Source of the DNA: Patescibacteria group bacterium
GTDB taxonomy: Bacteria > Patescibacteriota > Patescibacteriia > UBA10025 > JAHIVO01
DNA length: 64,000 nucleotides
NCBI GenBank assembly: GCA_043808365.1
Contig: JAZDEZ010000008.1
Coordinates: forward strand, 919-64,918
Direction of reading: 5' to 3'
Under the pieces are notes generated by a model that was not told the origin of the DNA, did not search any database, and worked only from the letters and a program-made list of their open reading frames with translations. Made by a program: the position numbers and the translations under genes. Of this stretch, positions 1-64,000 are shown in pieces. How positions within the stretch are numbered: position 1 is the first letter of the stretch; every line of letters starts with the position of its first letter.

Positions 1-587
1 TAACCGGTAAACTGGCAAAATAAGGTGCTATTGCCGGTGGTAATCTGCACTTCCGCCGCCGTATCGTAGTCTGCGCCAAATTTGGTGGTAGTAACGGTCG
101 TATTCTCGTCTTCCGCTGTTTGAGTCGCTGCGCCGCTGGCCAGATCTGCCGTGGCTACGGTACCGTCGGTTATCTTGCCTGAAGTCACCGTGCTGTCAGC
201 TAAATCAGCCGTGGCCACTGCCCCATCGGCGATGTTTGCGGAACTGACGATGCCAGTGCCGGCTAAACTGCCGACTGTCAGGGAGCCGGCCACTTCCATA
301 TTGTCATTGACTGAAAACGGCGTGCTGTCGCCAGTGCCAGCCGTAGCTCCCCGATATACCCGGCCATCAATCCGGACATTATCGCCGAAGGTTACCGGGT
401 TATCAACGCCGCCAGTGCCGGTGGTTTCGTTGATAATCGTCCCGTTAAAATAGGTGACGCCGCCAACCCCCTGTTTGCCTACCCACAGAGAATCAGCTGT
501 TACAGTAGCGGCATACACCACGCCGACGCACATTACGGCGGAGGCAAATCCCAGGCAGACGGCAAAGATTAATCTCCTTTTTTTCAT
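1..587 (-). CDS. Secreted repeat protein, N-terminal part only (gene runs off the window start)
   Basis: Absent from the ORF track because it has no in-window stop. ATG at 587-585 gives MKKRRLIFAVCLGFASAVMCVGVVYAATVTADSLWVGKQ... (signal peptide), followed by IxDGxVxxADLA-type repeats. Track ORFs 151-453 and 454-663 (+) are antisense to it. Confidence 0.75.
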   Translation of the reverse strand, partial: MKKRRLIFAVCLGFASAVMCVGVVYAATVTADSLWVGKQGVGGVTYFNGTIINETTGTGGVDNPVTFGDNVRIDGRVYRGATAGTGDSTPFSVNDNMEVAGSLTVGSLAGTGIVSSANIADGAVATADLADSTVTSGKITDGTVATADLASGAATQTAEDENTTVTTTKFGADYDTAAEVQITTGNSTLFCQFTG

Positions 588-642
588 AAGCATTGTGTTT
601 AATAATTATAAATTTTTGTATTTCCAAAAATTTTTAAAAATA

Positions 643-1239
643 CTAACCACCCCTAGTCACTGACCAGACCGCCGGTAAAATGTCCTGATAAAGCTCATCT
701 ACGCTCTGGCTCCAGTCAACCCCGTCAGACTGTTCTTGTTCCAGGCGAACCGCGTAAATAGGAAAAGCCATGTCCTGGCTGGTGTAGGCCTCGACGATGG
801 AATAGGCAATTTTATTGTTGCTGGCATAAAGGGCTTTTAAAATTTCCGCTATTTTCTTTTTGGCTTGCTCCTTTTCTCCAGCAGGATATTCATCGGCGTT
901 AAAACGGATGGTGGCAAAATATTCCTCCTCTTCCGTATACCGGCGATCAACCATGTACCATTGTTCATAAGGCTTACCCTGATTATTATTGCCAGCCAGC
1001 TGCGCTTCGATTACCGCCTCGATAGCTTTGATAGTGGCCTGTTCTGATTGCTTTTCCTCATCAGATCGCGACTCCAGCTTATTGACAATTTCTTGGGTTT
1101 TTTCTACGACTTTTTCTTCGGTAGTTTTTGGCGGCTGGGAACCGATCACTGCCACGGCGATAATTACGCCGATAACCAAAACAGCTGCCGTAATTATTAT
1201 GCCGACTTTTGAGGCAGCTTCTTGCCCTTCCTTAATCAT
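643..1239 (-). CDS. Membrane-anchored hypothetical protein (one N-terminal TM helix, acidic ectodomain)
   Basis: 198-aa ORF. Hydrophobic stretch VGIIITAAVLVIGVIIAVAVIG near the N-terminus. I recognise no family. Confidence 0.6.
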   Translation of the reverse strand: MIKEGQEAASKVGIIITAAVLVIGVIIAVAVIGSQPPKTTEEKVVEKTQEIVNKLESRSDEEKQSEQATIKAIEAVIEAQLAGNNNQGKPYEQWYMVDRRYTEEEEYFATIRFNADEYPAGEKEQAKKKIAEILKALYASNNKIAYSIVEAYTSQDMAFPIYAVRLEQEQSDGVDWSQSVDELYQDILPAVWSVTRGG

Positions 1240-1383
1240 AACTTCATGAGTTAATGATTATGCCCTAATTATAGCAAAAAAAACAATAAAAAAGAATAGT
1301 TGCGCCTCAGGATCTTATTGTTCGCTACCCATGGGATACTAGATACTACGACACACTGGCCCATAATTATACGGGTTGATTTT

Positions 1384-2388
1384 TTATTTCTTCCCCGCCA
1401 GTTGCCCGCAGGCTCCCTGCACGCTCCTACCTAGCCTGAACCGCTCAACTGCGGTTATACTGTTTCTTTCCAAAATTGAAATAAAATTCCTGACTGCTTC
1501 TGGCAATGACGGCTGGTATATGCCGGTTGGGTTATAGACAATCAGGTTGACGAAAAATAACGGCGGTAATTTACTATGCAACAGTGCGGCCAGTTGCTTC
1601 GCGTGGTCAGCGGAATCATTCATCCCTTTCAGCATGACATATTCTATCATCACGCGCCGGTTAGTTTTGTTGATATACGCGGCCGTAGCGGCCATGACTT
1701 CCTTGATCCCATGCCGTTCACCGATCGGCATAATCTTCCGGCGCAATTCATCAGTCGGCGCATGCAAGGAAACCGCCAGGTTTACCTGCAATGGTTCATC
1801 GGCAAGCCGCAGGATACCTGGAACAATACCGGCAGTGGAAATGGAAATATGACGCGCGCCGATGCCCAGCATGCCGGGATCATTTATCTTTTTAACTGCC
1901 TCTAAAACCTCATCATAATTCAGGAATGGCTCCCCCATGCCCATAAAAACAATGCTATTGACCCGGTCATTCTCTTTTTTCAGGATGCGTGAAAAAAACA
2001 GTACCTGCCCGATAATCTCATCAGCAGACAGGTTTCTCGTGAACCCCCGCTGGCCCGTCGCGCAAAAAGAGCACCCCAGCGGGCACCCGGCTTGGGAGGA
2101 GACGCAGACCGTGTTCCGGCCATCGCTATGCCGCATCATTACTGATTCAATTTTTTCTCCATCCGATAGGGTGATCAAAGCTTTGACCGAACGCATGTCA
2201 TCCGATTTTTCAACTTTCGCTCGGATCTCAAGTTGGCATGCCTGGTTTAGTTCATCGCGCAGTGCGGCGGGAAATGTGCTGACTTCTGACCACGAAGATC
2301 GCAATTCCTTAAAAATGGCGACATACGCCTGCTTCAGCCTGAAAGCCGGTTGTGACGATAAAATAGTATTTAGTTTTTGTAAATCCAT
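1384..2388 (-). CDS. rlmN: 23S rRNA/tRNA adenine-C2 methyltransferase RlmN (radical SAM)
   Basis: 334 aa. Radical-SAM cluster motif GCPLGCSFCATG, FMGMGEP, and C-terminal GACGQL typical of the RlmN/Cfr family. Confidence 0.9.
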   Translation of the reverse strand: MDLQKLNTILSSQPAFRLKQAYVAIFKELRSSWSEVSTFPAALRDELNQACQLEIRAKVEKSDDMRSVKALITLSDGEKIESVMMRHSDGRNTVCVSSQAGCPLGCSFCATGQRGFTRNLSADEIIGQVLFFSRILKKENDRVNSIVFMGMGEPFLNYDEVLEAVKKINDPGMLGIGARHISISTAGIVPGILRLADEPLQVNLAVSLHAPTDELRRKIMPIGERHGIKEVMAATAAYINKTNRRVMIEYVMLKGMNDSADHAKQLAALLHSKLPPLFFVNLIVYNPTGIYQPSLPEAVRNFISILERNSITAVERFRLGRSVQGACGQLAGKK

Positions 2389-2427
2389 AGCGTAAGTAAC
2401 ATCGAAACCGTAAAAAAAGTCACGTCA

Positions 2428-2757
2428 TTACCGATGATCCCCGCTGCCATGCAAAGTCCCGCGAACTTTTCTTGATGCGAGCTTGTTTAAATTTCCTTGC
2501 GCCACCTCTTCCAGCGGCATTTTGAGCTCTGAGGCCAAATTCGAAACGTACCACAGCGCGTCGCCCAGCTCTTCGGCAATAGCCTGCTTTTGCGATTCAT
2601 CCAGCACGCCACCGTGGTCCCGGCTTATCTTCTTGACCTTGTTCGCTAATTCACCGGCCTCACCGGCCAGACCGAGCGTCGGATAGATATAATTATTGTC
2701 TTTGTTGGGATACAGGGCGGTTTGCCTGGCCTTCCCTTGATATTCGTTGAAATTCAT
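2428..2757 (-). CDS. MazG-like nucleotide pyrophosphohydrolase
   Basis: 109 aa. LGLAGEAGELANKVKK ... EELGDALWYV pattern of the all-alpha NTP pyrophosphohydrolase (MazG) fold. Confidence 0.8.
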   Translation of the reverse strand: MNFNEYQGKARQTALYPNKDNNYIYPTLGLAGEAGELANKVKKISRDHGGVLDESQKQAIAEELGDALWYVSNLASELKMPLEEVAQGNLNKLASRKVRGTLHGSGDHR

Positions 2758-2761
2758 ATTT

Positions 2762-3244
2762 TTACGTTAATTTTTTTTCTAAAATTATTTCATACTCTTT
2801 ATAGCCCATCCGCCGGTAAAGATGAACAGCCCGGCGGTTTTTTGCCGAGACCTTGATTGACATGCGGGAAATGCCCCGCCGCCTGCACCACTGGTTGAAA
2901 ACCCGACCCAGCTGCGTGCCGATGCCCTTACTCCGATACCGCGGGCGGACATATAAGAAAACCAGCCGACTGGACTTGGCTTGGCGCCGGACCGCGGACC
3001 GCCGCATGACCGTGCCAATTAAAAATCCAACGATTCGGTGACGCGCCAATGCCACGATGAATAAGTGGTCTTTCTTCTTCAAACGGCTGGCCAGATACCG
3101 CGACGCGGAACGGGAATTCGCCCAATGCACGTACATGGTCGGATCATACTCGCGCCGCTCAAGCTTGATATAATCCCGGACCATCTCTTTCGCGATGGGC
3201 AGATCGGCCTTGGTTGCTTTACGCCAGGTAATTGCCTTATTCAT
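2762..3244 (-). CDS. GNAT family N-acetyltransferase
   Basis: 160 aa. Acetyl-CoA-binding motif RPRYRSKGIGTQL followed by NRRAVHLYRRMGY. Confidence 0.8.
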   Translation of the reverse strand: MNKAITWRKATKADLPIAKEMVRDYIKLERREYDPTMYVHWANSRSASRYLASRLKKKDHLFIVALARHRIVGFLIGTVMRRSAVRRQAKSSRLVFLYVRPRYRSKGIGTQLGRVFNQWCRRRGISRMSIKVSAKNRRAVHLYRRMGYKEYEIILEKKLT

Positions 3245-3249
3245 AAATC

Positions 3250-3625
3250 CTTCTTTTTAGCTGCACTATCGGGGTGGGGCCCGCCTAGACTCGACGCTCG
3301 CTTCGCCTATCGAGGCGAGTCTAGTCGAGGCTGGAGAATCGTCCCGCCATGAAGGCGGGATGCCGCCCTACATTTGAAAATATAGGTAGCGGCGGCAGAC
3401 TCCCGAATTCCCCCTCCATAATGAAGTCATCGTACGGGGAAAACTCACACCCTGTATAGTCATCTCAATCGGGGATACCGGCCCCGGATCAAGTCCGGGG
3501 GAACCGGTGACCTCTTGCTCCGGGGCGTGTCGGCGGTTCCCGCATCTCCACACCCGCCTCGTCTCCTCACAACCTAAAGCAGTTCAGGTTGTTCGTAGCC
3601 TCGGCCCCCATGCATGCTGTACTAA
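3250..3625. ncRNA. GC-rich, hairpin-dense non-coding block (unclassified structured RNA or cluster of hairpin repeats)
   Basis: No credible ORF. The ends are complementary on the minus strand (GGGGGCCGAGGC ... GCCTC ... GGGCCCC). Several perfect local stems are present (CTAGACTCG/CGAGTCTAG, CCCCGGA/TCCGGGG, CAACCT/AGGTTG). It lies directly 3' of tRNA-Pro. The class could not be assigned by eye. Confidence 0.3.
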
Positions 3626-3628
3626 GAA

Positions 3629-3702
3629 TCGGGGTACTGGGACTCGAACCCAGGATCTCTGGCACCCCATGCCAGCGCGATAGCCAACTTCGCTATACCC
3701 CG
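3629..3702 (-). tRNA. tRNA-Pro (anticodon GGG)
   Basis: 74-nt cloverleaf read by hand: CGGGGTA TA GCGA-AGTTGGCTA-TCGC G CTGGC-ATGGGGT-GCCAG AGATC CTGGG-TTCGAGT-CCCAG TACCCCG A. CCA is not encoded. Confidence 0.9.
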
Positions 3703-3839
3703 TTTCTTAAAATAGCATGCGCGCCTGCCCCGCAATGAACGAAGTGAGTTATGCGGGGCTAGCCTCAGCCAGAGGCTGATCCGCCTCCGGTGGAAACTGC
3801 TTGCCCCGTCGAATGACGGGGCGTTATACCCCGTTTCTT
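3694..3839. repeat. About 116-nt hairpin-module insert flanked by a 15-nt direct repeat that includes the tRNA-Pro 5' end
   Basis: TATACCCCGTTTCTT occurs at 3694-3708 and 3825-3839. The interior holds the hairpins CCCCGCA..TGCGGGG, CAGCC-AGA-GGCTG, TCCGCC..GGTGGA and GCCCCGTC..GACGGGGC. Confidence 0.6.
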
Positions 3840-3943
3840 GGAAAGAACGCTTGTATACTACCGGTATACTACGCCCCGATACTGCAGCCGTAATATTAAT
3901 TAAACACTTTACTATTCTATCAGTAACCCAGCGCCAAGGCAAT

Positions 3944-3980
3944 AAAAAAGAGCTCTCAGTCGTGTAAAGACTAAGAGCTC
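3944..3980 (-). terminator. Rho-independent terminator after the 164-aa gene
   Basis: 12-bp stem GAGCTCTCAGTC / GACTAAGAGCTC (one mismatch), followed on the minus strand by T6. Confidence 0.7.
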
Positions 3981-4000
3981 GGTCGTTTGATGTCGTCGCG

Positions 4001-4495
4001 CTAACTCGCCACGCGTTTATAGAGCCAGAAAGGCAAATGCTGTAAGATCCATTCCCTCCGCTGCCAATCCTTCCGTGAACGAGTACGCGGTTGAGTAGAA
4101 TTAGAACAGAACCATTCAGCTTCGGTGGACTGATCGATTTCCGGACAGACGTGAATGGAGATCCGTTTCCCTGATTCCTCAACTACCTTTTCAAGATCTC
4201 TCACGCAACGCCAGATGTGTGGTTTAGCGGCTACTACCCACAGTTCGGTGAGTCCCCTAAACAACGCCCATCGAACAGCACTTCTGGCTATCCGGAGAGA
4301 TGGCGGCGGATGGCCGACCTCCGCGCTAATGTACTCAAACTCAATTCCCCGGCCACGCAGTAGAACATCGTACTGAGTGAACACGGGTGCGTCGAGCTCT
4401 TTCGCTTTTTGGGTTGCGATATCAGCAATACGCTGATTGGAAGATATACTCCCGGGTACACCAAACGCGAACGCTACAATTCCTGCTTTACTCAA
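4001..4495 (-). CDS. Hypothetical protein (family not recognised)
   Basis: 164-aa ORF with its own terminator. The overlapping 186-aa ORF 3622-4182 runs through the tRNA and is rejected. Confidence 0.6.
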   Translation of the reverse strand: MSKAGIVAFAFGVPGSISSNQRIADIATQKAKELDAPVFTQYDVLLRGRGIEFEYISAEVGHPPPSLRIARSAVRWALFRGLTELWVVAAKPHIWRCVRDLEKVVEESGKRISIHVCPEIDQSTEAEWFCSNSTQPRTRSRKDWQRREWILQHLPFWLYKRVAS

Positions 4496-4587
4496 GTAAT
4501 ACCTCCTACGATTTATTGTCGATGAACGAATATTTACTTTTCAAAAGAGTATATCACTTTACGTATAAAATGTCAATCCCCCGCAAC

Positions 4588-4619
4588 AAAAAAACCCGTT
4601 TTATACACGGGGTTTTTTA
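4588..4619 (-). terminator. Rho-independent (bidirectional-looking) terminator after ndk
   Basis: AAAAAAACCCGT-TTTATAC-ACGGGGTTTTTT, a GC stem flanked by an A-run and a T-run. Confidence 0.7.
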
Positions 4620-4641
4620 TTCTGACTCTGAAAGGAAAAAA

Positions 4642-5241
4642 CTACTCAAACATAATATCCTCGTCCACCCGCTTATAATCATGGATTTCATTCACACGGA
4701 ACCACAGTTTAGCCTCAAATTCAGCTTCGGCGACGTTCCCTGACGCGTGGATCATGTTCTTGACCGTCCGCTTCTGCTGATTGGCCAATATCGGTGAATC
4801 AAGGGAAAAATCTCCTCTGATAGTCCCTGGTTGGGCGAAACGAGGGAGAGTATTGCCGACTATCATCCTGACAGCATCAACCGCGTGCAATCCCTGCAGC
4901 AGCAATGCTACCACCGGCCCGGAGCTTAAAAATTCCATATTCCACTTGCGGACAGTTTTCCCGATTTCATAGGCGTCAGCAGTGCCCAAGTCCTCGTTCG
5001 GGTCCCGGCCGTATTCCGCGTAGCTCTTGAGCGTCTTCTCGCCGACGCTGGTCAGATACGCTTTCTCATCCGGATAATGCTTGGCCACTAAGTCAGCATC
5101 GACCCATACCATCTTCATGGCAATGACCTTGAAGCCCGCTTTTTCAAACCGGGTCAGTATCTCGCCGATTAACGCGCGTTTCACGGTATCCGGTTTCAGT
5201 AAAACAACGGATTTTTCCAGCCGCGGGTCGTTTGCTTTCAT
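4642..5241 (-). CDS. ndk: Nucleoside diphosphate kinase (long form)
   Basis: 199 aa. KPDTVKRALIGEILTRFEKAGFKVIAMK and the active-site region NMIHASGNVAEAEFE match the NDK family. Confidence 0.85.
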   Translation of the reverse strand: MKANDPRLEKSVVLLKPDTVKRALIGEILTRFEKAGFKVIAMKMVWVDADLVAKHYPDEKAYLTSVGEKTLKSYAEYGRDPNEDLGTADAYEIGKTVRKWNMEFLSSGPVVALLLQGLHAVDAVRMIVGNTLPRFAQPGTIRGDFSLDSPILANQQKRTVKNMIHASGNVAEAEFEAKLWFRVNEIHDYKRVDEDIMFE

Positions 5242-5242
5242 A

Positions 5243-5650
5243 TTATTGTTTGATCTGCTTGGTTAATAAATATTTCACCTTCTCGACTATTTCCGCGGGC
5301 GTGTGGTTGGCTTTGATGAAGTAATCATCCGCCCCAAGTTTTTTCCCTTTCTCGACATCTTCCGTCTGCCCGAGGTTGGTCAGTAAAAGGACGTGGGTCG
5401 TGCCCATGGCCGGGTCCTTTTTCAATTCCTTCAGGACGGCAAAACCATCCAGTTTTGGCATAATTATATCCAATAAAACCAAATCTGGTTTTTCCCTTTT
5501 TGCCATGGCCAGCCCTTGGGCGCCGTCTTCCGCGCGGATGACCTTCAGCCCTTCTTTGGAAAACTTGGTGATGTACATGTCCGCCAGCATCTTATCGTCC
5601 TCGACCAGCAATATTTTCGTATTGAATTTTACCTTTTTTTCATCTGCCAT
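5243..5650 (-). CDS. Stand-alone response-regulator receiver domain (CheY-like)
   Basis: 135 aa. LLVEDD ... DLVLLDIIMPKLDGF ... LTN ... GADDYFIK. No output domain. Paralog of 25328-25714. Confidence 0.85.
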   Translation of the reverse strand: MADEKKVKFNTKILLVEDDKMLADMYITKFSKEGLKVIRAEDGAQGLAMAKREKPDLVLLDIIMPKLDGFAVLKELKKDPAMGTTHVLLLTNLGQTEDVEKGKKLGADDYFIKANHTPAEIVEKVKYLLTKQIKQ

Positions 5651-5707
5651 ACGTGTTTAAAATAAATTTATTCTGTGCCATTAGTATACCCGAAAGCGCG
5701 ATCACCG

Positions 5708-7162
5708 TCAACCTAATTTCGGCTGACGCGTGTGCCATTCTGTCGACTGTTCATAGGCGTACGCTGTTCGTAAGACTGTCGCTTCGTCAAATGACTTGCC
5801 CATGATCTGCAGGCCGATCGGCAATCCTTTGGTAAAACCGCACGGGATCGATATGCCGCACAGCCCGCCGATATTGGCCTGGACATTATAGATATCCGAC
5901 AGGTACATCAGCAATGGGTCGGCGAATTTCTCGCCGAGCTTGAAAGCCACGGACGGCGTGGTCGGCGTGATCAGGCAGTCGACTTTCTTGAACGCGTCAG
6001 CCAGTTCGCGCTTGATGACAGACCGAACCTTCTGGGCTTTAACATAATATTGGTCATAATAACCGGCAGACAAAGCGAACGTACCCAGGATAATCCGGCG
6101 CTTGGCCTCATCGCCAAACCCCTTTTCCTTCGAGAGGGAATATACTTCAAAAAGGTTTTTTGCCGCATCATCGGCTGACAGCCCGTACCGGATCCCGTCA
6201 AACCGCGCCAGGTTTGATGATACTTCTGACATGACCGTGATCAAATAAACCGACAAGGCGTATTTCGTATGCGGTAAACGTAATTTTACGGCTTTCGCGC
6301 CCAGGCTCTCCAGTTGTTTAATCGCATCCTTGACGGCCGTCCGGATATCCTGGTCCATTCCGTCTACAAAATATTCCTCCGCCACGCCGATTTTCAGCCC
6401 CTTTACGCCACTTTTGAGCGACGAAAAGTCTAACGGTTTTTTTACAGCAGTCGCATCCCGGCCGTCTGGTCCGGCGATTGAACTGAAAAGCGCGGCGCAA
6501 TCTTTGACGGTTTTGGTCAGCGGCCCGATCTGGTCCAGTGACGACCCCATGGCTGACAAGCCGAACCGCGATACCCGGCCATAGGTCGGCTTCAGGCCGA
6601 CCACCCCGCAGAAAGCGGCCGGTTGGCGGATAGAGCTGCCCGTGTCCGAGCCAAGCGCCGCGAGGCACATATCGGCCGAGACAGCGGCCGCGGAACCGCC
6701 GGATGAACCGCCGGGTACCCGGTCAATGTCCCACGGGTTATGCGTGTTGAAATACGCGGAATTTTCCGTTGAAGAGCCCATGGCAAACTCATCCATATTC
6801 GTCTTGCCCAAGAAAACGGCGCCGGCGGATTTGAGCTTGGCAATCACGGTCGCGTCGTATGCCGCGATATATTTTTCAAGGATCCTTGACCCGCTTGTGC
6901 ATGCCGCCCCGCTGACCAGGATATTGTCCTTGATCGCCAAGGGGATGCCAGTCAATGCCGTCATCTTTCCACTGCTTATTTTCTTATCCGCTTCATTAGC
7001 TTGCCGTAAAGCGGACTCCTTAGTCATGGCGATGAAAGCTTGGATTTTTCCGTCAGTTTTTTTTATCAATGCCAAACACGCCTCCGTAAGTTCACGGGAG
7101 CTGAATTCCTTTTTGGTCAGGCCAAGATGCGCCTGGTCAATTGTCAGTTTGTGCAGTTCCAT
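5708..7162 (-). CDS. gatA: Glutamyl-tRNA(Gln) amidotransferase subunit A
   Basis: 484 aa. Amidase signature GGSSGGSAAAV and typical GatA N- and C-termini. Confidence 0.95.
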   Translation of the reverse strand: MELHKLTIDQAHLGLTKKEFSSRELTEACLALIKKTDGKIQAFIAMTKESALRQANEADKKISSGKMTALTGIPLAIKDNILVSGAACTSGSRILEKYIAAYDATVIAKLKSAGAVFLGKTNMDEFAMGSSTENSAYFNTHNPWDIDRVPGGSSGGSAAAVSADMCLAALGSDTGSSIRQPAAFCGVVGLKPTYGRVSRFGLSAMGSSLDQIGPLTKTVKDCAALFSSIAGPDGRDATAVKKPLDFSSLKSGVKGLKIGVAEEYFVDGMDQDIRTAVKDAIKQLESLGAKAVKLRLPHTKYALSVYLITVMSEVSSNLARFDGIRYGLSADDAAKNLFEVYSLSKEKGFGDEAKRRIILGTFALSAGYYDQYYVKAQKVRSVIKRELADAFKKVDCLITPTTPSVAFKLGEKFADPLLMYLSDIYNVQANIGGLCGISIPCGFTKGLPIGLQIMGKSFDEATVLRTAYAYEQSTEWHTRQPKLG

Positions 7163-7208
7163 GTACCTGGATCCTTTTTACCTTATGGCTTAGCGCCGAT
7201 ACGCCGTC

Positions 7209-7493
7209 TTACTCCAATACCGGTCTGACCTTGTTTAAATTACCCGCTCGCTCGGGCCACTGGTCAATGATCGGCTTGGTATCCGGCCATGGCTCCACCT
7301 CATCAGTACGTAAGGTGCTGGCCGGCAAGTTATGCGAACCGACCTTCACCTGGCTGGTATCGACCTCATTTAATTGCTTCATATAATCCAAAATAGAGGA
7401 AAGCTGGCCGGCAAACCTCTTTTTTTCGTCAGGTGACAATTCTATTCTGGCCAATGACGCCAATTTTTCTACGTCTTTTTCCGTTAAATCCAT
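7209..7493 (-). CDS. gatC: Glutamyl-tRNA(Gln) amidotransferase subunit C
   Basis: 94 aa. LARIELSPDEKKRFAGQLSSILDYMKQL, located immediately upstream of gatA. Confidence 0.9.
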   Translation of the reverse strand: MDLTEKDVEKLASLARIELSPDEKKRFAGQLSSILDYMKQLNEVDTSQVKVGSHNLPASTLRTDEVEPWPDTKPIIDQWPERAGNLNKVRPVLE

Positions 7494-7539
7494 ATATAAC
7501 AGTATATCATCAGTTTTATAAAATAAAAAGCCGAAGGCT

Positions 7540-8972
7540 GTCCCACGGAAGTGATAATGTCCTACTTGAGGGAAGTTAAAATGTCCTACCTCAAGGTAGA
7601 ATGAAATGGTTATTCACTAACCGTTTCACCTATGACATTACTCACTATGTCGACCAAAGAATTGGATAGGTTTCAAATCATCAAGCAGCTAATTGGCAAA
7701 CGCGTTAACGGCACAGAGGCGGCGAGGTTGCTTCAGGTAACCGCTCGCCATGTCAGACGCTTGAAATCCAAGGTACGGCGGTTCGGTCCTCAAGGCCTCA
7801 TTCACGGTAACCGCGGTAAAGTGAGCCATAACCGCCTGCCAGAGGAAGAACTGAAAGCCATCAGCGCCTTGCTTTTCAGGCGCTACCCTGGCTTTGGACC
7901 GACCTTTGCCGGTGAAAAGTTGTCTGAACATCACGGTATCGCGCGTGATCCCAAAACCATCCGCCAGATCATGATTGAGGCGGGATTGTGGAAACCGCGA
8001 TTAACAAAGAAAGCGTCTGTCCACCGGCAGTGGCGAGAAAGAAAGGCCTGTTATGGAGAAATGATCCAATTCGACGGCTCTTATGAGCACTGGTTTGAGG
8101 ACCGGGAAGGAAGCGGGAAAGTCTGCCTGCTAGCCGCCGTTGACGATGCTACTGGTACGGTGGCCAAAGCCGCGTTTGACGTCCACGAGGGGGTGTTTCC
8201 CGTATTCGCCTTTTGGAAAGCATACTTGGCCGCAAACGGCTGCCCCCGGTCGATTTACCTGGACAAATTCAGCACCTACAACATGAATCACCCCATAGCC
8301 AAGGAGAATCCGGACACCCTCACCCAGTTTGAGAGAGCGGCCCGGGAACTCGGGATCGAGCTCATCAAGGCCAACAGCCCCCAGGCTAAAGGCAGGGTGG
8401 AGCGGTTGTTTGCCACACTCCAGGACCGGCTGACGAAAGAGCTCCGGCTCGCCGGTATCTCGACCATTCCGGAAGCTAACGCTTTCTTGGAATCCTACCT
8501 GCCGAAATTCAATGCCCGATTCTCCGTACTACCGCGTTCTACGGCAAACCTGCACCGTCGGTTGACGGTGACCGAGGCTGGTAACCTGAGCAGTGTTTTC
8601 TCTAAACAGGCTGAGCGAACTATCCAAAATGATTTTACCTTCTCCTTTCACGGCCAATGGCGCCAGCTCACCCCGGAGCAGCCGGTGACGGTCTGCAAAA
8701 AGGACACCGTGATGGTCGAAGAGCGCCTGGACAACACAATCCAGGTCAGACTAAGGGGTAAATATCTCAATTACCGGCTATTGCCCACCCGGCCAGCCAG
8801 GCATACCGTGCCCATTAAAATGCCCTGGGTCTTACCGGCCTCAAAGGCCCACGTCCCGCCCCCCAATCATCCCTGGAGGCTGTCATTTAACGCCAGCATA
8901 AAAGCTAAACAAAACGCCCAGGTAGGACATTTCTATTTCCCTGGAAGTAGGACATTTTAACTTCCCGTTGAC
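7540..8972 (+). mobile_element. Insertion sequence (ISNCY-like, single DDE transposase gene)
   Basis: About 55-bp imperfect terminal inverted repeats, each carrying two AATGTCCTAC boxes (left end GTCCCACGGAAGTGATAATGTCCTAC..., right end reverse complement GTCAACGGGAAGTTAAAATGTCCTAC...). A perfect 20-bp core GGGAAGTTAAAATGTCCTAC occurs at 7570-7589 and 8948-8967. The element is flanked by the 17-nt direct repeat ATAAAAAGCCGAAGGCT (7523-7539 and 8973-8989). Confidence 0.85.
7632..8960 (+). CDS. Transposase (N-terminal HTH plus rve/DDE integrase core)
   Basis: 442 aa. The N-terminus KELDRFQIIKQLIGKRVNGTEAARLLQVTARHVRRLKSKVRRFGPQGLIHGNRG is typical of proteins annotated as ISNCY family. The central part is DDE-type. 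Confidence 0.85.
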   Translation: MTLLTMSTKELDRFQIIKQLIGKRVNGTEAARLLQVTARHVRRLKSKVRRFGPQGLIHGNRGKVSHNRLPEEELKAISALLFRRYPGFGPTFAGEKLSEHHGIARDPKTIRQIMIEAGLWKPRLTKKASVHRQWRERKACYGEMIQFDGSYEHWFEDREGSGKVCLLAAVDDATGTVAKAAFDVHEGVFPVFAFWKAYLAANGCPRSIYLDKFSTYNMNHPIAKENPDTLTQFERAARELGIELIKANSPQAKGRVERLFATLQDRLTKELRLAGISTIPEANAFLESYLPKFNARFSVLPRSTANLHRRLTVTEAGNLSSVFSKQAERTIQNDFTFSFHGQWRQLTPEQPVTVCKKDTVMVEERLDNTIQVRLRGKYLNYRLLPTRPARHTVPIKMPWVLPASKAHVPPPNHPWRLSFNASIKAKQNAQVGHFYFPGSRTF

Positions 8973-8988
8973 ATAAAAAGCCGAAGGC

Positions 8989-9017
8989 TTGACAAAATAC
9001 ATTTTTTCTACTAGTAT
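8989..9017 (+). promoter_or_regulatory. Sigma70-like promoter candidate for the 608-aa gene
   Basis: TTGACA (8989-8994), 17-nt spacer, TAGTAT (9012-9017). The -35 box abuts the right copy of the IS-flanking repeat. Confidence 0.4.
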
Positions 9018-9112
9018 TATACGTTCTATATAATTGAAATAATTGAACGTTATTTGATAAGTAAATAAATGTAAATAAACAATAAACACTTCAAGTAACT
9101 GAAGGAGGACGT

Positions 9113-10939
9113 ATGTCGTTCTTAATTGCACTTATCGTTTCGATCATTGGCACACTGCCAATGTTTCTGAAGAAGAAAGTGGCGGCTGGCGGGATCACCT
9201 TGGTGATTTCCACGCTACTGTATTGGTGGATTATTTGGGGCGCTTTACCATCTTCCGTCTGGCCGCTCTTTGGCTGGTATGGGGCGATGGTGTTGCTGCT
9301 CTGGATCCTCAGCGCAATAGTTTGTGCCATCGACGGGTACGACATGGATCTGAATTGGACCTCGGTCCCGCCGATTCTCGGCATTGTGCTGTACGTGGTA
9401 TTTTTCGTAGCAACAAGCGGAATATTCCGCTCTAGTGACTACGCCAAAATGATCGGTACTGTCGATGACCGGGTCTGGACCCAGGATGTCCAACCGAAAG
9501 ACCCGCGCCACATTCGGCTCGTTCCCCAGGAACTCGCTGAATGGCTCGCCGACAAACAAATCGGTGACGCTCCCGGCGCACTCGGCAGCCAGTTCCACGT
9601 CAGCAAGAGCCACATGACACTGCAGATGGTTCGGGGGGAACTCTGGTACGTCGCTCCACTTGAGTTCAATGGATTCACCGTTTGGACTGACGCCGACGTA
9701 TCGCCGGGCTACGTCATGGTGCTCGCTGAAGACCCATACCAACCGGTACAGCTCAAGCTTGACCACAAGTACGAGTACATGACCGAGGCCTGCTTCTCAA
9801 AAAATCTGCAACGGCACCTTTGGAACAACGGATACCGCTCGCAGGGTCTCACTGACTACTCGTTTGAAGTGAATGATAGCGGTGTCGCCAAGTGGGTAGT
9901 ATCGGTATTCGAGCCGACCATCGGATTCTCTGGCTGCAGAATTAAGGGTGTAGCCACCGTTGATCCGACTACCGGCGAAATTGTCTTCTACAAGCTCGGC
10001 GAGGTTCCTTCGTGGATCGACCGTGTCATCCCGAAAAGATTCATCGAGAGCTACATTGACTGGTGGGGTGAGTACCAGAATGGCTGGTGGAACAGCGTCT
10101 GGGGTAAAAAAGACCTGATCGAAGGCGAGAACGCCACCATCAACTACGGTTCAGACGGGGAGCCCTACTGGGTTACCACACTGACCTCCACTTCATCGAC
10201 TGACGAATCAATGGTTGGTCTCGTCTATACCGATTCTCGGACTGGCCGCTCGATTCGCTACAAAGCGACAGGCGGCACAGAAGCGGGAGTGCTGCAGGCA
10301 GTCGACAATAAAGTCGTCTACCGCAAATTCCATGGTTCTGGTCCGGTGCTGTACAATATCCATGGTACCATGGCTAGTATCGTTCCGCTGCTTGGCGAAA
10401 ACCACACTTACCAAGGAGTGGCCATTGTCCAGGTAGACAATATGTCCGTGGTGGCAATCGGTACTGACCAGTATGTCGCGCTCCGCGACTACCAGAAACA
10501 GCTCGCCTTGAGTGGTCAACAGATTACTGCCGAGCTTGCCTACCAGAGTGAATCAATCCGCGGGATGGTAGCTCGATTCTCCTTTGAAGTGAAGGGTGAT
10601 GAGACTAACTACTACCTACTGCTGAGCGGCGGAAAGCAGGTCTTTACCGCGGTGAGCGAATTGTCTCCGAAGCTCCCGCTGACGGCAGCCGGAGATCAGG
10701 TGGTCATTGAGTACATCGGATCAGATGAGTCGGTGGTTTCCATGACTGCCTTTGACAACACCTCTCTGCCGCTTCTGGTTTCACGGAATCAGGCCGAGCT
10801 CAACGATCGCGTCAGCGAACGCAAACACGGCGAACAACAAACCCGCGAGCTTGAATCAGCGCGCGGTAACGTCGAAAACATGAGTGATGAGGAAATCCAA
10901 GAACTCCTCAAGCTCAAGGCAAAGAAAGAAGGCAAGTAG
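9113..10939 (+). CDS. Polytopic membrane protein with a large extracytoplasmic domain and a C-terminal coiled coil (unknown function)
   Basis: 608 aa. Strong SD (GGAGGA) 6 nt upstream. About 4 N-terminal TM helices. Charged C-terminal tail ...EEIQELLKLKAKKEGK. Confidence 0.8.
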   Translation: MSFLIALIVSIIGTLPMFLKKKVAAGGITLVISTLLYWWIIWGALPSSVWPLFGWYGAMVLLLWILSAIVCAIDGYDMDLNWTSVPPILGIVLYVVFFVATSGIFRSSDYAKMIGTVDDRVWTQDVQPKDPRHIRLVPQELAEWLADKQIGDAPGALGSQFHVSKSHMTLQMVRGELWYVAPLEFNGFTVWTDADVSPGYVMVLAEDPYQPVQLKLDHKYEYMTEACFSKNLQRHLWNNGYRSQGLTDYSFEVNDSGVAKWVVSVFEPTIGFSGCRIKGVATVDPTTGEIVFYKLGEVPSWIDRVIPKRFIESYIDWWGEYQNGWWNSVWGKKDLIEGENATINYGSDGEPYWVTTLTSTSSTDESMVGLVYTDSRTGRSIRYKATGGTEAGVLQAVDNKVVYRKFHGSGPVLYNIHGTMASIVPLLGENHTYQGVAIVQVDNMSVVAIGTDQYVALRDYQKQLALSGQQITAELAYQSESIRGMVARFSFEVKGDETNYYLLLSGGKQVFTAVSELSPKLPLTAAGDQVVIEYIGSDESVVSMTAFDNTSLPLLVSRNQAELNDRVSERKHGEQQTRELESARGNVENMSDEEIQELLKLKAKKEGK

Positions 10940-10970
10940 CAATAGCTCTTTACGGTCATTAAAGATATTT

Positions 10971-10999
10971 AAAGAGAGTCTGACCAACTCTCTTTTTTT
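10971..10999 (+). terminator. Rho-independent terminator after the 608-aa gene
   Basis: GAGAGT-ctgacca-ACTCTC followed by T7. A second 9-bp hairpin ACCGCTTAA/TTAAGCGGT lies at 11010-11037. Confidence 0.7.
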
Positions 11000-11058
11000 A
11001 TTATAAAAAACCGCTTAAAGGTTTCCCCTTAAGCGGTCTGTTTTGAAAAGATCGTTAA

Positions 11059-11190
11059 TTATTCTTTGGTTTCTGATGGCTGTACCGCGACCGTCATTCT
11101 AGCTCGGCGCTCAGCGATCCGCTGCTTGGCCTGCGCCTCAACCACGCCGACGTCCAGCTTGTCAGTTATCTTCCCGAGCGCCCGTTCCAT
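11059..11190 (-). CDS. Possible small ORF (43 aa), not in the ORF track
   Basis: MERALGKITDKLDVGVVEAQAKQRIAERRARMTVAVQPSETKE. Followed on its strand by the 11010-11037 hairpin plus a T-run. The RBS is weak. Confidence 0.25.
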   Translation of the reverse strand: MERALGKITDKLDVGVVEAQAKQRIAERRARMTVAVQPSETKE

Positions 11191-11450
11191 GCGCCACCGT
11201 GCACTGAGTACAAAACAGCCCTTGCCTCGACATTGGCTGTTTTTTATTCCTTGATCCTCACCTTACCTTAGGGGGACGGAGGAGAGCTTAACGCAACACA
11301 TCAATAACGTAACTGCATAAAACTTTTTCCGCCATGCCACGAATTGACAAAAAATATCGTACCAAGTAAGATACAGGCGATAACCGATCTTGGAAAAAAG
11401 ATCATTACCAAAAAATGCCCGACCGGGCTCCTGGATACAGGAGGAATACG

Positions 11451-11843
11451 ATGAATGACAAAATCACGGTATCGACGTTGATTATGGGATCAAACCGGAT
11501 CAATGAGATGAGGTCTCAGATACAAAGGCTCGTTTCAGTGACATTGAGCCTCATCTGCAATGAAGACCTGAAAGGTCGAAAATTTGCGGAAGAAATTTTT
11601 AAATTCACTGAGGATGGGTTGGTTTGGCAGCTGATTCACTACAATAAGAGTCTGTCGTGCCAGATACGTCATGAAAATAGCCGGTACGAGGATGCAAGAC
11701 TAAACCAATATGAAGTTGATAGCCCGTACTGGCTTATCAAACAAATCCACGCCGGCCTGGAACGCTTCTTGTCGGAAATGATAGCGCACTTTCCCCAACT
11801 CAAAGAGAGGGTTGCTCCATTTATCGAAGTGGCCGCATCCTGA
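11451..11843 (+). CDS. Hypothetical cytoplasmic protein
   Basis: The track ORF starts at 11415. ATG 11451 (MNDKITV...) is preceded by AGGAGG at the correct spacing, giving 130 aa. No family recognised. Confidence 0.6.
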   Translation: MNDKITVSTLIMGSNRINEMRSQIQRLVSVTLSLICNEDLKGRKFAEEIFKFTEDGLVWQLIHYNKSLSCQIRHENSRYEDARLNQYEVDSPYWLIKQIHAGLERFLSEMIAHFPQLKERVAPFIEVAAS

Positions 11844-11866
11844 TCATCAGTTGTTCGGCGCCTTTA

Positions 11867-11895
11867 CCCCCCGCTCCAGCAATGAAGCGGGGTTT

Positions 11896-11898
<3 letters not shown>
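11867..11898. terminator. Bidirectional terminator between the 130-aa gene and ligA
   Basis: CCCCGCT-ccagcaatga-AGCGGGG followed by T5. Confidence 0.6.
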
Positions 11899-13935
<2,037 letters not shown>

Positions 13936-14004
13936 TCAAAACGAAAAAAAATTTTGGAATGTATTTTATATATTTTATCTTTGATTTTTTATATCTAAAC
14001 TTAA

Positions 14005-15327
14005 CTATGTCGGGCAATCAGGAAAAATCTTATAACTACTGATCTGGTACCAGTCGACCTGCAACTGCTGCCCGGTTGTTGTTAAATTCTTGAATATGAC
14101 GCTGCGGCCGACAGTCCCGCTGCCGAGAGAGAACGGCTCTGGAATCGTGCATGTTTTCCATGTACCGGAGCTTGACGGGTTGAACGTAAACCCGACTTCC
14201 CCCTCTGCCGGATCAGAAATAGTCACCTCAGCGCTGGTGCTGGCGCTGTTGACGCGAACACTGATATACAATTCCTGTGCCGCGGTAACGCTTGAGGGAA
14301 TTGGCAGCGTAAAATAATTATTGGCCGCGGCCGCGGCACAATAAAATGGCGATCCCGACGTGCAACTCGTACCGGCCGTGCACGCACTGGCCGACCATCC
14401 GACTGCCTGACAGGTAGCACAATCCGCGCAATCCGCGCTGGCATTCGCTTCCACCTGAATCACGCCGGATGAATATATAGCCCTGCTAAGGATAATATCT
14501 TTCGACAATTCCCCTTCGCTGAACAGCACGTAGTCATACAGGCCGGATAACGGCAATCGCCAAGGGACAGTGGCGGTGAGCGCCTGTTTGAATGTATTGC
14601 GCTTGCCGACTGATTTGATAATAACCTGGGATGGTAAAACAGTAACCTCTGTCCCGCTATTAGAGGGGAAAACCGATAAGCCTGTTATCGGCCCAAATAA
14701 TGCCCGCACCCGCAACCGGTACCCGACCGGTGTTATTCCGGCGGTATAGACATTAGCCAAATTAATCGTCCAGCCGTTGGACAAATCCGTGGGACCAATA
14801 ATTTTCTTCGCATCGACTGAAGTAGCCAATAGCCCCGTAGCATCCCACCCGATCCAGGATACCTCGGCCCAGGAATCCGGGTTATTGCCGCTGTTTGAAA
14901 CAAGGACCTGATTAACAATTCGGTCGTCGTCCGGATCTAAGGGATTGTCCACGTCATAATAATCAGCCTGGACCATTTCATTTTCAGTTAAGGCTCTATT
15001 GATAATTAATGAGGTTCCAGAAACAGTCTGGTCATTGGCATATGACGCATTATTGGACGTAAAGTTGGCCGCATACGCAGCCACCAGGGACACGGTATTC
15101 GTGAGTGACATGACGCCCTCATCTCTTTTTACCTTCACGCCATACAGCCCTTTTTCTATGCCCGATTCCGCCGCGTAATACGCCAGCGTCCCGTCAGTGG
15201 ACGAACTGGTCAGCTTGAGCTCATTGATAATTACCAAAGATACAGTCAAGGCGATGGCCGTTAAAAGTCCGATGACCAAGAGGGCATAGATCAGGACCAC
15301 GCCTTGGTTGTGGCGTCGGTTAATCAT
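14005..15327 (-). CDS. PilX-like pilus-associated protein with a Cys-rich C-terminal domain
   Basis: N-terminus MINRRHNQGVVLIYALLVIGLLTAIAL resembles the PilX_N hydrophobic segment. The track start is 15351; ATG 15327 overlaps the upstream stop by 8 nt. The C-terminal part carries CADCATC..C..C..C. Confidence 0.65.
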   Translation of the reverse strand: MINRRHNQGVVLIYALLVIGLLTAIALTVSLVIINELKLTSSSTDGTLAYYAAESGIEKGLYGVKVKRDEGVMSLTNTVSLVAAYAANFTSNNASYANDQTVSGTSLIINRALTENEMVQADYYDVDNPLDPDDDRIVNQVLVSNSGNNPDSWAEVSWIGWDATGLLATSVDAKKIIGPTDLSNGWTINLANVYTAGITPVGYRLRVRALFGPITGLSVFPSNSGTEVTVLPSQVIIKSVGKRNTFKQALTATVPWRLPLSGLYDYVLFSEGELSKDIILSRAIYSSGVIQVEANASADCADCATCQAVGWSASACTAGTSCTSGSPFYCAAAAANNYFTLPIPSSVTAAQELYISVRVNSASTSAEVTISDPAEGEVGFTFNPSSSGTWKTCTIPEPFSLGSGTVGRSVIFKNLTTTGQQLQVDWYQISSYKIFPDCPT

Positions 15328-16060
15328 GGTAAGTATTTTTAACCTGGCCAAGGATCAGGCGGCTCGAGACAATGCTCTGGAGATTCAGGGTTCGGGACAC
15401 AACCGGTAAGCTTGGGTCATCCGCGACCGACTGGATGATTATACGAACCTTAGGCTGGAAATGCTGGCCGTCTGTAAAGTAAACACAATTTGAACCGGGG
15501 CTTGGACATGAATAGCCATAAACATTCTGGCATCCCAACTTTCCCGCAGTCGCACAAAGAGTCGGCGTAATACCTGTAAACGGGTCAGCTGTCGGAGTAA
15601 TGACAAATCGCAGATCCTCAATAGATACGCCGTTTGGCGTTAAATCATTCCACCCACCACCAGTATCTAGGTCACATTCATTCAGAGTAACCTCTTTACA
15701 GTACTGCATCCTCTGATTGGCTGAGTCCCAACGATAAAAAATATCCTGGTTTGCTTGGTTGATCAGGGCTAGAATCCTCACGGGTTGGGTATCAGCGCTC
15801 GGATGTAAATCAACGCCATTTGAAATGTCGGAATAAAAATCATAATTGATCCGCCCGAGCCTAATGTCCTGGGCCATGACTTCCATCATATAACGCACGT
15901 CATCCTGGATCTTTTGCGCGGCGGCGACTTTCCTCTGAGACCGGTTGATGATGACGAAAACGTTGGTGGCAATCAACAAAATCAAGACAAAAATCGAGAG
16001 CGCGATAATCATCTCGATTAGCGTGAAGCCTTTTTTGTTATTTATGGATTGGCGGCGCAT
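15320..16060 (-). CDS. Type IV minor pilin (PilW-like), prepilin-type N-terminal methylation domain
   Basis: MRRQSINNKKGFTLIEMIIALSIFVLILLIA, the canonical G/FTLIE prepilin motif. Confidence 0.85.
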   Translation of the reverse strand: MRRQSINNKKGFTLIEMIIALSIFVLILLIATNVFVIINRSQRKVAAAQKIQDDVRYMMEVMAQDIRLGRINYDFYSDISNGVDLHPSADTQPVRILALINQANQDIFYRWDSANQRMQYCKEVTLNECDLDTGGGWNDLTPNGVSIEDLRFVITPTADPFTGITPTLCATAGKLGCQNVYGYSCPSPGSNCVYFTDGQHFQPKVRIIIQSVADDPSLPVVSRTLNLQSIVSSRLILGQVKNTYHD

Positions 16061-16204
16061 GTTACAAAATCAAAGTTTAAATATCAAAAATTAAATATTT
16101 AGCTTAATAATTATTCCGAATATTTTTAATTTTTTCATTTTGATATTTTATTTATCATCGCTTGCTTTATGCTATTTGATATTTGAAATTTTCAATTTGA
16201 TTTG
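16061..16204. repeat. AT-rich inverted heptamer arrays (TCAA units, then TTGA units)
   Basis: Left part: AAAATCA AAGTTTA AATATCA AAAATTA. Right part: TTTGATA TTTGAAA TTTTCAA TTTGATT, with TTGA ends at 16179, 16186 and 16200 (7-nt register). Located in the intercistronic spacer of the pilin operon. Confidence 0.55.
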
Positions 16205-16810
16205 TCATAACACCTGCCAGTTATACAAACGGTCCTCGATCGTGACGTGCTTGGTAGAGCTTGATGATGGCCAGCGGACTTCAGCCACGACGCGAATGCC
16301 TACTTTGGCATAATCGGTCCCTGTGCCAAAAGACGCGCAATCCTCATCTACCCCGACAGCTACAATTTGTTCATCCCCATCAGAATCTTTTCGACAGATT
16401 GGATTTAAATACACTAACCGATAAAACTGCGTATCATTACCGCTGGCACTGGCTCCTTGCAGATATTCTGCGCCTGACTGCTTTATCACCGTAAAGCCAT
16501 TATCACTGAAATTGAGGGATAACGGATTCGTCCCGTCTACCACGAGCGTGGCCGTATTATCGGTTCCGCTGGTCAGCCCGCTGTCCCAATCCAAAGTCGC
16601 CGTCGCCGCCCAATTGCTGTCGCGGATGTTGCGCGCCAATTCAACCGCTTCACGGGCCAGGCTGGTGCCGATCAGCTTGTTGGTGCTCTCGCGGCCGGCT
16701 TTGATGCTGGCCACGATCAAGGCGATAGTCGTAACCAAAGCCACCACCAGTATGCTGATGGCGATCAGCACTTCGAGCAATGTTTGTCCTTTGGTAGTTA
16801 TTTTTTTCAT
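16205..16810 (-). CDS. Type IV minor pilin (PilV-like)
   Basis: Real start ATG 16810 gives MKKITTKGQTLLEVLIAISILVVALV (prepilin motif G/QTLLE). The 27 upstream codons of the track ORF overlap the preceding gene. Confidence 0.8.
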   Translation of the reverse strand: MKKITTKGQTLLEVLIAISILVVALVTTIALIVASIKAGRESTNKLIGTSLAREAVELARNIRDSNWAATATLDWDSGLTSGTDNTATLVVDGTNPLSLNFSDNGFTVIKQSGAEYLQGASASGNDTQFYRLVYLNPICRKDSDGDEQIVAVGVDEDCASFGTGTDYAKVGIRVVAEVRWPSSSSTKHVTIEDRLYNWQVL

Positions 16811-16811
16811 A

Positions 16812-17495
16812 TTATGGCGTACAGCTCCCCTGGCTCTCGCTGACCTGTCCTGATAGCAAATTAACAGACACCCGGCGGCAAAAGTCAGCAATATGCGTGC
16901 TCTTCACGACGATATCAAGATTTGTATAGTCGGTATTGAGTGAATTATTAATATACAATTTCGCCGTACCTTCCGGCGGACTGAATAATACTGACACAGG
17001 AACAGTGGCAGGATCATATGTCGTTTCCGAAGAAGGGGAATAGACTTTGTACCCGGTAATGTAAATATTATCAGATGTATTGTCCTGGTGAATCACCTGA
17101 TAATCAACTGACGTGTTCAATATGCCATCCGGTTCCGTATCGCCGAAAATCTGATAATTGTCCTGGCTCCCGATATAAATCCCGTATCCATTTGTCGGAG
17201 TGGTATTTTTACATTCTCCCGGCGTCCCGCAATTTGGCGTTGCCACCAAACATGACCCATACTCATTGGCAGTTGAACCGCCCTGGCAATAACTGATGCT
17301 GTTACCGGCGATCGTGTAACTTTGCGCCAGACGGATATCCTGCAACAGCTTCGTGGCCGCGCTCCTCAGTTCCGTCGACCGGCGGCCAGCCTGGAAATTC
17401 ACTAAAACCAGCGTGGTCATTAACCCGATAATCGCCATGACTACGAGCAATTCCGCGATGGTAAAGCCTTTTTGATGACGTAAAAATCCAATCAT
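16812..17495 (-). CDS. Type IV pilin-like protein (FimT/GspH-like)
   Basis: Real start ATG 17495 gives MIGFLRHQKGFTIAELLVVMAIIGLM. It forms an ATGA overlap with the pilD stop. The track ORF (to 17741) is an N-terminal over-extension inside pilD. Confidence 0.8.
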   Translation of the reverse strand: MIGFLRHQKGFTIAELLVVMAIIGLMTTLVLVNFQAGRRSTELRSAATKLLQDIRLAQSYTIAGNSISYCQGGSTANEYGSCLVATPNCGTPGECKNTTPTNGYGIYIGSQDNYQIFGDTEPDGILNTSVDYQVIHQDNTSDNIYITGYKVYSPSSETTYDPATVPVSVLFSPPEGTAKLYINNSLNTDYTNLDIVVKSTHIADFCRRVSVNLLSGQVSESQGSCTP

Positions 17496-18274
17496 AAGGT
17501 CAGGATGCTTTGGTAATAGCTGACGACCGCCGTCCCGATGAAAAACGCCGCAAACGTAGCCACCGCCAAAAAAGTGCCGAAGGGCACCTGGCTCTGCCAT
17601 TTTTTTCGGCGGGACAGCACCAAGAATATGCCGACGACTGATCCGATAAAATAAGCGGCTACCAGGGCGACCAGGACATGCGGCCACCCGAGCATCATGC
17701 CCATCAGGACGCCGAGCCGGATGTCGCCGCCGCCAATCCATTTCCCTCGGGAAACCAGGAATTGCAAGAGGAAAAATCCTCCGCCCGCCACCGCCCCGAC
17801 CAATAGGCTGGCCACGCTGATTTTCAGGACAACCGTGGACAAGATTATGGCTAAAACAATGGCCGGGACGCTCACCTTGTCCAATATCAAGTAATATTTC
17901 AGGTCAAAAACAAAAATGAGCATCAAGATGCCCGCGTATGCCAGGTAAACAAAAAAAGCCGGCGCCAAACCGAACTGCCAGTACAATAATGTAAAGGCGA
18001 TGGACATCGCTGCCTCTACCAACGGATACTGCCATGAAATAGGCTTTTGGCAGTACCGGCAGCGTCCTTTGAGTAATAAGAAACTTATTAACGGCAGTAA
18101 ATCTTTGGCCGCCAAATTATGCTTGCAATGAGGGCAGTATGAGCGCCCCCGCGTGAATGACACGCCGACGTGGAGACGGTAAATGACGGCGTTCAAAAAA
18201 CTGCCGACTACCAAGCCCAAAATTGCCACGAGAAAAGTTATCATAACGGCGTTAATTATACCAAAAAATGGCAA
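17492..18274 (-). CDS. pilD: Prepilin peptidase / N-methyltransferase (A24 family)
   Basis: 260 aa. Zn-binding CPHC...CRYC N-terminal region, polytopic, GGGDIRLG aspartyl-protease motif. Confidence 0.9.
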   Translation of the reverse strand: MPFFGIINAVMITFLVAILGLVVGSFLNAVIYRLHVGVSFTRGRSYCPHCKHNLAAKDLLPLISFLLLKGRCRYCQKPISWQYPLVEAAMSIAFTLLYWQFGLAPAFFVYLAYAGILMLIFVFDLKYYLILDKVSVPAIVLAIILSTVVLKISVASLLVGAVAGGGFFLLQFLVSRGKWIGGGDIRLGVLMGMMLGWPHVLVALVAAYFIGSVVGIFLVLSRRKKWQSQVPFGTFLAVATFAAFFIGTAVVSYYQSILTL

Positions 18275-18321
18275 TTTATCAAAATGACCACATACCGTTA
18301 TGATAAGCTATTTTGGCCAAT

Positions 18322-18744
18322 TTATTTGATGCCATCCTGCGTCAGCAGGTGCCGGCCGGCCGGAAAATTTTCGTATGACTTTTCCAGGGTGAATGAAATC
18401 CCATAACCGTCATTCGTGGGCACGCTCACGACCTGATACTGGTATTCGCCGGGGTCTTTCATTTGGCCGATAGTCGGTATGTATGCCTGCAGGCTGCACT
18501 GGCTGACGAGCATCCCCGCCTTATCGCACCCTATCTGCGCGGCTGCCGCGTAGCTGGACGTATCGGCAAAGTTCAGCTCAAACGCCGCCTGGATCCGCGC
18601 CATATCCGACATGCGTTTGGCATCGCGGGACTTGGCCTTTTCCTCATTGAGCAATAAAAACGCCCCGCCGATGACCGCGCAAAAAATAATCACGACGATT
18701 ATTATTAATAATGCGGACAAGCCTTTTTGGTTATCGTGTGTCAT
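18322..18744 (-). CDS. Pilin-like protein with a non-canonical N-terminus
   Basis: 140 aa. QKG/LSALLIIIVV with no Phe+1 and no Glu+5, followed by the pilin-type helix KSRDAKRMSDMARIQAAFEL shared with the other pilins here. Confidence 0.6.
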   Translation of the reverse strand: MTHDNQKGLSALLIIIVVIIFCAVIGGAFLLLNEEKAKSRDAKRMSDMARIQAAFELNFADTSSYAAAAQIGCDKAGMLVSQCSLQAYIPTIGQMKDPGEYQYQVVSVPTNDGYGISFTLEKSYENFPAGRHLLTQDGIK

Positions 18745-18761
18745 ATATATAGTATTTTAAA

Positions 18762-19256
18762 TTACGGCATGGTCGGGCAATGGCCGCCTTCGCCATACAC
18801 GCCGGTTGAATAAAAATAAAACCACGGGCTGGATTGCTTCTCTTTGTGGAAACAGATCACATAGGCTCGATGGTTGACCTGTTCGCTTTGGTTGGTGTCG
18901 TAAAAATAATAAAAAGCCTGGGCCGCAGAATTAACCGGATCGACTAATAGCCGGCTGATGTACCCGGGATAGAGAGGGTTGCCTAAGGTGGAAAAAATCG
19001 TATTGGGCCCCGTGTCCGTACTCAAATCAGATCCCGCGCCTCCACCGGCCACTGGGATCGGATAGTGGTCATTGTCATCGAAATATAATGCCAGGGCTAA
19101 ACGCAATTGCGAAAGGTCGGAAATTCTCGTCGCGTCACGCGCCGCCTCTTTGGCGCCCCGAAGTTCTGATAAGCCCATCGTTACCAAAATGCCGATAATG
19201 GCCACAACCACCATTAATTCAATCAACGTATAACCGCGCACGCTATTCTTCCTCAT
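18762..19256 (-). CDS. Type IV pilin
   Basis: MRKNSVRGYTLIELMVVVAIIGILVTMG ... AKEAARDATRISDLSQLRLALALY. Confidence 0.85.
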   Translation of the reverse strand: MRKNSVRGYTLIELMVVVAIIGILVTMGLSELRGAKEAARDATRISDLSQLRLALALYFDDNDHYPIPVAGGGAGSDLSTDTGPNTIFSTLGNPLYPGYISRLLVDPVNSAAQAFYYFYDTNQSEQVNHRAYVICFHKEKQSSPWFYFYSTGVYGEGGHCPTMP

Positions 19257-19295
19257 ATGCCAACCAATTAATGACTTCCATTGTATTATACAATC

Positions 19296-21305
19296 CTACG
19301 GCAATTCCTTCAATTTCTGCTCAGCCAGGGAAAAATTCGATTTGAGCCGTAAGGCGTGCTGGTACTCGGCTCGCGCCTTTTCAATAATGCCGGTAACCTG
19401 GTAATTTTGCCCTAAAAGCAAATGTAAAAATGCCAGCTGGGTGGACAAATTCGGGTTACTGGACGACTCAATTTTCCCATAAGTATGTAATATATTCAAA
19501 ATAGTCTCTTTTGACTTTTCGTAATTTTTTGTTCCAAAATATACCAGCGCCGCGGAATAATAGTAGTCCGGACGGAATGTCGGGTTATATAAAATCGCTT
19601 TTTCATATTCCTGAAGCGCAGCCGGCTCGTTCTTGTCCGCATAATACATCTGTCCCAGATAAAAATATCCCGTATAATACGCTGGATTCTGCCATAACGT
19701 GACCTGGAGTTTTTGTTTCAATTCTTGCTGCTGGTCCGCTGACAACACGCGGTACCCGACGCCTAAAGCACTGACTTCATTGACCAAACTGGCCGGGTCA
19801 GGATCAAACCTCCAGCCCTGCATGTAATAGCGGTGGGACGCCTCGAATTCCCCATCCACTGCCGCTCGCTCTCCATTTTGAAAATTATTCACCCCGAGAA
19901 ATAACGTCACGCCCCTGAGCAACAGGACGGCTGCCAGCAGGGACAAAAAGATTTTTATCCCCGGCATAAACAGCGCTGTACGAGTAGATGGGACAGGCTG
20001 GGATGGATCCCCTGGATTTGATGACGGCTTCACGGCCAACAAGATGCCACCGCTCATCCAGAAAAGAATGAACACGGCGGGAAACTGCCAGCCAAAATCA
20101 AACACGGCATGCACCGCTGAACCGCAGATACCGAGCCATAACCCAAAATAAATATATTTTCTCCCCCGATCTGCCTCGGAGGAAATCTTCTTATAGGTCT
20201 TCAATATCAACAAAATTACAAATGCTAAAAACGCAATGCCGCCAATCACACCGGTTTCAGCGGCAGTCTGGAGGTAATAATTATGCGCATACCGAGGCTG
20301 TTCCAGTACGCTTAGGGCGTATCGTGCGTACACTCCCTGGAATGAATTGTACCCAAAGCCAACTAGCGGTTTGTCCAGGAACATTCTGATCGCCGAATAA
20401 TTAAAATTGAGCCGCTGGTTAAAACTGGATGCTAAATGCTGTTCTGAGATGGTGCTGTAAATCTTCACTGCGTCTGACCAGTTATGGCTCTGGCTGTAAC
20501 GGAAAAGTGTCGCACTGCCGGCTAAAACCAAAACCAACGCCGCCCCTACTAAAACCACTCTTTTGGTAAAAAGCGACTTCCAGAAAAAAAACAGCATTAT
20601 GATGGCCGGCAGGATAAAACTTGCCCAACTGGTATATGAATATGTCAAAATATACGCCGCAATAATAATCAATGTGCAGATATAATAAAGGCACCGTATT
20701 TTCTGCTGGGAATACCGGATTGAAATCATGACGCCCAGTGGCAATGAAAATAACAAATAACTACCCAGGGCATTGGCATTGAACAAGAACCCGGATCCGC
20801 GATTATCCGACTGAATGGCGAACATCATCAGGGATATCAGGGCGGCAATGGCTCCCACGAAAAAAATTATATGGCTGATGGCATTGATCCATCTCCATTC
20901 CCGAAAGAAAAACATCGCTCCGAAAAAAACTACTACATAGCAAGCCAAGAGGAAAATCAGGCTGGCGCTGTCATAGTGGTTTACTGAAAAAAATACCGAA
21001 ACAGCCACCGCGAGTAAAAAAATCACCAGATACAATACAGGCGATTTGAATATCTCCGACCTTGACCCGGCAGATTGCGAAGTCTGCTGGCCGATCAAAA
21101 CAATCAAATAAAATGCTACGAGGGATGTGGAAACTAAAATTGCGGCTTGCAGCCATTTGCTCCATTCCCCGCCAAAAAACGACGGAATTACAATCAAAAA
21201 AATAAACAGGCCTAAAATTACTTTTTGCCTGAACCCAGCCATGTCTTGGGAAATGCGGTCAAGAATCATGGAATAAGTATACCAAAAAAGATAGCAGTCC
21301 ATCAA
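19296..21305 (-). CDS. O-antigen-ligase (Wzy_C)-like polytopic membrane protein with C-terminal TPR repeats
   Basis: 669 aa. At least 10 predicted TM helices with a large loop, then TPR-like YYxGxxYY / A..YEKAI repeats. The exact start is uncertain. Confidence 0.7.
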   Translation of the reverse strand: MMDCYLFWYTYSMILDRISQDMAGFRQKVILGLFIFLIVIPSFFGGEWSKWLQAAILVSTSLVAFYLIVLIGQQTSQSAGSRSEIFKSPVLYLVIFLLAVAVSVFFSVNHYDSASLIFLLACYVVVFFGAMFFFREWRWINAISHIIFFVGAIAALISLMMFAIQSDNRGSGFLFNANALGSYLLFSLPLGVMISIRYSQQKIRCLYYICTLIIIAAYILTYSYTSWASFILPAIIMLFFFWKSLFTKRVVLVGAALVLVLAGSATLFRYSQSHNWSDAVKIYSTISEQHLASSFNQRLNFNYSAIRMFLDKPLVGFGYNSFQGVYARYALSVLEQPRYAHNYYLQTAAETGVIGGIAFLAFVILLILKTYKKISSEADRGRKYIYFGLWLGICGSAVHAVFDFGWQFPAVFILFWMSGGILLAVKPSSNPGDPSQPVPSTRTALFMPGIKIFLSLLAAVLLLRGVTLFLGVNNFQNGERAAVDGEFEASHRYYMQGWRFDPDPASLVNEVSALGVGYRVLSADQQQELKQKLQVTLWQNPAYYTGYFYLGQMYYADKNEPAALQEYEKAILYNPTFRPDYYYSAALVYFGTKNYEKSKETILNILHTYGKIESSSNPNLSTQLAFLHLLLGQNYQVTGIIEKARAEYQHALRLKSNFSLAEQKLKELP

Positions 21306-21320
21306 TTGGCCACCTCATCG

Positions 21321-21457
21321 GACGCCTCAACTTGTTTAGGAAAAGTTGAAAAAAAATCTATCACCTCGATTCAATCTTGCTCAGCGAAGCTATCATCCCG
21401 AACTAGTTCAGGCATCCACTTTCCGCCCTAACGGATGCCTCAACTAGTTGAGGGGGT
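21321..21457. repeat. REP-like palindromes downstream of the RAYT gene
   Basis: GGACGCCTCAACTTGTTTAGG (21321-21341), CCCGAACTAGTTCAGGCATCC (21398-21418) and GGATGCCTCAACTAGTTGAGGGGG (21434-21457). Confidence 0.7.
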
Positions 21458-21460
21458 ATT

Positions 21461-21988
21461 CTATACATCTTGCTCCGTAAAATCAATAATCGGATATAAA
21501 CCAAAACACGACTCCATCCATTCCGTTCCATTCTTTTTTATCCACCCACCGTAACTCGAGTAAAAATAATCTTGCATATTTCTCGCGTATTTGTGCTTAA
21601 CGGGGTTATGATGGATATAATTGAAGTGCTTCCAGTAATCAGCGTCGTCGCGAATGCAATGGTCCCAATAGTTAGTCCAAATCTTCCTGCCGGGCTGTCG
21701 GGCTAATCTATTTAACTCTATCGCGCTTTTCCCATGTAGCGATTTGATAAATGTAACCAAATCCTGCTTCTTTTGAACGTGTATTAACAGGTGATAATGA
21801 TTGCTCAAAATTACCCAGGCGAATATCATTATGTCATACCGCTTAGCCGTAATTAATAGCACTTCTTTTAGCAATGATTTCTTGGTCTCGGTATCAAAAT
21901 ATGGCGCCCTGTCTCTCGTTCTCGCCGCGATAAAATAAATTGTATTATCCAAATAAATATGCGGCGGGTGAAATGGTTTGAACTTCAT
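21461..21988 (-). CDS. REP-associated tyrosine transposase (RAYT, IS200/Y1 family)
   Basis: SNHYHLLIHV (HUH motif) and YIHHNPVKHKYA (catalytic Tyr region). The real start is probably ATG 21988 (MKFKPFHPPHIY); the track start at 22045 lies in the REP region. Confidence 0.8.
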   Translation of the reverse strand: MKFKPFHPPHIYLDNTIYFIAARTRDRAPYFDTETKKSLLKEVLLITAKRYDIMIFAWVILSNHYHLLIHVQKKQDLVTFIKSLHGKSAIELNRLARQPGRKIWTNYWDHCIRDDADYWKHFNYIHHNPVKHKYARNMQDYFYSSYGGWIKKNGTEWMESCFGLYPIIDFTEQDV

Positions 21989-22002
21989 ATGTCTCGTTAT
22001 TA

Positions 22003-22081
22003 CCCCGAACAAGTTCGGGCATCCTGATTCGCATAAACACCTCAATTTGTCCCTCTTTTGGACGCCTCAACTTGTTGAGGG
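22003..22081. repeat. REP-like palindromes upstream of the RAYT gene
   Basis: CCCCGAACAAGTTCGGGCATCC (22003-22024) and GGACGCCTCAACTTGTTGAGGG (22060-22081). These are the same two palindrome types as on the other side. Confidence 0.7.
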
Positions 22082-22096
22082 AATCTTAAATACCCC

Positions 22097-23071
22097 CTAT
22101 CTAATCACAAACTTCTCCATCCACCCCTTTATCTCCTTATTGCCAACTTTTCTCTTCCGCCGAATCTGCCTCCTCTGCCTCAATAACCTCGGCCACGAAA
22201 CCACCAGCGAACCGATAATCTTTGTATAGATCAATATATTTTCCCCAATGGTCATGCGATAATCCGCATCAACCGACTCCCGGCCTTTCATTGATTTCAG
22301 CCATAAACTGGCCGGATAATCCTTAATTGCCGTAAAGAGCCTGTTCCGGCCAGAATGGTATCGGCGGAAAATATACGAGAGTTTCTTGGTAGTGGAGGCG
22401 ACTTTATGGTAAACCACGGCCTGTGGTGCGTACATGATTTTCCAGCCTCGCAGTCGGGCCCGAATTGATAAATCAGAATCCTCAATATAAGCAAAAAAAT
22501 GGCTGTCAAAATAATCCCCACTCAGTTCACAATCCTCCAGCATCTCCCGCCGGTACAAAGCTGCACCAGCCCGTGCTGAAAAACATTCTTCAATTCGATC
22601 ATATTGTCCTTTGTCAATATCTCCATATCCTCGAGTTATCACTTTCAAAGTGCCAGGCAGTAAATAATCGCCGGTGGAATCCAATTTGTCCCTCTCAAAA
22701 AAAAATTTTATTTTACTGGCTACGGCGCCAGTCCGATCATCCTGCTGAGCAACTCTAATTAATTGTTCCAGCCAGTCAGCCTGAACTTCTGTGTCATTAT
22801 TCAATGTGACAATATATTTTATTGAAGAATTTTTCAGCGCCTCTCGTATCCCGACATTATTCCCCTCAGCAAAGCCTGTATTTCTTTTCAAGGGAATAAT
22901 CTGAACATCAGGAAAATTTTTCTCGACAAAACTAACGGAATCGTCAACTGAACCGTTATCAACCATAATGACTTCAAAATCCTTATACGTCTGCGCGAAA
23001 ACAGAACGGAGGCACGCATCCAGATGCTCACGACCGTTCCAGTTGACGATGATGATGGAAATAGTTGGCAT
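22097..23071 (-). CDS. Family 2 glycosyltransferase
   Basis: 324 aa. SIIIVNWNG ... VDNGSVDDS ... typical GT2 (rhamnosyltransferase-like) N-terminal Rossmann region with DxD. Confidence 0.85.
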   Translation of the reverse strand: MPTISIIIVNWNGREHLDACLRSVFAQTYKDFEVIMVDNGSVDDSVSFVEKNFPDVQIIPLKRNTGFAEGNNVGIREALKNSSIKYIVTLNNDTEVQADWLEQLIRVAQQDDRTGAVASKIKFFFERDKLDSTGDYLLPGTLKVITRGYGDIDKGQYDRIEECFSARAGAALYRREMLEDCELSGDYFDSHFFAYIEDSDLSIRARLRGWKIMYAPQAVVYHKVASTTKKLSYIFRRYHSGRNRLFTAIKDYPASLWLKSMKGRESVDADYRMTIGENILIYTKIIGSLVVSWPRLLRQRRQIRRKRKVGNKEIKGWMEKFVIR

Positions 23072-23079
23072 AGGAGTCG

Positions 23080-23173
23080 GTAATTAGTAATCTGTAACTT
23101 GTAATAATTGTTACTGATTACAGGTTACCTGCTTAAATCACTAATTACTATTTACGAATTACTAATTACTTAC
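23080..23173. repeat. Heptamer array: 4 GTAANNN units followed by inverted TTAC units (hairpin-forming)
   Basis: GTAA starts at 23080, 23087, 23094 and 23101. TTAC ends at 23114, 23121 and 23128, then at 23148, 23155, 23162 and 23169. Confidence 0.75.
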
Positions 23174-23195
23174 ATTGTACCCGAAACTCCACAAA

Positions 23196-23228
23196 ACAAA
23201 AAGCGCTCCGGTTAAGAAACGCTTTTTG
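23196..23228 (-). terminator. Candidate terminator after the major-pilin gene
   Basis: AAAAAGCG ... CGCTTTTT, a short stem with flanking A-run and T-run. Confidence 0.4.
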
Positions 23229-23273
23229 TTATGATATCTGTAATTTCTGAATACTAATAAACCAAACAAACAC

Positions 23274-23744
23274 TTATGGCGTCACATCACACGCTATTCC
23301 AGTTATTGGCATCGCTGCTACCTTATCATCAGAGCCGCCTAACGAGTCAACCCAGAAAAAAGTATTTGCTGGCGATTCCAAATTGGCCCACAATACATAA
23401 GCGCCATTCGTAATTGCTGGCGTCCCTGAACTTGCGCATGTGATAAAGTGGTATGTTCCGCCGCTTGTCGGATCAGTTGGCAATTTGGAGATATAATCAG
23501 ACACTAATGCAGTCCCAAGAACCGCATAACTATCTGTTGCTGCTGCCGGGTATGCCGCAGAACTATCATCCGCATACAGCACCAACGCCGTCTTCACCTG
23601 GGAAATATCAGATTTGCGGGTCGCATCACGGGCCTTTTCACGGGCGCCGTTCAAAGCGACCAATCCGATCGTTGCCAAAATACCGATGATGGCAATAACC
23701 ACCAATAACTCAATTAAAGTGAAACCCTTTTTATTTATTTTCAT
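23274..23744 (-). CDS. pilA: Type IV pilin (candidate major pilin)
   Basis: MKINKKGFTLIELLVVIAIIGILATIGLVALNGAREKARDATRKSDISQVKTAL. It has its own terminator candidate and sits directly downstream of pilC. Confidence 0.85.
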   Translation of the reverse strand: MKINKKGFTLIELLVVIAIIGILATIGLVALNGAREKARDATRKSDISQVKTALVLYADDSSAAYPAAATDSYAVLGTALVSDYISKLPTDPTSGGTYHFITCASSGTPAITNGAYVLWANLESPANTFFWVDSLGGSDDKVAAMPITGIACDVTP

Positions 23745-23951
23745 TTATTTTCACCCCCTTTCGATGGTCCGCGAACTGCTGACAACTCATGTAAATCATG
23801 GCTTTCACAGATCACGGATCCGAACTGACCCGTGCTTGGTCATGATGGCAAAAGCTGGCAGAAATACAGCGGAAGATTTATTGGCTAATAAAGAGCAAAA
23901 GCCTAATAATACTGTCTTAATAATAGCACATTTTCCGCGACTTGTCAAAAG

Positions 23952-25160
23952 CTAGATGGCATTTGACATGTTATAAATCGGCAAGATGATCGCGGAAACA
24001 AGCAATCCGACCGCCACGCCCATAATGACCATGATAATCGGCTCAATAAGAGTGGTCAGATTTTTCAGTGAGTTTTCCAGCTCGCGGGTGTAAAAATCGG
24101 CTACTTTCGACAGGATCTTGTCCAGTTGCCCTGACTGCTCGCCCACGCTCATCATTTGCGACAGTATCAGCGGGATATCCTTGCTTTTCACGAAAACGCT
24201 GGTAATGGACGCGCCGGCCTCCACCTGTTTTATGGTGTCCTGGATCAATTGGTAATAGATTTTGTTGCCGACGACGTCGGATACGATATCGAGCGACTGG
24301 GTCAAGGTCACGCCGGAAGCCAGGAGCGTAGATAATGACCGTGAAAAGCGGGAGATGTAAGTCCGGCTGAAAATCGGTCCGACCAAAGGCAATCGCAGTT
24401 TCAGCAAATCAATCTGACGGCTACCGCCTTCTGTCTTGGAAATGACGCGGTACCCCACCGCCAGCCCGATGGCGAGCAGCAGCAGCAGCCACCAGAATTT
24501 AACCATAAAATTACTGGCTCCCATGAATATCCTGGTGGTGATCGGGAGCTGGACGTCCGCCCCGACGAATATCGACATGATTTGGGGCAGGACGAATATC
24601 ATCATCATCACGGCGACGACCACCAGGGCGGAAAGAATAAAAGCGGGATAGATGAGCGCGCCGCGCGCCTTGGCCACCATGTCATATTCCTTCTCGGACT
24701 GGTCGGCCAAATATTCCAATATCTCGTCCAGCCGCCCGGTCGTTTCCGCCGACCTGACCATCTGGATGAAAAAATTCGAAAATACCTTCGGATACCGCCC
24801 GAGGGACTGGGACAGCTTGGCGCCGCCGTCCACTTCATCGGCCACGTCAGAAATGATGGATTTAAACCTGTTATTCTCCGTCTGCCTGATCAGGACTTTC
24901 AGGGCCCGGACGATCGGCACGTTTGAAGAGATCATGACGGACAATTGGCGGGCGAAAATCACCACCTCCTTGGTCTTGACCGGCTTCCCGAACGACATGC
25001 CGCCGCCGAATAATTTCAGGTGTTTCTGCTCTTTCAGGTCGACAATAAAAAGATTCTTATCGCGCAGAATGCCGTACGCGACATTTTCCGAGGGAGCGAC
25101 GACGACGCCGCTGACTAAATCCCCGGCCTGGCTCCGTGCTTTGTAGGAAAAATCCGCCAT
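23952..25160 (-). CDS. pilC: Type IV pilus platform protein PilC (GspF family)
   Basis: 402 aa. Two T2SSF repeats and 3 TM segments. Confidence 0.9.
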   Translation of the reverse strand: MADFSYKARSQAGDLVSGVVVAPSENVAYGILRDKNLFIVDLKEQKHLKLFGGGMSFGKPVKTKEVVIFARQLSVMISSNVPIVRALKVLIRQTENNRFKSIISDVADEVDGGAKLSQSLGRYPKVFSNFFIQMVRSAETTGRLDEILEYLADQSEKEYDMVAKARGALIYPAFILSALVVVAVMMMIFVLPQIMSIFVGADVQLPITTRIFMGASNFMVKFWWLLLLLAIGLAVGYRVISKTEGGSRQIDLLKLRLPLVGPIFSRTYISRFSRSLSTLLASGVTLTQSLDIVSDVVGNKIYYQLIQDTIKQVEAGASITSVFVKSKDIPLILSQMMSVGEQSGQLDKILSKVADFYTRELENSLKNLTTLIEPIIMVIMGVAVGLLVSAIILPIYNMSNAI

Positions 25161-25327
25161 GTGTGCTTTTGTTTAGGTAACCGCTAATCCTATTCTCACG
25201 AATTCCACTAATCCCTGATTTCCATTGCTGTTAATATGGTCGCGCACCCACAGAGAGGTGCGCTCGGGAGGATGTAACTAACCTACTAGTAGCTAACCGA
25301 CTAATTACTAACCTACTATCTTACTAT

Positions 25328-25714
25328 TCACTTAACCAGCTTCTTTATCTTATCCACCACTTCGGAGGGCATGAAATGCGCCTTGATCAGATAATCAGAC
25401 GCGCCCAAGTCTAGGCCTTTTTGCACGTCATCGCGCTGGCCCAGATTGGTCAATAAAATGACGGGGATGCTCTTTGTTGACGGGCCTTCCTTAAGGCTCT
25501 TCAGCACGTCAAACCCGCTCATTTTCGGCAAAATAATGTCCAGTAAGATAATAGCGGGCAATTCAGCCTGGGCCATCTTCAGGCCTTTTTCCCCGTCGGG
25601 AGCCAGATGCACCTCAAAATTTTCGAGGTTGAGCTTGGCCACGTACATGCCGGCCAGAAAAGCGTCATCCTCGATCAAAACGATTTTCACTTTTGAACTT
25701 TTTGCGTTCGCCAT
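25328..25714 (-). CDS. Stand-alone response-regulator receiver domain (PilH/CheY-like)
   Basis: 128 aa receiver domain between pilB and pilC. Clear paralog of 5243-5650. Confidence 0.85.
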   Translation of the reverse strand: MANAKSSKVKIVLIEDDAFLAGMYVAKLNLENFEVHLAPDGEKGLKMAQAELPAIILLDIILPKMSGFDVLKSLKEGPSTKSIPVILLTNLGQRDDVQKGLDLGASDYLIKAHFMPSEVVDKIKKLVK

Positions 25715-25741
25715 ATGATTATTTCATAAAATAATTAATAT

Positions 25742-27493
25742 TTACGTTTGCGTGGCGCGCAGCACTTCCGTCAGCGACGTCTTCCCTTCCAGCGCCTTCA
25801 AGATGCCGTCCTGCGCCATGGTCAGGAGATTCTGACGTTTGGCGGTTTCCTTGATGGCATCGATGGTCGGATTCGTGACAATGACGTTTTTCAGCTCCTC
25901 GTCAATTTCAATGATTTCATTGATCAAGATGCGCCCCTTATACCCGGTATTCTCGCACCGGATACAGCCCTTGCCCTCATGGAACTGGAGCCGCGTGGCA
26001 TTGTCGCCGACCCGCTCCTTGAGCATGGCCGGGAGAACCGTCGAAAGCTGTCTTTCTACTTTTATTCTCAGTTCAGCCGGAAGGTCGGTGGCCTGCTGGC
26101 AGTATGGGCACAGCCGCCGGACCAGGCGCTGGGCCACGACAGTGGTCAGGGCGGCCGTAATGAGGAACGGCTCGATTTTCATGTCAATCATCCTGGGGAT
26201 GGCGCCGAACGCGTCATTCGTATGCAGCGTGGTCAGCACTAAGTGGCCAGTCAGGGCGGCATGGACGGCCAATTCGGCGGTTTCATTGTCCCGGATTTCT
26301 CCGACCATGATGATATCAGGGTCTTGGCGCAAAATGGAACGCAAACCGGCCGCGAACGTCAGCCCGACTTCCGGATTTATCTGCGACTGGTTGACGCCGT
26401 TTATGTAATATTCCACCGGATCCTCCAGAGTGATGATATTGATCGTATCGTCATTCAATATGGTCAGGAGCGCGGAAAGCGTGGTGGATTTTCCCGAGCC
26501 GGTCGGCCCAGTGAGCATGATCATGCCGACGTTCTTTTCCACGGATCTTTTCATCACTTCCAGGTCGCGCCCCTCAAACCCCAATTTCTCCAGGTCCAGG
26601 ACGACCGCCGCCCGGTCCAAAATACGCATCACCACTTTTTCATTGGAAAAAAGCGGCAGCGTGGACACGCGGTAATCTATCACCCGCCCGCCCCACTCGG
26701 TCCGGAACCGTCCGTCCTGGGGAATCCGCGTCTCATCGAGCTTTAAATTCGACAATACTTTGATACGGGCAATGATGGACGCGTGCACATATTTCGGCAG
26801 GACTAATGACGTGTGCAATACCCCGTCAACGCGGTACCGGACGCGTGTTTCATTCTCTACCGGCTCGATATGGATATCAGACGCCTTGCCCTCCACCGCA
26901 TGGCGCAAAATCACCGACACCATTTTTGATACTGGGGCGGACTTTACCACCTCTTCCATCCCTTTTTCCTGGCCAAGCATGGCCTCCAGAGAATCTTCTG
27001 CCCGCTCTTCTGTCCCAGCGAGCGCCTCCTCCACCTCTGAGCCGAGCGTGGCAAATTGCTTGGCGGCGTACTGGTATCCGCTCAAGGAAATAATATGGTA
27101 TTTTATCTTGTAGCTCTTCTCCCGGGCGATGTATTCGATGGCTTCGATGGCCCGGAAATCCCCGGGGTCCACCATGCCCACGTTCACGTCATTATTGAGC
27201 TGGCCGAAAGCGATGGCATGGTAGTTTTCCGACAGCGCGCGCGGCACTATCTTCAGAACTGACTGCTGGATGGTCTTGCCGAACAGGTCGGCATACGGGA
27301 CGCCCAGAACCTTGCTTTTCGCCTTTACCAGGTCTTCTTCAGCCACATACCCCCGTTTCATTATTTGATCGAGAAGCTCAGCCTCTGAATGGGTCTGGGA
27401 CTGCAAATCAGCCAGCTTGTCGGCTGGTATCAAGCCTTGTTCGATAATGACGTCGATGACTGTTTTTCTTTGTAGCGTGTTCGTATCGTTCAT
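25742..27493 (-). CDS. pilB: Type IV pilus assembly ATPase PilB (GspE family)
   Basis: 583 aa. T2SSE N-terminal domain, Walker A GPTGSGKST, Asp/His boxes and a tetracysteine CPYC...CIRC. Confidence 0.93.
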   Translation of the reverse strand: MNDTNTLQRKTVIDVIIEQGLIPADKLADLQSQTHSEAELLDQIMKRGYVAEEDLVKAKSKVLGVPYADLFGKTIQQSVLKIVPRALSENYHAIAFGQLNNDVNVGMVDPGDFRAIEAIEYIAREKSYKIKYHIISLSGYQYAAKQFATLGSEVEEALAGTEERAEDSLEAMLGQEKGMEEVVKSAPVSKMVSVILRHAVEGKASDIHIEPVENETRVRYRVDGVLHTSLVLPKYVHASIIARIKVLSNLKLDETRIPQDGRFRTEWGGRVIDYRVSTLPLFSNEKVVMRILDRAAVVLDLEKLGFEGRDLEVMKRSVEKNVGMIMLTGPTGSGKSTTLSALLTILNDDTINIITLEDPVEYYINGVNQSQINPEVGLTFAAGLRSILRQDPDIIMVGEIRDNETAELAVHAALTGHLVLTTLHTNDAFGAIPRMIDMKIEPFLITAALTTVVAQRLVRRLCPYCQQATDLPAELRIKVERQLSTVLPAMLKERVGDNATRLQFHEGKGCIRCENTGYKGRILINEIIEIDEELKNVIVTNPTIDAIKETAKRQNLLTMAQDGILKALEGKTSLTEVLRATQT

Positions 27494-27498
27494 AAAAT

Positions 27499-28401
27499 TT
27501 AGCTTGAGGGCTCAAATGGGTTCGCGCGATATGGGGCGGCCAGCACGTTTGTCGACGATTCATTGCCAGCAGTGTCCAAACTTGTGACCGTGTAATAATA
27601 CGGGGTATTTGGCGTTACCGCGTCGAGCGCAAATTGGCCGTTCCCGGCGTCAGGCTGAACATCCGCCCAGATCAGGGCGCCCAGGATGCCGCGCTGGGAT
27701 GATTTATAGATGCGCACCGCGCTGAAATCAGGGTCAGGCGGGACGACCCAGGAGATTTTCACCTGGTTGTCAGTCAAGTTCTTGACCGTGACATTCATGG
27801 GAGCGCTGGGCGGGAACACATCCGACGGCGTCCCGGAATACTGCTGGTTGTTGGCTGAAGTGCTGTCAGTTGAGTTCACGGTTATGACGAGGTAGTAATA
27901 CGTTTTTTGATTTATCAGCCCCTGATCCACGTAATTCATCAGGATATCAGTCGGCTTGACGTCAGCGCTGTAGATCTCTTCGCCGACCGTCCCCGCGGAT
28001 TCCGCCCGGTACAATTTTACCTTTGTAAAATTTGGCTGGGCCGGAAGCTGCCAGCTCACCAGCAACTTGCCTCCCGTCTTGGGATTGGCGACAGTGACCC
28101 GCTCCGGCGCCAACGGCACCGCCGGGTCAAGATAGATTCCGGATTGCTGGTCCGCGAATTCATCGACGCTTTTCTCGGTAAACGACCGGCCCTGGGCGTC
28201 GCGCAGCAAACTTTCATTCAAAGGCGTGACAATGACCGGCTGCTCGCTGGCCGTTTGTCCGGTATCGACAACCGGCGCCGGATCGGGCGGCGGCGCCAGA
28301 TACGAGCTATACACGAAATATCCGGCCGGCAGCATCAATGCGCAAAAAATTATGAGCAGGATTTTTGATCTTTTTGACAAGCCGGATTTTTGGACTAGCA
28401 T
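27499..28401 (-). CDS. Membrane-anchored protein with two fibronectin-type-III-like domains
   Basis: 300 aa. N-terminal TM, then two copies of the pattern P..V.V....G.L.VSW..P..P.F..V.(L/I)YR... YYY.V. Confidence 0.65.
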   Translation of the reverse strand: MLVQKSGLSKRSKILLIIFCALMLPAGYFVYSSYLAPPPDPAPVVDTGQTASEQPVIVTPLNESLLRDAQGRSFTEKSVDEFADQQSGIYLDPAVPLAPERVTVANPKTGGKLLVSWQLPAQPNFTKVKLYRAESAGTVGEEIYSADVKPTDILMNYVDQGLINQKTYYYLVITVNSTDSTSANNQQYSGTPSDVFPPSAPMNVTVKNLTDNQVKISWVVPPDPDFSAVRIYKSSQRGILGALIWADVQPDAGNGQFALDAVTPNTPYYYTVTSLDTAGNESSTNVLAAPYRANPFEPSS

Positions 28402-28411
28402 AGGCCGGGTG

Positions 28412-28993
28412 TTATTGGTAGTAAGTGGTGAGGTTGAGCGTATACGATCCGTTGCCGGGCAGATAGGACAGGGCGTTTAATTCGAAGAATGGGACATTAG
28501 CGCTCAACTGGTCGAGAAAATTCTTCAACCCCGCGTAGGTATCCAAATCCTTGAAGCTTACGGTAATGTTCAATTTCTGGATGACGGGCGCCGCGGACGC
28601 GGTTGCCGCGGGCGTGTTGGTAAACGGGGTCGTGTCGATTGACTGAAGCGCCAGGCTGTTGTCGGCAATGAGCTGCTTGAGCTTGAGAATGACATAGGGG
28701 AGATCGGCTTGATGGGGCAGGATGGACTGCATTGATCTCAGCTGGTCGTAGTTTATGCTCTCGTATTGAGCCTTCAGCGTCTTCAATTTGCCGATGGTCC
28801 GCTGCTGCTGATCGATGGTTGACTGCTTGTTCTCAATGTCCGCGACTCCGACTACCCTGATTCTATCCACGGTTGATTTCACGAAAAACCAATACCCGCC
28901 AGCCAGTATCAATAAGACCGCGACGATGACCATCGCGACATAATACCGATTGACGGCGGACCTGATGCTTTTTATGACCGGCATGTTTTCCAT
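28412..28993 (-). CDS. pilO: PilO-like pilus alignment protein
   Basis: 193 aa. N-terminal TM plus coiled coil plus a ferredoxin-like C-terminal part. The position after pilN is canonical. Confidence 0.6.
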   Translation of the reverse strand: MENMPVIKSIRSAVNRYYVAMVIVAVLLILAGGYWFFVKSTVDRIRVVGVADIENKQSTIDQQQRTIGKLKTLKAQYESINYDQLRSMQSILPHQADLPYVILKLKQLIADNSLALQSIDTTPFTNTPAATASAAPVIQKLNITVSFKDLDTYAGLKNFLDQLSANVPFFELNALSYLPGNGSYTLNLTTYYQ

Positions 28994-28999
28994 AGGGTA

Positions 29000-31183
29000 T
29001 TACTTGGGCCAATAAAATATCGACGGCTGGACCATGAGATTCACCGAGAATTTAATCGTCTCTTTGGTAGGCGTAATGAGCAAATCGCCGCCACCGCCCA
29101 GGCATTGCTGATTTTCGGCAAAGCAGATGCCCGTGACCGTGACTTTTGAGACAAAGTCAGCCGCCCGCTTGAACACTTCCAGCTGCTTGACCGCTGATTC
29201 ATAATTCCGGCCGATGGCGTTCAAGGCCACGGCCCCATTCACATCCGCGGTCATGGACGTATAGTACACCTCGGCCACCGTGTAATTCTCCAGTTTGTTG
29301 AATATACCTGACCAATAGACATGCTTCTGGAGCAGCGTCTCAATATTGCCCATCGACTGGTTCAATTCGCGGACATTTTTCTGGACAGTCTGATAGCTGT
29401 TGATCTCGATCCGGTTGCTGGCGATCTGGCCGTTTAAGCCGCTGACCCGCGCGGTGACATTTGAATAATAATAGTTTGCCGCAATCCACCCGCCAAACAC
29501 AATGCCGATGGAAATTATAATACACATGGCGCCAATAAGAATTTTTGAAATTGGCAATTCCTTGTCAACTGCTTCTTCGGGAACGAGGTTCACTTCCCAT
29601 TCGATCGGACTTATCTTGGATCCATTCACCTGAACGTCCGTCAGCCGGACGCCGGGGATATTCTGTATTGACCCGGGCTGTTTTGCGGCTATTTTTTTGT
29701 TCGTTAATTTCATGGCGCGGAATTTTCCCGCAACGATGTTCCATATTTTCCTCCACCAGGGCATATTCACGTCTTTTTTCATTTCAGGCGCAGGCGCGGC
29801 GGGTGGTGGTGTCGCGGCAGTCTTTGCTGGAGCGGCGGGTGGTGGCGGCACTGGCACGCTGACTGGTTTTTGCACTGGAGGCGCCTCAAAAGGTTTATGC
29901 GGCGACGGGATGGATATTTTTTCTTGCGTGAATTTTTGTTCAACTGGCCTGGCCATCGGCACGCTCGGCCGGATAAACGACGGCGCTACTGGAGGAACAG
30001 CGGGCGCGCGGGGAGAAAAAATAGTTTTTTCAGTATAACTGACCGCTGGTGGCACGGTAACTTTTGGTTTGTCTGGAGTCTCGGGCTGAATTATTGGAAC
30101 TATTTTTTGCTTCGGGGTACGTGAAAACAGTTTCCGGAACCATCGGGCGATTTTCTGCCACACGGACAGATGCGGCATCCCCGGCCGCGGCGCCGCTTTG
30201 GCATCCTTCTTTTCCAGCACAAGTTTTGGCTCAACGGATTTAGTCATCAGCACGCTTGGCCGGATAAACGACGGAGTGAGCGGCTGGACAGCCGGCGCCG
30301 GCTTAGGCAGTGGAGGCGGCGGCGGCGCTGGAGCTGGCTTGGTTGGTAGAGCAATTTTTTGTTCAGTACGGAGTCCCAGGCTCGGTTCAGGAGATTTCGG
30401 CTGGCTGTCAGCGGCCGGCCGGATCATCGGCACTATTTTTTGTTTCGGCGCGCGTGCGAACAGTTTCCCGAACCATCGGGCAATTTTCTGCCACACGGAC
30501 ATCCGGACGACCCCGGCCTGCGGCGCAGGCACTGACGTTTGTTTGATCGCCTTGAATGCCGGGTCATTTTTCGGAAATCCTTCGTACGGGATATCCAGTC
30601 GCCGGCCGGCTGGCGGCGTGGAAGACATGGCACGAGCAGTCTCCGGTTGTTTGCCATTAGTCGTCACGGTAATCACCTCAATTGATTTCGGTGTCCGCGC
30701 TAATTCGCCAGTTGAAATTTTTTCTGCACGGATTGGCCGGTACTTGGGAAACGTATCCGCTACTGGAGCTGGCGGCACCTTCGGCGCAACAGCCGGAACT
30801 TTCGATTTGCCGCCAAACATATTCCTGAAAAAATTTCCCAGCCGCTCGCCAATAGACTGTGAACGACGCGCCTGCGTCCTCTCCGGTTTCGGCGCTACTA
30901 TTTTGATGATCGGACGCGGGGTCTCCTGCGGCTTCTGTTTCTGAAAAACAATTCTTTCCTCGACCGCAATCTTTTTCTCCGGTAATGGCGTCATTGCGTC
31001 AGGCGAGACCGGTTTCGGCTTGGCGAACGCCTGTTTGAAAAAACCCAAAACACCGCCGCGCTTGTCAGCTGGCTTGATTTTTTTCACCTCAACAGGCCCA
31101 GTCATCTCGATGATGGGGGCGGGCTGATACTTAATTTTCCCGAATTTTGATTTTTCCTCCGAAGGGAGGAGATTTATGGACAT
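29000..31183 (-). CDS. pilN: PilN-like protein with a roughly 500-aa Pro-rich cytoplasmic insertion
   Basis: The N-terminus MSINLLPSEEK matches the PilM-binding INLLP motif. The single TM helix (ILIGAMCIIISIGIVFGGWIAANYYY) and the PilN-type periplasmic domain appear only after about 520 aa of PxP-rich linker with repeated amphipathic helices. Confidence 0.7.
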   Translation of the reverse strand: MSINLLPSEEKSKFGKIKYQPAPIIEMTGPVEVKKIKPADKRGGVLGFFKQAFAKPKPVSPDAMTPLPEKKIAVEERIVFQKQKPQETPRPIIKIVAPKPERTQARRSQSIGERLGNFFRNMFGGKSKVPAVAPKVPPAPVADTFPKYRPIRAEKISTGELARTPKSIEVITVTTNGKQPETARAMSSTPPAGRRLDIPYEGFPKNDPAFKAIKQTSVPAPQAGVVRMSVWQKIARWFGKLFARAPKQKIVPMIRPAADSQPKSPEPSLGLRTEQKIALPTKPAPAPPPPPLPKPAPAVQPLTPSFIRPSVLMTKSVEPKLVLEKKDAKAAPRPGMPHLSVWQKIARWFRKLFSRTPKQKIVPIIQPETPDKPKVTVPPAVSYTEKTIFSPRAPAVPPVAPSFIRPSVPMARPVEQKFTQEKISIPSPHKPFEAPPVQKPVSVPVPPPPAAPAKTAATPPPAAPAPEMKKDVNMPWWRKIWNIVAGKFRAMKLTNKKIAAKQPGSIQNIPGVRLTDVQVNGSKISPIEWEVNLVPEEAVDKELPISKILIGAMCIIISIGIVFGGWIAANYYYSNVTARVSGLNGQIASNRIEINSYQTVQKNVRELNQSMGNIETLLQKHVYWSGIFNKLENYTVAEVYYTSMTADVNGAVALNAIGRNYESAVKQLEVFKRAADFVSKVTVTGICFAENQQCLGGGGDLLITPTKETIKFSVNLMVQPSIFYWPK

Positions 31184-31326
31184 ATCCTGTTTTATTTTTG
31201 TTTTTTTGGATTCAAACGCAAAAGTTGCCTTTTGAATGGCATTTTCGCCGAACCACGCCGCTCCTTAGTCTTTTGTAAGCAACGGTATTTATTTACATAT
31301 ATATTGTAGCATATCTGGTAAAAATA

Positions 31327-31440
31327 GTCAACCCCGTTAGAAAATGTACAATTATTGTTAATACAATTAAGGGAAGTTAATATCAATTAATGTCCTTCTA
31401 TCAGGAAATGATTTTTTATACATTTTCTAACGGGGTTGAC
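31327..31440. mobile_element. MITE-like element with 22-bp perfect terminal inverted repeats
   Basis: GTCAACCCCGTTAGAAAATGTA at 31327-31348 has its exact reverse complement at 31419-31440. The interior GGGAAGTTAATATCAATTAATGTCCT resembles the IS inner repeat GGGAAGTTAAAATGTCCT. The termini share GTCAAC...AAAATGT with the IS right end. Confidence 0.6.
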
Positions 31441-31540
31441 CCGAGCTCAAAATATACAGTGTAAGGAACCTTGCTGCATTATATAATTGCACTTTATAAT
31501 GAATAAAATTACTCACAAACCAAAAAGCGATATTATTTAC

Positions 31541-31567
31541 AAAAAAACAACGGGTGGTTGCCCGCTG
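31541..31567 (-). terminator. Rho-independent terminator after pilM
   Basis: On the minus strand: CAGCGGG-caacca-CCCGTTG followed by T7. Confidence 0.65.
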
Positions 31568-31588
31568 TTTAATACGCAAAAGCTTTTT

Positions 31589-32698
31589 TTAAACGATTTC
31601 CCTCATCGCGAGGCCGATCGACACTGACATGCGCGGCCCCAGCTCTTTCAATAACGAATTGATTTCAATGGGATGGATAACCCGGGCCCACGGATCGCCG
31701 ATAAATGATTTGATGTTGAAGATGCTTTCGATGGAAGAGGAGATGTTAGCCAGGAACGCCGACCCGCCGGTTATGATCACTTTCGTGATCGGCTTCTTGT
31801 TCTGGTTCTGGTAAATGTTCAGGATATACCGGATCTCATTGATGATGGAATTGATGACATAGCTCATCGGTTTCGGCAGTTTGCTGGCCGCGTCGCCTGA
31901 AATCGACCGGCTGACATCGCGCTTGAACTGCTCGGCCTGGGCCGCGGTCAGGCCCATGGTTTCCTGCAAGGAGCGGGTGATCCCCTTGCCGCCGACGTCG
32001 ATGCTGCGGTTGAGGATCGGCACGCCGCTGGAAAAAATAATGATGCTGGACGTCTGGCCGCCGATGTCGATCACCATCACCGGATTCATGTCATTGCCGA
32101 CCAGGGACCGCTCCAACGCGAACGACTCGGTCTCCAGGCCGACGAGCTGCAAACCGACCATTTTGAAAAGCTCGACGTACCGGTTGACCAGGTTTTTCGG
32201 CGCGGCGGTCATCAGGATGCGTAAATTCGCTTTCGGGGCAGGCGCGCCGATCTCTTTCTTCCCATCCGGATTCCCTGAATCCGCGCCTGCTGCCGGGGCG
32301 GCCGGTTTCGGCCCCGCCGGCTCTTTCAGGACCTCCCAGTCCAGAATCATCTCCTCCAGCGGTATGGGGACGAACTTTTTCGCTTCCCACCGGATGGCGG
32401 ACACCAAATCCTTGTCTTTCATGGCCGGCAAGTTGATGATGGAGCTGAACACGGAAAAAGACGGCAGCGCCGTGACCGCTGAAGCGGAACCGGCCCGCGT
32501 CTGCTTGATCAGGTCCTGGAGCTGTTTGGCAATCGCGGCCCGCGCCACCGGGTTGTCATCCTTGATGATATTGTAGGTCTCATCGATAAAACCGTACGTC
32601 ACCAATTGCGGGCGGCCATTGCCGGCATTGCGCAACTCGACCAGCTTGATGCTCGCGCCGCTCAGGTCGATGCCCAGATAGTTTAAGTTTTTAGCCAT
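31589..32698 (-). CDS. pilM: Type IV pilus assembly protein PilM (actin-like ATPase fold)
   Basis: 369 aa. LGIDLSGASIKLVELR start and the DIGGQTSSIII phosphate-2 motif. Confidence 0.9.
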   Translation of the reverse strand: MAKNLNYLGIDLSGASIKLVELRNAGNGRPQLVTYGFIDETYNIIKDDNPVARAAIAKQLQDLIKQTRAGSASAVTALPSFSVFSSIINLPAMKDKDLVSAIRWEAKKFVPIPLEEMILDWEVLKEPAGPKPAAPAAGADSGNPDGKKEIGAPAPKANLRILMTAAPKNLVNRYVELFKMVGLQLVGLETESFALERSLVGNDMNPVMVIDIGGQTSSIIIFSSGVPILNRSIDVGGKGITRSLQETMGLTAAQAEQFKRDVSRSISGDAASKLPKPMSYVINSIINEIRYILNIYQNQNKKPITKVIITGGSAFLANISSSIESIFNIKSFIGDPWARVIHPIEINSLLKELGPRMSVSIGLAMREIV

Positions 32699-32785
32699 CC
32701 TTGTTCAATGTATAATTGATAATTTCTAATGCATAATTTGTTACTTTGATTATACATTTTGCCTTATAAATTCCCTCCTAATATC

Positions 32786-32835
32786 TAACAACTAATTACT
32801 AATTACCAACTACTAATTACTGATTACTAACTTAC
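32786..32835. repeat. Heptamer array (NNNTTAC), spacer between the giant gene and pilM
   Basis: TAATTAC TAATTAC CAACTAC TAATTAC TGATTAC, with (T/C)TAC ends at 32799, 32806, 32813, 32820 and 32827. It overlaps the stop codon of the giant gene. Confidence 0.7.
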
Positions 32836-35800
32836 GGCGTAACGCGGTGGTAGATCGGCAGGGCTGTGATAAAGTCAGACAGTCCGGGAGGCGTATTAGC
32901 CACCACTCTCCCATCATACAGTATCCGTTCAGACGGAGCAAGATTCTTCGTGTACTTGCGGTCGAAATTATATCCGGTGCCGGCCACGAACAGTCCGGAA
33001 ACAGAGAGCGGAATCTGGTAATCGATTGACAATGAAGTGGCGGTTTTTTGGATACATCGGTTTTCGCCTGGGCCAACCACGCCTTCTACAGAATCGCTCC
33101 CGCGGCGCAAGCGCAGGTCAAATTCCGAATGCGAAGCTACGCCTGGCAGATAATCCGACCGGCTGATAAATGCGGTGATTATGCCGGAAATATCATTTAA
33201 TGCAACCTGGCCGCTGCCTAAGGCATTAACAGCCACGTCTTGGGCCAACTCACTGACATCAAGAGATATGGGAAAGGCATATGGATTGCTATCGATAACT
33301 GACGGGTAATTTTGCAATACGCCTTGGCGAATCTGGAATGCGGCTGTGCCAGCGTTACACATCGTGGTATGCACCTGGGCTTTTAAGATCTCGGCATTAG
33401 CCGGGACGTTCACCGGAAATTGCAGATACGCGCGCTGTGGCTTAGTGCCATTCCAACCGAACGTCATGTCATTTAAGGCGGTTTCCATTGTTGTATCCGT
33501 AACAATCGAACCATTAGCCGCATTAGATGTAGAACGTCGTGGCGCGTATTCAATAACAAGTTGTGGCGCAGAACCCGATTCAAACGTCCTGAATCCGCGC
33601 AAATCTCCGACTTCCGCGTCACCCTCCCTGATAGACAAGCCGATGTAATTGACCTGGGTATAATTGTCCCTGTTTACAAACCGCTGTACGATAGCTTTCA
33701 GGTCAGGGGTCTGGTACCAGGTTCCCGCCGTCCAATTGCCCTCAATCGGGAAATTCACGCTGTTCGACGTATTGGCATTATACAAAGTACTGTTTGGTGT
33801 AGTGATAAAATCTATCGAAGCATCTGTCGCATTATCGTAATCAAGCAAATAAACGCGGGCATTGAAATCTCCGTTACTCGAACCGTCGCTCTGCAGTTTC
33901 AAGTAAGCGCTCTTTATTTCCGCGCCCGCCGGGATACTCGCGAGGGCAAATCGGAGATAATCCCGACTGACGACATTGCCGGCGTCCTTGCCAAACTTCG
34001 CGCTGGCCGCAACCGGCGCATTAACGTACGAACCAGACACTACTTCAGTATCATCATTCCCCGCTGAAACGGATAAACTGCTCGGCGCTTTCCGCCCGGT
34101 ACTGATAATACCCTCAGTCAGCGTGGCGGTCGCGGGATTATCTATGGCCGCGACGACGGCCGACACCTGGCCGGCCAATGAATTGATATAGATATTCCCC
34201 CTGACAATGATGGCCGCAGACGGCAATTCGATTAGATTACTTATTAACGGATCATCACATGTATTGCCAGTGCCGCAATCCCCGTTCTGGTGACAGACTT
34301 GATTATTATTGTTACTGCAACGCTTGTCATAATACACATTGGCATTAATTTCCAGGTTGCCGTCCACCACGATGACGCCATTGCCTTTTGTAGCGGGTAT
34401 TGCGGACGCAGAGCCTTTCATGAAATACATGTCACTGCCAATCGTAAAGGTTTGGCCCGGGGTCCCATGGAAATAATACACCTTATTATTTAATATCGGA
34501 TTGCCAAGGCTGGCACTCAATTCAGTGTCAGTGCTTTCCACCACGACAGTGCCATGACGATTCTTATCCCCGTTTGTTTTATTGACCAGCCCGTCCACGT
34601 CCAGCTTGGCCAGCAGTTCGGCGCCGAGCGTCTGGATGGACGGCTGGTTCTGGATCAGCGGAGAGAAGCCGGGCTGGGTAGGCAGCTGCGACGTCGGCAA
34701 ACCGGTGGTCGTGCCGCCATAGTATCCGGGGATGCCGCTGATAGCATCGCCTGACTCAATGATATACGTGGAAGTGTAATCGCCAGTGCCCCGCGGCGGC
34801 GGCGCCAAAGCAATGCCCTGGCTGGCATGGATGTCGGCAAACATCGTCTGCACCCACGGTATCCCGAGCAAGGCGCCGGCCGGCATGAACTCCACCCAGC
34901 CCAGGCCGGATTGGGCCACGCCGGGCATCCATTTGGAATACTCCACGTCAGACGCGGCGCAGTAGTACACATTCGCTCCCAATTCACCCTTCCAATAATT
35001 GAACATGCATGAGGGATATTTTGAATCCACGCAATTCGAATGCTGGGGCGTCACCAGTACGCCGCTGTCCTTGTAGCGCTTCTCGATGCGCCAGGTAGTC
35101 GGACCAAAATTATGACTGCCGACGGCATACATATAAGTGTTGTCGACAACAATTCCATCGATTCGCCCATCAACCGCACCATGCCCGTTATTGCCATCTT
35201 CAAAAATTATTCCATTCTGCCAGCCACCACTGGTCATATCATCAGGCTGACGAACACCATTGTGGTTAAGTCGTTCGTAGCGCCATCGAGAATTACCGAG
35301 ACTATAACCTACCCACCCGGCAAAATATATAAAATTATCATCAGCCGCGATAGTAAAGGCCTTTTTCGATCTACTGTCAGGAAAATCAACAATTTGAATA
35401 AACCCGTTACCGTTAACGTCACCGTCAAATGTATCAACCGGCTGGCCAGTAACGCGATCATACTTGGCCACCAGGAAATCTTCATTATTTGATAAATCCT
35501 TAGTATTACCAACCACATATAAATAATTTCCATGCAAAATTGCCTGAAAGGCCCTTTCGCTCTCATACGACCCTGAACCATCAATAATGCCATCGGTATC
35601 AAAACCAGACACCAGCGAACCGTTGCTTAACCGGCGTTTCTCAATACGCCACCTGCCGCCAGCATTACCGCCGACTAGATACATGAATTCCGCGTCAATG
35701 GTAATCCACTGCGCGGTATATCCGCCGTTTGAATTAACCACGCCGCCGGCGCCAAAGCTGGTGACCAGCGAGCCGTCGTCACTATAGCGCTTTTCAATAT

Positions 35801-38800
35801 GCCAACTATTATCATTATTGCTCCCAAAAACATATAAATAACTCAAGTCAACAGCCAGACTAACGTTTTTGTTGTTTGTGCCAGATTCTCCACCCGTATT
35901 TTCTATAAGGATGTTGCCGCCACCGCCAAAATTAGCGTCATAAGCGCCGGTCGCGGTCAAACGCTTCTGGATATATATATTACTGCCATTATTGCCTATG
36001 GTAAAGCCGCCAACATAGAGATAGTCGCCACTCGGGTCCAGGGCTATGTCAGTGGCCGTATCGCTTACGTTGTTATAGGTATAGCGCACTACTCCGTCTT
36101 CAGTATAAGTGGTAGCGGAAGAGTCATATCTATAGCCGAATCCGGTACCGCACGCGCTGTCGGTACAGAGCTCTCCGCTGTCTGCCCGGCGCTTCTCAAT
36201 GCGCCAGTTGGGATACCAGATGGATTCAATTTCTGTTTCGTCTTTGCCAACAATGTATAAGTACTGACCCGACTCATCCAGCACGGTTTCTGTTGCGACT
36301 GCCCGCGTTGGTTTATCTACCACGCCCCCGTTCCCGAAGCTGCAGCCGGTGTTGTTAAAATTTATTTCTCCCCAAACCACGTGCGGATTGCCCCACCGGT
36401 CAAAGCCGAAGACCGGGCTCCAGGACTTGACCGCCGAGGTCTGGGACACGTTGAAGTCATCAGTCGACGGCGCCCGTGTTTCGTCTCCCGTGTTCACTGG
36501 TGTTGATTTATTGGCAGTTACCCAGTTGGCACCGTTCCAAGCGGAATAATATATATCAGTAGCAGTATTGCCGCCCAATGGACTATAATCCCAGACCAGG
36601 TGCGGCCGGTCATCTTCATCAATAAATAAATCATGGGTCAAATGAACCTCCCGCGGCGCGATTACTAAATCAGGATCATCCACATCTTCAGAATTATTTA
36701 CTGAAATCCAGGCACTGCCGTTCCACTGGCGAAACATCAAGGTCGTGGGATCGCGCCACGCAATGCCAGGCCGGCCATCGCCGAAAAAGGCGACCTTGGG
36801 CACTTGCCCAAGAAAATCATCCGGTGCATTTCCAATGCCAATACCTTCGCAACCGGCGCAGTCGCTGGTGCTTCGACACGCCGTGCCGTTCGGAGTGCCG
36901 TCGCACGTTAAAACTCCCCAGTTCACCGAAGTATCTTTGCTGATGCACCTATTTTGTCCGCAAATAAACGGAGTACACTGACTATCTAAGATACATGATT
37001 TTGACGAATCATCAGTACATGACTGTTCGCAATCACCGTCATTAGCACAGCTAGTAGTAAAATTATTTGAACATACATTTGTTCCGGCTTTACCGCTGGC
37101 CGAAACCCAGGCAATGCCGTCCCACCAGCGGTAAAAAATATGTCCGGGACTCTCCATCCAGGTGATATGTGGAATCCCCTCGTCGCTCACCGCTACATCA
37201 ACCGAATACGCTGAACCAGCCGGCGTATTGCTGACATTCAGGTTATTCCCGTCGCCGGTGACAGTTTGCCACGTCGCGCCGTTATCCGCGCTTTTTTTAT
37301 AATAAATTTCCGAGCCATAATAATTTCCAAACCGGTAAGCCACATGCAGTCCGCCGCTGGGATCGCGCTTAAGAACGGGAATTTGGGCTACACCACCCTC
37401 CACTGGTACGGCGCTGGTCCAGCCGCTATTTTCCCAGCGGGAAAAATAAAGGCCATTACCGCCTTCCCAGCCCGCGCCGCCCTCCTGCCAGACCACGTAG
37501 GGATTGTCATTAGCGTCCAAAACCAGGGAAGGAAAACGGGAATCCCGGTCTGTTGTGCGGCTGACATTTAATCCGGTGGCGATGGGATCTATCGCTCCGG
37601 GCCGGTATTCCACGCCGCTGGCCGTCAGCCATTTGCCGGCTTTTAACTTTAGATAATAAATTTCATAATTGTTATCCGCCCGCTCGTAGTTCGACCAAAC
37701 AACATGCGGATCGCCGATTGAATCGATCACCATGTCCTTTTCCGCGCCCCGCCCCCAATCTTCATGCCCCGCGGCGCCGCTGATGGAAATATTAACCGGA
37801 TTAAGCCACAATGAATTACCGCTATAATCCGAGGCGGCCGCGCCCCACCCCCAGCCGAACACGCTGTACAGCTTCAAATCATTCGGGTTCACGTCCGGAT
37901 CGCCGAAAAACTGCTGTGAATCCACCTCCGTGCCGGTCAATCCGTACGGGCCGGTATTCCCCTGGCCGTCATCATAAGTGCCATTCAGCTTGAGCCAGCC
38001 CCAATCGGTAAATCCGAGGGCGGCACCCGAATCTTTCTGCGATAATAGCCTGGCCCAGCCCTCGATACCACGCGTCGTGCCGCTGAAATTGGCGGTGGTG
38101 TAGGCGCGGCATTCCTCGACGCCCAAATCTACGTCTTGGTCAGGACACGTATCACCCGGCGGATTTTTGCATGTTTCAAATATACAAGTGGCTGACGTCG
38201 GCTCATTGCACCGCGACAGATCTCCATTGACACAAAAGCTAGTCGATTTGTCAGAGCACCGGCCGTACTTTACATCAGAAGTATCTGAGCCGGTATAGCA
38301 AAAACCGTATAATGGGTCGCTATTTGGCGGTATATTTGTACTTATAACATCGCAATAATTCCCAGTTCCGCAATCAGCGTCAGTAGCACAGCCTTTCTGC
38401 ATGTTGTTTGTGCAGGTCTTGGCATTGAAGCTTATCCAGCCCAGGCCGGTTTTTTTCAGCTGATTCTTTAGACATTCATCGCCTACTCCAGTCGTGCACT
38501 CAGAATTTTCCGCGCAGTATTGGCTAGGGTTGTTCTTGCAGACATCGACTAAAGCGTGACTGGAAGCGCTCCAGGCGTATCCCTCCATCGGGTTGATGTC
38601 GCGCGACGGCTCGAACCAGGTGTTCACGCCCCAGTCGCCGGCGTAATTACAGCTGTAATCCGACTGGTTATAGCGGTTCAGGCAGTTCAATGAAATCCAG
38701 CCGACCTGGGATGACCAGGCCCAGCCGACCAAGTTATTCTTCACTAAAAATAACGTCGCTGGCGAGCCGAAAGCCGTTTCGCGGCACCGGCCGTCCGCTT

Positions 38801-41800
38801 TTTCCACACCGCCAGAACACTGGTCGGTGCCAGAAGAATTATCCGTACTGCTCCCGGTCCGCGCCTTAAATTTAAAGTCATATTTTCCGGCCGTGACCAG
38901 GTCAACAGTCTTACCGGCGGCGTCGCCCCAGGTAACTCGGTTATACCAATATTTATTGCCATCCCCTTCCGGCGGCGGCCCCCCTTTGCTGGCTGAATTG
39001 CAAATCTCAATGCCGTTTGCAGGCACTCCATTTATCTTATCAGCAGTCCAAACGCCGCCGTTGGCAGGATCAATACAAACATCTTCTGTATCATACTTTG
39101 GCAAACTGCAGTTATGGTCAATTGAGCCAGTCACAGGATTGGCATAATGCCACCACAGCGGTGAGCCGGTTGGGCTGTATTTGGTGACACAGAGCGCGTA
39201 TTCTGTATCAGCGGCTGGCGGAATTCCCTGGGGATTACTTGGGTCTTCAGGCCTAATGATAATATTAATTGAGGTTTCGCTGATCTGCCGGACCAGCTTA
39301 GGTGCGATTGGAGTGGCGGCGTATGTGTAGTGGCATTGCGGGGTAGGCGGCAACCAACTAGTCGCATCCCCATCCCCGTTCTTGGTCTGGCCTTGATAGC
39401 AATATTTCGTATTTGGCGTAAGGGGGGAATGGGTTATGGAATTGGTTGTCGACCGTGCGGAATTCCACCCGGTGCCATTCTCCCGGAACCACAGCCCGGC
39501 CAAGCCCGAAGTCGGATTACCCAATAAATTAGTAAACGCGTTACTGGTAATGGTCAGTTGCTGTGTCTGCACATTCTGAAAGCTGATCGAAGATACGTTT
39601 TCATTTGAGGTATAGGCGTAGGCAGTTGCCGGCTGGCCCCATCTCGCGGTCGCGTCGCCCGCGCGAACCGTGGCTGAATATTGAGTATTGACGCCTAAAC
39701 CAGTATGAAGGTAATTCCTTATCGTGTCAGCCAAATAGCACGTGGGGGGCAGAAACGGAGTGGGCGAATAACAAGTACTGCCATTGTTAGAAGTTTTTAC
39801 TTCATATCCGTTAGTCGCATTGACAGGTGCGCCCCCGACTGGCGCGTTCCACAACCAGCTAAGTTGCGCAACCGTCTGGTCAGCATGATTAGGAACCGGG
39901 AATGTTACCGCGCAGGGGGGTAAAGTCATACTGCTGCCTGCGATACTTGGCCGCCAGCTGCCGGGATTTTCCAAGCCATCAGGATTAAATGCGCGCAGGT
40001 GGTAGGAATATGTCGTATGATCGGGGTCGCAGGTCAATAATTTGTCCTCCACTAAATAATCATTAGTGTAACTCTGCGCCGGCACGGGCGAAACAGTCGT
40101 CCAGTCGCAACCAGTGGTGCCATTGCATTTGCGCTGCCACTCATAAGTTACATTGGTCGGGTTAAATAATGTGTTCAAATTAAACTGGCAATAATAAGAA
40201 TTGACACCGCTGTAATTGCACGATAACGACTCGAGAGACGGATTATTCGGTCTGGTATAGACCATAGCGCAGGCGCCTGACTTCATGTAGCAGGTCCAGC
40301 TGGTCGGAGTGATATCGACGAAATTCCTGGCCTGCACCCTGACGTAATAGCCAGTGCTAGGTAATAAAATACTACCGATGCCCGTATATCTGCAGTATTC
40401 AGTGGATGAGCCGATGTTATAGCAGGGCAGGCTGGCGCTGCCAGCCACTATCCAGCCGGACTGATGGGCAAAAGCGGTAAAACCACTGTTAGTGCTAACC
40501 TGGATTTGGTAATTTGTGCCAGCGGGATTAAGTCTTGTCGTGGTGTTATTATTCTGCCATTCCACATAAAAAGTCCGGTTAGTTATATTAGCGGCCGGTA
40601 TAGATACTGTCCCGGGCGGCGCGGCCAGCGTGTACGCCCGGCTGCCGCTGCAGGCGCCGCCGTAGCAGGTCCAATTTGTATATATGTTATTGCTGTTTTT
40701 CGCCCGGACGCGGATATAATAGCCGGTATTGATTGCTAAACTCTGGGCGCCGGTATATTCGCAGGTGCCGCTAGGGCCCTGGCTGCAGATCAGCGGGCCG
40801 CTCGTACCGGAGGCCAATTCGGCACTGATGATCGGACTTGAAAAATCACTATTAATAGAAACGGTAATGCCGTACGTAGTGGGATTAGGATTTGACTGCG
40901 GATTTTTATTGTCCCACTGGATATGAAAACCAGCGGTGCCAGCAGCTACATTCACGCTTTTATCGTTAACGCTGACAGTACCCGGCTGGCCGGCCATGGT
41001 GCAAACTAAGCCAGTCGCCGCTGACCAGCCGTCGTCTGGGCTGGGACAGGGCGGAATATTTTCAGGGCAACCCTCGCCATAAACTCCATTGCCGTTTTTT
41101 GTCCGGGCGCGCAATGTATAGCAGGTGTTCGGCGATAAATTGATGATAGTATTGCCGGTTAGCCCCCCCCAATTGGGAGTAGTGCCCGCGCTGTAACCGT
41201 ACCACGCTTCGCCTGCCTGAAAGCTTCCGGTGCTCAGGTTATAGTATTGGCTATTGGCCGTGTTCTGCAGGGCGTACGGAGTAGCGGGATGATTAACATG
41301 AGTAGGACTTTTAGCATAACCGGCGTTATCCATTGTTACATACAGTTTTGTGGCGTCAGTCAGATTTGGCGTTACAATCGGTGTTTTCGAGTTCCGGGCG
41401 CGCGTGCAAATTATAGAAGTCGCCGACGGCGCGACCACGTAATTATCGTTCGTATCACCTTCATCGTCGCCGTTCTGGCTGTAAAGGCCGGCGTCAAAGC
41501 AAAGATTCGGAGACAGAGTCACCGCCTGTGGAAGCAAACCTATAATCGGCCAGGCCGTCGCCAAGGCGCTATCCCATTCTGCCTTGGTCATGCAAGCTGG
41601 GGTATCGCTGCCAATGTCTGATACTTGCCTGACCGGCGCCAGAGCAGGTCCTCGAAACACGGCGCCTTCGGGGCCAACTGCTTTATCGGATGAATAAAAA
41701 TAACCCGGCAAACCCGCGACAGCAAACCACTCGCCCGAAGAAAACCTGGAATAAAAACCCAGGCAATATTCGGTAGTAGCGGATGGATTGCTGGCCGGGA

Positions 41801-44291
41801 CAGTGACTGTCCCTCCGGCATTATACTGAATATTGTAATAATGTAGGGAAGACAGCGCTGGCGGCGCGCTCGTGACTGGCGCGGCCAGGGTGTAGCGGTA
41901 GGCCGGCGTACTGGCGCGATAACTGGCGTCGGAAAAACTGCAACCGATATGCGTCTGACATTGGAGGTTGTCCAGCGTGCCGTCGGACATTTTCAGCTTC
42001 ACGACTTTATTGGCATTCACGGCTTCATCGGTGACGACATACAGGTAGCCGATTCCATCCGCACCCGGCTCCAGGGTAACTCCCACGCCGGTATGAAAAT
42101 CCGCTGCACTGCCCAGATATACGCCATTGGTGCCAAACGCGGTGCCGCATTGGGCGGCCGTGCATAATGCTCCAGTGTCAAGGCGGCGCTTTTCCACCCG
42201 CAGGTGGCCGGTTCCGTCGTCACCGACTAAGTAAAAGTACAAGCCGTCCACCGCCATAGCGTAGGGCGTTCCAGACCCTCCGTCGTACAAAGTATATGAA
42301 GACGCACCATTCGTTAAAAGCCTACCAACCGTCCACACGTTTGGATTCGCATGTGTCGCCGCCGTTTTACCAGCCCAATAAATATTACTACTACTGTCAA
42401 GCTTGAGATCAGCAAAATTACTCATATTAGGGTAGGTATTGGAAAATATTGATGTTCCGTTTGCTGTTCTGTCCTTTTTAATTAACATATTATTAGTATC
42501 GCTCCTGACATATCCGGAATATAAATAAGTATTGTCAACTTCAATGGCGTGATTGGTTATAAAAATTAAGCTGCCGAAGAATGAAGATAAATATCCGTCG
42601 CCGTCAAATGCGGTATCAAAAAGACCGTTATCCTGCCTGACCTTCCAGATTATCCTATAGGAACTGTTATTGAAATTGTCATAGCAATAACCCACGGTGT
42701 ATATATTCGTGGCATCCATCGCCAAATCCGTAATTACTCCACCTTTATTAGAACCGCTACAAACAGCCGGGTCGTGAGTCTTATAGCCGTCGCTGTCAAA
42801 AGTAATATCATATTCTCCAGTCGTGGCCGAGCGCTTCTCCAACCTGTAACCTCCGTCTCCTCCATAATAAACCCTGTCGCCGCTGACGCCGGCCGTATAG
42901 CCGGTCATTCCCCACGCGACATATCCGGGCGTGCCGGCACTCGAGCCAAAAGTGGTGTCATAAGCGCCATTTGCGGCCGAGCGCTTCTCCCTATACCACC
43001 CCGTGGGATAAATGTAATTCGCGCCGTAAATAATATCGCGCATACCCTCGTGCGTAGCATCGCTGATAGTATTCAGCCAGCCGTCGCCGTCAAAACTGAG
43101 CCACTGCACGGTGACAATGCGGTAATAATGCTTGGTATTGATGCCTTGATTTTGATGCATAATCTGGCAGGTGCCGCCAGTACCTCCTTTGGAAATTCCT
43201 GTACACTGTTTAAGAATGTTAATGTCCGTTGCGCACATCTCCCAGGTATCATTATCTCCTGTGAGCAAAAAGCATGTGTCAGTCCAACTACCAGTACCAG
43301 TAGTGGAAGTCTGTACCAGCCAGCCGTCCTCGGCAGTGGTCTGGTCGCTGAACTGTAAATATAGTGCCTGCTGGATACCTTCCGGGGGGTTCGGAGTAAC
43401 ATTAGGCGCGATGATGGTGAAATTAGTAGGCTCCGGCAAGTCGATCGTGGGATCAATAACTACAGGATATTTTGCCTGATCCAGCCAGGCTTGCCCCGCT
43501 TTACTGATGACCTTGCTGATTATGTAATCGTCGCCGTCCCGGGTTATCTCGTACCCCAAGCCGTAATTAACCTTGTTTTCGTCATCCTGCTCGTACATGT
43601 GCGGCCTGGGCATGCGCCAGGTTATCCGCTTGGTTTTCTGGTCGTGGAAGGTGATTGAGCCGTCTGCCTGCTCTTTGTAATATACCCCTTCCAGCTTCAT
43701 CTGTTGGCTGAATTTTGCTTGTCCGGTTTTTTTATTCAAAATAATTTTCTCGGCCAAAGCGTCATTAGTGACAGTGTAATCCACGTCCACTCCGTCGTAC
43801 ACGCCGGCGTAAGAAACCGTACTGCCTTTGGCGCTGCTTTTCTTTGACGCTGAATCAATGAAGGACAGGGCAATGCCGCGACCGCCGGCCACCTCGAATT
43901 TGACCGCCCCTTCTTGGCCGGCTTCTGATTTGAAATGCGTTTTATGCACGTTGGCGGTGTTTTCGTATTTAAAATCGCCCGTTGAATTGACCACGGTCGT
44001 GTCGATCGGCTGGTACTTGCCCGCCGCGTCCTGGTACTCCGCGTAGGTATCGTGGTAATCGCCGGTGATGGCGCCGTCCGGCCGGACCTGCTCGTTGGTC
44101 AGGCTGCGGCCGGAAGTGAGCACGTCGATATCCGCTACCGTTTCCGGGTCTACCGGTCTCGCGGGCTGGGCTTGCGGTGTCCCGAACGGCTTAAGGCCTG
44201 TATGAATAACCAGCGTCAGCCCAGCGACCAGCACCGCGGCGGCGGCGAGGATGAAGCAGACTGTTAAGATGTATTTAGTGGATTTGGGCAT
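32832..44291 (-). CDS. Giant surface protein (about 3819 aa): beta-propeller arrays, BNR/Asp-box propeller, Cys-knot modules, C-terminal DNRLRE-like modules
   Basis: Uninterrupted 11.5-kb ORF. The likely start is ATG 44291 (MPKSTKYILTVCFILAAAAVLVAGLTLV, a signal anchor). Contains many W(R/H)IEKR..G.L...FG.DG blades, an Asp-box SADNGATW, blades of the type PH(V/I)VW ... W.GS.W, CxnCxxxDCxnC knots, and three L(R/Q)F....(I/V)PAGAEI..A.L modules. Confidence 0.9.
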   Translation of the reverse strand: MPKSTKYILTVCFILAAAAVLVAGLTLVIHTGLKPFGTPQAQPARPVDPETVADIDVLTSGRSLTNEQVRPDGAITGDYHDTYAEYQDAAGKYQPIDTTVVNSTGDFKYENTANVHKTHFKSEAGQEGAVKFEVAGGRGIALSFIDSASKKSSAKGSTVSYAGVYDGVDVDYTVTNDALAEKIILNKKTGQAKFSQQMKLEGVYYKEQADGSITFHDQKTKRITWRMPRPHMYEQDDENKVNYGLGYEITRDGDDYIISKVISKAGQAWLDQAKYPVVIDPTIDLPEPTNFTIIAPNVTPNPPEGIQQALYLQFSDQTTAEDGWLVQTSTTGTGSWTDTCFLLTGDNDTWEMCATDINILKQCTGISKGGTGGTCQIMHQNQGINTKHYYRIVTVQWLSFDGDGWLNTISDATHEGMRDIIYGANYIYPTGWYREKRSAANGAYDTTFGSSAGTPGYVAWGMTGYTAGVSGDRVYYGGDGGYRLEKRSATTGEYDITFDSDGYKTHDPAVCSGSNKGGVITDLAMDATNIYTVGYCYDNFNNSSYRIIWKVRQDNGLFDTAFDGDGYLSSFFGSLIFITNHAIEVDNTYLYSGYVRSDTNNMLIKKDRTANGTSIFSNTYPNMSNFADLKLDSSSNIYWAGKTAATHANPNVWTVGRLLTNGASSYTLYDGGSGTPYAMAVDGLYFYLVGDDGTGHLRVEKRRLDTGALCTAAQCGTAFGTNGVYLGSAADFHTGVGVTLEPGADGIGYLYVVTDEAVNANKVVKLKMSDGTLDNLQCQTHIGCSFSDASYRASTPAYRYTLAAPVTSAPPALSSLHYYNIQYNAGGTVTVPASNPSATTEYCLGFYSRFSSGEWFAVAGLPGYFYSSDKAVGPEGAVFRGPALAPVRQVSDIGSDTPACMTKAEWDSALATAWPIIGLLPQAVTLSPNLCFDAGLYSQNGDDEGDTNDNYVVAPSATSIICTRARNSKTPIVTPNLTDATKLYVTMDNAGYAKSPTHVNHPATPYALQNTANSQYYNLSTGSFQAGEAWYGYSAGTTPNWGGLTGNTIINLSPNTCYTLRARTKNGNGVYGEGCPENIPPCPSPDDGWSAATGLVCTMAGQPGTVSVNDKSVNVAAGTAGFHIQWDNKNPQSNPNPTTYGITVSINSDFSSPIISAELASGTSGPLICSQGPSGTCEYTGAQSLAINTGYYIRVRAKNSNNIYTNWTCYGGACSGSRAYTLAAPPGTVSIPAANITNRTFYVEWQNNNTTTRLNPAGTNYQIQVSTNSGFTAFAHQSGWIVAGSASLPCYNIGSSTEYCRYTGIGSILLPSTGYYVRVQARNFVDITPTSWTCYMKSGACAMVYTRPNNPSLESLSCNYSGVNSYYCQFNLNTLFNPTNVTYEWQRKCNGTTGCDWTTVSPVPAQSYTNDYLVEDKLLTCDPDHTTYSYHLRAFNPDGLENPGSWRPSIAGSSMTLPPCAVTFPVPNHADQTVAQLSWLWNAPVGGAPVNATNGYEVKTSNNGSTCYSPTPFLPPTCYLADTIRNYLHTGLGVNTQYSATVRAGDATARWGQPATAYAYTSNENVSSISFQNVQTQQLTITSNAFTNLLGNPTSGLAGLWFRENGTGWNSARSTTNSITHSPLTPNTKYCYQGQTKNGDGDATSWLPPTPQCHYTYAATPIAPKLVRQISETSINIIIRPEDPSNPQGIPPAADTEYALCVTKYSPTGSPLWWHYANPVTGSIDHNCSLPKYDTEDVCIDPANGGVWTADKINGVPANGIEICNSASKGGPPPEGDGNKYWYNRVTWGDAAGKTVDLVTAGKYDFKFKARTGSSTDNSSGTDQCSGGVEKADGRCRETAFGSPATLFLVKNNLVGWAWSSQVGWISLNCLNRYNQSDYSCNYAGDWGVNTWFEPSRDINPMEGYAWSASSHALVDVCKNNPSQYCAENSECTTGVGDECLKNQLKKTGLGWISFNAKTCTNNMQKGCATDADCGTGNYCDVISTNIPPNSDPLYGFCYTGSDTSDVKYGRCSDKSTSFCVNGDLSRCNEPTSATCIFETCKNPPGDTCPDQDVDLGVEECRAYTTANFSGTTRGIEGWARLLSQKDSGAALGFTDWGWLKLNGTYDDGQGNTGPYGLTGTEVDSQQFFGDPDVNPNDLKLYSVFGWGWGAAASDYSGNSLWLNPVNISISGAAGHEDWGRGAEKDMVIDSIGDPHVVWSNYERADNNYEIYYLKLKAGKWLTASGVEYRPGAIDPIATGLNVSRTTDRDSRFPSLVLDANDNPYVVWQEGGAGWEGGNGLYFSRWENSGWTSAVPVEGGVAQIPVLKRDPSGGLHVAYRFGNYYGSEIYYKKSADNGATWQTVTGDGNNLNVSNTPAGSAYSVDVAVSDEGIPHITWMESPGHIFYRWWDGIAWVSASGKAGTNVCSNNFTTSCANDGDCEQSCTDDSSKSCILDSQCTPFICGQNRCISKDTSVNWGVLTCDGTPNGTACRSTSDCAGCEGIGIGNAPDDFLGQVPKVAFFGDGRPGIAWRDPTTLMFRQWNGSAWISVNNSEDVDDPDLVIAPREVHLTHDLFIDEDDRPHLVWDYSPLGGNTATDIYYSAWNGANWVTANKSTPVNTGDETRAPSTDDFNVSQTSAVKSWSPVFGFDRWGNPHVVWGEINFNNTGCSFGNGGVVDKPTRAVATETVLDESGQYLYIVGKDETEIESIWYPNWRIEKRRADSGELCTDSACGTGFGYRYDSSATTYTEDGVVRYTYNNVSDTATDIALDPSGDYLYVGGFTIGNNGSNIYIQKRLTATGAYDANFGGGGNILIENTGGESGTNNKNVSLAVDLSYLYVFGSNNDNSWHIEKRYSDDGSLVTSFGAGGVVNSNGGYTAQWITIDAEFMYLVGGNAGGRWRIEKRRLSNGSLVSGFDTDGIIDGSGSYESERAFQAILHGNYLYVVGNTKDLSNNEDFLVAKYDRVTGQPVDTFDGDVNGNGFIQIVDFPDSRSKKAFTIAADDNFIYFAGWVGYSLGNSRWRYERLNHNGVRQPDDMTSGGWQNGIIFEDGNNGHGAVDGRIDGIVVDNTYMYAVGSHNFGPTTWRIEKRYKDSGVLVTPQHSNCVDSKYPSCMFNYWKGELGANVYYCAASDVEYSKWMPGVAQSGLGWVEFMPAGALLGIPWVQTMFADIHASQGIALAPPPRGTGDYTSTYIIESGDAISGIPGYYGGTTTGLPTSQLPTQPGFSPLIQNQPSIQTLGAELLAKLDVDGLVNKTNGDKNRHGTVVVESTDTELSASLGNPILNNKVYYFHGTPGQTFTIGSDMYFMKGSASAIPATKGNGVIVVDGNLEINANVYYDKRCSNNNNQVCHQNGDCGTGNTCDDPLISNLIELPSAAIIVRGNIYINSLAGQVSAVVAAIDNPATATLTEGIISTGRKAPSSLSVSAGNDDTEVVSGSYVNAPVAASAKFGKDAGNVVSRDYLRFALASIPAGAEIKSAYLKLQSDGSSNGDFNARVYLLDYDNATDASIDFITTPNSTLYNANTSNSVNFPIEGNWTAGTWYQTPDLKAIVQRFVNRDNYTQVNYIGLSIREGDAEVGDLRGFRTFESGSAPQLVIEYAPRRSTSNAANGSIVTDTTMETALNDMTFGWNGTKPQRAYLQFPVNVPANAEILKAQVHTTMCNAGTAAFQIRQGVLQNYPSVIDSNPYAFPISLDVSELAQDVAVNALGSGQVALNDISGIITAFISRSDYLPGVASHSEFDLRLRRGSDSVEGVVGPGENRCIQKTATSLSIDYQIPLSVSGLFVAGTGYNFDRKYTKNLAPSERILYDGRVVANTPPGLSDFITALPIYHRVTP

Positions 44292-44369
44292 AGGAAATTT
44301 AAAGGGAGGACAAGGGTAACATGGGATGCAAGGGGGAGCAGGGGACTTCAAGGGTAGATACTGGTGCTA
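44292..44369. repeat. Array of about 9-nt NNNCAAGGG units (left arm of four-helix-bundle cassette 1)
   Basis: TTTAAAGGG AGGACAAGGG TAACATGGG ATGCAAGGG GGAGCAGGG GACTTCAAGGG. It contains the IR half GGGGAGCAGGGGACTTCAAGGG (44333-44354). Confidence 0.75.
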
Positions 44370-44789
44370 TTAAGGCTTTTTAATTTTGCTGGCTCCGCTA
44401 TTAAAATTATTCATACGTTTTTTAGTTTCTAATGATTTTACTAACTTTGAGAATAAATAATCAGTTTTACCGCATAGGGCGTCTAATTTTCTAAATTCCA
44501 CCTCGGTAATCAATTGGTCTTCGAAGCAATCTTCTATATCACCCTGCAATTCGGAAAGTGACGGCTGGCAAATATTTTTCAGGGCGTTGATGTACTGGCC
44601 AAGGGTCTGGCGGTACCCTTCCTGAATATTCTGCTTTACCGAGCGGGCGGCGCTGTTCATCTGGCTGACACGCCTGATTTCAGATTTTGGAAAACGCCTC
44701 GACATTTCATAGACCGCGCTTCTTAACTGGCTGGCGTTCCGCCAAACAATTAGATCTTTATACCCCTGCTTGTATTTTTTATCCAACAT
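44370..44789 (-). CDS. Four-helix-bundle protein (23S rRNA intervening-sequence protein / Avd family)
   Basis: 139 aa. YKDLIVWRNASQLRSAVYEMSRRFPKSEIRRVSQMNSAARSVKQNIQEGY matches the F.DL.VWQ.A..L...IY.....FPK.E.. L..Q..RAA.S...NIAEG pattern of TIGR02436/PF05635. Confidence 0.8.
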   Translation of the reverse strand: MLDKKYKQGYKDLIVWRNASQLRSAVYEMSRRFPKSEIRRVSQMNSAARSVKQNIQEGYRQTLGQYINALKNICQPSLSELQGDIEDCFEDQLITEVEFRKLDALCGKTDYLFSKLVKSLETKKRMNNFNSGASKIKKP

Positions 44790-44805
44790 ATTTCAATCGT
44801 GTAAT

Positions 44806-44925
44806 TATCCCCCTTGAAACCCCTGATTTCCCTTGGACCCCCCTAATCTCCCTTGAAATTACCCTGAATCTCCCCTTGCCTTCCCTTGAAACCCCCTGCT
44901 CCCCTGTGGAACCCCTGAATCTTTA
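44806..44925. repeat. Array of about 10-nt CCCTTGA/CCCCTGA units (right arm of cassette 1, inverted relative to the left arm)
   Basis: AACCCCTGA TTTCCCTTGG ACCCCCCTAA TCTCCCTTGA AATTACCCTGA ATCTCCCCTTG CCTTCCCTTGA AACCCCCTGC... IR half CCCTTGAAACCCCCTGCTCCCC (44883-44904) matches 20/22 with the reverse complement of 44333-44354. Confidence 0.75.
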
Positions 44926-44930
44926 CGTGC

Positions 44931-47162
44931 TTACAACTCATTGCAAATTATTTCGGTAATCTGGGAATTGGCGTCGAGGGTAAGGCCCGTCATAAATTTG
45001 CCGCCGATGGTGGCGCAGTTGGCCACGCCGCTGGAAACCGGAACCACCTCGTCACTGCCGCCCCACTGGTTATTTTCCGCCTGAACGTCACTGCCAACGG
45101 TAAGATTATTTCCCACCATGCCCGCGCCTGACACGTTGACATGGCCGGGCTGGGGGGTAATGTTGCACGACCCATATATTTCACAATCACTGTTATTCTT
45201 ACAGACGCGGGTTGGCCGTCCGGAACAGAATCCCAGCCGGTCAAGATTCACAACCGTATTTAGATCCGTATGCCCCTGGCCCGAACCGGAATAAAATTTC
45301 TGCAGATTAAGTGGCCTGGTTTCGTCGCATCCAGTACTGTTGCAAGTGTTTAACGTCCATAAATATGTCCCGTCAAAAAGCAGTCTAGCGCCAGACCAGT
45401 CTGACCATAAACGAGTAGGATACCCCTTAATTTCACCATTAGCGGCAGTGATCCGATATACCGAATTACCGATACCAGGTTCTCCCAGCCCAGCCAGCCA
45501 GACATAAGTGCCATCAAAGGCCAGGTCTGACGCCTCAAGCTTTGAACTAAGCGCTAATGGCATAAATTGGCTGTCAGACACGCGGAATTTGGCCACTTTC
45601 CCTTCTGTCCCTATATAGCTGGAAATAACCCAGATATGGGCGCCGTCAAAGATCAGCCGCCCGGGCGCGGATAGTCCAGTCGCGTAGCGCCCTACAACGG
45701 CGCCGGTATCCGGATCGATTTTTATTAAATTTTCCGGATTTTGCTGGCAACCTGGGCCACTGACGCAAATTTGGATAGTCGCGGGTCGTGTCGCGCCCTG
45801 CGTGACATTGGGCAATAAAGTCCAGATATAGCCATCGGCAAAAATAATTCCCTCCGGCCTGACGCGCCAGCCGGCGCTGTTCAAACGGTTCAGGTCAACG
45901 CCAGCGCCGTTTGTTCCCACGGGATAAATGCCGACCCGATTGCAGTCAGAATCGATTTTTGTTATGTCGCCGCCATCAGGACTGACCGTCCAAATAAACA
46001 CCTTGCCATCATCATCCACGCTGGTGGCAATTTCACGGGGAATAACCCCAAAATTGACCGTACCGCAGTGCTCCGTCACTGATCCATCTTGGGGATCAAA
46101 CTTTGTCAATGTAGCGTCATAATTCGACAGCCACAAATACCGGCCGTCAAACGTGATATTAGTACCTTCTGTGTTGGGCAAATTATACGTACCTATTACC
46201 TCGCCGTCAGACGCCCGAATTTTCCACAACTCATTGCCATCGTCATCGCTAAATTTATTCATAACCCAAATATTTGAACCGTCGAATGCCATATCTGGAA
46301 ACAAAAAACTATTTGATCCGGCTGCCGCTGACGCCGGATATTCCCCTATTTTCTGCCCGGCCGCAAACGGCACTAATGATCTTTGCAATTGCGTCGGCAG
46401 AAATATGCCGGCCGCCACGTCCGCCCCGGCGCCGAAAAACCCTTTGAAATACCCGGCCAGGCCGCTGCCCGTATTCTGACCATAGACGGCCGCGTCGGTA
46501 AGCGCTCCTGTTTCGACATAGATGCCTTTACCGCCCGTGCTGACTCCCTTTAGGCCGTTCCCGTTTACACTCTGGCCGCTGACCGCCTGACTGCTGTTGC
46601 CGGTATAGAGGCCATAGACACCCGTTCCGCCCATTGAAGCCGCGGTCAGGCCGGCGCCTTTTGAGCTGTATCCGCTGACCGCCCGGCCATTGATCGGGGC
46701 CGCGCCACTGCCGATCCGCGCCATTCCACCCTCTACTATCAGCGCCGTGTCCGGCGTCTGGAATTTCGTACCGATGCCCACCCAGCCTTCGGTGGAATTC
46801 GCGTAGAGGACGTCGTCATCGACGGCCAGCACGTCGTTATAAACATATGGCGTGGAAAAAATGGCGCCATCACCTCGGACATCCAATGGCTTCAGGGGAG
46901 GATCCGCGGAGAACGAACTGGACTGCGTCAGGTCATACGTCGGTAAAATTTCAAGCGACCCGGCCTTAGCCTGGTTCTCGGGACCCGTCGTCAGCGGAGC
47001 GTCAAAAGTCTCCGTCGGCGGCGCTGATGACGGCTCCAACCACTCGGCTTGGGCCACGCGCGCCCCGCCCTGGGCAATTCCAACACACGCCAGAATCCCC
47101 AGGATGAAAAATGTCCCGAGGTTTTTCCTGAATATATTTTTTTTGATATTTAATCTCTTCAT
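44931..47162 (-). CDS. Secreted beta-propeller repeat protein, paralog 1 (743 aa)
   Basis: Signal peptide MKRLNIKKNIFRKNLGTFFILGILACVGIAQG, then AEWLEPSSAPP... The body carries FDG(T/S/R/A)(Y/N/H)(L/I/V)W blades. The C-terminus is C..G.F..G...(n)..ITEIICNEL. Confidence 0.85.
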   Translation of the reverse strand: MKRLNIKKNIFRKNLGTFFILGILACVGIAQGGARVAQAEWLEPSSAPPTETFDAPLTTGPENQAKAGSLEILPTYDLTQSSSFSADPPLKPLDVRGDGAIFSTPYVYNDVLAVDDDVLYANSTEGWVGIGTKFQTPDTALIVEGGMARIGSGAAPINGRAVSGYSSKGAGLTAASMGGTGVYGLYTGNSSQAVSGQSVNGNGLKGVSTGGKGIYVETGALTDAAVYGQNTGSGLAGYFKGFFGAGADVAAGIFLPTQLQRSLVPFAAGQKIGEYPASAAAGSNSFLFPDMAFDGSNIWVMNKFSDDDGNELWKIRASDGEVIGTYNLPNTEGTNITFDGRYLWLSNYDATLTKFDPQDGSVTEHCGTVNFGVIPREIATSVDDDGKVFIWTVSPDGGDITKIDSDCNRVGIYPVGTNGAGVDLNRLNSAGWRVRPEGIIFADGYIWTLLPNVTQGATRPATIQICVSGPGCQQNPENLIKIDPDTGAVVGRYATGLSAPGRLIFDGAHIWVISSYIGTEGKVAKFRVSDSQFMPLALSSKLEASDLAFDGTYVWLAGLGEPGIGNSVYRITAANGEIKGYPTRLWSDWSGARLLFDGTYLWTLNTCNSTGCDETRPLNLQKFYSGSGQGHTDLNTVVNLDRLGFCSGRPTRVCKNNSDCEIYGSCNITPQPGHVNVSGAGMVGNNLTVGSDVQAENNQWGGSDEVVPVSSGVANCATIGGKFMTGLTLDANSQITEIICNEL

Positions 47163-47173
47163 TTACTTTCCGC

Positions 47174-47271
47174 GGATTACTTGTTACCCGTTACTAATTA
47201 CGAATTACTATTTACTAATTACTTATTACCTTTTATCTATTATTTATTATCTATTACTTATTACCTTCTAC
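47174..47271. repeat. Heptamer array, 14 NNNTTAC units in unbroken register
   Basis: TTAC/TTAT/CTAC ends at 47180, 47187 ... 47271 (every 7 nt). It fills the spacer between the stop of the 1677-aa gene and the start of the 743-aa gene. Confidence 0.85.
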
Positions 47272-47275
47272 ATGC

Positions 47276-50200
47276 TTACAGCCCCCGGCATTTCAGAGTG
47301 GCGGGTACATTGTCTAGCGCCCCATTTGCCAGGTTGCGCTTCTCAATGCGCCAGCCGGCAAACCCGTCCAAATTGCCGAAGGTATATATGTAGGTATCGT
47401 CAATCGCGATATCGCGGCCGTACTGGACGTCATTTGGGTTGGCATTACTGTAAATCGCGATGGAACCGGAACCGCTATCGCCGAACCCGATTCCACAATT
47501 TCCTGCTGTGCACAGCGCACCCGTATCCAAGCGGCGTTTCTCCATGTACCAACCGTCGTCATTCATGGACCGGTAGCCGATCAGATACATGTAATCATCG
47601 TCAATGGCGATTGAATTCACCCCATCAGCAATATTCGTCACAACCGTGATTGCTCCGCTGCCTGAATCGCCGAAGTTACCGGCCGAGCAAGCACCGCCGG
47701 TGCAGAGCGAGCCATTGTCCTTGTCATATTTCCTGATATGCCAATTGGCATTGTCCATGCCGGCTACGTAAAGATAATCAGAGTCAACGGAAATACCGCC
47801 GACATAGGTCGTGTTATCATCCACGGTAGCGGTGGTCTCTGTAATAACCCCGCTGCTGCCAAAACCGCTGTCTAAGCTGCCATCCGTGAGCAAGCGCTTT
47901 TCAATGCGCCATTGGAGATTTTCATCAAACCCAAACACGTACATGGAGGCATCGTCAATATCAATATCGTGCGCTGAACTTGTCAGGGCGCTGCTTTCGA
48001 CATACCCATCACCGTCAAAAGCAGTGCCGCAAACAGCTGCCGTGCACAAATCTCCCGTGCCCAGCAACCGTTTTTCCGTCCGCCAAGTATTTGAACTGCT
48101 CTGGCCGGTTACGTACATATATTGGCTGTCGATGGCAATTGCTCTGGCCGCTTTGCCGCCCGCCGCGTTTAATGCCCATGCCTGACTGCCGTTTGTTTTA
48201 GCACGTTTCTCGATATGCCATACATCAAGCGGTGTCTGGCCGACTGTATAAAGATAAGTATCATCAATTGCCACATCCCAGCCGGCATTGCTGCCGCCAT
48301 TAGCCGCCGCTCCGGTAATGATGCCATCGCCGTCAAAACCCGTATCGAGAGTCCCGCTCCAAATATCGCGCTTCTCGGCGCGCCAGCGAGTATTTATATC
48401 CGTATCTGAATTTCCAGCCAGATACACACTGCTTTCATCAACCGCGATGCCCCAGCCAAGCGTGCTCCCGTTCATGCCGTCCTCCCGGATATACCCGCTC
48501 GTCCCAAAAGAAACAGCGCGGCTGGTGAGATCAATGCCCTTCACATACTGGCCGTCTTGGCAGCTCTGTCCGGTATTCCTGTCATCGTCCGCCGCGCCTG
48601 CCCAGGCGTTATTAGCGACGACTAAATCACCAACCACTGTCAACTTCGCGCCAAAAGCCGCCGAGCCATCAGCGGAAAAACTGCCCGGCTGGGAATCGAC
48701 GCTCCACTGGCTAGCGTCGCGGAGCTGGACAGAACCGGCAAGATCAGCGGCGCCGCGCCCACTGCCGACATAGTACTGTTTCAAGGAGTACCCCTCGTAC
48801 CAGGCCAACCCGTAGGATGTGATCCACAAACTATTGCCGTCAAAAATTGCCGCCCGCGTATCGTACTTAGTGCCGAGCGTGACGCTCTCGACAATCTGGT
48901 CAGTGGCCGCCGCGATTCTGGTCAAGTAGCGGTTATTTTCCGAACTGGTTTCTTCCGACGTGTCGAGCGCGCTGCTGCAGCCGGGATCCGGCTTGCCGCT
49001 GCACCCGGGATTGCCGATGCCTCCGTCAAAGTCGCACAAGCTGTTGCCGTCGTTATCCAGGTGATCGGAGCATTGCCCCACAGCCGGTGAAATGTCATGG
49101 TACCCGACATGAGTGGCCCAGACGTAGGTGCCGTCAAAAGTCAGCGTGGTAACGTTGGCGGTGTCCCCGTCCTTAAAAATCGAGTACTTGGCCGCAACCA
49201 CGGCATTGCAGTCATTGCCGCCGCAATCGGCAGGAGTGTTGCAAACCAAGGTGGTATTATTGCTGCAAACCCCGGCATGGGTGCTGTCCCCGCCGTAGGG
49301 GTCTATCTTATAAATGCTGTTTCCGTCCGCGTCCGCGAAGTACGAACCGACCCAGAGGTAGGTGCCGTCGTACATGATAGACCTGATCGGCCGCGCACCG
49401 CCGCCAGGCGACTGGGTCGACATCTCTGCAATGCTCAGCCTGGATAAGAACGCGCCATCCTGCCTGACGTTTACCACCTTCCTGCTATTGTTGAGCGAAG
49501 CCCAGATACTGCCGCTCGCCTGCGCCAGCAGATGCGGCCGCTCGTTTACTCCGATGTACCCACCGAGCGTATACCGCGTGTAGCTGGTACAGACATGCGA
49601 TCCGGGACTACAGCTCGATAAATCGATCCGCAAGAGATAATTACTATCTTGTTCTAAGGATGCCCAGAGGTACGCGCCGTCGTAAGAAAGGTCGTAGACA
49701 TACTTTTCTCCAAGGCCAGCCAACTCGTACTCATCTACCGTTAAGCCGGTTTTTGGATCGACCTGTCGAAACCACATTTTAAAATCGTGCGCGTGGGGCA
49801 GCCACAAGCTCGCCCCGTCAAAAGTGATGTACCCGACATCGAAGCCCATGTCATAGTCGCTGATTTTTTTACCGTCGGAGGCGCGGTACTTACTGAGGTA
49901 AGTCGAAGCTGAAGCGGTTCCCCAGAGGTACGTGCCGTCAAATATGAAATCATCATAACCCGCGCCGAGAATTGGAACAGTAGTGTCGACGTACGGCGCC
50001 TCCATGGTTCGCTTCCCCACGCTGCCGATCCGTCCGAAACCCTGCCAGATGATGGGATTGCTGGGATCGCGCGGGTCATAGGTGAAATCATACAGGGTGC
50101 GGTCCCAGGGACCCTCCCCGTAGTGGTTTTGCTCCACGCCGTCAGTGTCAAACTTCTCCAGAAAACCTTTGCTGCCGACCCAGACCGATGGCCCGCCCGG

Positions 50201-52309
50201 TGTTTCTCGGTAGAATGAAATAGTATCTTCACGGTCATATATGCCTCCCCAGCCGCCGTCGTAGAGTCCTTCGACAGTTTCGCTCGCTGGATTGAACTTG
50301 ACCAGCCGTCTATTGCCCTGAGGGAATTCACGGAAAGCGCTGTAGGCGAGCCAAATTTTATTATTGACATCATCAAACGTCGCATCGCTCGGGCCGGTCG
50401 CCGGGCCGCTGCAAAATACCTTCTGGCTTGCCGGCTGGCTCGGATCGCTTGCCAGCACTCTGGTGAACCCTTCTCCGACATTGGAATTGCCGCCGCCGTA
50501 ATAGCTCGTCCAGACGTAGGTGCCGTCAAAGGTTATACCAGTCGCATCACCGACCACGCCGCTGGATACGCGCTCATCGTTATCCGGAGTACCGGCGGGC
50601 GATGTCAAAATATTGGCGCATTGGGTGTCGGGTCCGCGCCATGTGCCGGCAGAACAGCTTACCGCCGGAGTGCAGGTGGCTGAAGTAGCGCAACGGGCGT
50701 CGCTGCACGCCGTACCGTTCCAGGTGCCGCCGCAGGTAGCGGGATTGGCAGTACAACTGCCCGCCACCCAGCGGGAATCGCACTGACCAGCTCCTGTTCC
50801 GGTGCACGATGCCTGATCACCGCAGGATCGGTCAACGCAAACTCCAGGAGTCCAGGTGCCGCCAACGCCCGCGCAGGTTGCTTCTGATTCGGCAAGGACA
50901 CACCAGCCGATGGTATCAATAGAATTGTCAGTATCGGTGTCAAGACGGTCGGTGCAGGAGCCGAGGTTCATCGTCCAGCAGGAGTTGCCGGTGCCGTTCA
51001 CTCCGGTTACCAAGTTTTTAATCGATGCTTGGCTGCTGATCTGATAGGCCAGCAATCCGGTGCCATCCGTTTTTATCCGCGACTGAACATCGTTTCCGTT
51101 ATTTCGCTTACTGATTGTCCAGAAATACGGGCCGCCGGGTGTCACGTTATCGTAGGTCATGTCAATCGGCCCACCGACAGCGGTAGCATCGGTATCAACG
51201 GAGTAGTACGCTACCGCCTGGTACGTCGCCGGGTCAAACTTTACCAGGCTTGGGTCGCCATCGTGATCGGTCAGCGCCCAAACAAAGCCTTCATGAAAAA
51301 ATAGTTTATTGATTCCGTGATCAACGGGGAGCAACACTGGCCTCGCCACCACCGCCATGGTATCGGGATCCACTACGTACATTCTCGGCTCCCAATCGTA
51401 AGTGCCGAACCAGAGGTTAACACCGTCAAACGTGATGGCAGAGCCCCCGATCAGCTCGCTGTCTTCGGCAGTCCCCATGGGCCACCCGGCAGTGTACGGT
51501 ACCCGGGATTGCTGTAATCGGTTGGGAATAAATTTTCCAGCTGCCAGCGCCCCGCTGCCGTACAGCCGCTGCTGGAAATAGCCGGCCCACGCGCCCATGC
51601 CGTTCGCCTCGCCATAGACGGCGGCAATGACATTTGACGGGTTATACGGGGAATTGATAATGCCAACCACGGCGGATGCCTGATTACTGTATGCGTAGAT
51701 GCCGGAACCATTCACTGAGTTCAATCCATACACACCCGGGCCAGTCACGGAAGCGCCGCTGACAGCGGGCTGGTTGCCGGTTGAGTTGCCCGTAGCCGCT
51801 GTATTAGCATCAGCTGTATTCACTGAAATTGCTGATCCTGTCGTGATCGGCGTCGTTGCTGATCCGGCATTGGCACTGCCACTTACCACGTCCAAAATCA
51901 CCGCGGCGCTTGGCGATGCCGTGCCGATCCCGACATTATCATTTGCGCCGCTGACATTGAGCGTATCCGTATCGACAGCCAGATTTCCCGGGTCAACCAG
52001 ATTGAACGTATTGATGTACACGTCTTTCGTCCCGCGCACGTCAAGCGGATAATTCGTCGTCGGCGTATCGCCAAACGGGTTATAAAGCGGGTCGAGGATC
52101 AGGTGGCCTTTCTTGGCCTGGTCTCCCGGGCCGGCGGTCAATGGCGCGTAGATATTTCCGGCCGGCGCCTGGGCTGACGGCTCTTCCCAAGCCGCCTGGA
52201 CAAACTTCGCGGTGCCAACCAGAACCCCCAAGCACACAAAAAATCCCAGGACAAAAAACATTGCCCGGTTTTTCCTGAATATATTTTTTTTGATATTTAA
52301 TCTCTTCAT
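47276..52309 (-). CDS. Secreted beta-propeller / Cys-rich surface protein, paralog 2 (1677 aa)
   Basis: Its first 15 codons and 5' leader are nearly identical to paralog 1. It has FDG.Y.W blades, a Cys-rich region, and a C-terminal W(R/H)(I/T/A)EKR propeller of the same type as in the giant protein. It ends ...LKCRGL like paralog 3. Confidence 0.9.
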   Translation of the reverse strand: MKRLNIKKNIFRKNRAMFFVLGFFVCLGVLVGTAKFVQAAWEEPSAQAPAGNIYAPLTAGPGDQAKKGHLILDPLYNPFGDTPTTNYPLDVRGTKDVYINTFNLVDPGNLAVDTDTLNVSGANDNVGIGTASPSAAVILDVVSGSANAGSATTPITTGSAISVNTADANTAATGNSTGNQPAVSGASVTGPGVYGLNSVNGSGIYAYSNQASAVVGIINSPYNPSNVIAAVYGEANGMGAWAGYFQQRLYGSGALAAGKFIPNRLQQSRVPYTAGWPMGTAEDSELIGGSAITFDGVNLWFGTYDWEPRMYVVDPDTMAVVARPVLLPVDHGINKLFFHEGFVWALTDHDGDPSLVKFDPATYQAVAYYSVDTDATAVGGPIDMTYDNVTPGGPYFWTISKRNNGNDVQSRIKTDGTGLLAYQISSQASIKNLVTGVNGTGNSCWTMNLGSCTDRLDTDTDNSIDTIGWCVLAESEATCAGVGGTWTPGVCVDRSCGDQASCTGTGAGQCDSRWVAGSCTANPATCGGTWNGTACSDARCATSATCTPAVSCSAGTWRGPDTQCANILTSPAGTPDNDERVSSGVVGDATGITFDGTYVWTSYYGGGNSNVGEGFTRVLASDPSQPASQKVFCSGPATGPSDATFDDVNNKIWLAYSAFREFPQGNRRLVKFNPASETVEGLYDGGWGGIYDREDTISFYRETPGGPSVWVGSKGFLEKFDTDGVEQNHYGEGPWDRTLYDFTYDPRDPSNPIIWQGFGRIGSVGKRTMEAPYVDTTVPILGAGYDDFIFDGTYLWGTASASTYLSKYRASDGKKISDYDMGFDVGYITFDGASLWLPHAHDFKMWFRQVDPKTGLTVDEYELAGLGEKYVYDLSYDGAYLWASLEQDSNYLLRIDLSSCSPGSHVCTSYTRYTLGGYIGVNERPHLLAQASGSIWASLNNSRKVVNVRQDGAFLSRLSIAEMSTQSPGGGARPIRSIMYDGTYLWVGSYFADADGNSIYKIDPYGGDSTHAGVCSNNTTLVCNTPADCGGNDCNAVVAAKYSIFKDGDTANVTTLTFDGTYVWATHVGYHDISPAVGQCSDHLDNDGNSLCDFDGGIGNPGCSGKPDPGCSSALDTSEETSSENNRYLTRIAAATDQIVESVTLGTKYDTRAAIFDGNSLWITSYGLAWYEGYSLKQYYVGSGRGAADLAGSVQLRDASQWSVDSQPGSFSADGSAAFGAKLTVVGDLVVANNAWAGAADDDRNTGQSCQDGQYVKGIDLTSRAVSFGTSGYIREDGMNGSTLGWGIAVDESSVYLAGNSDTDINTRWRAEKRDIWSGTLDTGFDGDGIITGAAANGGSNAGWDVAIDDTYLYTVGQTPLDVWHIEKRAKTNGSQAWALNAAGGKAARAIAIDSQYMYVTGQSSSNTWRTEKRLLGTGDLCTAAVCGTAFDGDGYVESSALTSSAHDIDIDDASMYVFGFDENLQWRIEKRLLTDGSLDSGFGSSGVITETTATVDDNTTYVGGISVDSDYLYVAGMDNANWHIRKYDKDNGSLCTGGACSAGNFGDSGSGAITVVTNIADGVNSIAIDDDYMYLIGYRSMNDDGWYMEKRRLDTGALCTAGNCGIGFGDSGSGSIAIYSNANPNDVQYGRDIAIDDTYIYTFGNLDGFAGWRIEKRNLANGALDNVPATLKCRGL

Positions 52310-52320
52310 CTACTTTCCGC

Positions 52321-52453
52321 GGATTACTTATTACCCGTTACTGATTACTAATTACGAATTACTTATTATTTATTATTTATTACTTATTACCTATTATTTA
52401 TTACTTATTACATTGTTCATGGTTCTAAGTTCAAAGTTCATGGTTCATAGTTC
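52321..52453. repeat. Heptamer array, 19 units: 13 NNNTTA(C/T) then 6 NNNGTTC in the same register
   Basis: Units end at 52327, 52334 ... 52411 (TTAC/TTAT) and at 52418, 52425 ... 52453 (GTTC) with no phase break. Confidence 0.85.
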
Positions 52454-52464
52454 TAACCTGCCCC

Positions 52465-55008
52465 TTACAGCCCCCGGCATTCTATCTTGGTAACGCGGCC
52501 GCTTCCATCCATAACGACATTCTTTATATAATGCCCGGCCGGGCACCTTTTCGTTCCGGCCCCGAGACCCGCTGGATTGACGATGACATCGCCCGATCCC
52601 GCGGTCGGCCAGGCATTGCTGGCCGCGATCAAATCACTGCCCGCGGTCATGGCACTGCCGATCCGTCCGGATCCTGCTATGTTAAAGCTCCCTGACTGCG
52701 CGGTGAGCGGAGTGTTGTTCTGGAGCGTCAGCGTCCGGCTCATGTCGGTATGGCCATAGCCCGTGCCGGAAAAAATCTTGGTAATGCCGGTCGGCCCGAA
52801 AACGTACAAGTACGTGCCGTCAAAAGCGATACCGGTCGGCTCGAAACCAAGGGCAAAATCCGACCGGTCAGCAGGCAGGGCGGCATTAAGACGGGTAATG
52901 TTCGAGTCACCAGCATTTACGATCCATAAATAAGTTCCGTCAAAAGCCATATCCGTCGGAGTGCCTCCAGTGCCAAAACCCGCGTAGCCATTATCAGACA
53001 TTGGCACGGGCGGCGCGAAACACCCGCCCAGCCCCAGGCTCGAACAAGAGGCGTCATCTGTACAGGGTGCGTTGTTTCCCTCGGAATCTTTTATCGAACA
53101 GACGCGGTTCTGGCTCAAATAAAACCGCTTGGCCGTATTGCTGGACGCATCCAATATCCAATAATAGTAATTATCATAAAAAATGTCAGTGGAATCGCCC
53201 GTCACTAGGCCGGTAAAAAACATCGCCTTACCAGAAGACGGATTAATGTTGTACAGATTGCTTTCATCCGGCGCCAGCACCCACAGGTAGCTGCCGTTAT
53301 AAATTATTTTCGTAAAAGTTCCCTCCGCGTCAGTGAGATGGACCGCGGATCCGACTATCCCGCAGGCACTGTTCAGTTTGACCACTTCCCCTCCGGCACT
53401 GCCGCTGGTCGCCACCCAGTAGTACGTGCCGTCAAAGGCGATACTGACTGGGTCTGTGATGTCCAGCGAACACTCGCCCGGTCCGGTTCCCTGCCCCGGA
53501 TCGTATGGATTCATTTTTTTCACCCGATCCCCGCTAGACAGGACCATCCAGATATACTGCCCATCGTATAACATATCAGACACGTCACTGCTGACATCCA
53601 GCTCAAAAATTTTAAAGCCGTCCGCCGCCCTGATCTTGAAAATTTTCGACTCGTACGCGGCCCACAGGTACGTCCCGTCAAAAAAACGGAAATACATCTT
53701 CCCCACATTGTACGTATCCACGGCCTGGCCAGCGGTAAACGGCACCAATGAAGCCTGCGGCGCCGTCCGGACTAATTTTGCGCCGGACACGTCGCCGCTC
53801 CCCTCCACCTGGCCGTCAAAATACCCCGCCCACAGCCCGTAGGGATTGGCATTAATCGCGTAGATGCCGTATCCGGTCTGGCTGTAGCCGTAGACTGAAC
53901 TCAAATAACCCGGGATCATTTGCGATCCAATTGATCGCGGAGTACCGCCCATACTGACAGTCACCCACGCCCTGACATAATACATATTTGACGAGCCATT
54001 GACTGAATTTTGCACCCAGTCCGTCGGCAGTGACGTCCAGATGGTAACCTTTGTGACTATTGGATCCGTGTTCTTGAAACTGTATGGCCCGGACACCGGA
54101 TCGACTTTAAGCCACGCCGTGCAATTGCCGGCGTTTACCGCCGTACAGTACTCCCACCAGACCTCCCCAACGGAATTATAATTCGTCACGTCCAGCGCAA
54201 TACTGTTAAATGGATTCGTTCTCCCGAAATACATCGCGTCACCTACTGCGCTGAGAAACCCGTTACTTTGGTCAGCGCCATAATAAATATCATTCCTGGC
54301 ACTGTTGGCCGCGGCGGCTGTCACGTTCGTATATGTCGTGGTATTGTCATTGTACAGGAGCACTTTATCAAAAACATCCTGGCCTGACTGCCCCTGTGCC
54401 GCGATTCCGGATTGGTTTTCTGCCCGCACGCCATAGCCATCATCACTCGCGGAAGTCCCCTGGACACCCGGGTCGGTGCTGGGATATACCGATGAGCCGT
54501 ACAAGGCCTCCGCGCTGCTGCTGGTCGCTGACAGCGCGTCAGCGTTTGGCGCATTGATGCTCCAGGTGCCTCCGCTAACTTCAAGCTTGCTGCCCGAAAT
54601 GCCGAGACAAGGTCCGACACAGACCTTGTTGTTGGCGGCATCGACAAATAGTGTTCCCGGGTATGCGCTTGATGCCGTACCGACTTTCAGGTTTTGCTCC
54701 AGTACAGCCTCAGTTGATTGCGCGCCTTCACCCAGAACTTCCAGCTGGTAATTGAACGGGTTGGCCACGTTACCAGACCCAAGCCGCAAACTCCCGGATT
54801 TCGCCTGCGTTGACCCGTCAATCAGCAAATATCCGCTGGCATTCTGGTCAGGCGGCGCGGCGATCGGGCCGCTCGGCGCCGCTTTCACTTGAGCATGCCA
54901 AACTAAGGAGGCAAGGATTATGCAAGAACAAAAAAATAGGCCAAAAAAAGCCCATTTTGCCCGGAAATTATTATTTTTCGTGATGTATTTCACGCCCCTC
55001 GACATCAC
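52465..55008 (-). CDS. Secreted beta-propeller repeat protein, paralog 3 (847 aa)
   Basis: Signal anchor ...WAFFGLFFCSCIILASLVWHAQVKA, then APSGPIAAPPDQNASG.. The body carries FDGTY(L/Y)W blades. The C-terminus is CPAGHYIKNVVMDGSGRVTKIECRGL. Confidence 0.85.
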   Translation of the reverse strand: MMSRGVKYITKNNNFRAKWAFFGLFFCSCIILASLVWHAQVKAAPSGPIAAPPDQNASGYLLIDGSTQAKSGSLRLGSGNVANPFNYQLEVLGEGAQSTEAVLEQNLKVGTASSAYPGTLFVDAANNKVCVGPCLGISGSKLEVSGGTWSINAPNADALSATSSSAEALYGSSVYPSTDPGVQGTSASDDGYGVRAENQSGIAAQGQSGQDVFDKVLLYNDNTTTYTNVTAAAANSARNDIYYGADQSNGFLSAVGDAMYFGRTNPFNSIALDVTNYNSVGEVWWEYCTAVNAGNCTAWLKVDPVSGPYSFKNTDPIVTKVTIWTSLPTDWVQNSVNGSSNMYYVRAWVTVSMGGTPRSIGSQMIPGYLSSVYGYSQTGYGIYAINANPYGLWAGYFDGQVEGSGDVSGAKLVRTAPQASLVPFTAGQAVDTYNVGKMYFRFFDGTYLWAAYESKIFKIRAADGFKIFELDVSSDVSDMLYDGQYIWMVLSSGDRVKKMNPYDPGQGTGPGECSLDITDPVSIAFDGTYYWVATSGSAGGEVVKLNSACGIVGSAVHLTDAEGTFTKIIYNGSYLWVLAPDESNLYNINPSSGKAMFFTGLVTGDSTDIFYDNYYYWILDASSNTAKRFYLSQNRVCSIKDSEGNNAPCTDDASCSSLGLGGCFAPPVPMSDNGYAGFGTGGTPTDMAFDGTYLWIVNAGDSNITRLNAALPADRSDFALGFEPTGIAFDGTYLYVFGPTGITKIFSGTGYGHTDMSRTLTLQNNTPLTAQSGSFNIAGSGRIGSAMTAGSDLIAASNAWPTAGSGDVIVNPAGLGAGTKRCPAGHYIKNVVMDGSGRVTKIECRGL

Positions 55009-55058
55009 TGGTTAAGTTAATTTTTATTTTCGCAGAAAAAACATTTTTCTTCAGTCCG

Positions 55059-55087
55059 TTGACAAATACTGGGAATACTGCGATACT
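55059..55087 (+). promoter_or_regulatory. Sigma70-like promoter candidate (divergent region)
   Basis: TTGACA (55059-55064), 17-nt spacer, GATACT (55082-55087). Confidence 0.35.
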
Positions 55088-55141
55088 CACATTGAGAAAA
55101 ATATTTTTTATTAGCCCAATTGTAACACATTTTTACCCGAA

Positions 55142-55633
55142 ATGTCAAGTGAAATTAAAATGAAATATTTACCCTTCAATAAGAGCCAAAAGACCGTCCT
55201 GCTTGGCGCGGGAATAATCTTTGTCGTGGTAATCGGCATCGCTTTAGTGAGCTTCTACTATGGGAAGCATCAGGGCACCAAAAGCCTGGCGGCCGTACCC
55301 GGCATCAATGTCGCTCCGGCCGGATATCAAAAAGTCCTGGGAGTCCAAACCGCCAGCTGGCAGGGAAAAATTACCAAGGCGTCAGGAAATGTTATTACCT
55401 TCACTATTACTGACCAGGACAACAAATCAAGAAGACTATCCGCGCGCGTGACGGATGGCACCCAATTACTCCGCGCTGATTTGACAAAAGCTCCATCCGC
55501 TAGCCGGTCTCCGGCCGCGCTCTCGGACTTCACGATCGGCTCGACAATCTACGTTCAGGGCCCGGCTGCTGACGCCAGCCAGTCCGAATTCGACGCCATC
55601 GCGATAACCCTGCTGATCATCCCAAAAACATAA
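55142..55633 (+). CDS. Membrane-anchored hypothetical protein
   Basis: 163 aa. N-terminal TM VLLGAGIIFVVVIGIALVSFYY followed by a small beta-rich ectodomain. Confidence 0.6.
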   Translation: MSSEIKMKYLPFNKSQKTVLLGAGIIFVVVIGIALVSFYYGKHQGTKSLAAVPGINVAPAGYQKVLGVQTASWQGKITKASGNVITFTITDQDNKSRRLSARVTDGTQLLRADLTKAPSASRSPAALSDFTIGSTIYVQGPAADASQSEFDAIAITLLIIPKT

Positions 55634-55667
55634 TCATTTTATTACATAACCATTAACTAACATTCCT

Positions 55668-56231
55668 ATGTCACCAATTGTCTGGATCATCATCATCGCC
55701 ATCGGCGCCATCGTCCTATGGTTCATTGCGGTCTACAACGGCCTGATCCGCCTGCGCAACCAAACTAAGGAAGCCTGGGCTGACATCGACGTCCAGCTCA
55801 AGCGCCGCTACGACCTGATCCCGAACCTGGTCGAAACGGTCAAGGGCTATGCCAAGCACGAACGCGAACTTTTTGAAAAAGTAACCCTAGCCAGGACAGC
55901 GGCCATGGGCGCCACGGGCGTGGCTGCCAAGGGCCAGGCGGAAAATATGCTGGCCGGCACGCTGAAAAGCTTGTTTGCCGTGGCCGAAGCCTATCCTGAC
56001 CTGAAAGCCAACCAGAACTTCTTGAAGCTCCAGGACGAGCTGTCTGACACGGAAAACAAGATCCAGGCCGCCCGCCGGTTTTATAACGGCAACGTGCGCG
56101 ACTTCAACACGAAGATTCAGGTGTTCCCGAACAACATGATTGCCGGCACCCTCGGTTTCAAGGCCTTTGAATTCTTCGAGCTCGGCGCCGGTGAAGCGGC
56201 GGCTAAAGAGCCGGTGAAGGTGAGCTTCTAG
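55668..56231 (+). CDS. lemA: LemA family protein
   Basis: 187 aa. N-terminal TM, then YNGLIRLRNQTKEAWADIDVQLKRRYDLIPNLVETVKGYAKHE ... ARRFYN, the LemA signature. Confidence 0.9.
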   Translation: MSPIVWIIIIAIGAIVLWFIAVYNGLIRLRNQTKEAWADIDVQLKRRYDLIPNLVETVKGYAKHERELFEKVTLARTAAMGATGVAAKGQAENMLAGTLKSLFAVAEAYPDLKANQNFLKLQDELSDTENKIQAARRFYNGNVRDFNTKIQVFPNNMIAGTLGFKAFEFFELGAGEAAAKEPVKVSF

Positions 56232-56237
56232 TTAGAC

Positions 56238-56265
56238 TAAGAACTTTGAACCGAAAACACTGAAC
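56238..56265. repeat. NNNGAAC heptamers (left arm of four-helix-bundle cassette 2)
   Basis: TAAGAAC TTTGAAC CGAAAAC ACTGAAC (ends at 56244, 56251, 56258 and 56265), followed by the hairpin CTGAAC-tggaatatc-GTTCAG. Confidence 0.7.
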
Positions 56266-56296
56266 TGGAATATCGTTCAGATTATATTTGATACTT

Positions 56297-56653
56297 ATGT
56301 TATTCAGATTCAGACAATTTCCTGTTTACAAGGATTCCAGAAAATTCCGAAATGACATATACGCTTTAACGAAAAAATTTCCTAAAGAAGAGCTATTCAG
56401 TTTAACTTCGCAAATCAGACGCGCGACAAACTCCATCTTATTGAACATTGCTGAAGGATCAAACCGACTGTCCGATAATGACTTTGGACGCTTTTTAAAT
56501 ACAGCATTGACTTCACTTGAAGAAGCAGTCGCCTGTATGGATATTGCGCTCGATGAAAAATATATTAGCCTACAAGATCACGAAAAACACCTTGCATTAG
56601 CAGAAAACCTTGGCAAGCAATTACTCGGTTTCAGCAAAAAACTTCGAAAGTAA
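56297..56653 (+). CDS. Four-helix-bundle protein (23S rRNA intervening-sequence protein / Avd family)
   Basis: FPVYKDSRKFRNDIYALTKKFPKEELFSLTSQIRRATNSILLNIAEGSNR is a close match to the TIGR02436 pattern. The ATG at 56297 is preferred over the TTG at 56288. Confidence 0.85.
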   Translation: MLFRFRQFPVYKDSRKFRNDIYALTKKFPKEELFSLTSQIRRATNSILLNIAEGSNRLSDNDFGRFLNTALTSLEEAVACMDIALDEKYISLQDHEKHLALAENLGKQLLGFSKKLRK

Positions 56654-56663
56654 GCTAAATTTA

Positions 56664-56753
56664 TAGGTTCCAAGTTCCTAGACAAAGTTGATTGTTCAAG
56701 GTTCTAAGTTCCTAGTCCCAAGTTCATTGTTCCCAGTTCATAGTCCTGAGTTC
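56664..56753. repeat. 13 NNNGTTC heptamers (right arm of cassette 2, inverted relative to the left arm)
   Basis: TAGGTTC CAAGTTC CTAGAC AAAGTTG ATTGTTC AAGGTTC TAAGTTC CTAGTCC CAAGTTC ATTGTTC CCAGTTC ATAGTCC TGAGTTC. The track ORF 56688-57668 wrongly translates this array as an HtpX N-terminal extension. Confidence 0.8.
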
Positions 56754-56765
56754 AACGTAAATCCC

Positions 56766-57668
56766 ATGCCCACCATCTACACGCATATCAATGCCAACAA
56801 ACGCCGGCCATGGATCCTGATGGGAATATGCGCAATATTCCTATTTGGCATCGGATTTTTTCTCGATCAGGCGTACGGCCATGGATCCTGGGGCTGGACC
56901 ATAGTCGCCCTGATATACGCTGTAATCAGCGCTTTAATCGGCTATTTCAAGGGTGATAAGATTGCCCTGTGGACATCCGGGGCCGTCCCAGTGACCAAGG
57001 AACAAAACGCCTATGTCGTCCGCATGGCCGAGAATCTGGCCATCACCACCGGCTTGCCGGCGCCGAAAGTCTACATCATCCCTGATGAGGACATTAACGC
57101 GTTTGCGACCGGACGCGACCCGCAACACGCCTCCATCGCCGTCACCCAGGGGGCGATTGACAAGCTGGCCAACGAGGAGCTGGAAGGCGTCATGGCGCAT
57201 GAAATTTCGCATATCGGAAATTATGATATCCGCTACATGACTCTGGTGATAGTTTTGGTTGGGACGATTATCGTTTTATCTGACATGTTCTGGCGGGTTC
57301 GCTTCGGACGTTCATTTGGCCGAAGCAGTGGCCGGAGCGGCGGCGGCGCCGCCATCATGGTGCTTGGACTCGTTCTCCTGATACTCGCTCCGTTGTTCGC
57401 TGAATTGATAAAACTGGCCGTCTCCCGCAAACGCGAATACCTGGCGGACGCTTCCGGCGCATTACTCACGCGGTACCCGGAAGGGCTGGCCCGCGCTCTG
57501 GAAAAAATACGCGACCAGGGAGCGCGGATTGAGCGGGCGACGAAATCTACGGCGCACCTGTACATCGCCAACCCAATGGGCTCGGGATTCTCAAAATTTT
57601 TTTCCACCCATCCGCCGATTGACGACCGGATCAGCCGACTGCGCCAGATGGGAAATATAACGCAATAA
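56766..57668 (+). CDS. htpX: Membrane zinc metalloprotease HtpX (M48 family)
   Basis: HEISHIGNYD (HExxH), 4 TM segments, and C-terminal STHPPIDDRI. The start is reset to ATG 56766 (MPTIYTHINANKRR). Confidence 0.9.
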   Translation: MPTIYTHINANKRRPWILMGICAIFLFGIGFFLDQAYGHGSWGWTIVALIYAVISALIGYFKGDKIALWTSGAVPVTKEQNAYVVRMAENLAITTGLPAPKVYIIPDEDINAFATGRDPQHASIAVTQGAIDKLANEELEGVMAHEISHIGNYDIRYMTLVIVLVGTIIVLSDMFWRVRFGRSFGRSSGRSGGGAAIMVLGLVLLILAPLFAELIKLAVSRKREYLADASGALLTRYPEGLARALEKIRDQGARIERATKSTAHLYIANPMGSGFSKFFSTHPPIDDRISRLRQMGNITQ

Positions 57669-57672
57669 GCAT

Positions 57673-57810
57673 ATGGATAATAAAAAAGACATCATTACCG
57701 AGGTACAGACTGGCACCGCCACTTCGACAAAAATTACTCTCGGGATTTCTATTGCCGCGGGAATTATTACCGCCGCCGCCATCATCTTGGCGCTGACGAA
57801 CATCAAATGA
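57673..57810 (+). CDS. Possible 45-aa tail-anchored membrane peptide (below the track cutoff)
   Basis: MDNKKDIITEVQTGTATSTKITLGISIAAGIITAAAIILALTNIK. It starts 5 nt after the htpX stop. No clear SD. Confidence 0.3.
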   Translation: MDNKKDIITEVQTGTATSTKITLGISIAAGIITAAAIILALTNIK

Positions 57811-57997
57811 ACTACCTCGCAGCAAGCTGACGAGGTATCGTCAGCCAAGAGATATGTTCATTCTCCGTAGCTAGCTATCCTCCTTCGCTTGCGCTTCGGA
57901 GGATTCTCCTCATTTGTTTCCCCGCAGTCCAGCCTTCGTAGCCGAAGCTACTTCGGCGGAGCAGGCCAAGCTGCGGAGTATTAATGCGGAGGAGAAT
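57807..57997 (+). repeat. Dispersed GC-rich hairpin repeat, long copy
   Basis: ATGAACTACCTCGCAGCAAGCTGACGAGGTATCGTCAGC...GTTCATTCTCCGTAGCT ... CAGTCCAGCCTTCGTAGC ... GCGGAGGAGAAT. It matches 62132-62245 but carries two extra internal hairpins. Confidence 0.75.
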
Positions 57998-58045
57998 AAC
58001 CGGCGGTAAAAGCCGCAATGAATGTTTCGCGGTGGTCTTTTTATT

Positions 58046-58074
58046 TTGACAAACATAAAAAAATATGCTAAAAT
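58046..58074 (+). promoter_or_regulatory. Near-consensus sigma70 promoter for the 459-aa gene
   Basis: TTGACA (58046-58051), 17-nt spacer, TAAAAT (58069-58074). Confidence 0.55.
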
Positions 58075-58105
58075 AACTAAGTAACATTAAACAAAAAACA
58101 AAGAC

Positions 58106-59485
58106 ATGGACATCAAAAGCCTCCAGGAATGGCTCCGTCAATCACGCCAAGCCGGTCTTTCTGACGTTCAAATCCGGGAGCAATTGCAAAGCTCCGGCTG
58201 GACTGACCAACAAGTGACCGATCTTTTTTCCGGTGACATGTTCAGGCAAGGGCAATTGGAAGCGGTCGGCGCGACAAAAAAAGAAGATTTCGATACGATG
58301 GCCGGGCTGGCCGAAAACCAAATGGGTACGGGCGGTACTTTACCCGGTTTTGGGGATGTTCTCAAGGAAACGTGGGAATTATATAAATCAAGAATCGCTA
58401 ATTTCATCATTATTGCGATCATTGCCGCCATCCTTGGGACGCTTCTGGCAGCAATATTCATGTTTGTTACCGGGGTTGGACTCTTTGGTTTAGCCAGTTC
58501 TTTCGGAATTCTGAACGGCCAAAATACGACAGGAGCCGGGTCCATTGTTGGATGGTTCGCTGGATTTATTCCATTAATTCTGGCTATCAGTTTTGCCTAT
58601 GCCTGGATCCAGGCTGCTCTGATGCTCACCATCACCAATAGAGATATATCCGTTGGGACGACATTGAAACAATCATTCCGGTACATGATGAGATATTGGT
58701 GGCTGACTGTATTGATGGGTTTTTTTGTTGGAGGCGCCACCATGCTATTCATCATACCTGGAATTATTATCAGTATCTGGTTTAGTTTTGGTTTTTTTAT
58801 CTTATTAACGGAAGAATTGCGTGGCACACAAGCGTTACTCAAGAGTAAAGAATATATTCGTGGATATTGGTGGAAAATATTCCTGTACGGCTTAGGAGTA
58901 AGCCTAATGCTTTCGATACCATTAATTGCGTTAAATTTGTTTCTTTCCCGCGAAACGGCCGGCGCAATATCGGTTGTCATCCAGCCACTTCTCAGTCTAC
59001 TCATGACACCCTTCCTGCTGTGTTTTAGCTATAACCTCTACCTTCACATGAAGGGCATTAAGGGAAAAGATATTTCTGTCCCGCAAAAGAAAGCTGGCCT
59101 TATCATAACAGCCATACTGGGCTGGCTAATGATCCCGGTTATCGTATTTGGTATCGGTGGATTGACGCTCGGCGGAGCGAAAAGCAAGGCAATGGATGCC
59201 ACTCGCCAGTCCGACATACAACGAGTTTATGCCGCCGCGCTCTCATATTACGATGACAATAAATCATACCCGAATACCGTCGATGAGTTGGCGCCAAAAT
59301 ATCTAGCTTCCATCCCCACTGATCCCAAAACGCGCGAGCCGTACGCGTATGCGCTTACCAGCGATCGGAAAAATTTTTCTCTTTGCGCGCGATTGAATAA
59401 TAAAGACTTAACCGGTACGAAGGAATACTGCCAGTGGTCTCAAATAGCGCCCTCCAATTATCCATACAACTCCAATACCCAATAA
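58106..59485 (+). CDS. Polytopic membrane protein fused to a C-terminal pilin-like globular domain
   Basis: 459 aa. About 8 TM helices, then ...GGAKSKAMDATRQSDIQRVYAAALSYYDDNKSYP...PTDP, which aligns with the helix/head region of the pilins at 23274 and 18762. Confidence 0.75.
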   Translation: MDIKSLQEWLRQSRQAGLSDVQIREQLQSSGWTDQQVTDLFSGDMFRQGQLEAVGATKKEDFDTMAGLAENQMGTGGTLPGFGDVLKETWELYKSRIANFIIIAIIAAILGTLLAAIFMFVTGVGLFGLASSFGILNGQNTTGAGSIVGWFAGFIPLILAISFAYAWIQAALMLTITNRDISVGTTLKQSFRYMMRYWWLTVLMGFFVGGATMLFIIPGIIISIWFSFGFFILLTEELRGTQALLKSKEYIRGYWWKIFLYGLGVSLMLSIPLIALNLFLSRETAGAISVVIQPLLSLLMTPFLLCFSYNLYLHMKGIKGKDISVPQKKAGLIITAILGWLMIPVIVFGIGGLTLGGAKSKAMDATRQSDIQRVYAAALSYYDDNKSYPNTVDELAPKYLASIPTDPKTREPYAYALTSDRKNFSLCARLNNKDLTGTKEYCQWSQIAPSNYPYNSNTQ

Positions 59486-59551
59486 TACTAATATACAGAT
59501 GTTTTTTCCAGGTCCCGTCTTGTACGGGGCTTTTCGTTCCTAAACGCTTGA

Positions 59552-59580
59552 TTGACAACCGGAGGCATTCTCAATATACT
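59552..59580 (+). promoter_or_regulatory. Sigma70-like promoter for clpC
   Basis: TTGACA (59552-59557), 17-nt spacer, TATACT (59575-59580). Preceded by the hairpin CCCGT-cttgt-ACGGG plus a T-run (terminator of the 459-aa gene). Confidence 0.5.
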
Positions 59581-59623
59581 AAACTGTACTAAAAAATCAT
59601 TTGTACGCGTATACTATATATAT

Positions 59624-62119
59624 ATGGATAACGCAATAATCGATAAATTCACCACCCACCCGAAAAACTCCCTGAAAAAGGCTCGCGAGCTTTCAGCCTC
59701 GCTCAGCCATGCGCAGATCAATCCGGAGCACCTGATATACGGGCTGGTCATGCAAAAAGGCAGTATTGCCGCGGAATTGCTGTCAAAAATGGGCCTCACG
59801 GCCGAACGGGTCCGCAGCCATATCCTCCAGTCAAATAAGAGCGCTCGAGAAACAGAAAAAAATCAGGATACCATTACCCTGGCCGACACCGCAAAAAAAG
59901 TAATTGAAAAAGCGGCGCTGATCGCCCACCAAAACGGCCACAAATATGTCGGCACGGAACATCTCCTGATCAGCCTAGTCCGCATCAACACGCCAGTCAT
60001 GGTAAATTTATGGGAGCATAACCGCGTCAATCTGGCTAAGCTCGAATCCAGCCTGGAGACGGTGATGCGCAGTACGTCAAAATTTCCCGACCTGGCGCAA
60101 ATCTTCGAGCAGGCGAAAGAATCCGACAAGGAAGAAAAGACTAAGGACGACTCAAAGACGCCGGCCTTGGATTTCTTCACGACCGACCTGACCAATGCAA
60201 AATTGCAGAAAAGCATCGACCCGGTGGTCGGTCGGGCAAACGAGATCGAGCGCCTCATCCATATCCTTTCACGCCGGACAAAAAACAACCCGGTACTGAT
60301 CGGAGAGCCCGGCGTGGGCAAAACTGCCATTGTGGAGGGTTTGGCAAAAAAAATAATGTCCGGCGACGTGCCCGACGTTTTGCTGAACAAAAAAATCCTC
60401 CGGCTTGACCTGTCCCTGGTTGTGGCCGGCACGATCTACCGCGGCGAATTCGAGGGCCGGTTCAAGCAGATCATCGACGAAATCAAGAAAGACCCGAACA
60501 TCATCATGTTCATCGACGAACTGCACACCATCATCGGCACCGGATCGGCAGCCGGCTCCATGGATGCCGCGAATATCCTAAAACCGGCTTTAGCAAAAGG
60601 AGATATCCGGACCATCGGCGCCACGACGCTTGATGAATACCGAAAATACATAGAATCCGACGCCGCGCTCGAGCGCCGTTTCCAGCCGATCATCATCGAA
60701 GAAGCAACTCCGGAAGAAACCGCCGAAGTGCTCCGCGGCATCAAAGACAACTATGAAAAATACCATCTCGTCCAAATCACCGACGACGCCATCCAGGCCG
60801 CCGTCAGACTGAGCACCAGGTATTTGCAGGACAAATACCTGCCGGACAAGGCCATCGACCTGATTGACGAGGCCGCATCAAAGATAAAAATCTCCAGCCA
60901 CAGCGACGGCCTGCTGAAGGAAATTTTCCAGACGGAAAAGGAGATAGGAAAACTGAGAAGCGTAAAAAACGAGCTGGTTAACAAGGAAAATTTTGAAAAA
61001 GCCCTGAAGATAAAAATGCAGGAATCGGCGCTCCAGGACCGGCTGGCCGGACTGCGCCAGGCACAAACCCAGGCTGCCAAAAAATTCATCGGTAAAATTA
61101 CCCAGCATGACGTAGCCGAAGTCGTGGCCCGCATCACAAAAATCCCGCTGAAAGAATTAGTAGTCGAAGAAAAAGAACGGCTCCTGCGCCTGGAAGCAAT
61201 CATGGGTGGGCAGATTATCGGCCAGTCGGCCACGCTGACCACCATCGCGGATTTCATCAGGCGGTCCCGCGTCGGGCTCTCTGATCCCCGCCGGCCGATC
61301 GCCTCGTTCGTTTTCCTGGGCCCCTCCGGCGTCGGCAAGACTGAAACGGCCAAAGTATTGGCAAAAACCGTGTTCGAGGATGAACACGCGCTCATCAGGA
61401 TCGATATGTCGGAGTTTGCCGAAAGCTTCAATGTTTCCAAGCTCATCGGCGCCCCGGCCGGTTACGTCGGGTATAAGGAAGGTTCAAAACTGACCGAGCC
61501 GGTCCGCAGGAAGCCGTACTCCGTCGTCCTGTTCGATGAAATTGAAAAAGCCCATCCGGAAGTGTTCAACCTCCTCCTGCAAATCCTGGACGAAGGCCAC
61601 CTGACTGACGCATCGGGCCGCCGCGTTAATTTTAAAAATACCATTGTCATCATGACCTCTAATGTCGGCCTGTCGTCACTGAACCAAGGCGCGACCATCG
61701 GCTTCGAAGCCCAGACAAAAGAAGACCAGGCCGCCGCCGACCAGCGTTACAAGGAGATTAAGTCGGGCGTGATGAAAGAATTGGAAAAAAAATTCCGGCC
61801 CGAGCTTTTAAACCGCATAGATAAAATAATCGTATTCCGGCCATTGAATCGGGGCGATATCATAAAAATCGTTGATTTGGCCATTCTGGAGCTTGGACGC
61901 AAGCTGCAGGAACAAAACATCAAACTCTCCATGGACAAGGCGGTATCCGCCCTGATCGCTGACCGGAGCTACCAGCCTGACCAAGGCGCCCGAGCCGTAC
62001 GCCGGAATGTTCAGGAACTCATAGAAAACAAAATTGCCGCCGATCTCCTGTCTGGTAAATATTCATCTGGAGATACGATTAAAATCAAAATAAAAAATAA
62101 TGAATTTGCCTTTTCGTAA
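59624..62119 (+). CDS. clpC: ATP-dependent Clp protease ATP-binding subunit ClpC (class I AAA+)
   Basis: Clp_N repeats, Walker A GEPGVGKT and GPSGVGKT, and a short UVR-like middle domain ([12 protein letters not shown]). The start is reset to ATG 59624 (MDNAIIDKF). Confidence 0.9.
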
Positions 62120-62131
62120 CAAACTGCTACA

Positions 62132-62245
62132 ATGAACTACCTCGCAGTAAGCTGACGAGGTATCGTCAGCAAAGAAATGCGTTCATTCTCCGTAGCTTCT
62201 CTTTAATTCATTTCTCTCAGTCCAGACTTCGTAGCGGAGGAGAAT
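62132..62245 (+). repeat. Dispersed GC-rich hairpin repeat, short copy
   Basis: ATGAACTACCTCGCAGTAAGCTGACGAGGTATCGTCAGCAAAGAAATGCGTTCATTCTCCGTAGCT...CAGTCCAGACTTCGTAGCGGAGGAGAAT, starting 13 nt after the clpC stop. Confidence 0.75.
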
Positions 62246-62286
62246 CAATCATTATATATCAAACCTTCCCATAAACGGAAGGTTTT

Positions 62287-63009
62287 ATGGTTTCACTACA
62301 TGCAATCAAACAGTTCATCCTGGATATCCTGTTCCCGATACACTGCCTCGGATGCGATCAGGAGGGCGAATGGATTTGTGATCGCTGTATGAAGCGCATA
62401 CGCCTGAATGCCCGGCAAGCCTGCCCGGTATGCAGACAGCCTGGCATGGGCGATGTCTGTCCAGGCTGCCGGTCAAAAACCGCTTTGGACGGATTGCTGG
62501 CGGTGTGCGATTACGATCAGCCTCTTGTCCAGGCCTGCATCCATACGCTTAAGTACCTGGCCATACCTTCATTGGCACCACCAATTGTAGTACTCATGTG
62601 GCGGTGCCTTACCCAGTTAAGTCCGCTGCCTAAACCAAGCATTCTTTCAAATAAAAACACTGCCCTAACACCAGTTCCTTTGCACGCGCGCAGGCTAAAA
62701 AATCGCGGATTCAACCAATCAGAGCTTATCGCGAAAGAAATCGGCAGGCTGGCCGGCCTACCTTCAGTTGAATTGCTTGTTCGAACATGCTACACGGAAA
62801 GCCAGATGTCATTAACACGCGCCGAACGCCTAAAGAACGTCCTCGGGGCGTTTTCAATAAAAAGCGATTTTGAAAAAATGCCGGAAAATGTTATAATTAT
62901 CGACGATGTCGCCACCACGCTCGCCACTTTACATGAATGCGCCAGTGTACTAAAATCACACGGCGCCAAAACAGTCTGGGGCTTGGTGGTAGCCAGGGGC
63001 TCATCATAA
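62287..63009 (+). CDS. comF: ComF family protein (double zinc ribbon plus phosphoribosyltransferase domain)
   Basis: CLGC...CDRC and CPVC...CPGC ribbons, plus the PRTase loop IIIDDVATTLATL. Confidence 0.85.
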   Translation: MVSLHAIKQFILDILFPIHCLGCDQEGEWICDRCMKRIRLNARQACPVCRQPGMGDVCPGCRSKTALDGLLAVCDYDQPLVQACIHTLKYLAIPSLAPPIVVLMWRCLTQLSPLPKPSILSNKNTALTPVPLHARRLKNRGFNQSELIAKEIGRLAGLPSVELLVRTCYTESQMSLTRAERLKNVLGAFSIKSDFEKMPENVIIIDDVATTLATLHECASVLKSHGAKTVWGLVVARGSS

Positions 63010-63018
63010 CAAAATTTG

Positions 63019-63041
63019 TGGAGAGGTGGCCGAGTTGGCTG
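63019..63041 (+). pseudogene. Orphan 5' fragment of tRNA-Ser(GCU) (first 22 nt plus 1 leader nt)
   Basis: TGGAGAGGTGGCCGAGTTGGCTG is identical to 63114-63136. It is followed by the twin hairpins CCCGCC-AGA-GGCGGG and TCCGCC-TTT-GGCGGA instead of the rest of the tRNA. Confidence 0.7.
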
Positions 63042-63114
63042 CCCGCCAGAGGCGGGTCCGCCTTTGGCGGAAAGGCTACTTAAAAAGAATAAATTAATTT
63101 GTAAAAATAATTTT

Positions 63115-63206
63115 GGAGAGGTGGCCGAGTTGGCTGAAGGCGGCAGGTTGCTAACCTGTTATACGGGTTTAAATCCGTATCGCGAGTTCGAATCTCGCCC
63201 TCTCCG
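63115..63206 (+). tRNA. tRNA-Ser (anticodon GCU)
   Basis: GGAGAGG TG GCC-GAGTTGGCTGAA-GGC G GCAGG-TTGCTAA-CCTGT, long variable arm, GCGAG-TTCGAAT-CTCGC CCTCTCC G. CCA is not encoded. Confidence 0.9.
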
Positions 63207-63227
63207 AATTGAAATACTAACACATAT

Positions 63228-63465
63228 GGAGAGATGCCGGAGTGGTCGATCGGGGCGGTCTTGTCCCGCGAATAGCGGTGGGATGTCGGAGTGGTTTAAC
63301 GAGCTGGTCTTGAAAACCAGAGTCCCTGTAAGGGGACCGCAGGTTCGAATCCTGCTCCCACCGCCATTCGCGCGATCCCGCCTACATTTTATAAAATAAA
63401 GGGGGCAGGAAAAACCGGTAAGGGTGATAAGCCCTTCGGGGGTTCGAATCCCTCTCTCTCCGCCA
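63228..63465 (+). tRNA. Class II tRNA (Ser-like) split in the anticodon loop by a 147-nt insert (intron-containing gene or disrupted pseudogene)
   Basis: 5' half 63228-63263: GGAGAGA TG CCG-GAGTGGTCGAT-CGG G GCGGT CTTG. 3' half 63411-63465: AAA ACCGG T-AAGGGTGATAAGCCCTT-C GGGGG-TTCGAAT-CCCTC TCTCTCC G CCA. Acceptor, anticodon-stem and T-arm pairings all close across the insert. Confidence 0.6.
63277..63366 (+). tRNA. tRNA-Ser (anticodon UGA), nested inside the split tRNA
   Basis: GGTGGGA TG TCG-GAGTGGTTTAA-CGA G CTGGT-CTTGAAA-ACCAG, variable arm AGTCCCTGTAAGGGGACC, GCAGG-TTCGAAT-CCTGC TCCCACC G CCA. Every stem is Watson-Crick. Confidence 0.9.
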
Positions 63466-63513
63466 AGAAAACTTAGTATCGGATGCAACCCGAATAACTA
63501 AAAATGATTGATT

Positions 63514-64000
63514 ATGCAAAATAACATTAAACATATCTGGTTTGATCTTGATGGAACTTTAACAATCCATACGCCAGAGTTTCACAAAGCACACAATAGT
63601 TTACGTTACAAAACATATGCCGAAGTTGTAAAAAAACCGGTTACAGAAGAGCTACAACAAGAATACGAAACCCTATACAAGAAATATGGCAGTAACTCAG
63701 CAGTTTTTCGTTCCCTTGGGTTACCGTCGGGCTATTGGCAACAATATTTTAACAAATTAGATGAAACTAAATTTTATAAACCCGAGCCGCAAGTCTATAA
63801 AACCCTCCAGAAACTAAAAGGGTTGGTCCCTATTTCTATCTTCACTAACGTTACGCCAGAAAAAAACTCACGAACGCTAGGGGCCATTGGCGTCAACCCA
63901 CATTGGTTTACTCATATTCTTACCGGGGATGACATTAAAGAGCGTAAGCCTGCGTTAGACGGTTTCCGTACGATGATAAATAAGTCTCAAATTCCACCAG
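63514..64000 (+). CDS. HAD-superfamily hydrolase, N-terminal part (runs off the window end)
   Basis: Absent from the track (no stop in-window). MQNNIKHIWFDLDGTLTIHT... carries the DxDGT motif I, and ...SIFTN... motif II. Confidence 0.7.
   Translation, partial: MQNNIKHIWFDLDGTLTIHTPEFHKAHNSLRYKTYAEVVKKPVTEELQQEYETLYKKYGSNSAVFRSLGLPSGYWQQYFNKLDETKFYKPEPQVYKTLQKLKGLVPISIFTNVTPEKNSRTLGAIGVNPHWFTHILTGDDIKERKPALDGFRTMINKSQIPP

Follow-up and report, generated by a model that had tools for sequence, protein, structure and literature searches.

The segment of approximately 525 bp at positions 56232–56755 of the window, the whole 64-kb stretch of DNA that was analysed, separates lemA from a gene for an HtpX-type M48 protease and very probably is a cassette of the intervening sequence (IVS) type carrying an IVP gene. 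The unit comprises a 5' heptamer arm, a gene for an Avd-like IVP/S23p protein and a 3' arm of reverse-complement units, with no promoter of its own (Table 1). The complete reading, that of a selfish IVS-type cassette in an operon spacer whose arms form an RNA stem processed by RNase III, is favoured here with moderate confidence. Taken by themselves, stem formation and the RNase III step, which are proposed by analogy with a known rRNA IVS, come close to an even chance but fall slightly short of it.

Table 1 Features of the two IVP cassettes in the window, their host genes and a solitary array
Feature	Positions	Strand	Description
lemA, upstream host gene	55668–56231	+	PF04011, E 5e-62; stop TAG 56229–56231 abuts the left arm
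Cassette 2 left (5') arm	56232–56266	+	Five heptamers: TTAGACT, AAGAACT, TTGAACC, GAAAACA, CTGAACT; sense strand purine-rich
Linker, left arm to ATG	56267–56296	+	30 nt, AT-rich
Cassette 2 IVP gene	56297–56653	+	118 aa, pI 9.5; labelled 'four helix bundle protein' or 'S23 ribosomal protein'
Cassette 2 right (3') arm	56664–56755	+	13 NNNGTTC-type heptamers; sense strand pyrimidine-rich; stops 10 nt short of the htpX ATG
htpX-type M48 protease, downstream host gene	56766–57668	+	PF01435, E 2.6e-32; ATG 56766
Cassette 1 3' arm	44296–44366	-	CCCTTG / CCCCTG units; stops just before the ATG of a giant downstream ORF
Cassette 1 IVP gene	44370–44789	-	139 aa, pI 9.6; PF05635, E 7e-16
Cassette 1 5' arm	44793–44925	-	About 11 G-rich units of 8–12 nt, NNCAAGGG / NNCAGGGG type
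Solo GTTC array	52411–52453	+	Six NNGTTCN heptamers, no ORF; abuts an ATTACTT array at 52323–52411

The IVP gene and its junction

The 118 aa product belongs to the PF05635 (23S_rRNA_IVP) family, which it matches with an E-value of 3.8e-31 and 107.9 bits (cutoff 33.8), and matches TIGR02436 with an E-value of 6.5e-30 and 103.6 bits (cutoff 24); a Patescibacteria MAG protein (P0001) is 100% identical to it. The AF2 monomer model (pLDDT 96.5) consists of four long helices, and the predicted fold is that of XCC0516 (2GSC, pentameric; TM 0.92, rmsd 0.9), with TM values of 0.81 to both BT_0352 (2RLD) and Avd (4DWL), the latter at approximately 10% sequence identity. The four-helix-bundle protein announced in an earlier note on this DNA agrees with both the profile matches and the model. 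Five chains are present in each of 2GSC and 2RLD, and a pentamer has been reported for IVP/S23p relatives (PMC4990558). Comparison with the orthologue at locus L161 gave pN 0.084 and pS 0.75, and purifying selection on the protein is strong. The cassette stands out as foreign in composition, with a low GC of 0.37 and GC3 of 0.35 against 0.55–0.57 and 0.66–0.78 in its neighbours, and IVP genes have a GC content below that of the host in 40 of 41 loci.

Several other identities were rejected. A phage origin was rejected after tblastn gave no match among 50,697 phage records and no relative turned up in IMG/VR. A known RNA family was discarded after an Rfam scan of the window returned three tRNAs only, and no rRNA. 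The protein is not Avd, as NF033474 gives 25.9 bits where 80 are required and the neighbouring genes encode LemA, M48, ClpB and Pfam-less proteins, with no reverse transcriptase.

The lemA gene of the window is 75–94% identical to those preceding htpX in related loci, and lemA and htpX are direct neighbours in approximately 75 of 80 species-representative loci, in keeping with the earlier note. An IVP gene is present in only two of the 80 representative junctions, both times as an unrelated copy of 36–39% identity. The insertion proposed there thus holds in that the pair is normally uninterrupted, but it was not recent, because orthologues occupy the same position between lemA and htpX in L161 (85% identity), L163 (75%) and L164–L169 (Kerfeldbacteria, 75%); the copy is old and has been inherited vertically. 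At the same place, L161 has a left arm composed of CCAAGAAC, TCTGAAC, TAAGAAC and TCCGAAC and a right arm of about 5 units versus 13 in the window copy, and the arm units at this junction are of GAAC type in the window and L163 and of AGCY type in L165. The arms at this junction have thus changed in the number of copies as well as in the sequence of the unit while keeping period 7 and inversion, and the S23p ORF has heptamers of variable number, five in the window copy, immediately before it. In other CPR genomes (L017, L037), hairpins of ORF-less arrays occupy the lemA–htpX junction. Repeats at this junction without the ORF had been named beforehand as evidence against an insertion, and these loci bear that out in part; the cassette nevertheless stands, as the arms elsewhere move with the ORF.

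The listed HtpX ORF opens at TTG 56688 (326 aa) and reads through the right arm. Relatives of HtpX start at MPTIYTHINANKR, corresponding to ATG 56766, and their alignments begin at residue 1–4, so that the TTG start is an artefact and the 26-aa extension is spurious, as first suspected.

Arms of the cassettes in the window

Exact GAAC is found in the left arm of cassette 2 at 56241, 56248 and 56262, all in a single phase, and AAAC at 56255; of the four GAAC heptamers initially described, three are exact and one is degenerate. The 13 GTTC heptamers described for the right arm are there as units, but exact in-phase GTTC occurs in only 9 of them, the others reading GACA, GTTG, GTCC and GTCC. The phase slips once, by 1 nt, between 56674 and 56694, owing to a 34-nt higher-order duplication inside the arm (TRF: period 34, 2 copies, 85% match). 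The density of GTTC in the right arm is 9 per 100 nt, the window mean is 0.33, and the sole other peak (6) is at 52411. A CRISPR array was dismissed, since the 7-nt units lie head-to-tail without spacers whereas CRISPRs have repeats of 23–47 nt and unique spacers. The linker contains neither a Shine-Dalgarno-like sequence nor a promoter consensus, and no consensus match was obtained when the flanks were scanned for promoters and terminators, leading to the rejection of a promoter or terminator belonging to the cassette. In one relative, L103, the left arm is preceded by an extended -10 (TGGTATAAT).

The arms are inverted relative to each other, positions 56235–56266 matching 56686–56717 over 32 nt with 78% identity (25/32, where 24/32 had been counted earlier) and 56231–56266 matching 56721–56756 over 36 nt with 75% identity; they are unequal in length, with 4–5 units on the left versus 13 on the right. 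Complementary termini of the IVS type thus enclose the ORF, and in the MFE fold of 56222–56768 the left arm pairs with the terminal part of the right arm. Arm-versus-arm duplex energies were compared with those of dinucleotide shuffles of both arms (n = 500), a check suggested in the earlier note. For cassette 2, wide arms gave -32.7 kcal/mol versus -25.4 ± 3.9 for shuffles, of which 27/500 were equal or better, and tight arms -28.8 versus -21.0 ± 3.3 kcal/mol, with 11/500 equal or better (z from -1.9 to -2.4; helices of 3–6 bp). The complementarity of these arms exceeds chance, modestly. When the heptamer units of the right arm were permuted, 276/500 permutations matched the native duplex energy; pairing therefore stems from unit identity and not from register, and no particular helix is conserved. 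RNA folding of the whole cassette was uninformative (z 0.05) because the ORF dominates. Across 65 cassettes, G.U and A.C mismatches between arms numbered 101 and 91 (p 0.52), with no excess of G.U. This equality gives no signature of selection on a sense-strand RNA helix, and the complementarity could persist at the DNA level.

Cassette 1, on the opposite strand, which the earlier note describes as having the same layout with CAAGGG repeats, is flanked by CAAGGG-type and CCCTTG-type arrays, and its ORF is a member of PF05635 (58.8 bits; TIGR02436, 53.0 bits). A comparison of the two four-helix-bundle proteins, also proposed beforehand, showed them to be only distantly related (phmmer E 6e-7). 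The arms of cassette 1 pair at -85.7 kcal/mol versus -70.3 ± 5.4 for shuffles, none of the 500 being as good. No short period other than 7 is enriched in the window, where ORF-less arrays occur at 23131, 32775, 47175 and 52320, the last including the GTTC unit of cassette 2; one-armed arrays are present too, and one ORF-less array forms a hairpin (23072–23273). The solo GTTC array lies approximately 4 kb from cassette 2, is identical at about 20 of 21 bases to part of its right arm, and pairs with its left arm with a z of -3.7.

Layout and dispersal among relatives

The flanks of IVP genes were surveyed at 70 distinct metagenomic loci, with random positions in the same loci as controls. The threshold was reached on each side in 45 of the 70 loci (64%) versus 3% of the controls, and the best period was 7 or 8 in every strong case. 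Smith-Waterman alignment of the upstream flank with the reverse complement of the downstream flank gave a median score of 33.5, compared with 14.5 for the direct alignment and 14 for controls; the inverted score was the higher in 63 of the 70 loci and inversion was absent in 7. Plasmid copies were examined from Nostoc, Calothrix, Anabaena, Picosynechococcus, Geminocystis, Stanieria and Azospirillum, and 11 of 12 have inverted heptamer arrays, while in copy L179 the arrays are direct. The median arm length is 5.1 units on both sides (IQR approximately 4–6), a count partly set by the detection floor of 3 units. Arrays are sparse in CPR DNA sampled regardless of IVP (7 in 640 kb). The IVP gene has the orientation of its upstream neighbour in 53/59 loci, of its downstream neighbour in 61/64 and of both in 41/48. 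The arm–ORF–arm layout surrounds nearly all relatives sampled (CPR, cyanobacteria and an alphaproteobacterium), and some 80 further loci agree with the earlier claim that cassettes with unrelated repeats have it in common. The requirement proposed on those grounds, structural rather than sequence-specific, is upheld by the conservation of inversion and of a unit length of 7 or 8, but the unit sequence tracks the protein lineage. Since it also travels with the ORF, co-inheritance or recognition by the protein fits as well as a purely structural requirement.

Pairs of IVPs with at least 70% identity have arm 6-mers in common in 84% of cases. At 70–80% identity the flanking genes are non-homologous in 84% of pairs, and 88% of those share arm units; as the arm sequence follows the protein lineage where the neighbours differ, arm–ORF–arm moves as one unit. 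Nucleotide homology between L105 and L139 stops within the arms. The cas10 and cmr3 genes that flank an IVP gene in PCC 7003 are only 12 nt apart in PCC 7002, and N. edaphicum and Calothrix NIES-4105 differ in the same way, so that the presence or absence of the entire unit is what separates occupied from empty sites in close relatives. The empty site of PCC 7002 contains TAATC twice, resembling the right arm of PCC 7003. That arm units are generally copied from the local target was rejected, since the units of related cassettes persist in unrelated contexts and those of orthologues at the lemA–htpX junction differ. Operons into which 'four helix bundle protein' genes are wedged include cas operons.

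Interpretation and alternative explanations

IVSs bearing S23p/IVP occur in 23S rRNA, at helix-45 in Coxiella burnetii, and have been reported too for Leptospira, Brucella and Xanthomonas. In Coxiella, 2–3 tandem GACAGAT heptamers, differing in number between strains, precede the ATG of the S23p ORF, and the ends of the IVS form a 28-bp stem that RNase III cleaves at the first of these repeats (PMC4990558). Cassette 2 has in common with it the protein family in the loop, complementary termini around the ORF, heptamers just upstream of the ATG, an ORF in the sense of the host transcript without its own promoter, and a sporadic distribution (PMC4990558). It differs in lying between protein-coding genes and not in an rRNA helix (Rfam), in its degenerate arrays (5 + 13 units) and 75–78% stem as opposed to a near-perfect 28-bp stem, and in the purifying selection on its protein, the Coxiella ORF being in decay. 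IVP ORFs have also been described in CPR 16S and 23S insertions (PMC11270868).

By analogy with the Coxiella IVS, cassette 2 would be cotranscribed with lemA and htpX, and its arms would pair in the transcript, in many registers because they are built of repeated units. The resulting imperfect stem would close the ORF in a loop and serve as a substrate for RNase III. After cleavage, the IVP mRNA would be free and the mRNAs of lemA and htpX would no longer be joined, so that the insertion would do hardly any harm. The weak, interrupted stem of cassette 2 is expected to be a poorer substrate than the 28-bp Coxiella stem, which counts against the RNase III step, and no RNase III gene is visible within the 64-kb window.

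A broader reading unites IVP genes and inverted heptamer arms in one phylum-spanning family of mobile cassettes, of which rRNA IVSs, operon-wedged genes and part of the cyanobacterial STRRs would be manifestations or relics. An Avd-like pentamer would hold the arm stem as Avd does its stem-loop, each protomer contacting one heptamer or one periodic mismatch, and would direct RNA processing or copying, possibly with a reverse transcriptase acting in trans. This we regard as tentative and more doubtful than probable. STRRs are hairpins of 7-bp repeats between co-transcribed cyanobacterial genes, e.g. hupS–hupL (PMC2670836). Like them, the cassette has tandem, hairpin-capable intergenic 7-bp units; the cyanobacterial plasmid IVP genes examined have such arrays, in inverted arrangement, and ORF-less hairpins occur in CPR as well. 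Unlike STRRs, which are repeats only and belong to heterocystous cyanobacteria, it holds a gene between its arrays, has GAAC/GTTC units and resides in a Patescibacteria MAG. In the literature library searched, no paper connects STRRs with four-helix-bundle genes.

It is rather unlikely, though worth stating, that the arms are putative arrays of binding sites, as RNA stem or as DNA, for the pentamer of their own IVP, with one unit or periodic mismatch per protomer; such binding might control IVP expression or mediate copying of the cassette and would be compatible with RNase III processing. All five protomers of Avd, the accessory protein of diversity-generating retroelements (DGRs) and the closest characterised relative of the IVP, take part in binding an imperfect RNA stem-loop, with flipped-out bases in the crevices between protomers, and the RNA of DGRs pairs sequences upstream and downstream of the template (bioRxiv 10.1101/2023.10.23.563531). 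The IVP resembles Avd in predicted fold, in a weak HMM match and in a basic, presumably pentameric barrel, and the Avd stem-loop RNA is encoded beside avd much as the arms lie beside the IVP gene. Binding by the pentamer would suit a unit length that stays at 7 or 8 from phylum to phylum although the sequence of the unit varies freely, the median of 5.1 units per arm given the pentamers of 2GSC and 2RLD, the basic protein and the tracking of protein lineage by unit sequence. On the other hand, orthologues of 75% identity differ in units (GAAC versus AGCY), which counts against tight sequence specificity, plain co-inheritance also predicts that arms track the protein, the count of about five depends in part on the detection floor, the Avd HMM score is far under its cutoff, and unlike in DGRs the vicinity contains neither a reverse transcriptase nor a template or variable repeat.

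Less probable still is a mobile element acting at the DNA level, its arrays being subterminal repeats or hairpin/cruciform recombination sites for a host or trans-acting enzyme and the RNA stem a by-product. IVSs have indeed been proposed to be transposition remnants (cited in PMC4990558). The equal frequency of G.U and A.C suggests complementarity maintained in DNA, for instance by templated correction between inverted repeats; the ORF and its arms move jointly, what distinguishes an occupied site from an empty one is the complete unit, the ORF-less hairpins at L017, L037 and 23072–23273 of the window look like non-autonomous derivatives, and the GC content of IVP genes points the same way. 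MITEs, REP/BIME and integron attC cassettes likewise have inverted-repeat ends, intergenic locations, ORF-less derivatives and a recognition that seems to depend on shape more than on sequence. Their ends, however, are single terminal inverted repeats and not tandem arrays of 7–8-nt units, and a single attC does not bracket an ORF on both sides as the arms do. In contrast to MITEs and integron cassettes, no target-site duplication was recognisable at the boundaries of PCC 7003/7002, N. edaphicum/Calothrix or L103, where flank identity is only 85–97%, no defined termini were found at these or at L105/L139, and no transposase, integrase or reverse transcriptase adjoins the cassettes. The two copies at L103, 97% identical, resemble a segmental duplication that takes in a promoter and the opening codons of the paralogous genes downstream, and the strong sense bias fits an RNA-dependent lifestyle at least equally well.

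That the arrays are a generic, microsatellite-like intergenic feature (STRR-like slippage) flanking the ORF by chance is very improbable and already largely refuted: period 7 is enriched in the window, ORF-less arrays occur there and L010 has an ATTACT array before htpX without an IVP gene, but arrays are rare in CPR DNA at large while 64% of IVP genes, against 3% of random positions, have one on either side, flanks are mutually inverted in 63 of 70 loci, and arms move with the ORF between contexts.

The IVS protein family is carried in thousands of genomes under the name 'four helix bundle protein'. To our knowledge, this family, the origin of rRNA IVSs and the cyanobacterial heptamer STRRs have been without explanation since about 1990. 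Read as an IVS-type cassette, the locus together with its approximately 80 relatives shows a gene that is almost always accompanied by inverted arrays of 7–8-nt units and disperses with them. For annotation, this means that gene callers extend the downstream gene through an arm, as in the false start of HtpX, and that the 'association' with cas operons reported for IVP genes may be no more than the outcome of cassettes taking up residence in the spacers of operons. A vaguely named hypothetical protein becomes part of a defined cassette with explicit hypotheses, namely that the pentamer may bind its own arms and that RNase III may cut the stem, and the layout links rRNA intervening sequences to the cyanobacterial heptamer repeats.

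The IVP gene and its flanking arms

The 118-aa protein encoded between lemA and htpX was found to be an IVP, a protein of the family known from rRNA intervening sequences (IVS), and within the host group, CPR/Patescibacteria, it matches a MAG protein with the annotation 'four helix bundle protein' at 100% identity. AF2 models it (pLDDT 96.5) as a bundle of four helices, which can be superposed on XCC0516 (2GSC; TM 0.92) and BT_0352 (2RLD) and, at a greater distance, on Avd, an accessory protein of diversity-generating retroelements (DGR) (4DWL; TM 0.81). The crystal entries 2GSC and 2RLD contain five chains each; PMC4990558 describes members of the family as forming a pentameric toroid. The 118-aa IVP is a basic protein, with a pI of 9.5. 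The family match, the fold and the arm tests described below confirm the earlier observation of a four-helix-bundle ORF with inverted heptamer arms at this site.

Features of the lemA-htpX cassette and of cassette 1, the second IVP gene in the window
Feature	Position	Strand	Description
lemA	55668-56231	+	PF04011, E 5e-62
Left arm	56232-56266	+	five heptamer units; exact GAAC in three (one phase), AAAC in one
IVP ORF, 118 aa	56297-56653	+	PF05635 (23S rRNA intervening-sequence protein), E 3.8e-31; TIGR02436
Right arm	56664-56755	+	13 heptamer units; exact GTTC in nine
htpX, M48	true start ATG 56766	+	PF01435, E 2.6e-32; downstream of IVP ORF
Cassette 1 IVP gene	44370-44789	-	distantly related to the 118-aa IVP

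GTTC occurs 9 times per 100 nt in the right arm against a window mean of 0.33, and of the short periods from 4 to 13 only period 7 is enriched in the window: at least 75% self-match is reached by 108 sliding windows at period 7 and by none at the others. The 13 right-arm heptamers counted previously were recovered, but fewer carry the exact core, and the left arm lacks the four GAAC units ascribed to it (see the table). A single 1-nt phase slip in the right arm is explained by a 34-nt internal duplication. The arms are inverted relative to each other (32 nt at 78%, 36 nt at 75%), in agreement with the imperfect inverted repeat already proposed. When duplex energy was compared arm against arm, 27/500 and 11/500 dinucleotide shuffles were equally good, while the same-sense control stayed at background, so that complementarity is better than chance, but only modestly. 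Permutation of the right-arm units left the duplex energy unchanged, and therefore the complementarity lies in the units and not in the register. The TTG at 56688 listed as the HtpX start is an artefact, as relatives begin at ATG 56766, and the N-terminal extension was rightly regarded as spurious.

The arrays flanking cassette 1 are of CAAGGG and CCCTTG type and pair strongly (0/500 shuffles as good); the two cassettes in the window do have a common layout with different repeats, as had been stated.

Further arrays were seen in the window. ATTACTT-type heptamers (about 13 units each; AAGTAAT on the sense, minus strand) at 47175-47277 and 52320-52411 fill the stop-to-start gaps between very large ORFs (743 aa, 1677 aa and 847 aa; no Pfam hit); they are one-armed, without a hairpin (z +0.8 to +1.0), and the genes downstream of them have a near-identical leader and N-terminus (CCGCGGAAAGTA[G/A]ATGAAGAGATTAAATATC). 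Directly adjoining the latter array, 4 kb from the cassette, are six NNGTTCN heptamers without an ORF (52411-52453), which match part of the cassette right arm at about 20/21 bases and are a better pairing partner for the left arm (z -3.7) than the right arm of the cassette itself. An ORF-less AGTAATT/AATTACT array hairpin (23072-23273, sense minus; fold z -5.45), adjoining a terminator-like stem, occupies the spacer between a pilin-like gene (N_methyl motif) and a glycosyltransferase gene in a type IV pilus cluster with PilM, PilB-like T2SSE, PilC-like T2SSF and a response regulator. Heptamer or near-heptamer arrays (ACTAATT; GTAACTAACCTACTA) also lie in minus-strand gene spacers at 32775-32835, just past the stop of a 3839-aa ORF (32832-44351), and at 25274-25326.

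Recurrence and dispersal of the arm-ORF-arm layout

An alignment of 33 relatives, used to scan metagenomes, yielded 80 loci, of which 70 were distinct and were scored. Nearly all 80 were seen by eye to have an A-rich tandem array 5' of the ORF and its reverse complement 3', with arm pairs such as CTGAAGAAC/GTTCTTCAG, ATTGACA/TGTCAAT and GATGAAC/GTTCATC. Among the 70, all strong cases had a best flank period of 7 or 8, and on each side 45/70 flanks passed the period threshold, compared with 3% of positions drawn at random from the same loci. When the two flanks of a locus were aligned, the median score was 33.5 with the downstream one reverse-complemented, 14.5 in direct orientation and 14 in controls, and the inverted score exceeded the direct one in 63/70 loci; both sides have a median of 5.1 units per arm. 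In 61/72 loci, purines predominate on the sense strand of the 5' arm. Tandem arrays of this type are rare in CPR DNA sampled regardless of IVP (7 in 640 kb). On cyanobacterial and Azospirillum plasmids, IVP genes wedged at cas10/cmr3, cas6/cas4, between nrd genes and in other spacers have inverted heptamer arrays in 11 of the 12 cases read (AGTAGGG/CCCTACT, GGGAACA/TGTTCCC and GGACAGA/TCTGTCC among them) and direct arrays in one. This one clear exception, on a Pseudanabaena galeata plasmid (cas6-IVP-cas4), carries about 17 AAAAGCT units upstream and about 12 AAAAGCC units downstream. No IVP relatives were found in the phage collections searched.

Arm 6-mers are common to 84% of IVP pairs with at least 70% protein identity and to about 25% of those below 60%. 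The structural rather than sequence-specific requirement suggested earlier is thus borne out in part: arms built of unrelated units share layout and a period of 7-8, but the unit sequence follows the IVP protein lineage. At 70-80% identity, the genes on both sides are non-homologous in 84% of pairs, and arm units are nevertheless common to 88% of these; in one pair with differing contexts, nucleotide homology stops inside the arms. In Picosynechococcus PCC 7003 the cassette separates cas10 from cmr3, where PCC 7002 has 12 nt between flanks about 90% identical, and the same occupied versus empty contrast was found in a Nostoc/Calothrix pair. Such sequence comparisons indicate that the arm-ORF-arm cassette is the moving unit. 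The IVP gene is co-directional with both neighbours in 41/48 loci, and no promoter or terminator consensus was found in the flanks of the lemA-htpX cassette.

Two further observations may be added. Locus L103 holds two IVP cassettes (114-610 and 2920-3430), 97% identical, 2.8 kb apart and differing by two 8-nt arm units; each has an extended -10 promoter (TGGTATAAT) just 5' of the left arm and ends at the opening codons (MPK) of the downstream genes, which are paralogues. In a TTGACA-armed IVP clade, translated flanks read by eye suggest a recurrent spacer location, with a peptide-deformylase-like gene (C-terminal HETDHLDG motif) on one side and a formyltransferase-like gene on the other (L100, L130, L152), other members lying in front of pilin-like genes.

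Age of the copy at the lemA-htpX junction

The genes lemA and htpX are usually treated as one operon. As stated in the earlier note, they are usually direct neighbours: lemA is immediately upstream of htpX in about 75 of 80 species-representative loci found with HtpX (L001-L080), with a gap of at most 24 nt in 24/72 measurable junctions. Only two of these junctions (L001, L036) contain an IVP gene, 36-39% identical to that of the window and with its own, different inverted heptamer arms. The cassette has GC 0.37 and GC3 0.35, its neighbours GC 0.55-0.57 and GC3 0.66-0.78; the IVP gene is below its host locus in GC in 40/41 loci. Because the junctions are rarely occupied and the composition is foreign, the cassette is an addition to an ancestral lemA-htpX pair.

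The IVP genes most similar to that of the window (85%, 75% and 75% identity) all have lemA on one side and an M48 gene on the other; LemA is 75-90% identical at the orthologous loci, and those in Kerfeldbacteria have the same downstream ClpB. The insertion proposed in the earlier note was therefore only partly correct: the cassette was added to the pair, but, judging from orthologues of 75-85% identity that share the junction, not recently. The right arm, with 13 units in the window, is reduced to about 5 in the orthologous locus L161, and in L165 (Kerfeldbacteria) both arms now consist of NNNAGCY/RGCT units, with period 7 and mutual complementarity kept. Relative to L161, the IVP has pN 0.084 and pS 0.75, and it is under strong purifying selection.

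The synonymous divergence of the IVP gene (56297-56653 against L161 1423-1779) is saturated, adjacent lemA having pS 0.49, and its GC3 is 0.35-0.46 against 0.69-0.78 in neighbours of the two loci; this could be due to allele replacement, to more frequent mutation in the loop or to selection favouring low GC.

Repeats without the ORF, considered earlier as evidence against insertion, do occur at this junction (array hairpins of the same type fill it in L017 and L037), but elsewhere the arms disperse with the ORF. Two further junctions without IVP carry arrays: in Magasanikbacteria (L010, 3961-4013) ATTACT heptamers, the unit family of the window's solo arrays, directly precede htpX, and in L002 (3866-3999) degenerate GTTC-like and AGCT-like units resemble right-arm remains. 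Of the 72 measured junctions, 33 have a gap of 25-330 nt, and hairpins reach significance (z below -2) in 23 of these, many being GC-rich and terminator-like.

Proposed working and relation to known elements

In Coxiella burnetii the IVS occupies 428 nt in 23S rRNA helix 45; it has an S23p ORF, GACAGAT heptamers in tandem (two or three, by strain) just 5' of the ATG, and a 28-bp terminal stem cut by RNase III at the first repeat, and a mobile-element origin was suggested for it long ago (PMC4990558). The window cassette likewise has an IVP/S23p ORF, tandem heptamers before the ATG and complementary ends, but lies outside rRNA, and is best read as an IVS-type selfish cassette in an operon spacer. 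Its anatomy, generality, co-dispersal and orientation are documented here. The cassette would be transcribed together with lemA and htpX, and the arms could pair in any register, closing the ORF in a loop; RNase III would then cut the arm stem, separating the host messages without damage. Pairing in vivo and cleavage are suggested by analogy with Coxiella.

The arms may instead, or also, be a binding array for their own IVP protein: the unit length is fixed at 7-8 nt, each arm has roughly five units, the protein is basic and pentameric, and in Avd all five protomers hold an imperfect stem-loop (bioRxiv 10.1101/2023.10.23.563531). A transposon-like mechanism acting on DNA is possible, but comparisons at PCC 7003/7002, Nostoc/Calothrix and L103 showed no target-site duplication, and the neighbouring genes included no recombinase. 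Several points argue against a strictly RNA-level function of the arms, namely the weak, interrupted stem of the window copy, G.U and A.C mismatches that are equally common across 65 cassettes, and arms of unequal length.

CPR 16S and 23S insertions also carry IVP ORFs (PMC11270868), and such ORFs occur inside cas operons (PMC3936711). The cyanobacterial STRRs are hairpin-forming 7-bp tandem repeats between co-transcribed genes (PMC2670836); the window shares the 7-bp tandem units and has an ORF-less array hairpin of the same kind (23072-23273), and no link between STRRs and IVP genes was found in the literature searchable here. The kind of cassette is thus already known from the IVS, the new elements being the non-rRNA site, the arms made of arrays and the CPR host, and the main value of the window copy is the general rule that it exposes.

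Follow-up and report, generated by a model that had tools for sequence, protein, structure and literature searches.

The window, by which we mean the whole 64,000-nt stretch of DNA that was analysed, carries an intact gene for tRNA-Pro(GGG) in its 3-kb region and one for tRNA-Ser(GCU) in its 63-kb region, and beside each of the two lies a decayed tandem copy that is interrupted by a double hairpin of 30 nt (Table 1). The original prediction had drawn attention to a 23-nt exact copy of the 5' end of tRNA-Ser(GCU) at 63019-63041 and to a 15-nt repeat at tRNA-Pro(GGG) (3694-3708 and 3825-3839), and the sequence confirms both. It was also correct in placing the same module of about 31 nt at both tRNAs (25 of 31 bases are alike between 63043-63073 and 3766-3796) and in noting a compensatory change in the stems, one stem position being C-G in one module and A-T in the other.

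Table 1. Features of the two tRNA regions, in window coordinates
Feature	Position	Strand	Remarks
Hairpin TCCCGCC-ATGAA-GGCGGGA, then 'module 2' hairpin with AT-rich loop (3363-3387)	3341-3400	+	
Intact tRNA-Pro(GGG)	3629-3702	-	
Decayed tandem tRNA-Pro copy (leader and positions 1 to ~35)	3709-3839	-	Broken by three hairpin inserts
Double-hairpin element, Pro copy	3765-3794	.	TCAGCC-AGA-GGCTGA, TCCGCC-TCC-GGTGGA; 30 nt; variant 'TCA..TGA'; one G.T pair
Second hairpin family, GCCCCGTC-GAAT-GACGGGGC	3803-3822	.	This lineage only
Decayed upstream tandem copy of tRNA-Ser(GCU), positions 1-22	63020-63041	+	Leader kept; beside comF
Double-hairpin element, Ser copy	63042-63071	.	CCCGCC-AGA-GGCGGG, TCCGCC-TTT-GGCGGA; 30 nt; first-hairpin variant 'CCC..GGG'
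Rest of dead tRNA-Ser(GCU) copy (AAGGC, then AT-rich decay) and leader of live gene	63072-63113	+	
Intact tRNA-Ser(GCU)	63115-63206	+	Ends 63114/5 and 63206/7
Older tRNA-Ser(UGA), 5' half	63228-63263	+	Anticodon loop split
Insert in anticodon loop of older tRNA-Ser(UGA)	63264-63410	+	147 nt
Split tRNA-Ser(UGA), 3' half	63411-63465	+	T-arm-like matches

After in silico removal of the 30 nt of the Ser copy the tRNA sequence GAGTTGGCTG|AAGGC is contiguous again, the continued identity with tRNA-Ser after the element being 5 nt only and weak by itself. In relative L001 a single uninterrupted tRNA stands at this place. Orthology of the dead copy in the window and in relative L002 was considered and dropped (local alignment not significant, p ~0.09; MAFFT alignment uninformative). 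On the Pro side removal of the element rejoins AGTT|GGCTA. The dead tRNA-Pro copy contains three inserts, namely the 30-nt element, the 20-nt hairpin of the second family and a 31-nt hairpin (3728-3758); freed of all three it aligned with the leader and tRNA-Pro at a score of 54, the maximum in shuffles being 31. Both window copies have thus struck a D-loop, in each case that of a spare tandem copy, of tRNA-Ser(GCU) in the one and of tRNA-Pro(GGG) in the other. The dead tRNA copies, which are decaying, later gathered other hairpin inserts, and the space between the tRNA repeats is filled with 72-116 nt of hairpins.

Within the window alone the match between the two modules is not significant (BLAST E ~0.3 against 64 kb; two copies only at ≤7 mismatches); that the module is real follows from evidence outside the window. 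A scan of species-representative genomes with a pattern of 21 fixed bases yielded at least 120 loci, the chance expectation for this pattern being estimated at ~0.3 in 596 Gb, and a scan of metagenomes with 24 fixed bases yielded at least 120 loci as well. Per genome 8-20 kb of DNA was examined, and about 248 copies were sampled among the matches listed. At 120 of 122 loci the surrounding sequence is unrelated to that of the others, and the GC content of the host loci ranges from 28 to 72%. By record title the hosts are Patescibacteria, Omnitrophota, Planctomycetota, Ignavibacteriales and others. Because some organism labels are unreliable (L037 is labelled Saccharibacteria, yet its AspRS is closest to proteins of Yanofskybacteria), the breadth over phyla rests on long contigs, such as one of 1.65 Mb from Ignavibacteriales, and on the GC range. 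BLAST searches of 50,697 GenBank phage and 72,556 PLSDB plasmid records gave no match that would indicate a phage or plasmid origin, and in the 2.9 M viral contigs of IMG/VR two patterns gave 0 and 2 matches. Rfam 15, at the gathering threshold and at E ≤ 10, recognized three tRNAs plus noise and nothing over the modules, and a literature search by exact sequence, peptide and keyword found no bacterial description.

The module is a discrete 30-nt insertion unit, a member of a large dispersed family that is not specific for tRNA genes, and, as originally predicted, a small non-autonomous insertion element. Its consensus consists of two abutting 15-nt hairpins, YCNGCC-NNA-GGCN'GR followed by YCNGCC-TNN-GGCN'GR, each with a 6-bp stem and a 3-nt loop, the first loop ending in A and the second starting with T. 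The second hairpin is nearly the reverse complement of the first, the two being joined head-to-head, and the central 14 bp (AGGCGGA|TCCGCCT) are almost invariant. The purine-rich loop comes first in 113 of 123 copies and the opposite order occurs in 2 of 123. In a logo of 127 copies conservation falls to background beyond ~36 nt.

Stem positions covary. Pair (-1,9) is CG in 82, AT in 34, TA in 6 and GC in 1 copies, and pair (-3,11) is TA in 92 and CG in 27; the covariation score of the twin-hairpin fold is 0.159 as against 0.086 in shuffles (88 double-change cells; 0 of 500 shuffles as high). These compensatory changes support two local hairpins rather than one long hairpin or cruciform, which would be energetically best for canonical copies (-13.9 kcal/mol) but is without covariation. 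An outer three-way stem formed from the T- and A-rich flanks was also rejected (53% of cells paired; perfect flank complementarity not above control). Nor does the single 15-nt hairpin qualify as the true unit: the 29 isolated hairpins found have no flank motif and often tip larger local hairpins, so that they may be unrelated GC stem-loops. Solo hairpins bracketing genes were not seen.

The boundaries could be fixed where an interrupted tRNA copy adjoins an intact paralogue. In 14 such cases the insert is exactly 30 nt long and there is no target-site duplication, which contradicts the original prediction that 15-23 nt are duplicated on insertion. Of the 'direct repeats' one is the 5' part of the live gene and the other that of its decayed tandem copy; they are the product of a local tandem duplication, the very finding that the prediction had named as speaking against it. 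Its analogy with an IS lying between 17-nt repeats found no support. At L046, removal was tried with boundaries shifted by 0-9 nt on each side, and ARAGORN recognized a tRNA-Val spanning the junction only when the element had been taken out in silico. A test for direct repeats in the flanks showed only a weak excess, explained by arrays of 7-mer tandem repeats that surround many copies.

The flank logo has T at -2 in 85% and A at +2 in 84% of the copies, and the element prefers sites of the type T-T-Y^R-A-A. The motif TTY^RAA is contained in the universal T-loop, GTTC^RAAT, and its left half in D-loops (AGTT^GG). The left and right biases (~84% each) are statistically independent; the target may be a palindromic double strand, or insertion may take place on either strand in an AT-rich background.

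About half of the copies lie within open reading frames of at least 600 nt (63 of 128 and 65 of 123 in two counts), among them those for RpoB, RpoC, LeuRS, AspRS, TopA, GyrA, TsaD, PheT and RecJ. The element has the length of 10 codons, and none of its six reading frames contains a stop codon. In 59 of the 65 coding copies the codon phase is 0. At this phase, at which the element mainly survives in protein genes, its translation is the decapeptide SAxGGSAxGG, rich in Gly and Ser. The second variable residue is biased towards Ser in coding as compared with non-coding copies (p = 0.003). When a TsaD bearing the element was aligned with TsaD from E. coli (4ydu_A), the gap was exactly 10 residues. 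Among 120 AspRS orthologues five carry the insert, at two different sites, and the element is inherited within an AspRS clade at ~80% identity. The DNA boundaries of the AspRS insertion are blurred because the nearest insert-free AspRS is only ~83% identical.

We consider it fairly probable that the 30-nt units form a dispersed insertion family whose members travel as folded single strands of DNA, mobilized in trans. Single-strand hairpin transposition without duplication is our best guess. A hairpin-recognizing enzyme would act in trans on the folded single strand of the non-autonomous element in the 'peel-and-paste' style of HUH/Y1 enzymes (IS200/IS605, REP-RAYT), which likewise leave no duplication and have their target 3' of a short motif. 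The favoured target would then be DNA that is single-stranded, structured and heavily transcribed, as in tRNA genes, and horizontal transfer would account for near-identical copies across phyla. Against such an enzyme stands that the window has one transposase-like ORF (7632-8960), which gave HTH matches only.

It is unlikely, though worth weighing, that the copies arose without a transposase by template switching, in which a 3' end that has stalled or broken in T-/A-rich or structured DNA takes an existing hairpin pair as template for a moment, or a hairpin duplicates itself by folding back, before synthesis goes on. Such synthesis would leave no target duplication and would produce a unit together with its own reverse complement; an arm copied from an arm would give covariation within a hairpin automatically. 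tRNA genes are strong sites of replication/transcription conflict, and the duplicate beside interrupted tRNA copies could have arisen in the same event. The base-exact boundaries in all resolved cases and the constant length of 30 nt speak against it, as does the sequence following the element, which carries the tRNA on rather than restarting upstream. Only 15 of 123 copies have two hairpins with mutually complementary loops. Furthermore, the occurrence of one sequence in phyla of 28-72% GC calls for a transferable template.

The connection with tRNA genes is recurrent. At least 18 of the ~248 sampled copies (~7%) lie in sequence derived from tRNAs, mostly inside a D-loop and otherwise inside an anticodon loop or T-loop. 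The two hairpin variants found in the window are near a tRNA in 16 of 41 cases, as compared with 4 of 58 copies of the canonical type (p = 2e-4 by Fisher's test). Insertion of the element inactivates tRNA genes: the interrupted copies are decayed or truncated, with an intact paralogue nearby (at a distance of 20-260 nt) in 17 of 18 cases, the tRNA-Val of L046 being the only interrupted copy that is otherwise intact. The share of ~7% exceeds the neutral expectation for rare tandem duplicates, and insertion and tRNA duplication may be coupled by some mechanism. These facts, and the position of both window copies behind tRNA 5' fragments, are what the original model of an element or recombination-site remnant that targets the 5' parts of tRNA genes and duplicates 15-23 nt has in its favour, and of its claim of targeting the recurrent link to tRNAs stands. 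The rest does not: most copies are far away from tRNAs (more than 90%, with half in ORFs), T-loops and anticodon loops are struck too, and, besides the exact inserts without duplication in the 14 resolved cases, the tRNA continues after the element at tRNA-Pro and likewise at L100 and L145. We regard the model as quite improbable. A remnant of an integrase att site was rejected because the repeats are tRNA 5' parts with their leaders and the 30-mer is also present at hundreds of sites other than tRNAs. A tRNA intron (group I or bulge-helix-bulge) was rejected in view of the decay of the interrupted copies, the intact paralogues and the absence of an Rfam intron match.

For the double-hairpin elements of Allomyces mitochondria an RNA-mediated spread has been proposed for want of flanking duplications (PMC2800124). 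Applied to bacteria, twin-hairpin RNA would enter exposed loops of tRNA or mRNA, be reverse-transcribed and be recombined into the genome. All three tRNA sites used are single-stranded loops of the folded tRNA, duplications are lacking, and there are G.T pairs in the stems. This route nevertheless seems to us hardly likely, for the element is strand-symmetric and equally frequent in intergenic repeats that do not look transcribed. An unsystematic look noticed no reverse transcriptase near any copy. At one pair A.C mismatches (5 CA) are about as frequent as G.T (2 TG), so that neither RNA strand is favoured. The dead tRNA copies have retained their 5' leaders, which fits DNA duplication equally.

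That the module is a functional motif (a structured RNA, a protein-binding palindrome or a terminator) conserved by selection at each site could explain the compensatory changes and the near-invariance of the central palindrome across phyla; it is very improbable, for the module lies in frame in unrelated essential proteins whose orthologues and solved structures are without such residues, the flanks are unrelated, Rfam has no match, and a T-run before and an A-run after the hairpins is the reverse of an intrinsic terminator. An artefact of assembly, library or synthetic linker is scarcely credible: nearly all matches are in MAGs and the centre is often a GGATCC site, but the element recurs in assemblies that were made by various tools and technologies, as well as in the genome of a single cell, varies naturally with compensatory changes, has the frame and residue biases expected from selection, is inherited in the AspRS clade and is flanked by decayed pseudo-tRNAs.

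The element has its closest counterparts, by description, in the Rickettsia palindromic elements considered below and in the mitochondrial double-hairpin elements (DHEs; Paquin & Lang) of chytrid fungi and Schizosaccharomyces (PMC10085805; for mobility see PMC2800124). DHEs likewise consist of two short GC-rich hairpins side by side, a few tens of bases in all, are scattered through intergenic regions and structural RNA genes, have no flanking duplications and encode no protein; identical or near-identical copies across species occur in both and have been read as purifying selection or horizontal transfer. They differ in that only a few mitochondrial genomes are known to contain them, in numbers from a handful to dozens, whereas the present element belongs to the chromosomes of bacteria from many phyla, every second copy or so being in frame in a protein gene, with a TTY^RAA-like target and insertions in tRNA loops. 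Yeast mitochondrial GC clusters and the repetitive hairpin elements of sponges and placozoans (PMC2800124, PMC4478555) are also GC-rich mobile hairpin repeats, sometimes in coding or rRNA genes; they sit in AT-rich genomes and, unlike the element, are organellar and lineage-specific, some families having target duplications.

Among bacterial repeats, in-frame insertion in protein genes with reading open through the repeat is shared with the Rickettsia palindromic elements (RPEs); in either case the insert is apparently translated, and surface regions tolerate it. RPEs are ~100-150 nt long, occur in Rickettsia only and fall into several unrelated sequence families; the element, in contrast, has 30 nt, forms one sequence family and crosses phyla. 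RPEs were reportedly described by Ogata et al. in 2000 and are mentioned in PMC1779305. REP/BIME-RAYT and IS200/IS605 systems have in common with the element short GC-rich hairpins in which inverted units are paired (REPIN-like doublets). The hairpins of REPs and of IS200/IS605 are recognized as single strands, and IS200/IS605 insert without target-site duplication next to a short motif. REPs, however, are extragenic and species-specific and have a 5' GTAG; membership of the element in REP/BIME-RAYT was rejected because it is common inside ORFs of at least 600 nt and because the logo of 127 copies has T-rich and A-rich flanks and no 5' GTAG by the palindrome. With respect to the target of IS200/IS605, the element shows no duplication, a left flank of TTY and a right flank of RAA that is equally biased. 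A one-sided target rule of the IS200/IS605 type does not obviously predict two equal flank biases. IS200/IS605 have asymmetric ends flanking tnpA, whereas the element is two-fold symmetric in architecture; distinct left and right ends were rejected since the halves are equivalent by symmetry, and among ~250 loci there was no longer, protein-coding relative. A classical MITE was rejected on account of the missing fixed-length target-site duplication in the 14 tRNA-resolved cases.

A more far-reaching reading, attractive though doubtful, is that the element would be the smallest self-contained mobile DNA yet seen, a 30-nt 'dumbbell' of two hairpins, transferred horizontally across more than 10 phyla, moved by a widely conserved, possibly housekeeping enzyme of single-stranded DNA, placing a Gly/Ser decapeptide in essential proteins, destroying tRNA gene copies at their loops again and again and thereby driving the turnover of tRNA genes, and representing the bacterial counterpart or even the ancestor of DHEs. 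Should the findings as a whole hold, palindromic selfish DNA in genes would be general in uncultivated bacteria rather than a curiosity of Rickettsia and a few mitochondria, and a single 30-base sequence would carry such DNA over phylum boundaries.

In practice, the element adds 10 residues to RpoB, RpoC, aminoacyl-tRNA synthetases and other markers on which phylogenies and predicted structures are based; it disrupts the calling of tRNA genes, and the pseudo-tRNA debris can be mistaken for integration scars. Its presence or absence could serve as a marker for strain tracking. Being non-coding, free of duplications, fixed in order and exactly 30 nt long, it is a clean substrate for finding the mobilizing enzyme and a clean system for asking why the loops of tRNA genes are hot spots, and the movement of mitochondrial DHEs becomes testable in bacteria.

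The window contains further hairpins. The second shared module of the original prediction is present (3344-3384 and 63361-63398 are 75.6% identical over 41 nt), and beyond the window this 'module 2' was found only in relative L005, at the orthologous position. Outside the window and its close relatives neither of the two further hairpin families of this lineage was found; one copy of the second family, with a compensatory change, lies inside a tRNA T-loop remnant of L005. In the 63-kb region the insert that splits the older tRNA-Ser(UGA) itself contains an intact tRNA-Ser(UGA) (63277-63366) between complementary flanks, plus a 'module 2' (63379-63403), and upon removal of this insert ARAGORN calls a tRNA-Ser(tga).

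Truncated copies of tRNA 5' ends and a shared module had been predicted at tRNA-Ser(GCU) and tRNA-Pro(GGG) of the window, and this was borne out: repeats of 23 and 15 nt are present (see the table), and the modules at 63043-63073 and 3766-3796 agree in 25 of 31 bases. The 64-kb window holds no more than two copies at up to 7 mismatches, and judged on it alone the match lacks significance (E ~0.3); Rfam over the two sites, even at E ≤ 10, returned three tRNAs and nothing else. At the Ser site the order is GGAGAGGTGGCCGAGTTGGCTG, CCCGCCAGAGGCGGGTCCGCCTTTGGCGGA, AAGGCtaC..., so that a 30-nt element splits the D-loop GAGTTGGCTG^AAGGC of an upstream tandem tRNA-Ser(GCU) copy. This dead copy retains its leader adjoining comF; 3' of the element its tRNA identity continues for 5 nt only, which taken alone is weak. 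At the Pro site, deletion of three hairpin inserts restores AGTT/GGCTA and lets 3839->3709 align with the leader and positions 1 to ~35 of tRNA-Pro (alignment score 54, shuffle maximum 31). The supposed 15-23 nt duplications are therefore not target-site duplications but the heads of one dead and one live tRNA copy.

Features of the window by position, and copies at other loci by tRNA loop with the bases on either side of the 30-nt insert
Feature or locus	Position or loop	Details
tRNA-Ser(GCU)	63114/5-63206/7	
Exact 23-nt copy of tRNA-Ser(GCU) 5' end	63019-63041	
Element, Ser site	63042-63071	30 nt
tRNA-Pro(GGG)	3629-3702	minus strand
tRNA-Pro 15-nt repeat	3694-3708 and 3825-3839	6-nt leader + 9 nt tRNA
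Element, Pro site	3765-3794	
20-nt hairpin, Pro site	3803-3822	
31-nt hairpin, Pro site	3728-3758	
Module 2	3363-3387 and 63379-63403	
L068 (Ser), L086 (Pro), L154 (Ser)	T-loop	GGTTC (30) AAATCC
L048 (Ile)	T-loop	GAGATT (30) CGAGT
L100 (Asp), L114 (Pro), L118 (Pro-like), L186	D-loop	CAGTT (30) GG
L056 (Arg), L249 (Arg)	D-loop	GTAGTT (30) CAA
L145 (Tyr)	anticodon loop	CTGT (30) AAATC
L023 (Ser)	anticodon loop	GGTCTC (30) GAAAACC; boundary ambiguous by ~1 nt
Split tRNA-Ser(UGA), 63228-63465	63228-63263 and 63411-63465	acceptor GGAGAGA/TCTCTCC
Intact inner tRNA-Ser(UGA)	63277-63366	
67-nt intergenic repeat	57806-57872 and 62131-62197	reaching ~58025 and ~62255
TAATTAC-like heptamer arrays	23136-23169, 32773-32834, 47168-47250, 52322-52404	
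GTTCANN-like heptamer arrays	52391-52453, 56691-56760	
IS-like element	7524-8989	
Its 39-nt imperfect inverted repeats	7570-7608 and 8928-8966	
Its extra partial left end	7547-7567	
Its 17-nt direct repeats	7524-7540 and 8973-8989	ATAAAAAGCCGAAGGCT

The module stands on its own and is widely dispersed. A scan of a species-representative genome collection (596 Gb, both strands) with GCCAGAGGCNGNTCCGCCTNNGGNGG, which has 21 fixed bases, found at least 120 loci, with ~0.3 expected by chance by our estimate, and an independent scan of JGI metagenomes with TCCGCCNNNGGCGGATCCGCCNNNGGCGGA, loops free, also found at least 120. Record titles among the matches listed name many Patescibacteria classes, Omnitrophota, Planctomycetota, Verrucomicrobiota/Kiritimatiellia, Chloroflexota, Ignavibacteriales (1.65-Mb contig), Desulfotomaculaceae (123 kb), Zixibacteria, Elusimicrobia, Margulisbacteria, a KSB1 single-cell genome and others. 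The taxon labels are partly unreliable: L037 is labelled Candidatus Saccharibacteria, yet its AspRS is nearest to Yanofskybacteria proteins (75-81% identity), and the third-party names of this and other 'MAG TPA_asm' records are not safe at face value. Since the GC content of the host loci spans 31-70% in the first set and 28-72% in the second, the spread is wide despite the doubtful labels. Flanking sequence is unrelated between loci, with 2 related pairs only among 122 flank sets. The original prediction is borne out in part: the module is a small non-autonomous element with a link to tRNA genes.

In a conservation logo of 127 copies the signal reaches background beyond ~36 nt; the core is a pair of adjoining 15-nt hairpins with stems of 6 bp and loops of 3 nt. 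At one stem pair, 82 copies have C-G, 34 A-T, 6 T-A and 1 G-C; at the outermost pair, 92 have T-A and 27 have C-G. In A1, the alignment of element copies, the twin-hairpin structure had a covariation score of 0.159 vs 0.086 when shuffled (0 of 500 shuffles as high) and 88 double-change cells vs 41 expected. This compensatory variation supports two local hairpins; the same columns paired as one long hairpin give no covariation. For canonical copies the long hairpin is the thermodynamic optimum (-13.9 kcal/mol), and the Pro copy folds into two hairpins (-8.0 kcal/mol). When the pattern leaves the loops free, loop 1 is NNA in 112 of 123 copies and loop 2 mostly TNN. Their order is fixed, from purine-rich to pyrimidine-rich in 113 of 123 copies and reversed in 2; the element is therefore a unit fused head-to-head with its own near reverse complement, giving the same reading on both strands. 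The central 14 bp, AGGCGGA/TCCGCCT, are close to invariant.

Many copies sit in a damaged tRNA copy with an intact paralogue 20-260 nt off, and therefore the uninterrupted sequence is known. In each of these cases the insert measures exactly 30 nt, with no duplicated bases. When the element of L046 was deleted in silico, with boundaries varied by 0-9 nt per side, ARAGORN called an otherwise intact tRNA-Val over the junction. Flanking direct repeats showed a slight excess, owed to 7-nt tandem arrays around many intergenic copies. The flanks are biased: position -2 is T in 85% of copies and position +2 is A in 84% (consensus T-T-Y^R-A-A), the left and right biases being statistically independent. 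The universal T-loop GTTC^RAAT matches this consensus and the D-loop AGTT^GG its left half.

The predicted link to tRNA genes is real but partial, and it varies with the hairpin variant. A called tRNA lies within 300 nt of 19 of ~125 elements in sample 1 (Ser 7, Pro 7) and of 4 of 123 in sample 2; most copies lie away from tRNAs, and the element is not specific for them. In each resolved tRNA case a decayed duplicate of the gene carries the insertion in one of its loops. A tRNA lies nearby for 4 of 58 canonical TCCGCC..GGCGGA copies and for 16 of 41 copies of the TCAGCC..GGCTGA and CCCGCC..GGCGGG variants (p = 2e-4); the window copies both belong to these variants. Interrupted copies decay beside an intact paralogue, so the element inactivates tRNAs and is not spliced out of them. 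The dead-beside-live pattern is commoner than neutral insertion in rare tandem duplicates predicts, and insertion may be coupled to duplication.

All six frames of the element are stop-free over its 10 codons. Open frames of 600 nt or more hold 63 of 128 copies in sample 1 and, with at least 60 nt open per side, 65 of 123 in sample 2; the host proteins include RpoC, RpoB, LeuRS, AspRS, TopA, GyrA, PheT, TsaD, RecJ, MurF and an Mfd-like helicase (two copies). Of the 65, 59 stand at codon phase 0, giving the peptide SAxGGSAxGG. The target may account for part of this bias because TT^RA at phase 1 demands a TAA or TGA codon; phase 2 is permitted by the target, yet rare (5/65), and hydrophobic or aromatic residues occupy the second variable position in 31% of coding vs 56% of non-coding copies (p = 0.003). 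These last two findings speak for translation of the element and for selection on its peptide. Aligned with E. coli TsaD (4ydu_A), the TsaD that bears the element shows an insertion of exactly 10 residues. Among 120 AspRS orthologues (67-100% identity) the insert is at one site in four and at another in one, the others being without it; in the singleton the DNA sequence is CTT TTG / TCC GCC GGA GGC GGA TCC GCT TCA GGC GGA / AAA GAG.

The loop that bears the element in four AspRS orthologues, after ...DFPFFEK, has other lineage-specific insertions of 10-25 G/P/A/S-rich residues in P0122, P0124 and P0170 (e.g. EGPASRKASQATSSPALRSSEGAKK), which could be decayed or frame-shifted older copies. Two to four copies per gene or short contig occur in L031 (Mfd-like), L051 (S41 peptidase), L076 (a giant protein, 1679 aa+), L184, L192 and L200, some of them degenerate, as FSAVSGSASGGD and FSAVGGSASGGE in L076; this suggests either that tolerant proteins were hit repeatedly or that the element spread locally. 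On a Patescibacteria contig (L126), a free-standing LAGLIDADG_3 endonuclease gene (6191-7021) is found 3 kb upstream of the element-bearing aspS.

Rickettsia palindromic elements (RPEs) are in-frame palindromes within genes, from which the element differs in size and host. MITEs are defined by a target duplication, which the element lacks; REPs are extragenic and carry GTAG, unlike the element; and it fails the defining features of tRNA introns. REP/RAYT and IS200/IS605 hairpins, like RPEs, are among the nearest things described. So are mitochondrial double-hairpin elements (DHEs), with which, by description, it has architecture and behaviour in common; DHEs are GC-rich units of a few tens of bases that lie in intergenic regions and rRNA genes and are identical across Schizosaccharomyces species (PMC10085805). 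A full-text literature search by sequence, peptide and descriptive vocabulary turned up no account from bacteria; its coverage is incomplete and an earlier description is possible. The element is a 30-nt double-hairpin insertion element that crosses phyla and belongs with palindromic selfish DNA.

What is established that bears on the mechanism is the exact 30-nt insert, the lack of duplication, the fixed internal order, the retained hairpins, the T-rich/A-rich target and the lack of coding capacity. The element is also rare in phages and plasmids: GenBank phages and PLSDB plasmids gave no match, and the 2.9 M contigs of IMG/VR gave 0 and 2 with two patterns. We tentatively consider, as a rather doubtful possibility, that a putative hairpin-recognising enzyme moves it in trans in the form of folded single-stranded DNA. 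Such a mobiliser would be akin to HUH/Y1 transposases, whose insertions lie beside a short motif and are free of duplication, and structured, heavily transcribed DNA would be among its favoured targets. Against a step of this type, each flank is biased independently, and the halves of the element are equivalent, whereas the ends of IS200/IS605 are not. An RNA route of spread is an alternative by analogy with the double-hairpin elements of Allomyces, for which it was suggested because flanking duplications are absent (PMC2800124). Template switching in replication or repair would account for the hairpin covariation and perhaps the tRNA duplications, but it fits poorly with base-exact boundaries and cross-phylum identity.

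Three relatives were found by ComF synteny. L001 (ComF identity 65%) has comF, tRNA-Ser(GCU) and tRNA-Ser(UGA) without an extra tRNA copy or hairpins, L002 a tRNA 5' fragment followed by hairpins of a different kind, and L005 three tRNA-Ser(GCU) 3' fragments with yet other hairpins. The window lineage gathers tRNA debris full of small hairpins, and other hairpin families are restricted to it, as is module 2, the second predicted motif, which recurs in close relatives but is not dispersed like the element.

The window also contains a tRNA within a tRNA: the halves of a tRNA-Ser(UGA) are parted at the anticodon loop by a 147-nt insert that holds a different, intact tRNA-Ser(UGA) between the complementary flanks TCCCGCGAA...TTCGCGCGA. 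With 63264-63410 deleted, ARAGORN calls tRNA-Ser(tga) from the outer halves. In L005 the right junction survives, as does a degenerate 3' half whose T-loop contains another hairpin pair. In L002 (12685-20573), tRNA-Ser(UGA) is followed by genes for a large serine recombinase, an HTH protein, an SNF2/PLD helicase and a type IIG/MmeI-like methylase-nuclease, which looks like an island integrated at the very tRNA found split in the window. Downstream of tRNA-Pro, ~380 nt of non-coding, GC-rich, hairpin-dense DNA (3245-3628) contain a T-arm-like CCCCGGATCAAGTCCGGGG and long inverted repeats CTAGACTCGAC...GTCTAGTCGAG; Rfam gave no match, and the region may be more tRNA debris or an undescribed RNA.

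The copies of the 67-nt intergenic repeat are 93% identical, with ends AATGAAC...GTTCATT; the first is followed by extra GC hairpins (e.g. CCTCCTTCGCTTGCGCTTCGGAGG, GCCGAAGCTACTTCGGC), absent from the second, which look like nested hairpin insertions. The heptamer arrays of the window stand upstream of large genes, and in other phyla like arrays (AGACTTT, GGATTTN, GATTTTT, others) enclose many intergenic element copies. The IS-like element, which had been likened to the 30-nt element for its 17-nt direct repeats, is unrelated to it; its 442-aa ORF has Pfam matches to HTH only, and its 17-nt duplication, which includes an AGCC-GAA-GGCT mini-hairpin, is unusually long.

Follow-up and report, generated by a model that had tools for sequence, protein, structure and literature searches.

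Islands and prophages that occupy tRNA genes regenerate their target and displace a fragment of it, the pattern described in the Islander paradigm (PMC4383910). In Patescibacteria, group I introns have been reported at position 35/36 of tRNA-Asn, tRNA-Asp and tRNA-Tyr, where they follow U35, end in G and are full-size self-splicing ribozymes that group I models can recognize (Nakagawa et al. 2026, PMC13011429); none of them lies in tRNA-Ser and none contains a tRNA (PMC13011429). For archaea, a model of the Caldiarchaeum tRNA-Thr has an integrating mobile element leaving a 5' tRNA fragment upstream (PMC3293823), and in mitochondria hairpin-forming elements, which are small palindromic repeats, invade genes and hairpin loops (PMC2800124). 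Our search of the literature found nothing comparable for a tRNA gene nested in a tRNA gene, or for palindromic inserts in CPR tRNA genes.

Here we analyze a stretch of 64,000 nucleotides from a Patescibacteria group bacterium (GCA_043808365.1 JAZDEZ010000008.1:919-64918), referred to below as the window. Near its right end a tRNA-Ser(UGA) gene is split in the anticodon loop by a 147-nt insert that itself contains a complete tRNA-Ser(UGA), set in a short palindromic element that we call E. We consider it probable that this is a DNA-level insertion of mobile DNA with a replacement tRNA and that the outer gene is a young pseudogene. The locus is best read as a new variation on a familiar pattern, the invasion of tRNA genes by mobile DNA.

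Like Islander-type islands, the insertion lies at a tRNA loop, the incoming sequence makes good the damage, and displaced fragments mark the events. Unlike in islands, the replacement consists of an entire, different tRNA gene rather than the missing part, there is no target repeat at the junctions, the insert is 147 bp long with no integrase, and the old gene is not regenerated. With the Patescibacteria introns the locus shares the phylum, position 35/36, a clean insertion without duplication and the property of being missed by standard tRNA finders; it differs from them in that G35 closes the 5' side, all but 57 nt of the insert is tRNA, there is no group I match, and copies of the insert occur outside genes. 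Archaeal intron-containing, split and permuted tRNAs are likewise broken in or near the anticodon loop, with GC-rich complementary flanks that unite the halves, and a mobile-element origin has been proposed for them. The window, however, is bacterial, has no bulge-helix-bulge motif and is not expected to come with a splicing endonuclease, whereas the archaeal cases give a functional product. We know of no archaeal intron that contains a complete tRNA. Finally, REP/BIME, Rickettsia palindromic and mitochondrial hairpin elements resemble E in being short non-coding GC-rich hairpins with inverted termini, in having several copies per genome and in inserting into hairpin loops; REP loops are in turn the insertion site of IS1397. 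Unlike these repeats, E has a two-hairpin form with an AT-rich loop, is present in two copies in 64 kb, both at tRNA loci and one with a complete tRNA, and has no known partner transposase.

Anatomy of the Locus

ARAGORN found three tRNA genes in the 64-kb window: tRNA-Pro, tRNA-Ser(GCU) and the inner tRNA-Ser(UGA). The gene order at the right end of the window is ClpC (59552-62119), ComF (62287-63009), the tRNA cluster and a HAD hydrolase (start 63514), and the genes near the locus (LemA, HtpX, ClpC, ComF) are bacterial. The features, by window position, are as follows.

3342..3397, + strand: E2, the second window copy of E, reading TCCCGCC-ATGAA-GGCGGGA, then TGCCGCC-(AT-rich loop CTACATTTGAAAATATAGGTAGC)-GGCGGCA
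3629-3702, - strand: tRNA-Pro (ARAGORN)
63019..63071, + strand: displaced 5' fragment of tRNA-Ser(GCU) (23 nt) and two GC hairpins (BLAST self-match, 23/23 to 63114-63136)
63114..63207, + strand: tRNA-Ser(GCU) (ARAGORN; Rfam, 57.9 bits)
63228..63263, + strand: 5' half of the outer tRNA-Ser(UGA), positions 1-35, 36 nt, ending C32-U33-U34-G35 (36/36 identical to 1881-1916 of the related locus L007)
63264-63410, + strand: whole insert, 147 nt (sequence between the outer halves)
63264..63276, + strand: left arm of E hairpin 1, TCCCGCGAATAGC, beginning with the terminal inverted repeat TCCCGC (pairs with 63363-63375)
63277..63366, + strand: inner tRNA-Ser(UGA), type B, with encoded CCA, in the loop of E hairpin 1 (ARAGORN; Rfam tRNA, 61.8 bits)
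63367..63375, + strand: right arm of E hairpin 1, TTCGCGCGA (8/9 complementary to 63264-63272; aligns with the GGCGGGA arm of L007 E and E2)
63376..63410, + strand: E hairpin 2, a TCCCGCC/GGCAGGA stem with one C-A mismatch and the 21-nt AT-rich loop TACATTTTATAAAATAAAGGG (hairpin scan; aligns with L007, L004 and E2)
63411..63465, + strand: 3' half of the outer tRNA-Ser(UGA), A36 to CCA, 55 nt (T arm and acceptor strand identical to the type A2 gene of L007)

The nested anatomy is a direct observation. ARAGORN, Rfam and the sequence itself bear out all the coordinates that the initial annotation had given for a tRNA within a tRNA, and its reconstruction of a 91-nt Ser-type tRNA from the outer halves holds as well: the outer 5' half begins 20 nt after the end of tRNA-Ser(GCU), and the halves joined at 63263|63411 are called as tRNA-Ser(tga) by ARAGORN. 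Read from the sequence, the outer gene has the acceptor stem GGAGAGA/TCTCTCC, G73-CCA, a long variable arm and a T arm. The stems, read in the same way, confirm G27:G43 as the sole mismatched pair, as noted before; it arises from a C43->G change in the outer 3' half. That half, taken alone, has an Rfam match to a tRNA-Ser 3'-half-like model on the opposite strand.

The inner tRNA scores far above the gathering score of the Rfam tRNA model (29). It has a 7-bp acceptor stem, G73, a long variable arm and a UGA anticodon, its minimum free energy (MFE) structure is a cloverleaf (z = -2.9), and it is presumably the functional gene. Around it, 63264-63283 pairs with 63356-63375 at 18 of 20 positions, of which the MFE structure uses 15, and BLAST reports an inverted repeat of 17 nt (94%) in the same helix. 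The extended acceptor helix of the initial annotation is thus present, and is longer than the approximately 17 bp assigned to it; its length comes about because the stem of hairpin 1 stacks on the inner acceptor stem. When ARAGORN was run with introns allowed (-i0,400) on 62981-63520, it called the inner gene and missed the outer one, so routine annotation would miss the outer gene too.

An Empty Site in a Related Genome

Loci of relatives were collected through their ComF homologues (L001, L002, L004, L005 and L007). The ClpC proteins of these relatives are 87-92% identical to that of the window, and fourfold-degenerate sites are 38-55% identical, so that neutral sites are near saturation between them and the window. 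The order comF - Ser(GCU) - Ser(UGA) is common to L001, L004 and L007, and in L001 an ordinary tRNA-Ser(UGA) follows tRNA-Ser(GCU) 13 nt downstream.

An uninterrupted outer gene, the comparison that the initial annotation had proposed to make in related genomes, is found in L007. Its tRNA-Ser(UGA), at 1881-1967 (Rfam, 54.3 bits), matches the outer 5' half at 36 of 36 positions, an identity that means the outer halves are not there by chance; identity to it over the full spliced outer sequence is 91%. The T arm and acceptor strand are the same in both genes, the variable arm differs and still pairs, and C43->G is the only change outside the variable arm. The MFE structure of the L007 gene is a cloverleaf and that of the spliced outer sequence is not. 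The D arm of the outer 5' half also recurs unchanged in the resident tRNA-Ser(UGA) of L001 and L002. Both the filled and the empty site are observed directly: the anticodon arm in L007 is GCGGT-CTTGAAA-ACCGC, and the break site reads CTTG|AAAACC. By this alignment the outer gene is an A2-type tRNA-Ser(UGA), L007 provides its empty site, and the 147 bp sit exactly between G35 and A36, with no base duplicated or lost.

L004 has the junction of tRNA, E right half and AAAAAC; the outer 5' half is absent there, and of the outer 3' end just the final 18 nt are left. This loss indicates that the outer gene is dispensable in L004. Among approximately 115 metagenome tRNA-Ser genes that share the 18-nt D arm, no anticodon loop is interrupted by an insert. 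The D-arm pattern used for that scan matched 120 loci, nearly all of them normal tRNA-Ser(CGA/UGA) genes spread over many phyla; it is not clade-specific, so the scan serves as a negative control only. A search for the nested arrangement through the spurious ORFs translated across it yielded none. The full nested arrangement is found in one genome only.

No Known Class of Intron Fits the Insert

Group I introns have a conserved core, P3-P9 (RF00028-type model), and are usually 200 nt or more in length, with a 5' exon that ends in U and an intron that ends in G. There is no Rfam match to group I or group II introns at E<=1 in 62500-64000, nor at the gathering score anywhere in the window. The insert minus its 90-nt tRNA comes to 57 nt. 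It ends in A (GGCAGGA) and the 5' exon ends in G35, contrary to the group I boundary rule; the alternative of a U34/G boundary gives either the anticodon UAA or an 8-nt loop, neither of which fits the intact orthologue. We therefore reject a group I or II intron, given the silence of Rfam, the wrong size and the wrong boundary bases. The initial annotation had likewise held that the insert is not a group I intron, while offering two readings of the outer anticodon: UGA, and a UAA modeled on cyanobacterial tRNA-Leu introns. The L007 orthologue reads CTTGAAAACC, which fixes the anticodon as UGA. Its empty site, CTTG|AAAACC, places the break at G35/A36 after a 5' exon ending in G rather than U, which rules out both the UAA reading and a group I U...G boundary.

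The archaeal type of intron fares no better. A bulge-helix-bulge has two 3-nt bulges split by a 4-bp helix at the splice sites; in the predicted fold the break points sit where a long continuous helix and a second hairpin begin, the sequence allows no such motif to be drawn, and this candidate too was rejected. The insert belongs to no known class of intron. It also lacks the direct repeat of an att core: no core is common to CTTG|TCCC and AGGA|AAAA, and the outer gene has not been restored. There is no room for an integrase or recombinase inside the insert, and none was found among the adjacent window ORFs.

A Repeated Two-Hairpin Element

E is approximately 56 nt long and non-coding, and consists of two tandem hairpins with TCCCGCC/GGCGGGA stems, the second of which has an AT-rich loop. 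Its repetition is observed directly: there are three full copies with the same ends, two in the window (E1, 63264-63410, and E2, 3342-3397) and one in L007 (1805-1859). The L007 copy reads TCCCGCC-ATTC-GGCGGGA, then TCCCGCCC-(20-nt AT-rich loop)-GGGCGGGA. It is tRNA-free, it lies in a decayed relic immediately upstream of the intact A2 gene, and it is flanked by ...GGGGCGGTCTTG at left and AAAAC... at right, so that both its junctions equal those of the window. E2 has no tRNA cargo and is situated among tRNA-like relics downstream of tRNA-Pro; it forms two tandem hairpins (z = -5.0), and a two-hairpin fold with z of about -5 is typical of the tRNA-free copies. In L004 the right half of E follows the tRNA-Ser(UGA) and ends at GGCAGGA|AAAAC as in the window. 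The right halves of all four copies (E1, E2, L007 and L004) align.

The left arm of E1 (63264..63276) is homologous to the TCCCGCC that opens E in L007 (1805) and E2 (3342), and hairpin 2 of E1 (63376..63410) ends in the right terminal repeat of the element. The termini are TCCCGCC...GGCGGGA in L007 E, the same at 6/7 positions in E2, and TCCCGC...GCAGGA in E1. One position in the stem of hairpin 2 is C-G in L007, T-A in L004 and the C-A mismatch in the window. A hairpin scan of the 64-kb window returned only two hairpins of the E type, and shuffles gave unrelated hairpins only. With a short non-coding unit, terminal inverted repeats and same-ended copies, E has the sequence features of a MITE/REP-like palindromic repeat and would be classed as such.

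The inner tRNA, preceded by TAGC and followed by its own GCCA, occupies the position of the ATTC loop of hairpin 1 in L007. Hairpin loops are accordingly the site of both insertions, that of E itself (a 7-nt loop on a 5-bp stem) and that of its cargo (the loop of hairpin 1). Since E is tRNA-free and outside intact genes both in L007 and at E2, it is independent of RNA splicing.

A target-site duplication is absent at all three full copies (the flanks are CTTG|AAAAC twice and ATCG|GACTC once), and among the ORFs checked there is no transposase or recombinase near either window copy. Further copies were sought in three collections. In GTDB species genomes the search gave only a chance match inside an Opitutus MarR-like gene; a JGI metagenome scan gave no matches with a pattern that does match L004, L007 and the window locally; and IMG/VR gave none. 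A phage origin of the inner tRNA was considered and rejected, its single IMG/VR match being a chance one inside coding sequence. For the host of E2, an interrupted tRNA-Cys anticodon arm and a T arm were both tried, and the assignment is ambiguous.

A clean insertion without target duplication, with 7-bp terminal inverted repeats exactly at the boundaries of three copies, could also belong to a reversible DNA switch. E and its cargo would then be precisely excised by a recombinase or transposase encoded elsewhere, regenerating the outer gene, and the presence of both states in the population would keep the halves intact. Intact halves and the existence of both a filled (window) and an empty (L007) state are consistent with such a switch. 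Against it, no enzyme was found in the window ORFs checked, and the empty site comes only from a different, fairly distant genome (L007; ClpC 87% aa identity). We regard a switch as quite improbable beside insertion of a replacement tRNA.

tRNA Loci as Mosaics

The mosaic structure of these tRNA loci is likewise observed directly, displaced tRNA fragments being present at all three tRNA loci of the window. Upstream of tRNA-Ser(GCU), the displaced fragment is followed on its 3' side by the hairpins CCCGCC-AGAG-GCGGG and TCCGCC-TTTG-GCGGA. At tRNA-Pro, a copy of the first 12 nt and 6 leader nt lies upstream, and the hairpin CCCCGTC-ATTC-GACGGGG comes after it. These neighboring events thus carry direct repeats of tRNA sequence, 23 nt for Ser(GCU) and 19 nt for tRNA-Pro.

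The relatives show similar patterns. Displaced 5' fragments like that of Ser(GCU) in the window are also found in L002 and L007, and the 5' fragments of tRNA-Ser(UGA) in L005 and L007 end directly after CTTG. Breakpoints recur after CTTG (window, L005, L007) and after AAAAC (L004, L007). In L007, L130 and L004, a tRNA ends without CCA and is followed by an insert of 90-170 nt and then by its last 17-23 nt again, this time with CCA; the duplicated 3' ends of the relatives surround inserts located in the T loop. Among relatives collected through the downstream HAD hydrolase, synteny is not conserved (HTH or other genes lie upstream), and junction information came from L130 only.

To the right of tRNA-Ser(UGA), gene order is different in every relative, and in L002 a large serine recombinase adjoins the tRNA gene. 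The tRNA-Ser(UGA) genes themselves fall into types that are mutually 65-78% alike: A1 (L001/L002), A2 (window outer gene, L007), B (window) and B' (L004). By comparison, the Ser(GCU) genes of the window, L001, L002 and L004 share 96-100% identity. The tRNA-Ser(UGA) slot is therefore not vertically inherited and is being repeatedly overwritten by incoming DNA. Such overwriting agrees with the established part of tRNA genes as targets that mobile DNA regenerates while displacing a fragment (PMC4383910), and with the archaeal model of a 5' tRNA fragment left by an integrating element (PMC3293823).

The insert might instead be the remnant of a larger island or prophage with its own tRNA-Ser(UGA), integrated by a recombinase in the anticodon loop and later deleted to 147 bp, with E as a leftover att site or promoter. 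Integrases classically target tRNA genes, and an island makes good the gene that it splits while leaving a displaced fragment (PMC4383910). The many displaced 5' and 3' fragments at these loci, the break in synteny exactly at tRNA-Ser(UGA) with the adjoining serine recombinase of L002, and the repeated breakpoints after CTTG and after AAAAC all fit an island history. However, the flanking direct repeat expected of conservative site-specific recombination is missing, the junctions G35|T and A|A36 having no core in common; the two ends of E recur in unrelated surroundings at E2 (3342-3397); and there is no integrase nearby in the window. An island remnant therefore appears unlikely, if less so than a switch.

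The window comes from a metagenome-assembled genome, and tRNA genes share k-mers (e.g., GGTTCGAATCC and GGTCTTGAAAACC) through which an assembler could thread strain variants or tandem tRNA-Ser genes together. A misassembly of this kind, which the initial annotation had named as a possible undoing of its case, seems very unlikely. The junctions lie outside the shared k-mers and recur in independent samples and assemblers, the left one (CTTG|TCCCGC) in L007 and the right one (GGCAGGA|AAAAC) in both L004 and L007. Similar mosaics are moreover identical in two independent assemblies, L130 and L131.

The Intact Outer Halves

One observation fits the insertion of a replacement tRNA poorly. Between the window and L004, fourfold-degenerate sites are 49-55% identical, which corresponds to approximately 0.7-0.85 substitutions per site; the inner tRNAs are 73% identical, and the right halves of E are about two-thirds identical. 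With neutral divergence this high, a pseudogene inherited from the common ancestor of the window and L004 would be expected to have accumulated tens of changes. Outside the variable arm, whose pairing is kept, the outer halves show essentially one.

There are three ways out. We prefer that the insertions were independent and recent and occurred at the same position, which implies site-specific mobility; the fast structural turnover at these loci fits this reading. A second A2 copy elsewhere in the genome may keep the halves intact by gene conversion. Lastly, the halves may be under selection.

Selection would be expected if the nested gene were functional, that is, if the outer tRNA were still made. 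The inner tRNA would be excised as an intron, either by RNase P and RNase Z or by RNase III acting on the helix of roughly 20 bp, its flanks would be trimmed and the halves ligated; or the halves would act as a paired split tRNA. In a stronger form, both halves would have been preserved by selection from a time before L004 diverged, and a complete tRNA would be the intron of another bacterial tRNA. Serine tRNA synthetase ignores the anticodon. The halves are intact despite near-saturated neutral divergence from L004, which shares the right junction, and the 18/20 helix brings the two break points together; position 35/36 is moreover an enriched site of Patescibacteria tRNA group I introns (PMC13011429).

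The objections are mechanistic as well as comparative. The insert has neither a ribozyme nor a bulge-helix-bulge motif, and RNase P and RNase Z leave 5'-phosphate and 3'-OH ends on the wrong partners, with tails of 13 nt and 44 nt. We know of no bacterial pathway that joins such ends into a 7-nt anticodon loop, and a nick in the anticodon loop leaves a tRNA unable to decode. The product would be redundant, being another tRNA-Ser(UGA), with no obvious benefit. L004 has lost the outer gene, the L007 gene has no insert at all, and E occurs tRNA-free and outside intact genes; together with the need to rebuild a 7-nt loop, for which no bacterial route is known, these observations also tell against selection on the halves. 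We give functional nesting very little credence, and its stronger form just as little. The intact halves do keep a small chance for what would be a much more surprising possibility.

Probable Replacement of a tRNA Gene

The initial annotation had left two options, an intron or split-tRNA arrangement and a gene killed by an insertion that brings its own replacement. The former finds no support in group I/II matches or a bulge-helix-bulge, nor in any known bacterial route for rejoining. The latter is favored by the empty site of L007, the repeated occurrence of E without a tRNA, and the loss of the outer 5' half in L004.

If this is the true reading, the locus catches a tRNA gene replacement, in which incoming DNA kills the resident gene at one exact point of the anticodon loop and supplies a substitute of the same specificity. 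Replacement is distinct from both established means of rendering an insertion in a tRNA gene harmless, namely self-splicing introns and gene-regenerating islands. It would help explain why tRNA-Ser(UGA) genes are so much less alike than their Ser(GCU) neighbors, and why tRNA loci in these reduced genomes contain so many fragments. Loci of this kind mislead tRNA finders, and CPR tRNA inventories could look incomplete or redundant as a result.

In the sequence of events that we propose, the resident A2-type tRNA-Ser(UGA) of the comF - Ser(GCU) - Ser(UGA) locus would have been inactivated by a clean 147-bp insertion at G35/A36, which we infer to be recent. The insert would be a copy of E, or DNA bounded by E, with tRNA B in the loop of hairpin 1, and E or its cargo would be mobile, now or formerly. 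A more specific version is that E and its cargo form a "replace-and-addict" micro-element, which homes without target duplication to position 35/36 of tRNA-Ser(UGA) and survives by bringing in the only working copy; this is possible, and we put it forward tentatively, as less likely than not to be the whole account.

Expression of the replacement would depend on the neighboring gene. A simple consensus scan of 62950-63560, which took in the spacers between the tRNA genes and the AT-rich loop of E, gave no sigma-70-type promoter, and tRNA B lies 69 nt downstream of Ser(GCU). From these two observations we infer that tRNA B would be transcribed from the upstream Ser(GCU) promoter, through the dead 5' half. 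RNase P and 3'-end enzymes would release it, the outer halves being discarded as leader and trailer, and tRNA B would then supply the serine tRNA with the UGA anticodon. Ser(GCU) is, on this arrangement of genes, probably co-transcribed with the outer 5' half and probably drives transcription of the inner tRNA.

tRNA fragments and hairpins in the window

Partial copies of tRNA genes accompanied by hairpins are found at further sites in the window. One lies near its left end:

3804-3839, minus strand: tRNA-Pro fragment and hairpin, upstream of tRNA-Pro (3629-3702)

Here 18 nt duplicate, with one mismatch, part of the tRNA-Pro leader together with the first 12 nt of the tRNA; they are followed by the hairpin CCCCGTC-ATTC-GACGGGG, whose stem repeats tRNA-Pro acceptor-stem sequence and whose ATTC loop matches the 3' trailer of the real gene. 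Downstream of that gene are the 3'-end-like relics GGTATCCCCGATT and CCCCACCCCGATA. At 63019-63071, an exact 23-nt duplicate of the start of tRNA-Ser(GCU) precedes the gene itself by 95 nt, and two GC hairpins (CCCGCC-AGAG-GCGGG and TCCGCC-TTTG-GCGGA) directly follow the copy on its 3' side. In the related-genome loci L002 and L007, 5' fragments of a similar kind (GGAGAGGTGGCCGA) are found ahead of Ser(GCU), with a breakpoint that differs from the window's.

E2, the second window copy (3342-3397) of the ~56-nt two-hairpin element E, has TTCGGGAGTC and CGATTCTCC as its minus-strand neighbors (flanks 3300-3440). In the related locus L130 (2670-2730), the hairpin TCCGCC-GATTC-GGCGGA is bounded by TTTCGGGAGTCTGCAA and CGATTCCC, immediately 3' of a real tRNA-Cys. 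The sequence hosting these two inserts may be what is left of either the anticodon arm of a tRNA-Cys or a T arm.

Broken and repeated tRNA ends outside the window

Several tRNAs in the relatives end without CCA (L007 1540-1730 and 1950-2085; L130 2850-3040; L004 2370-2700). Each such end is followed by an insert of 90-170 nt, beyond which the tRNA's final 17-23 nt, from the T-loop sequence GAATC onward, are repeated, now with CCA. In L004, L005 and L007, the inserts that follow Ser(GCU) share the start AATGAACGAAGTGA(A/G)TGAGG.

Fragments of 5' ends are also seen. At L005 4760-4893, a piece of a tRNA-Ser(UGA) of type A1 (the type in L001 and L002) is broken off after CTTG, and 43 nt beyond it a new tRNA start (GGAGGCGTGCCGGAGTG) carries an odd insertion (TGCCGAAGGCGGGTGCGACC...) after its D arm, where the contig ends; the insertion is similar to the relic that precedes E in L007. 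An unrelated metagenome contig (L020 3107-3160) has the 5' half of a tRNA-Ser whose D arm is the same as that of the window's outer tRNA-Ser(UGA); within its anticodon arm, the tRNA sequence stops directly after GAAAAC and gives way to non-tRNA sequence. The breakpoint after AAAAC is common to L020, L004 and L007.

Neighboring genes and other repeats

L002 has two extra genes, one encoding a radical SAM enzyme, between Ser(GCU) and tRNA-Ser(UGA), and ~120 nt downstream of the latter is a recombinase gene, with an HTH gene further on:

L002 6823-8359: large serine recombinase gene (Resolvase, Recombinase and Zn_ribbon_recom domains)

Two further features were recorded in the window:

56288-56653: free-standing "23S rRNA-intervening sequence protein" gene (PF05635, E = 4e-31)
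57826-57845 and 62151-62170: 20-nt hairpin GCTGACG-AGGTAT-CGTCAGC, two identical copies

The PF05635 family is associated with rRNA-gene insertions. One hairpin copy follows an HtpX-like gene and the other ClpC; the sequence is possibly a repeated terminator, or else one more small palindromic repeat.
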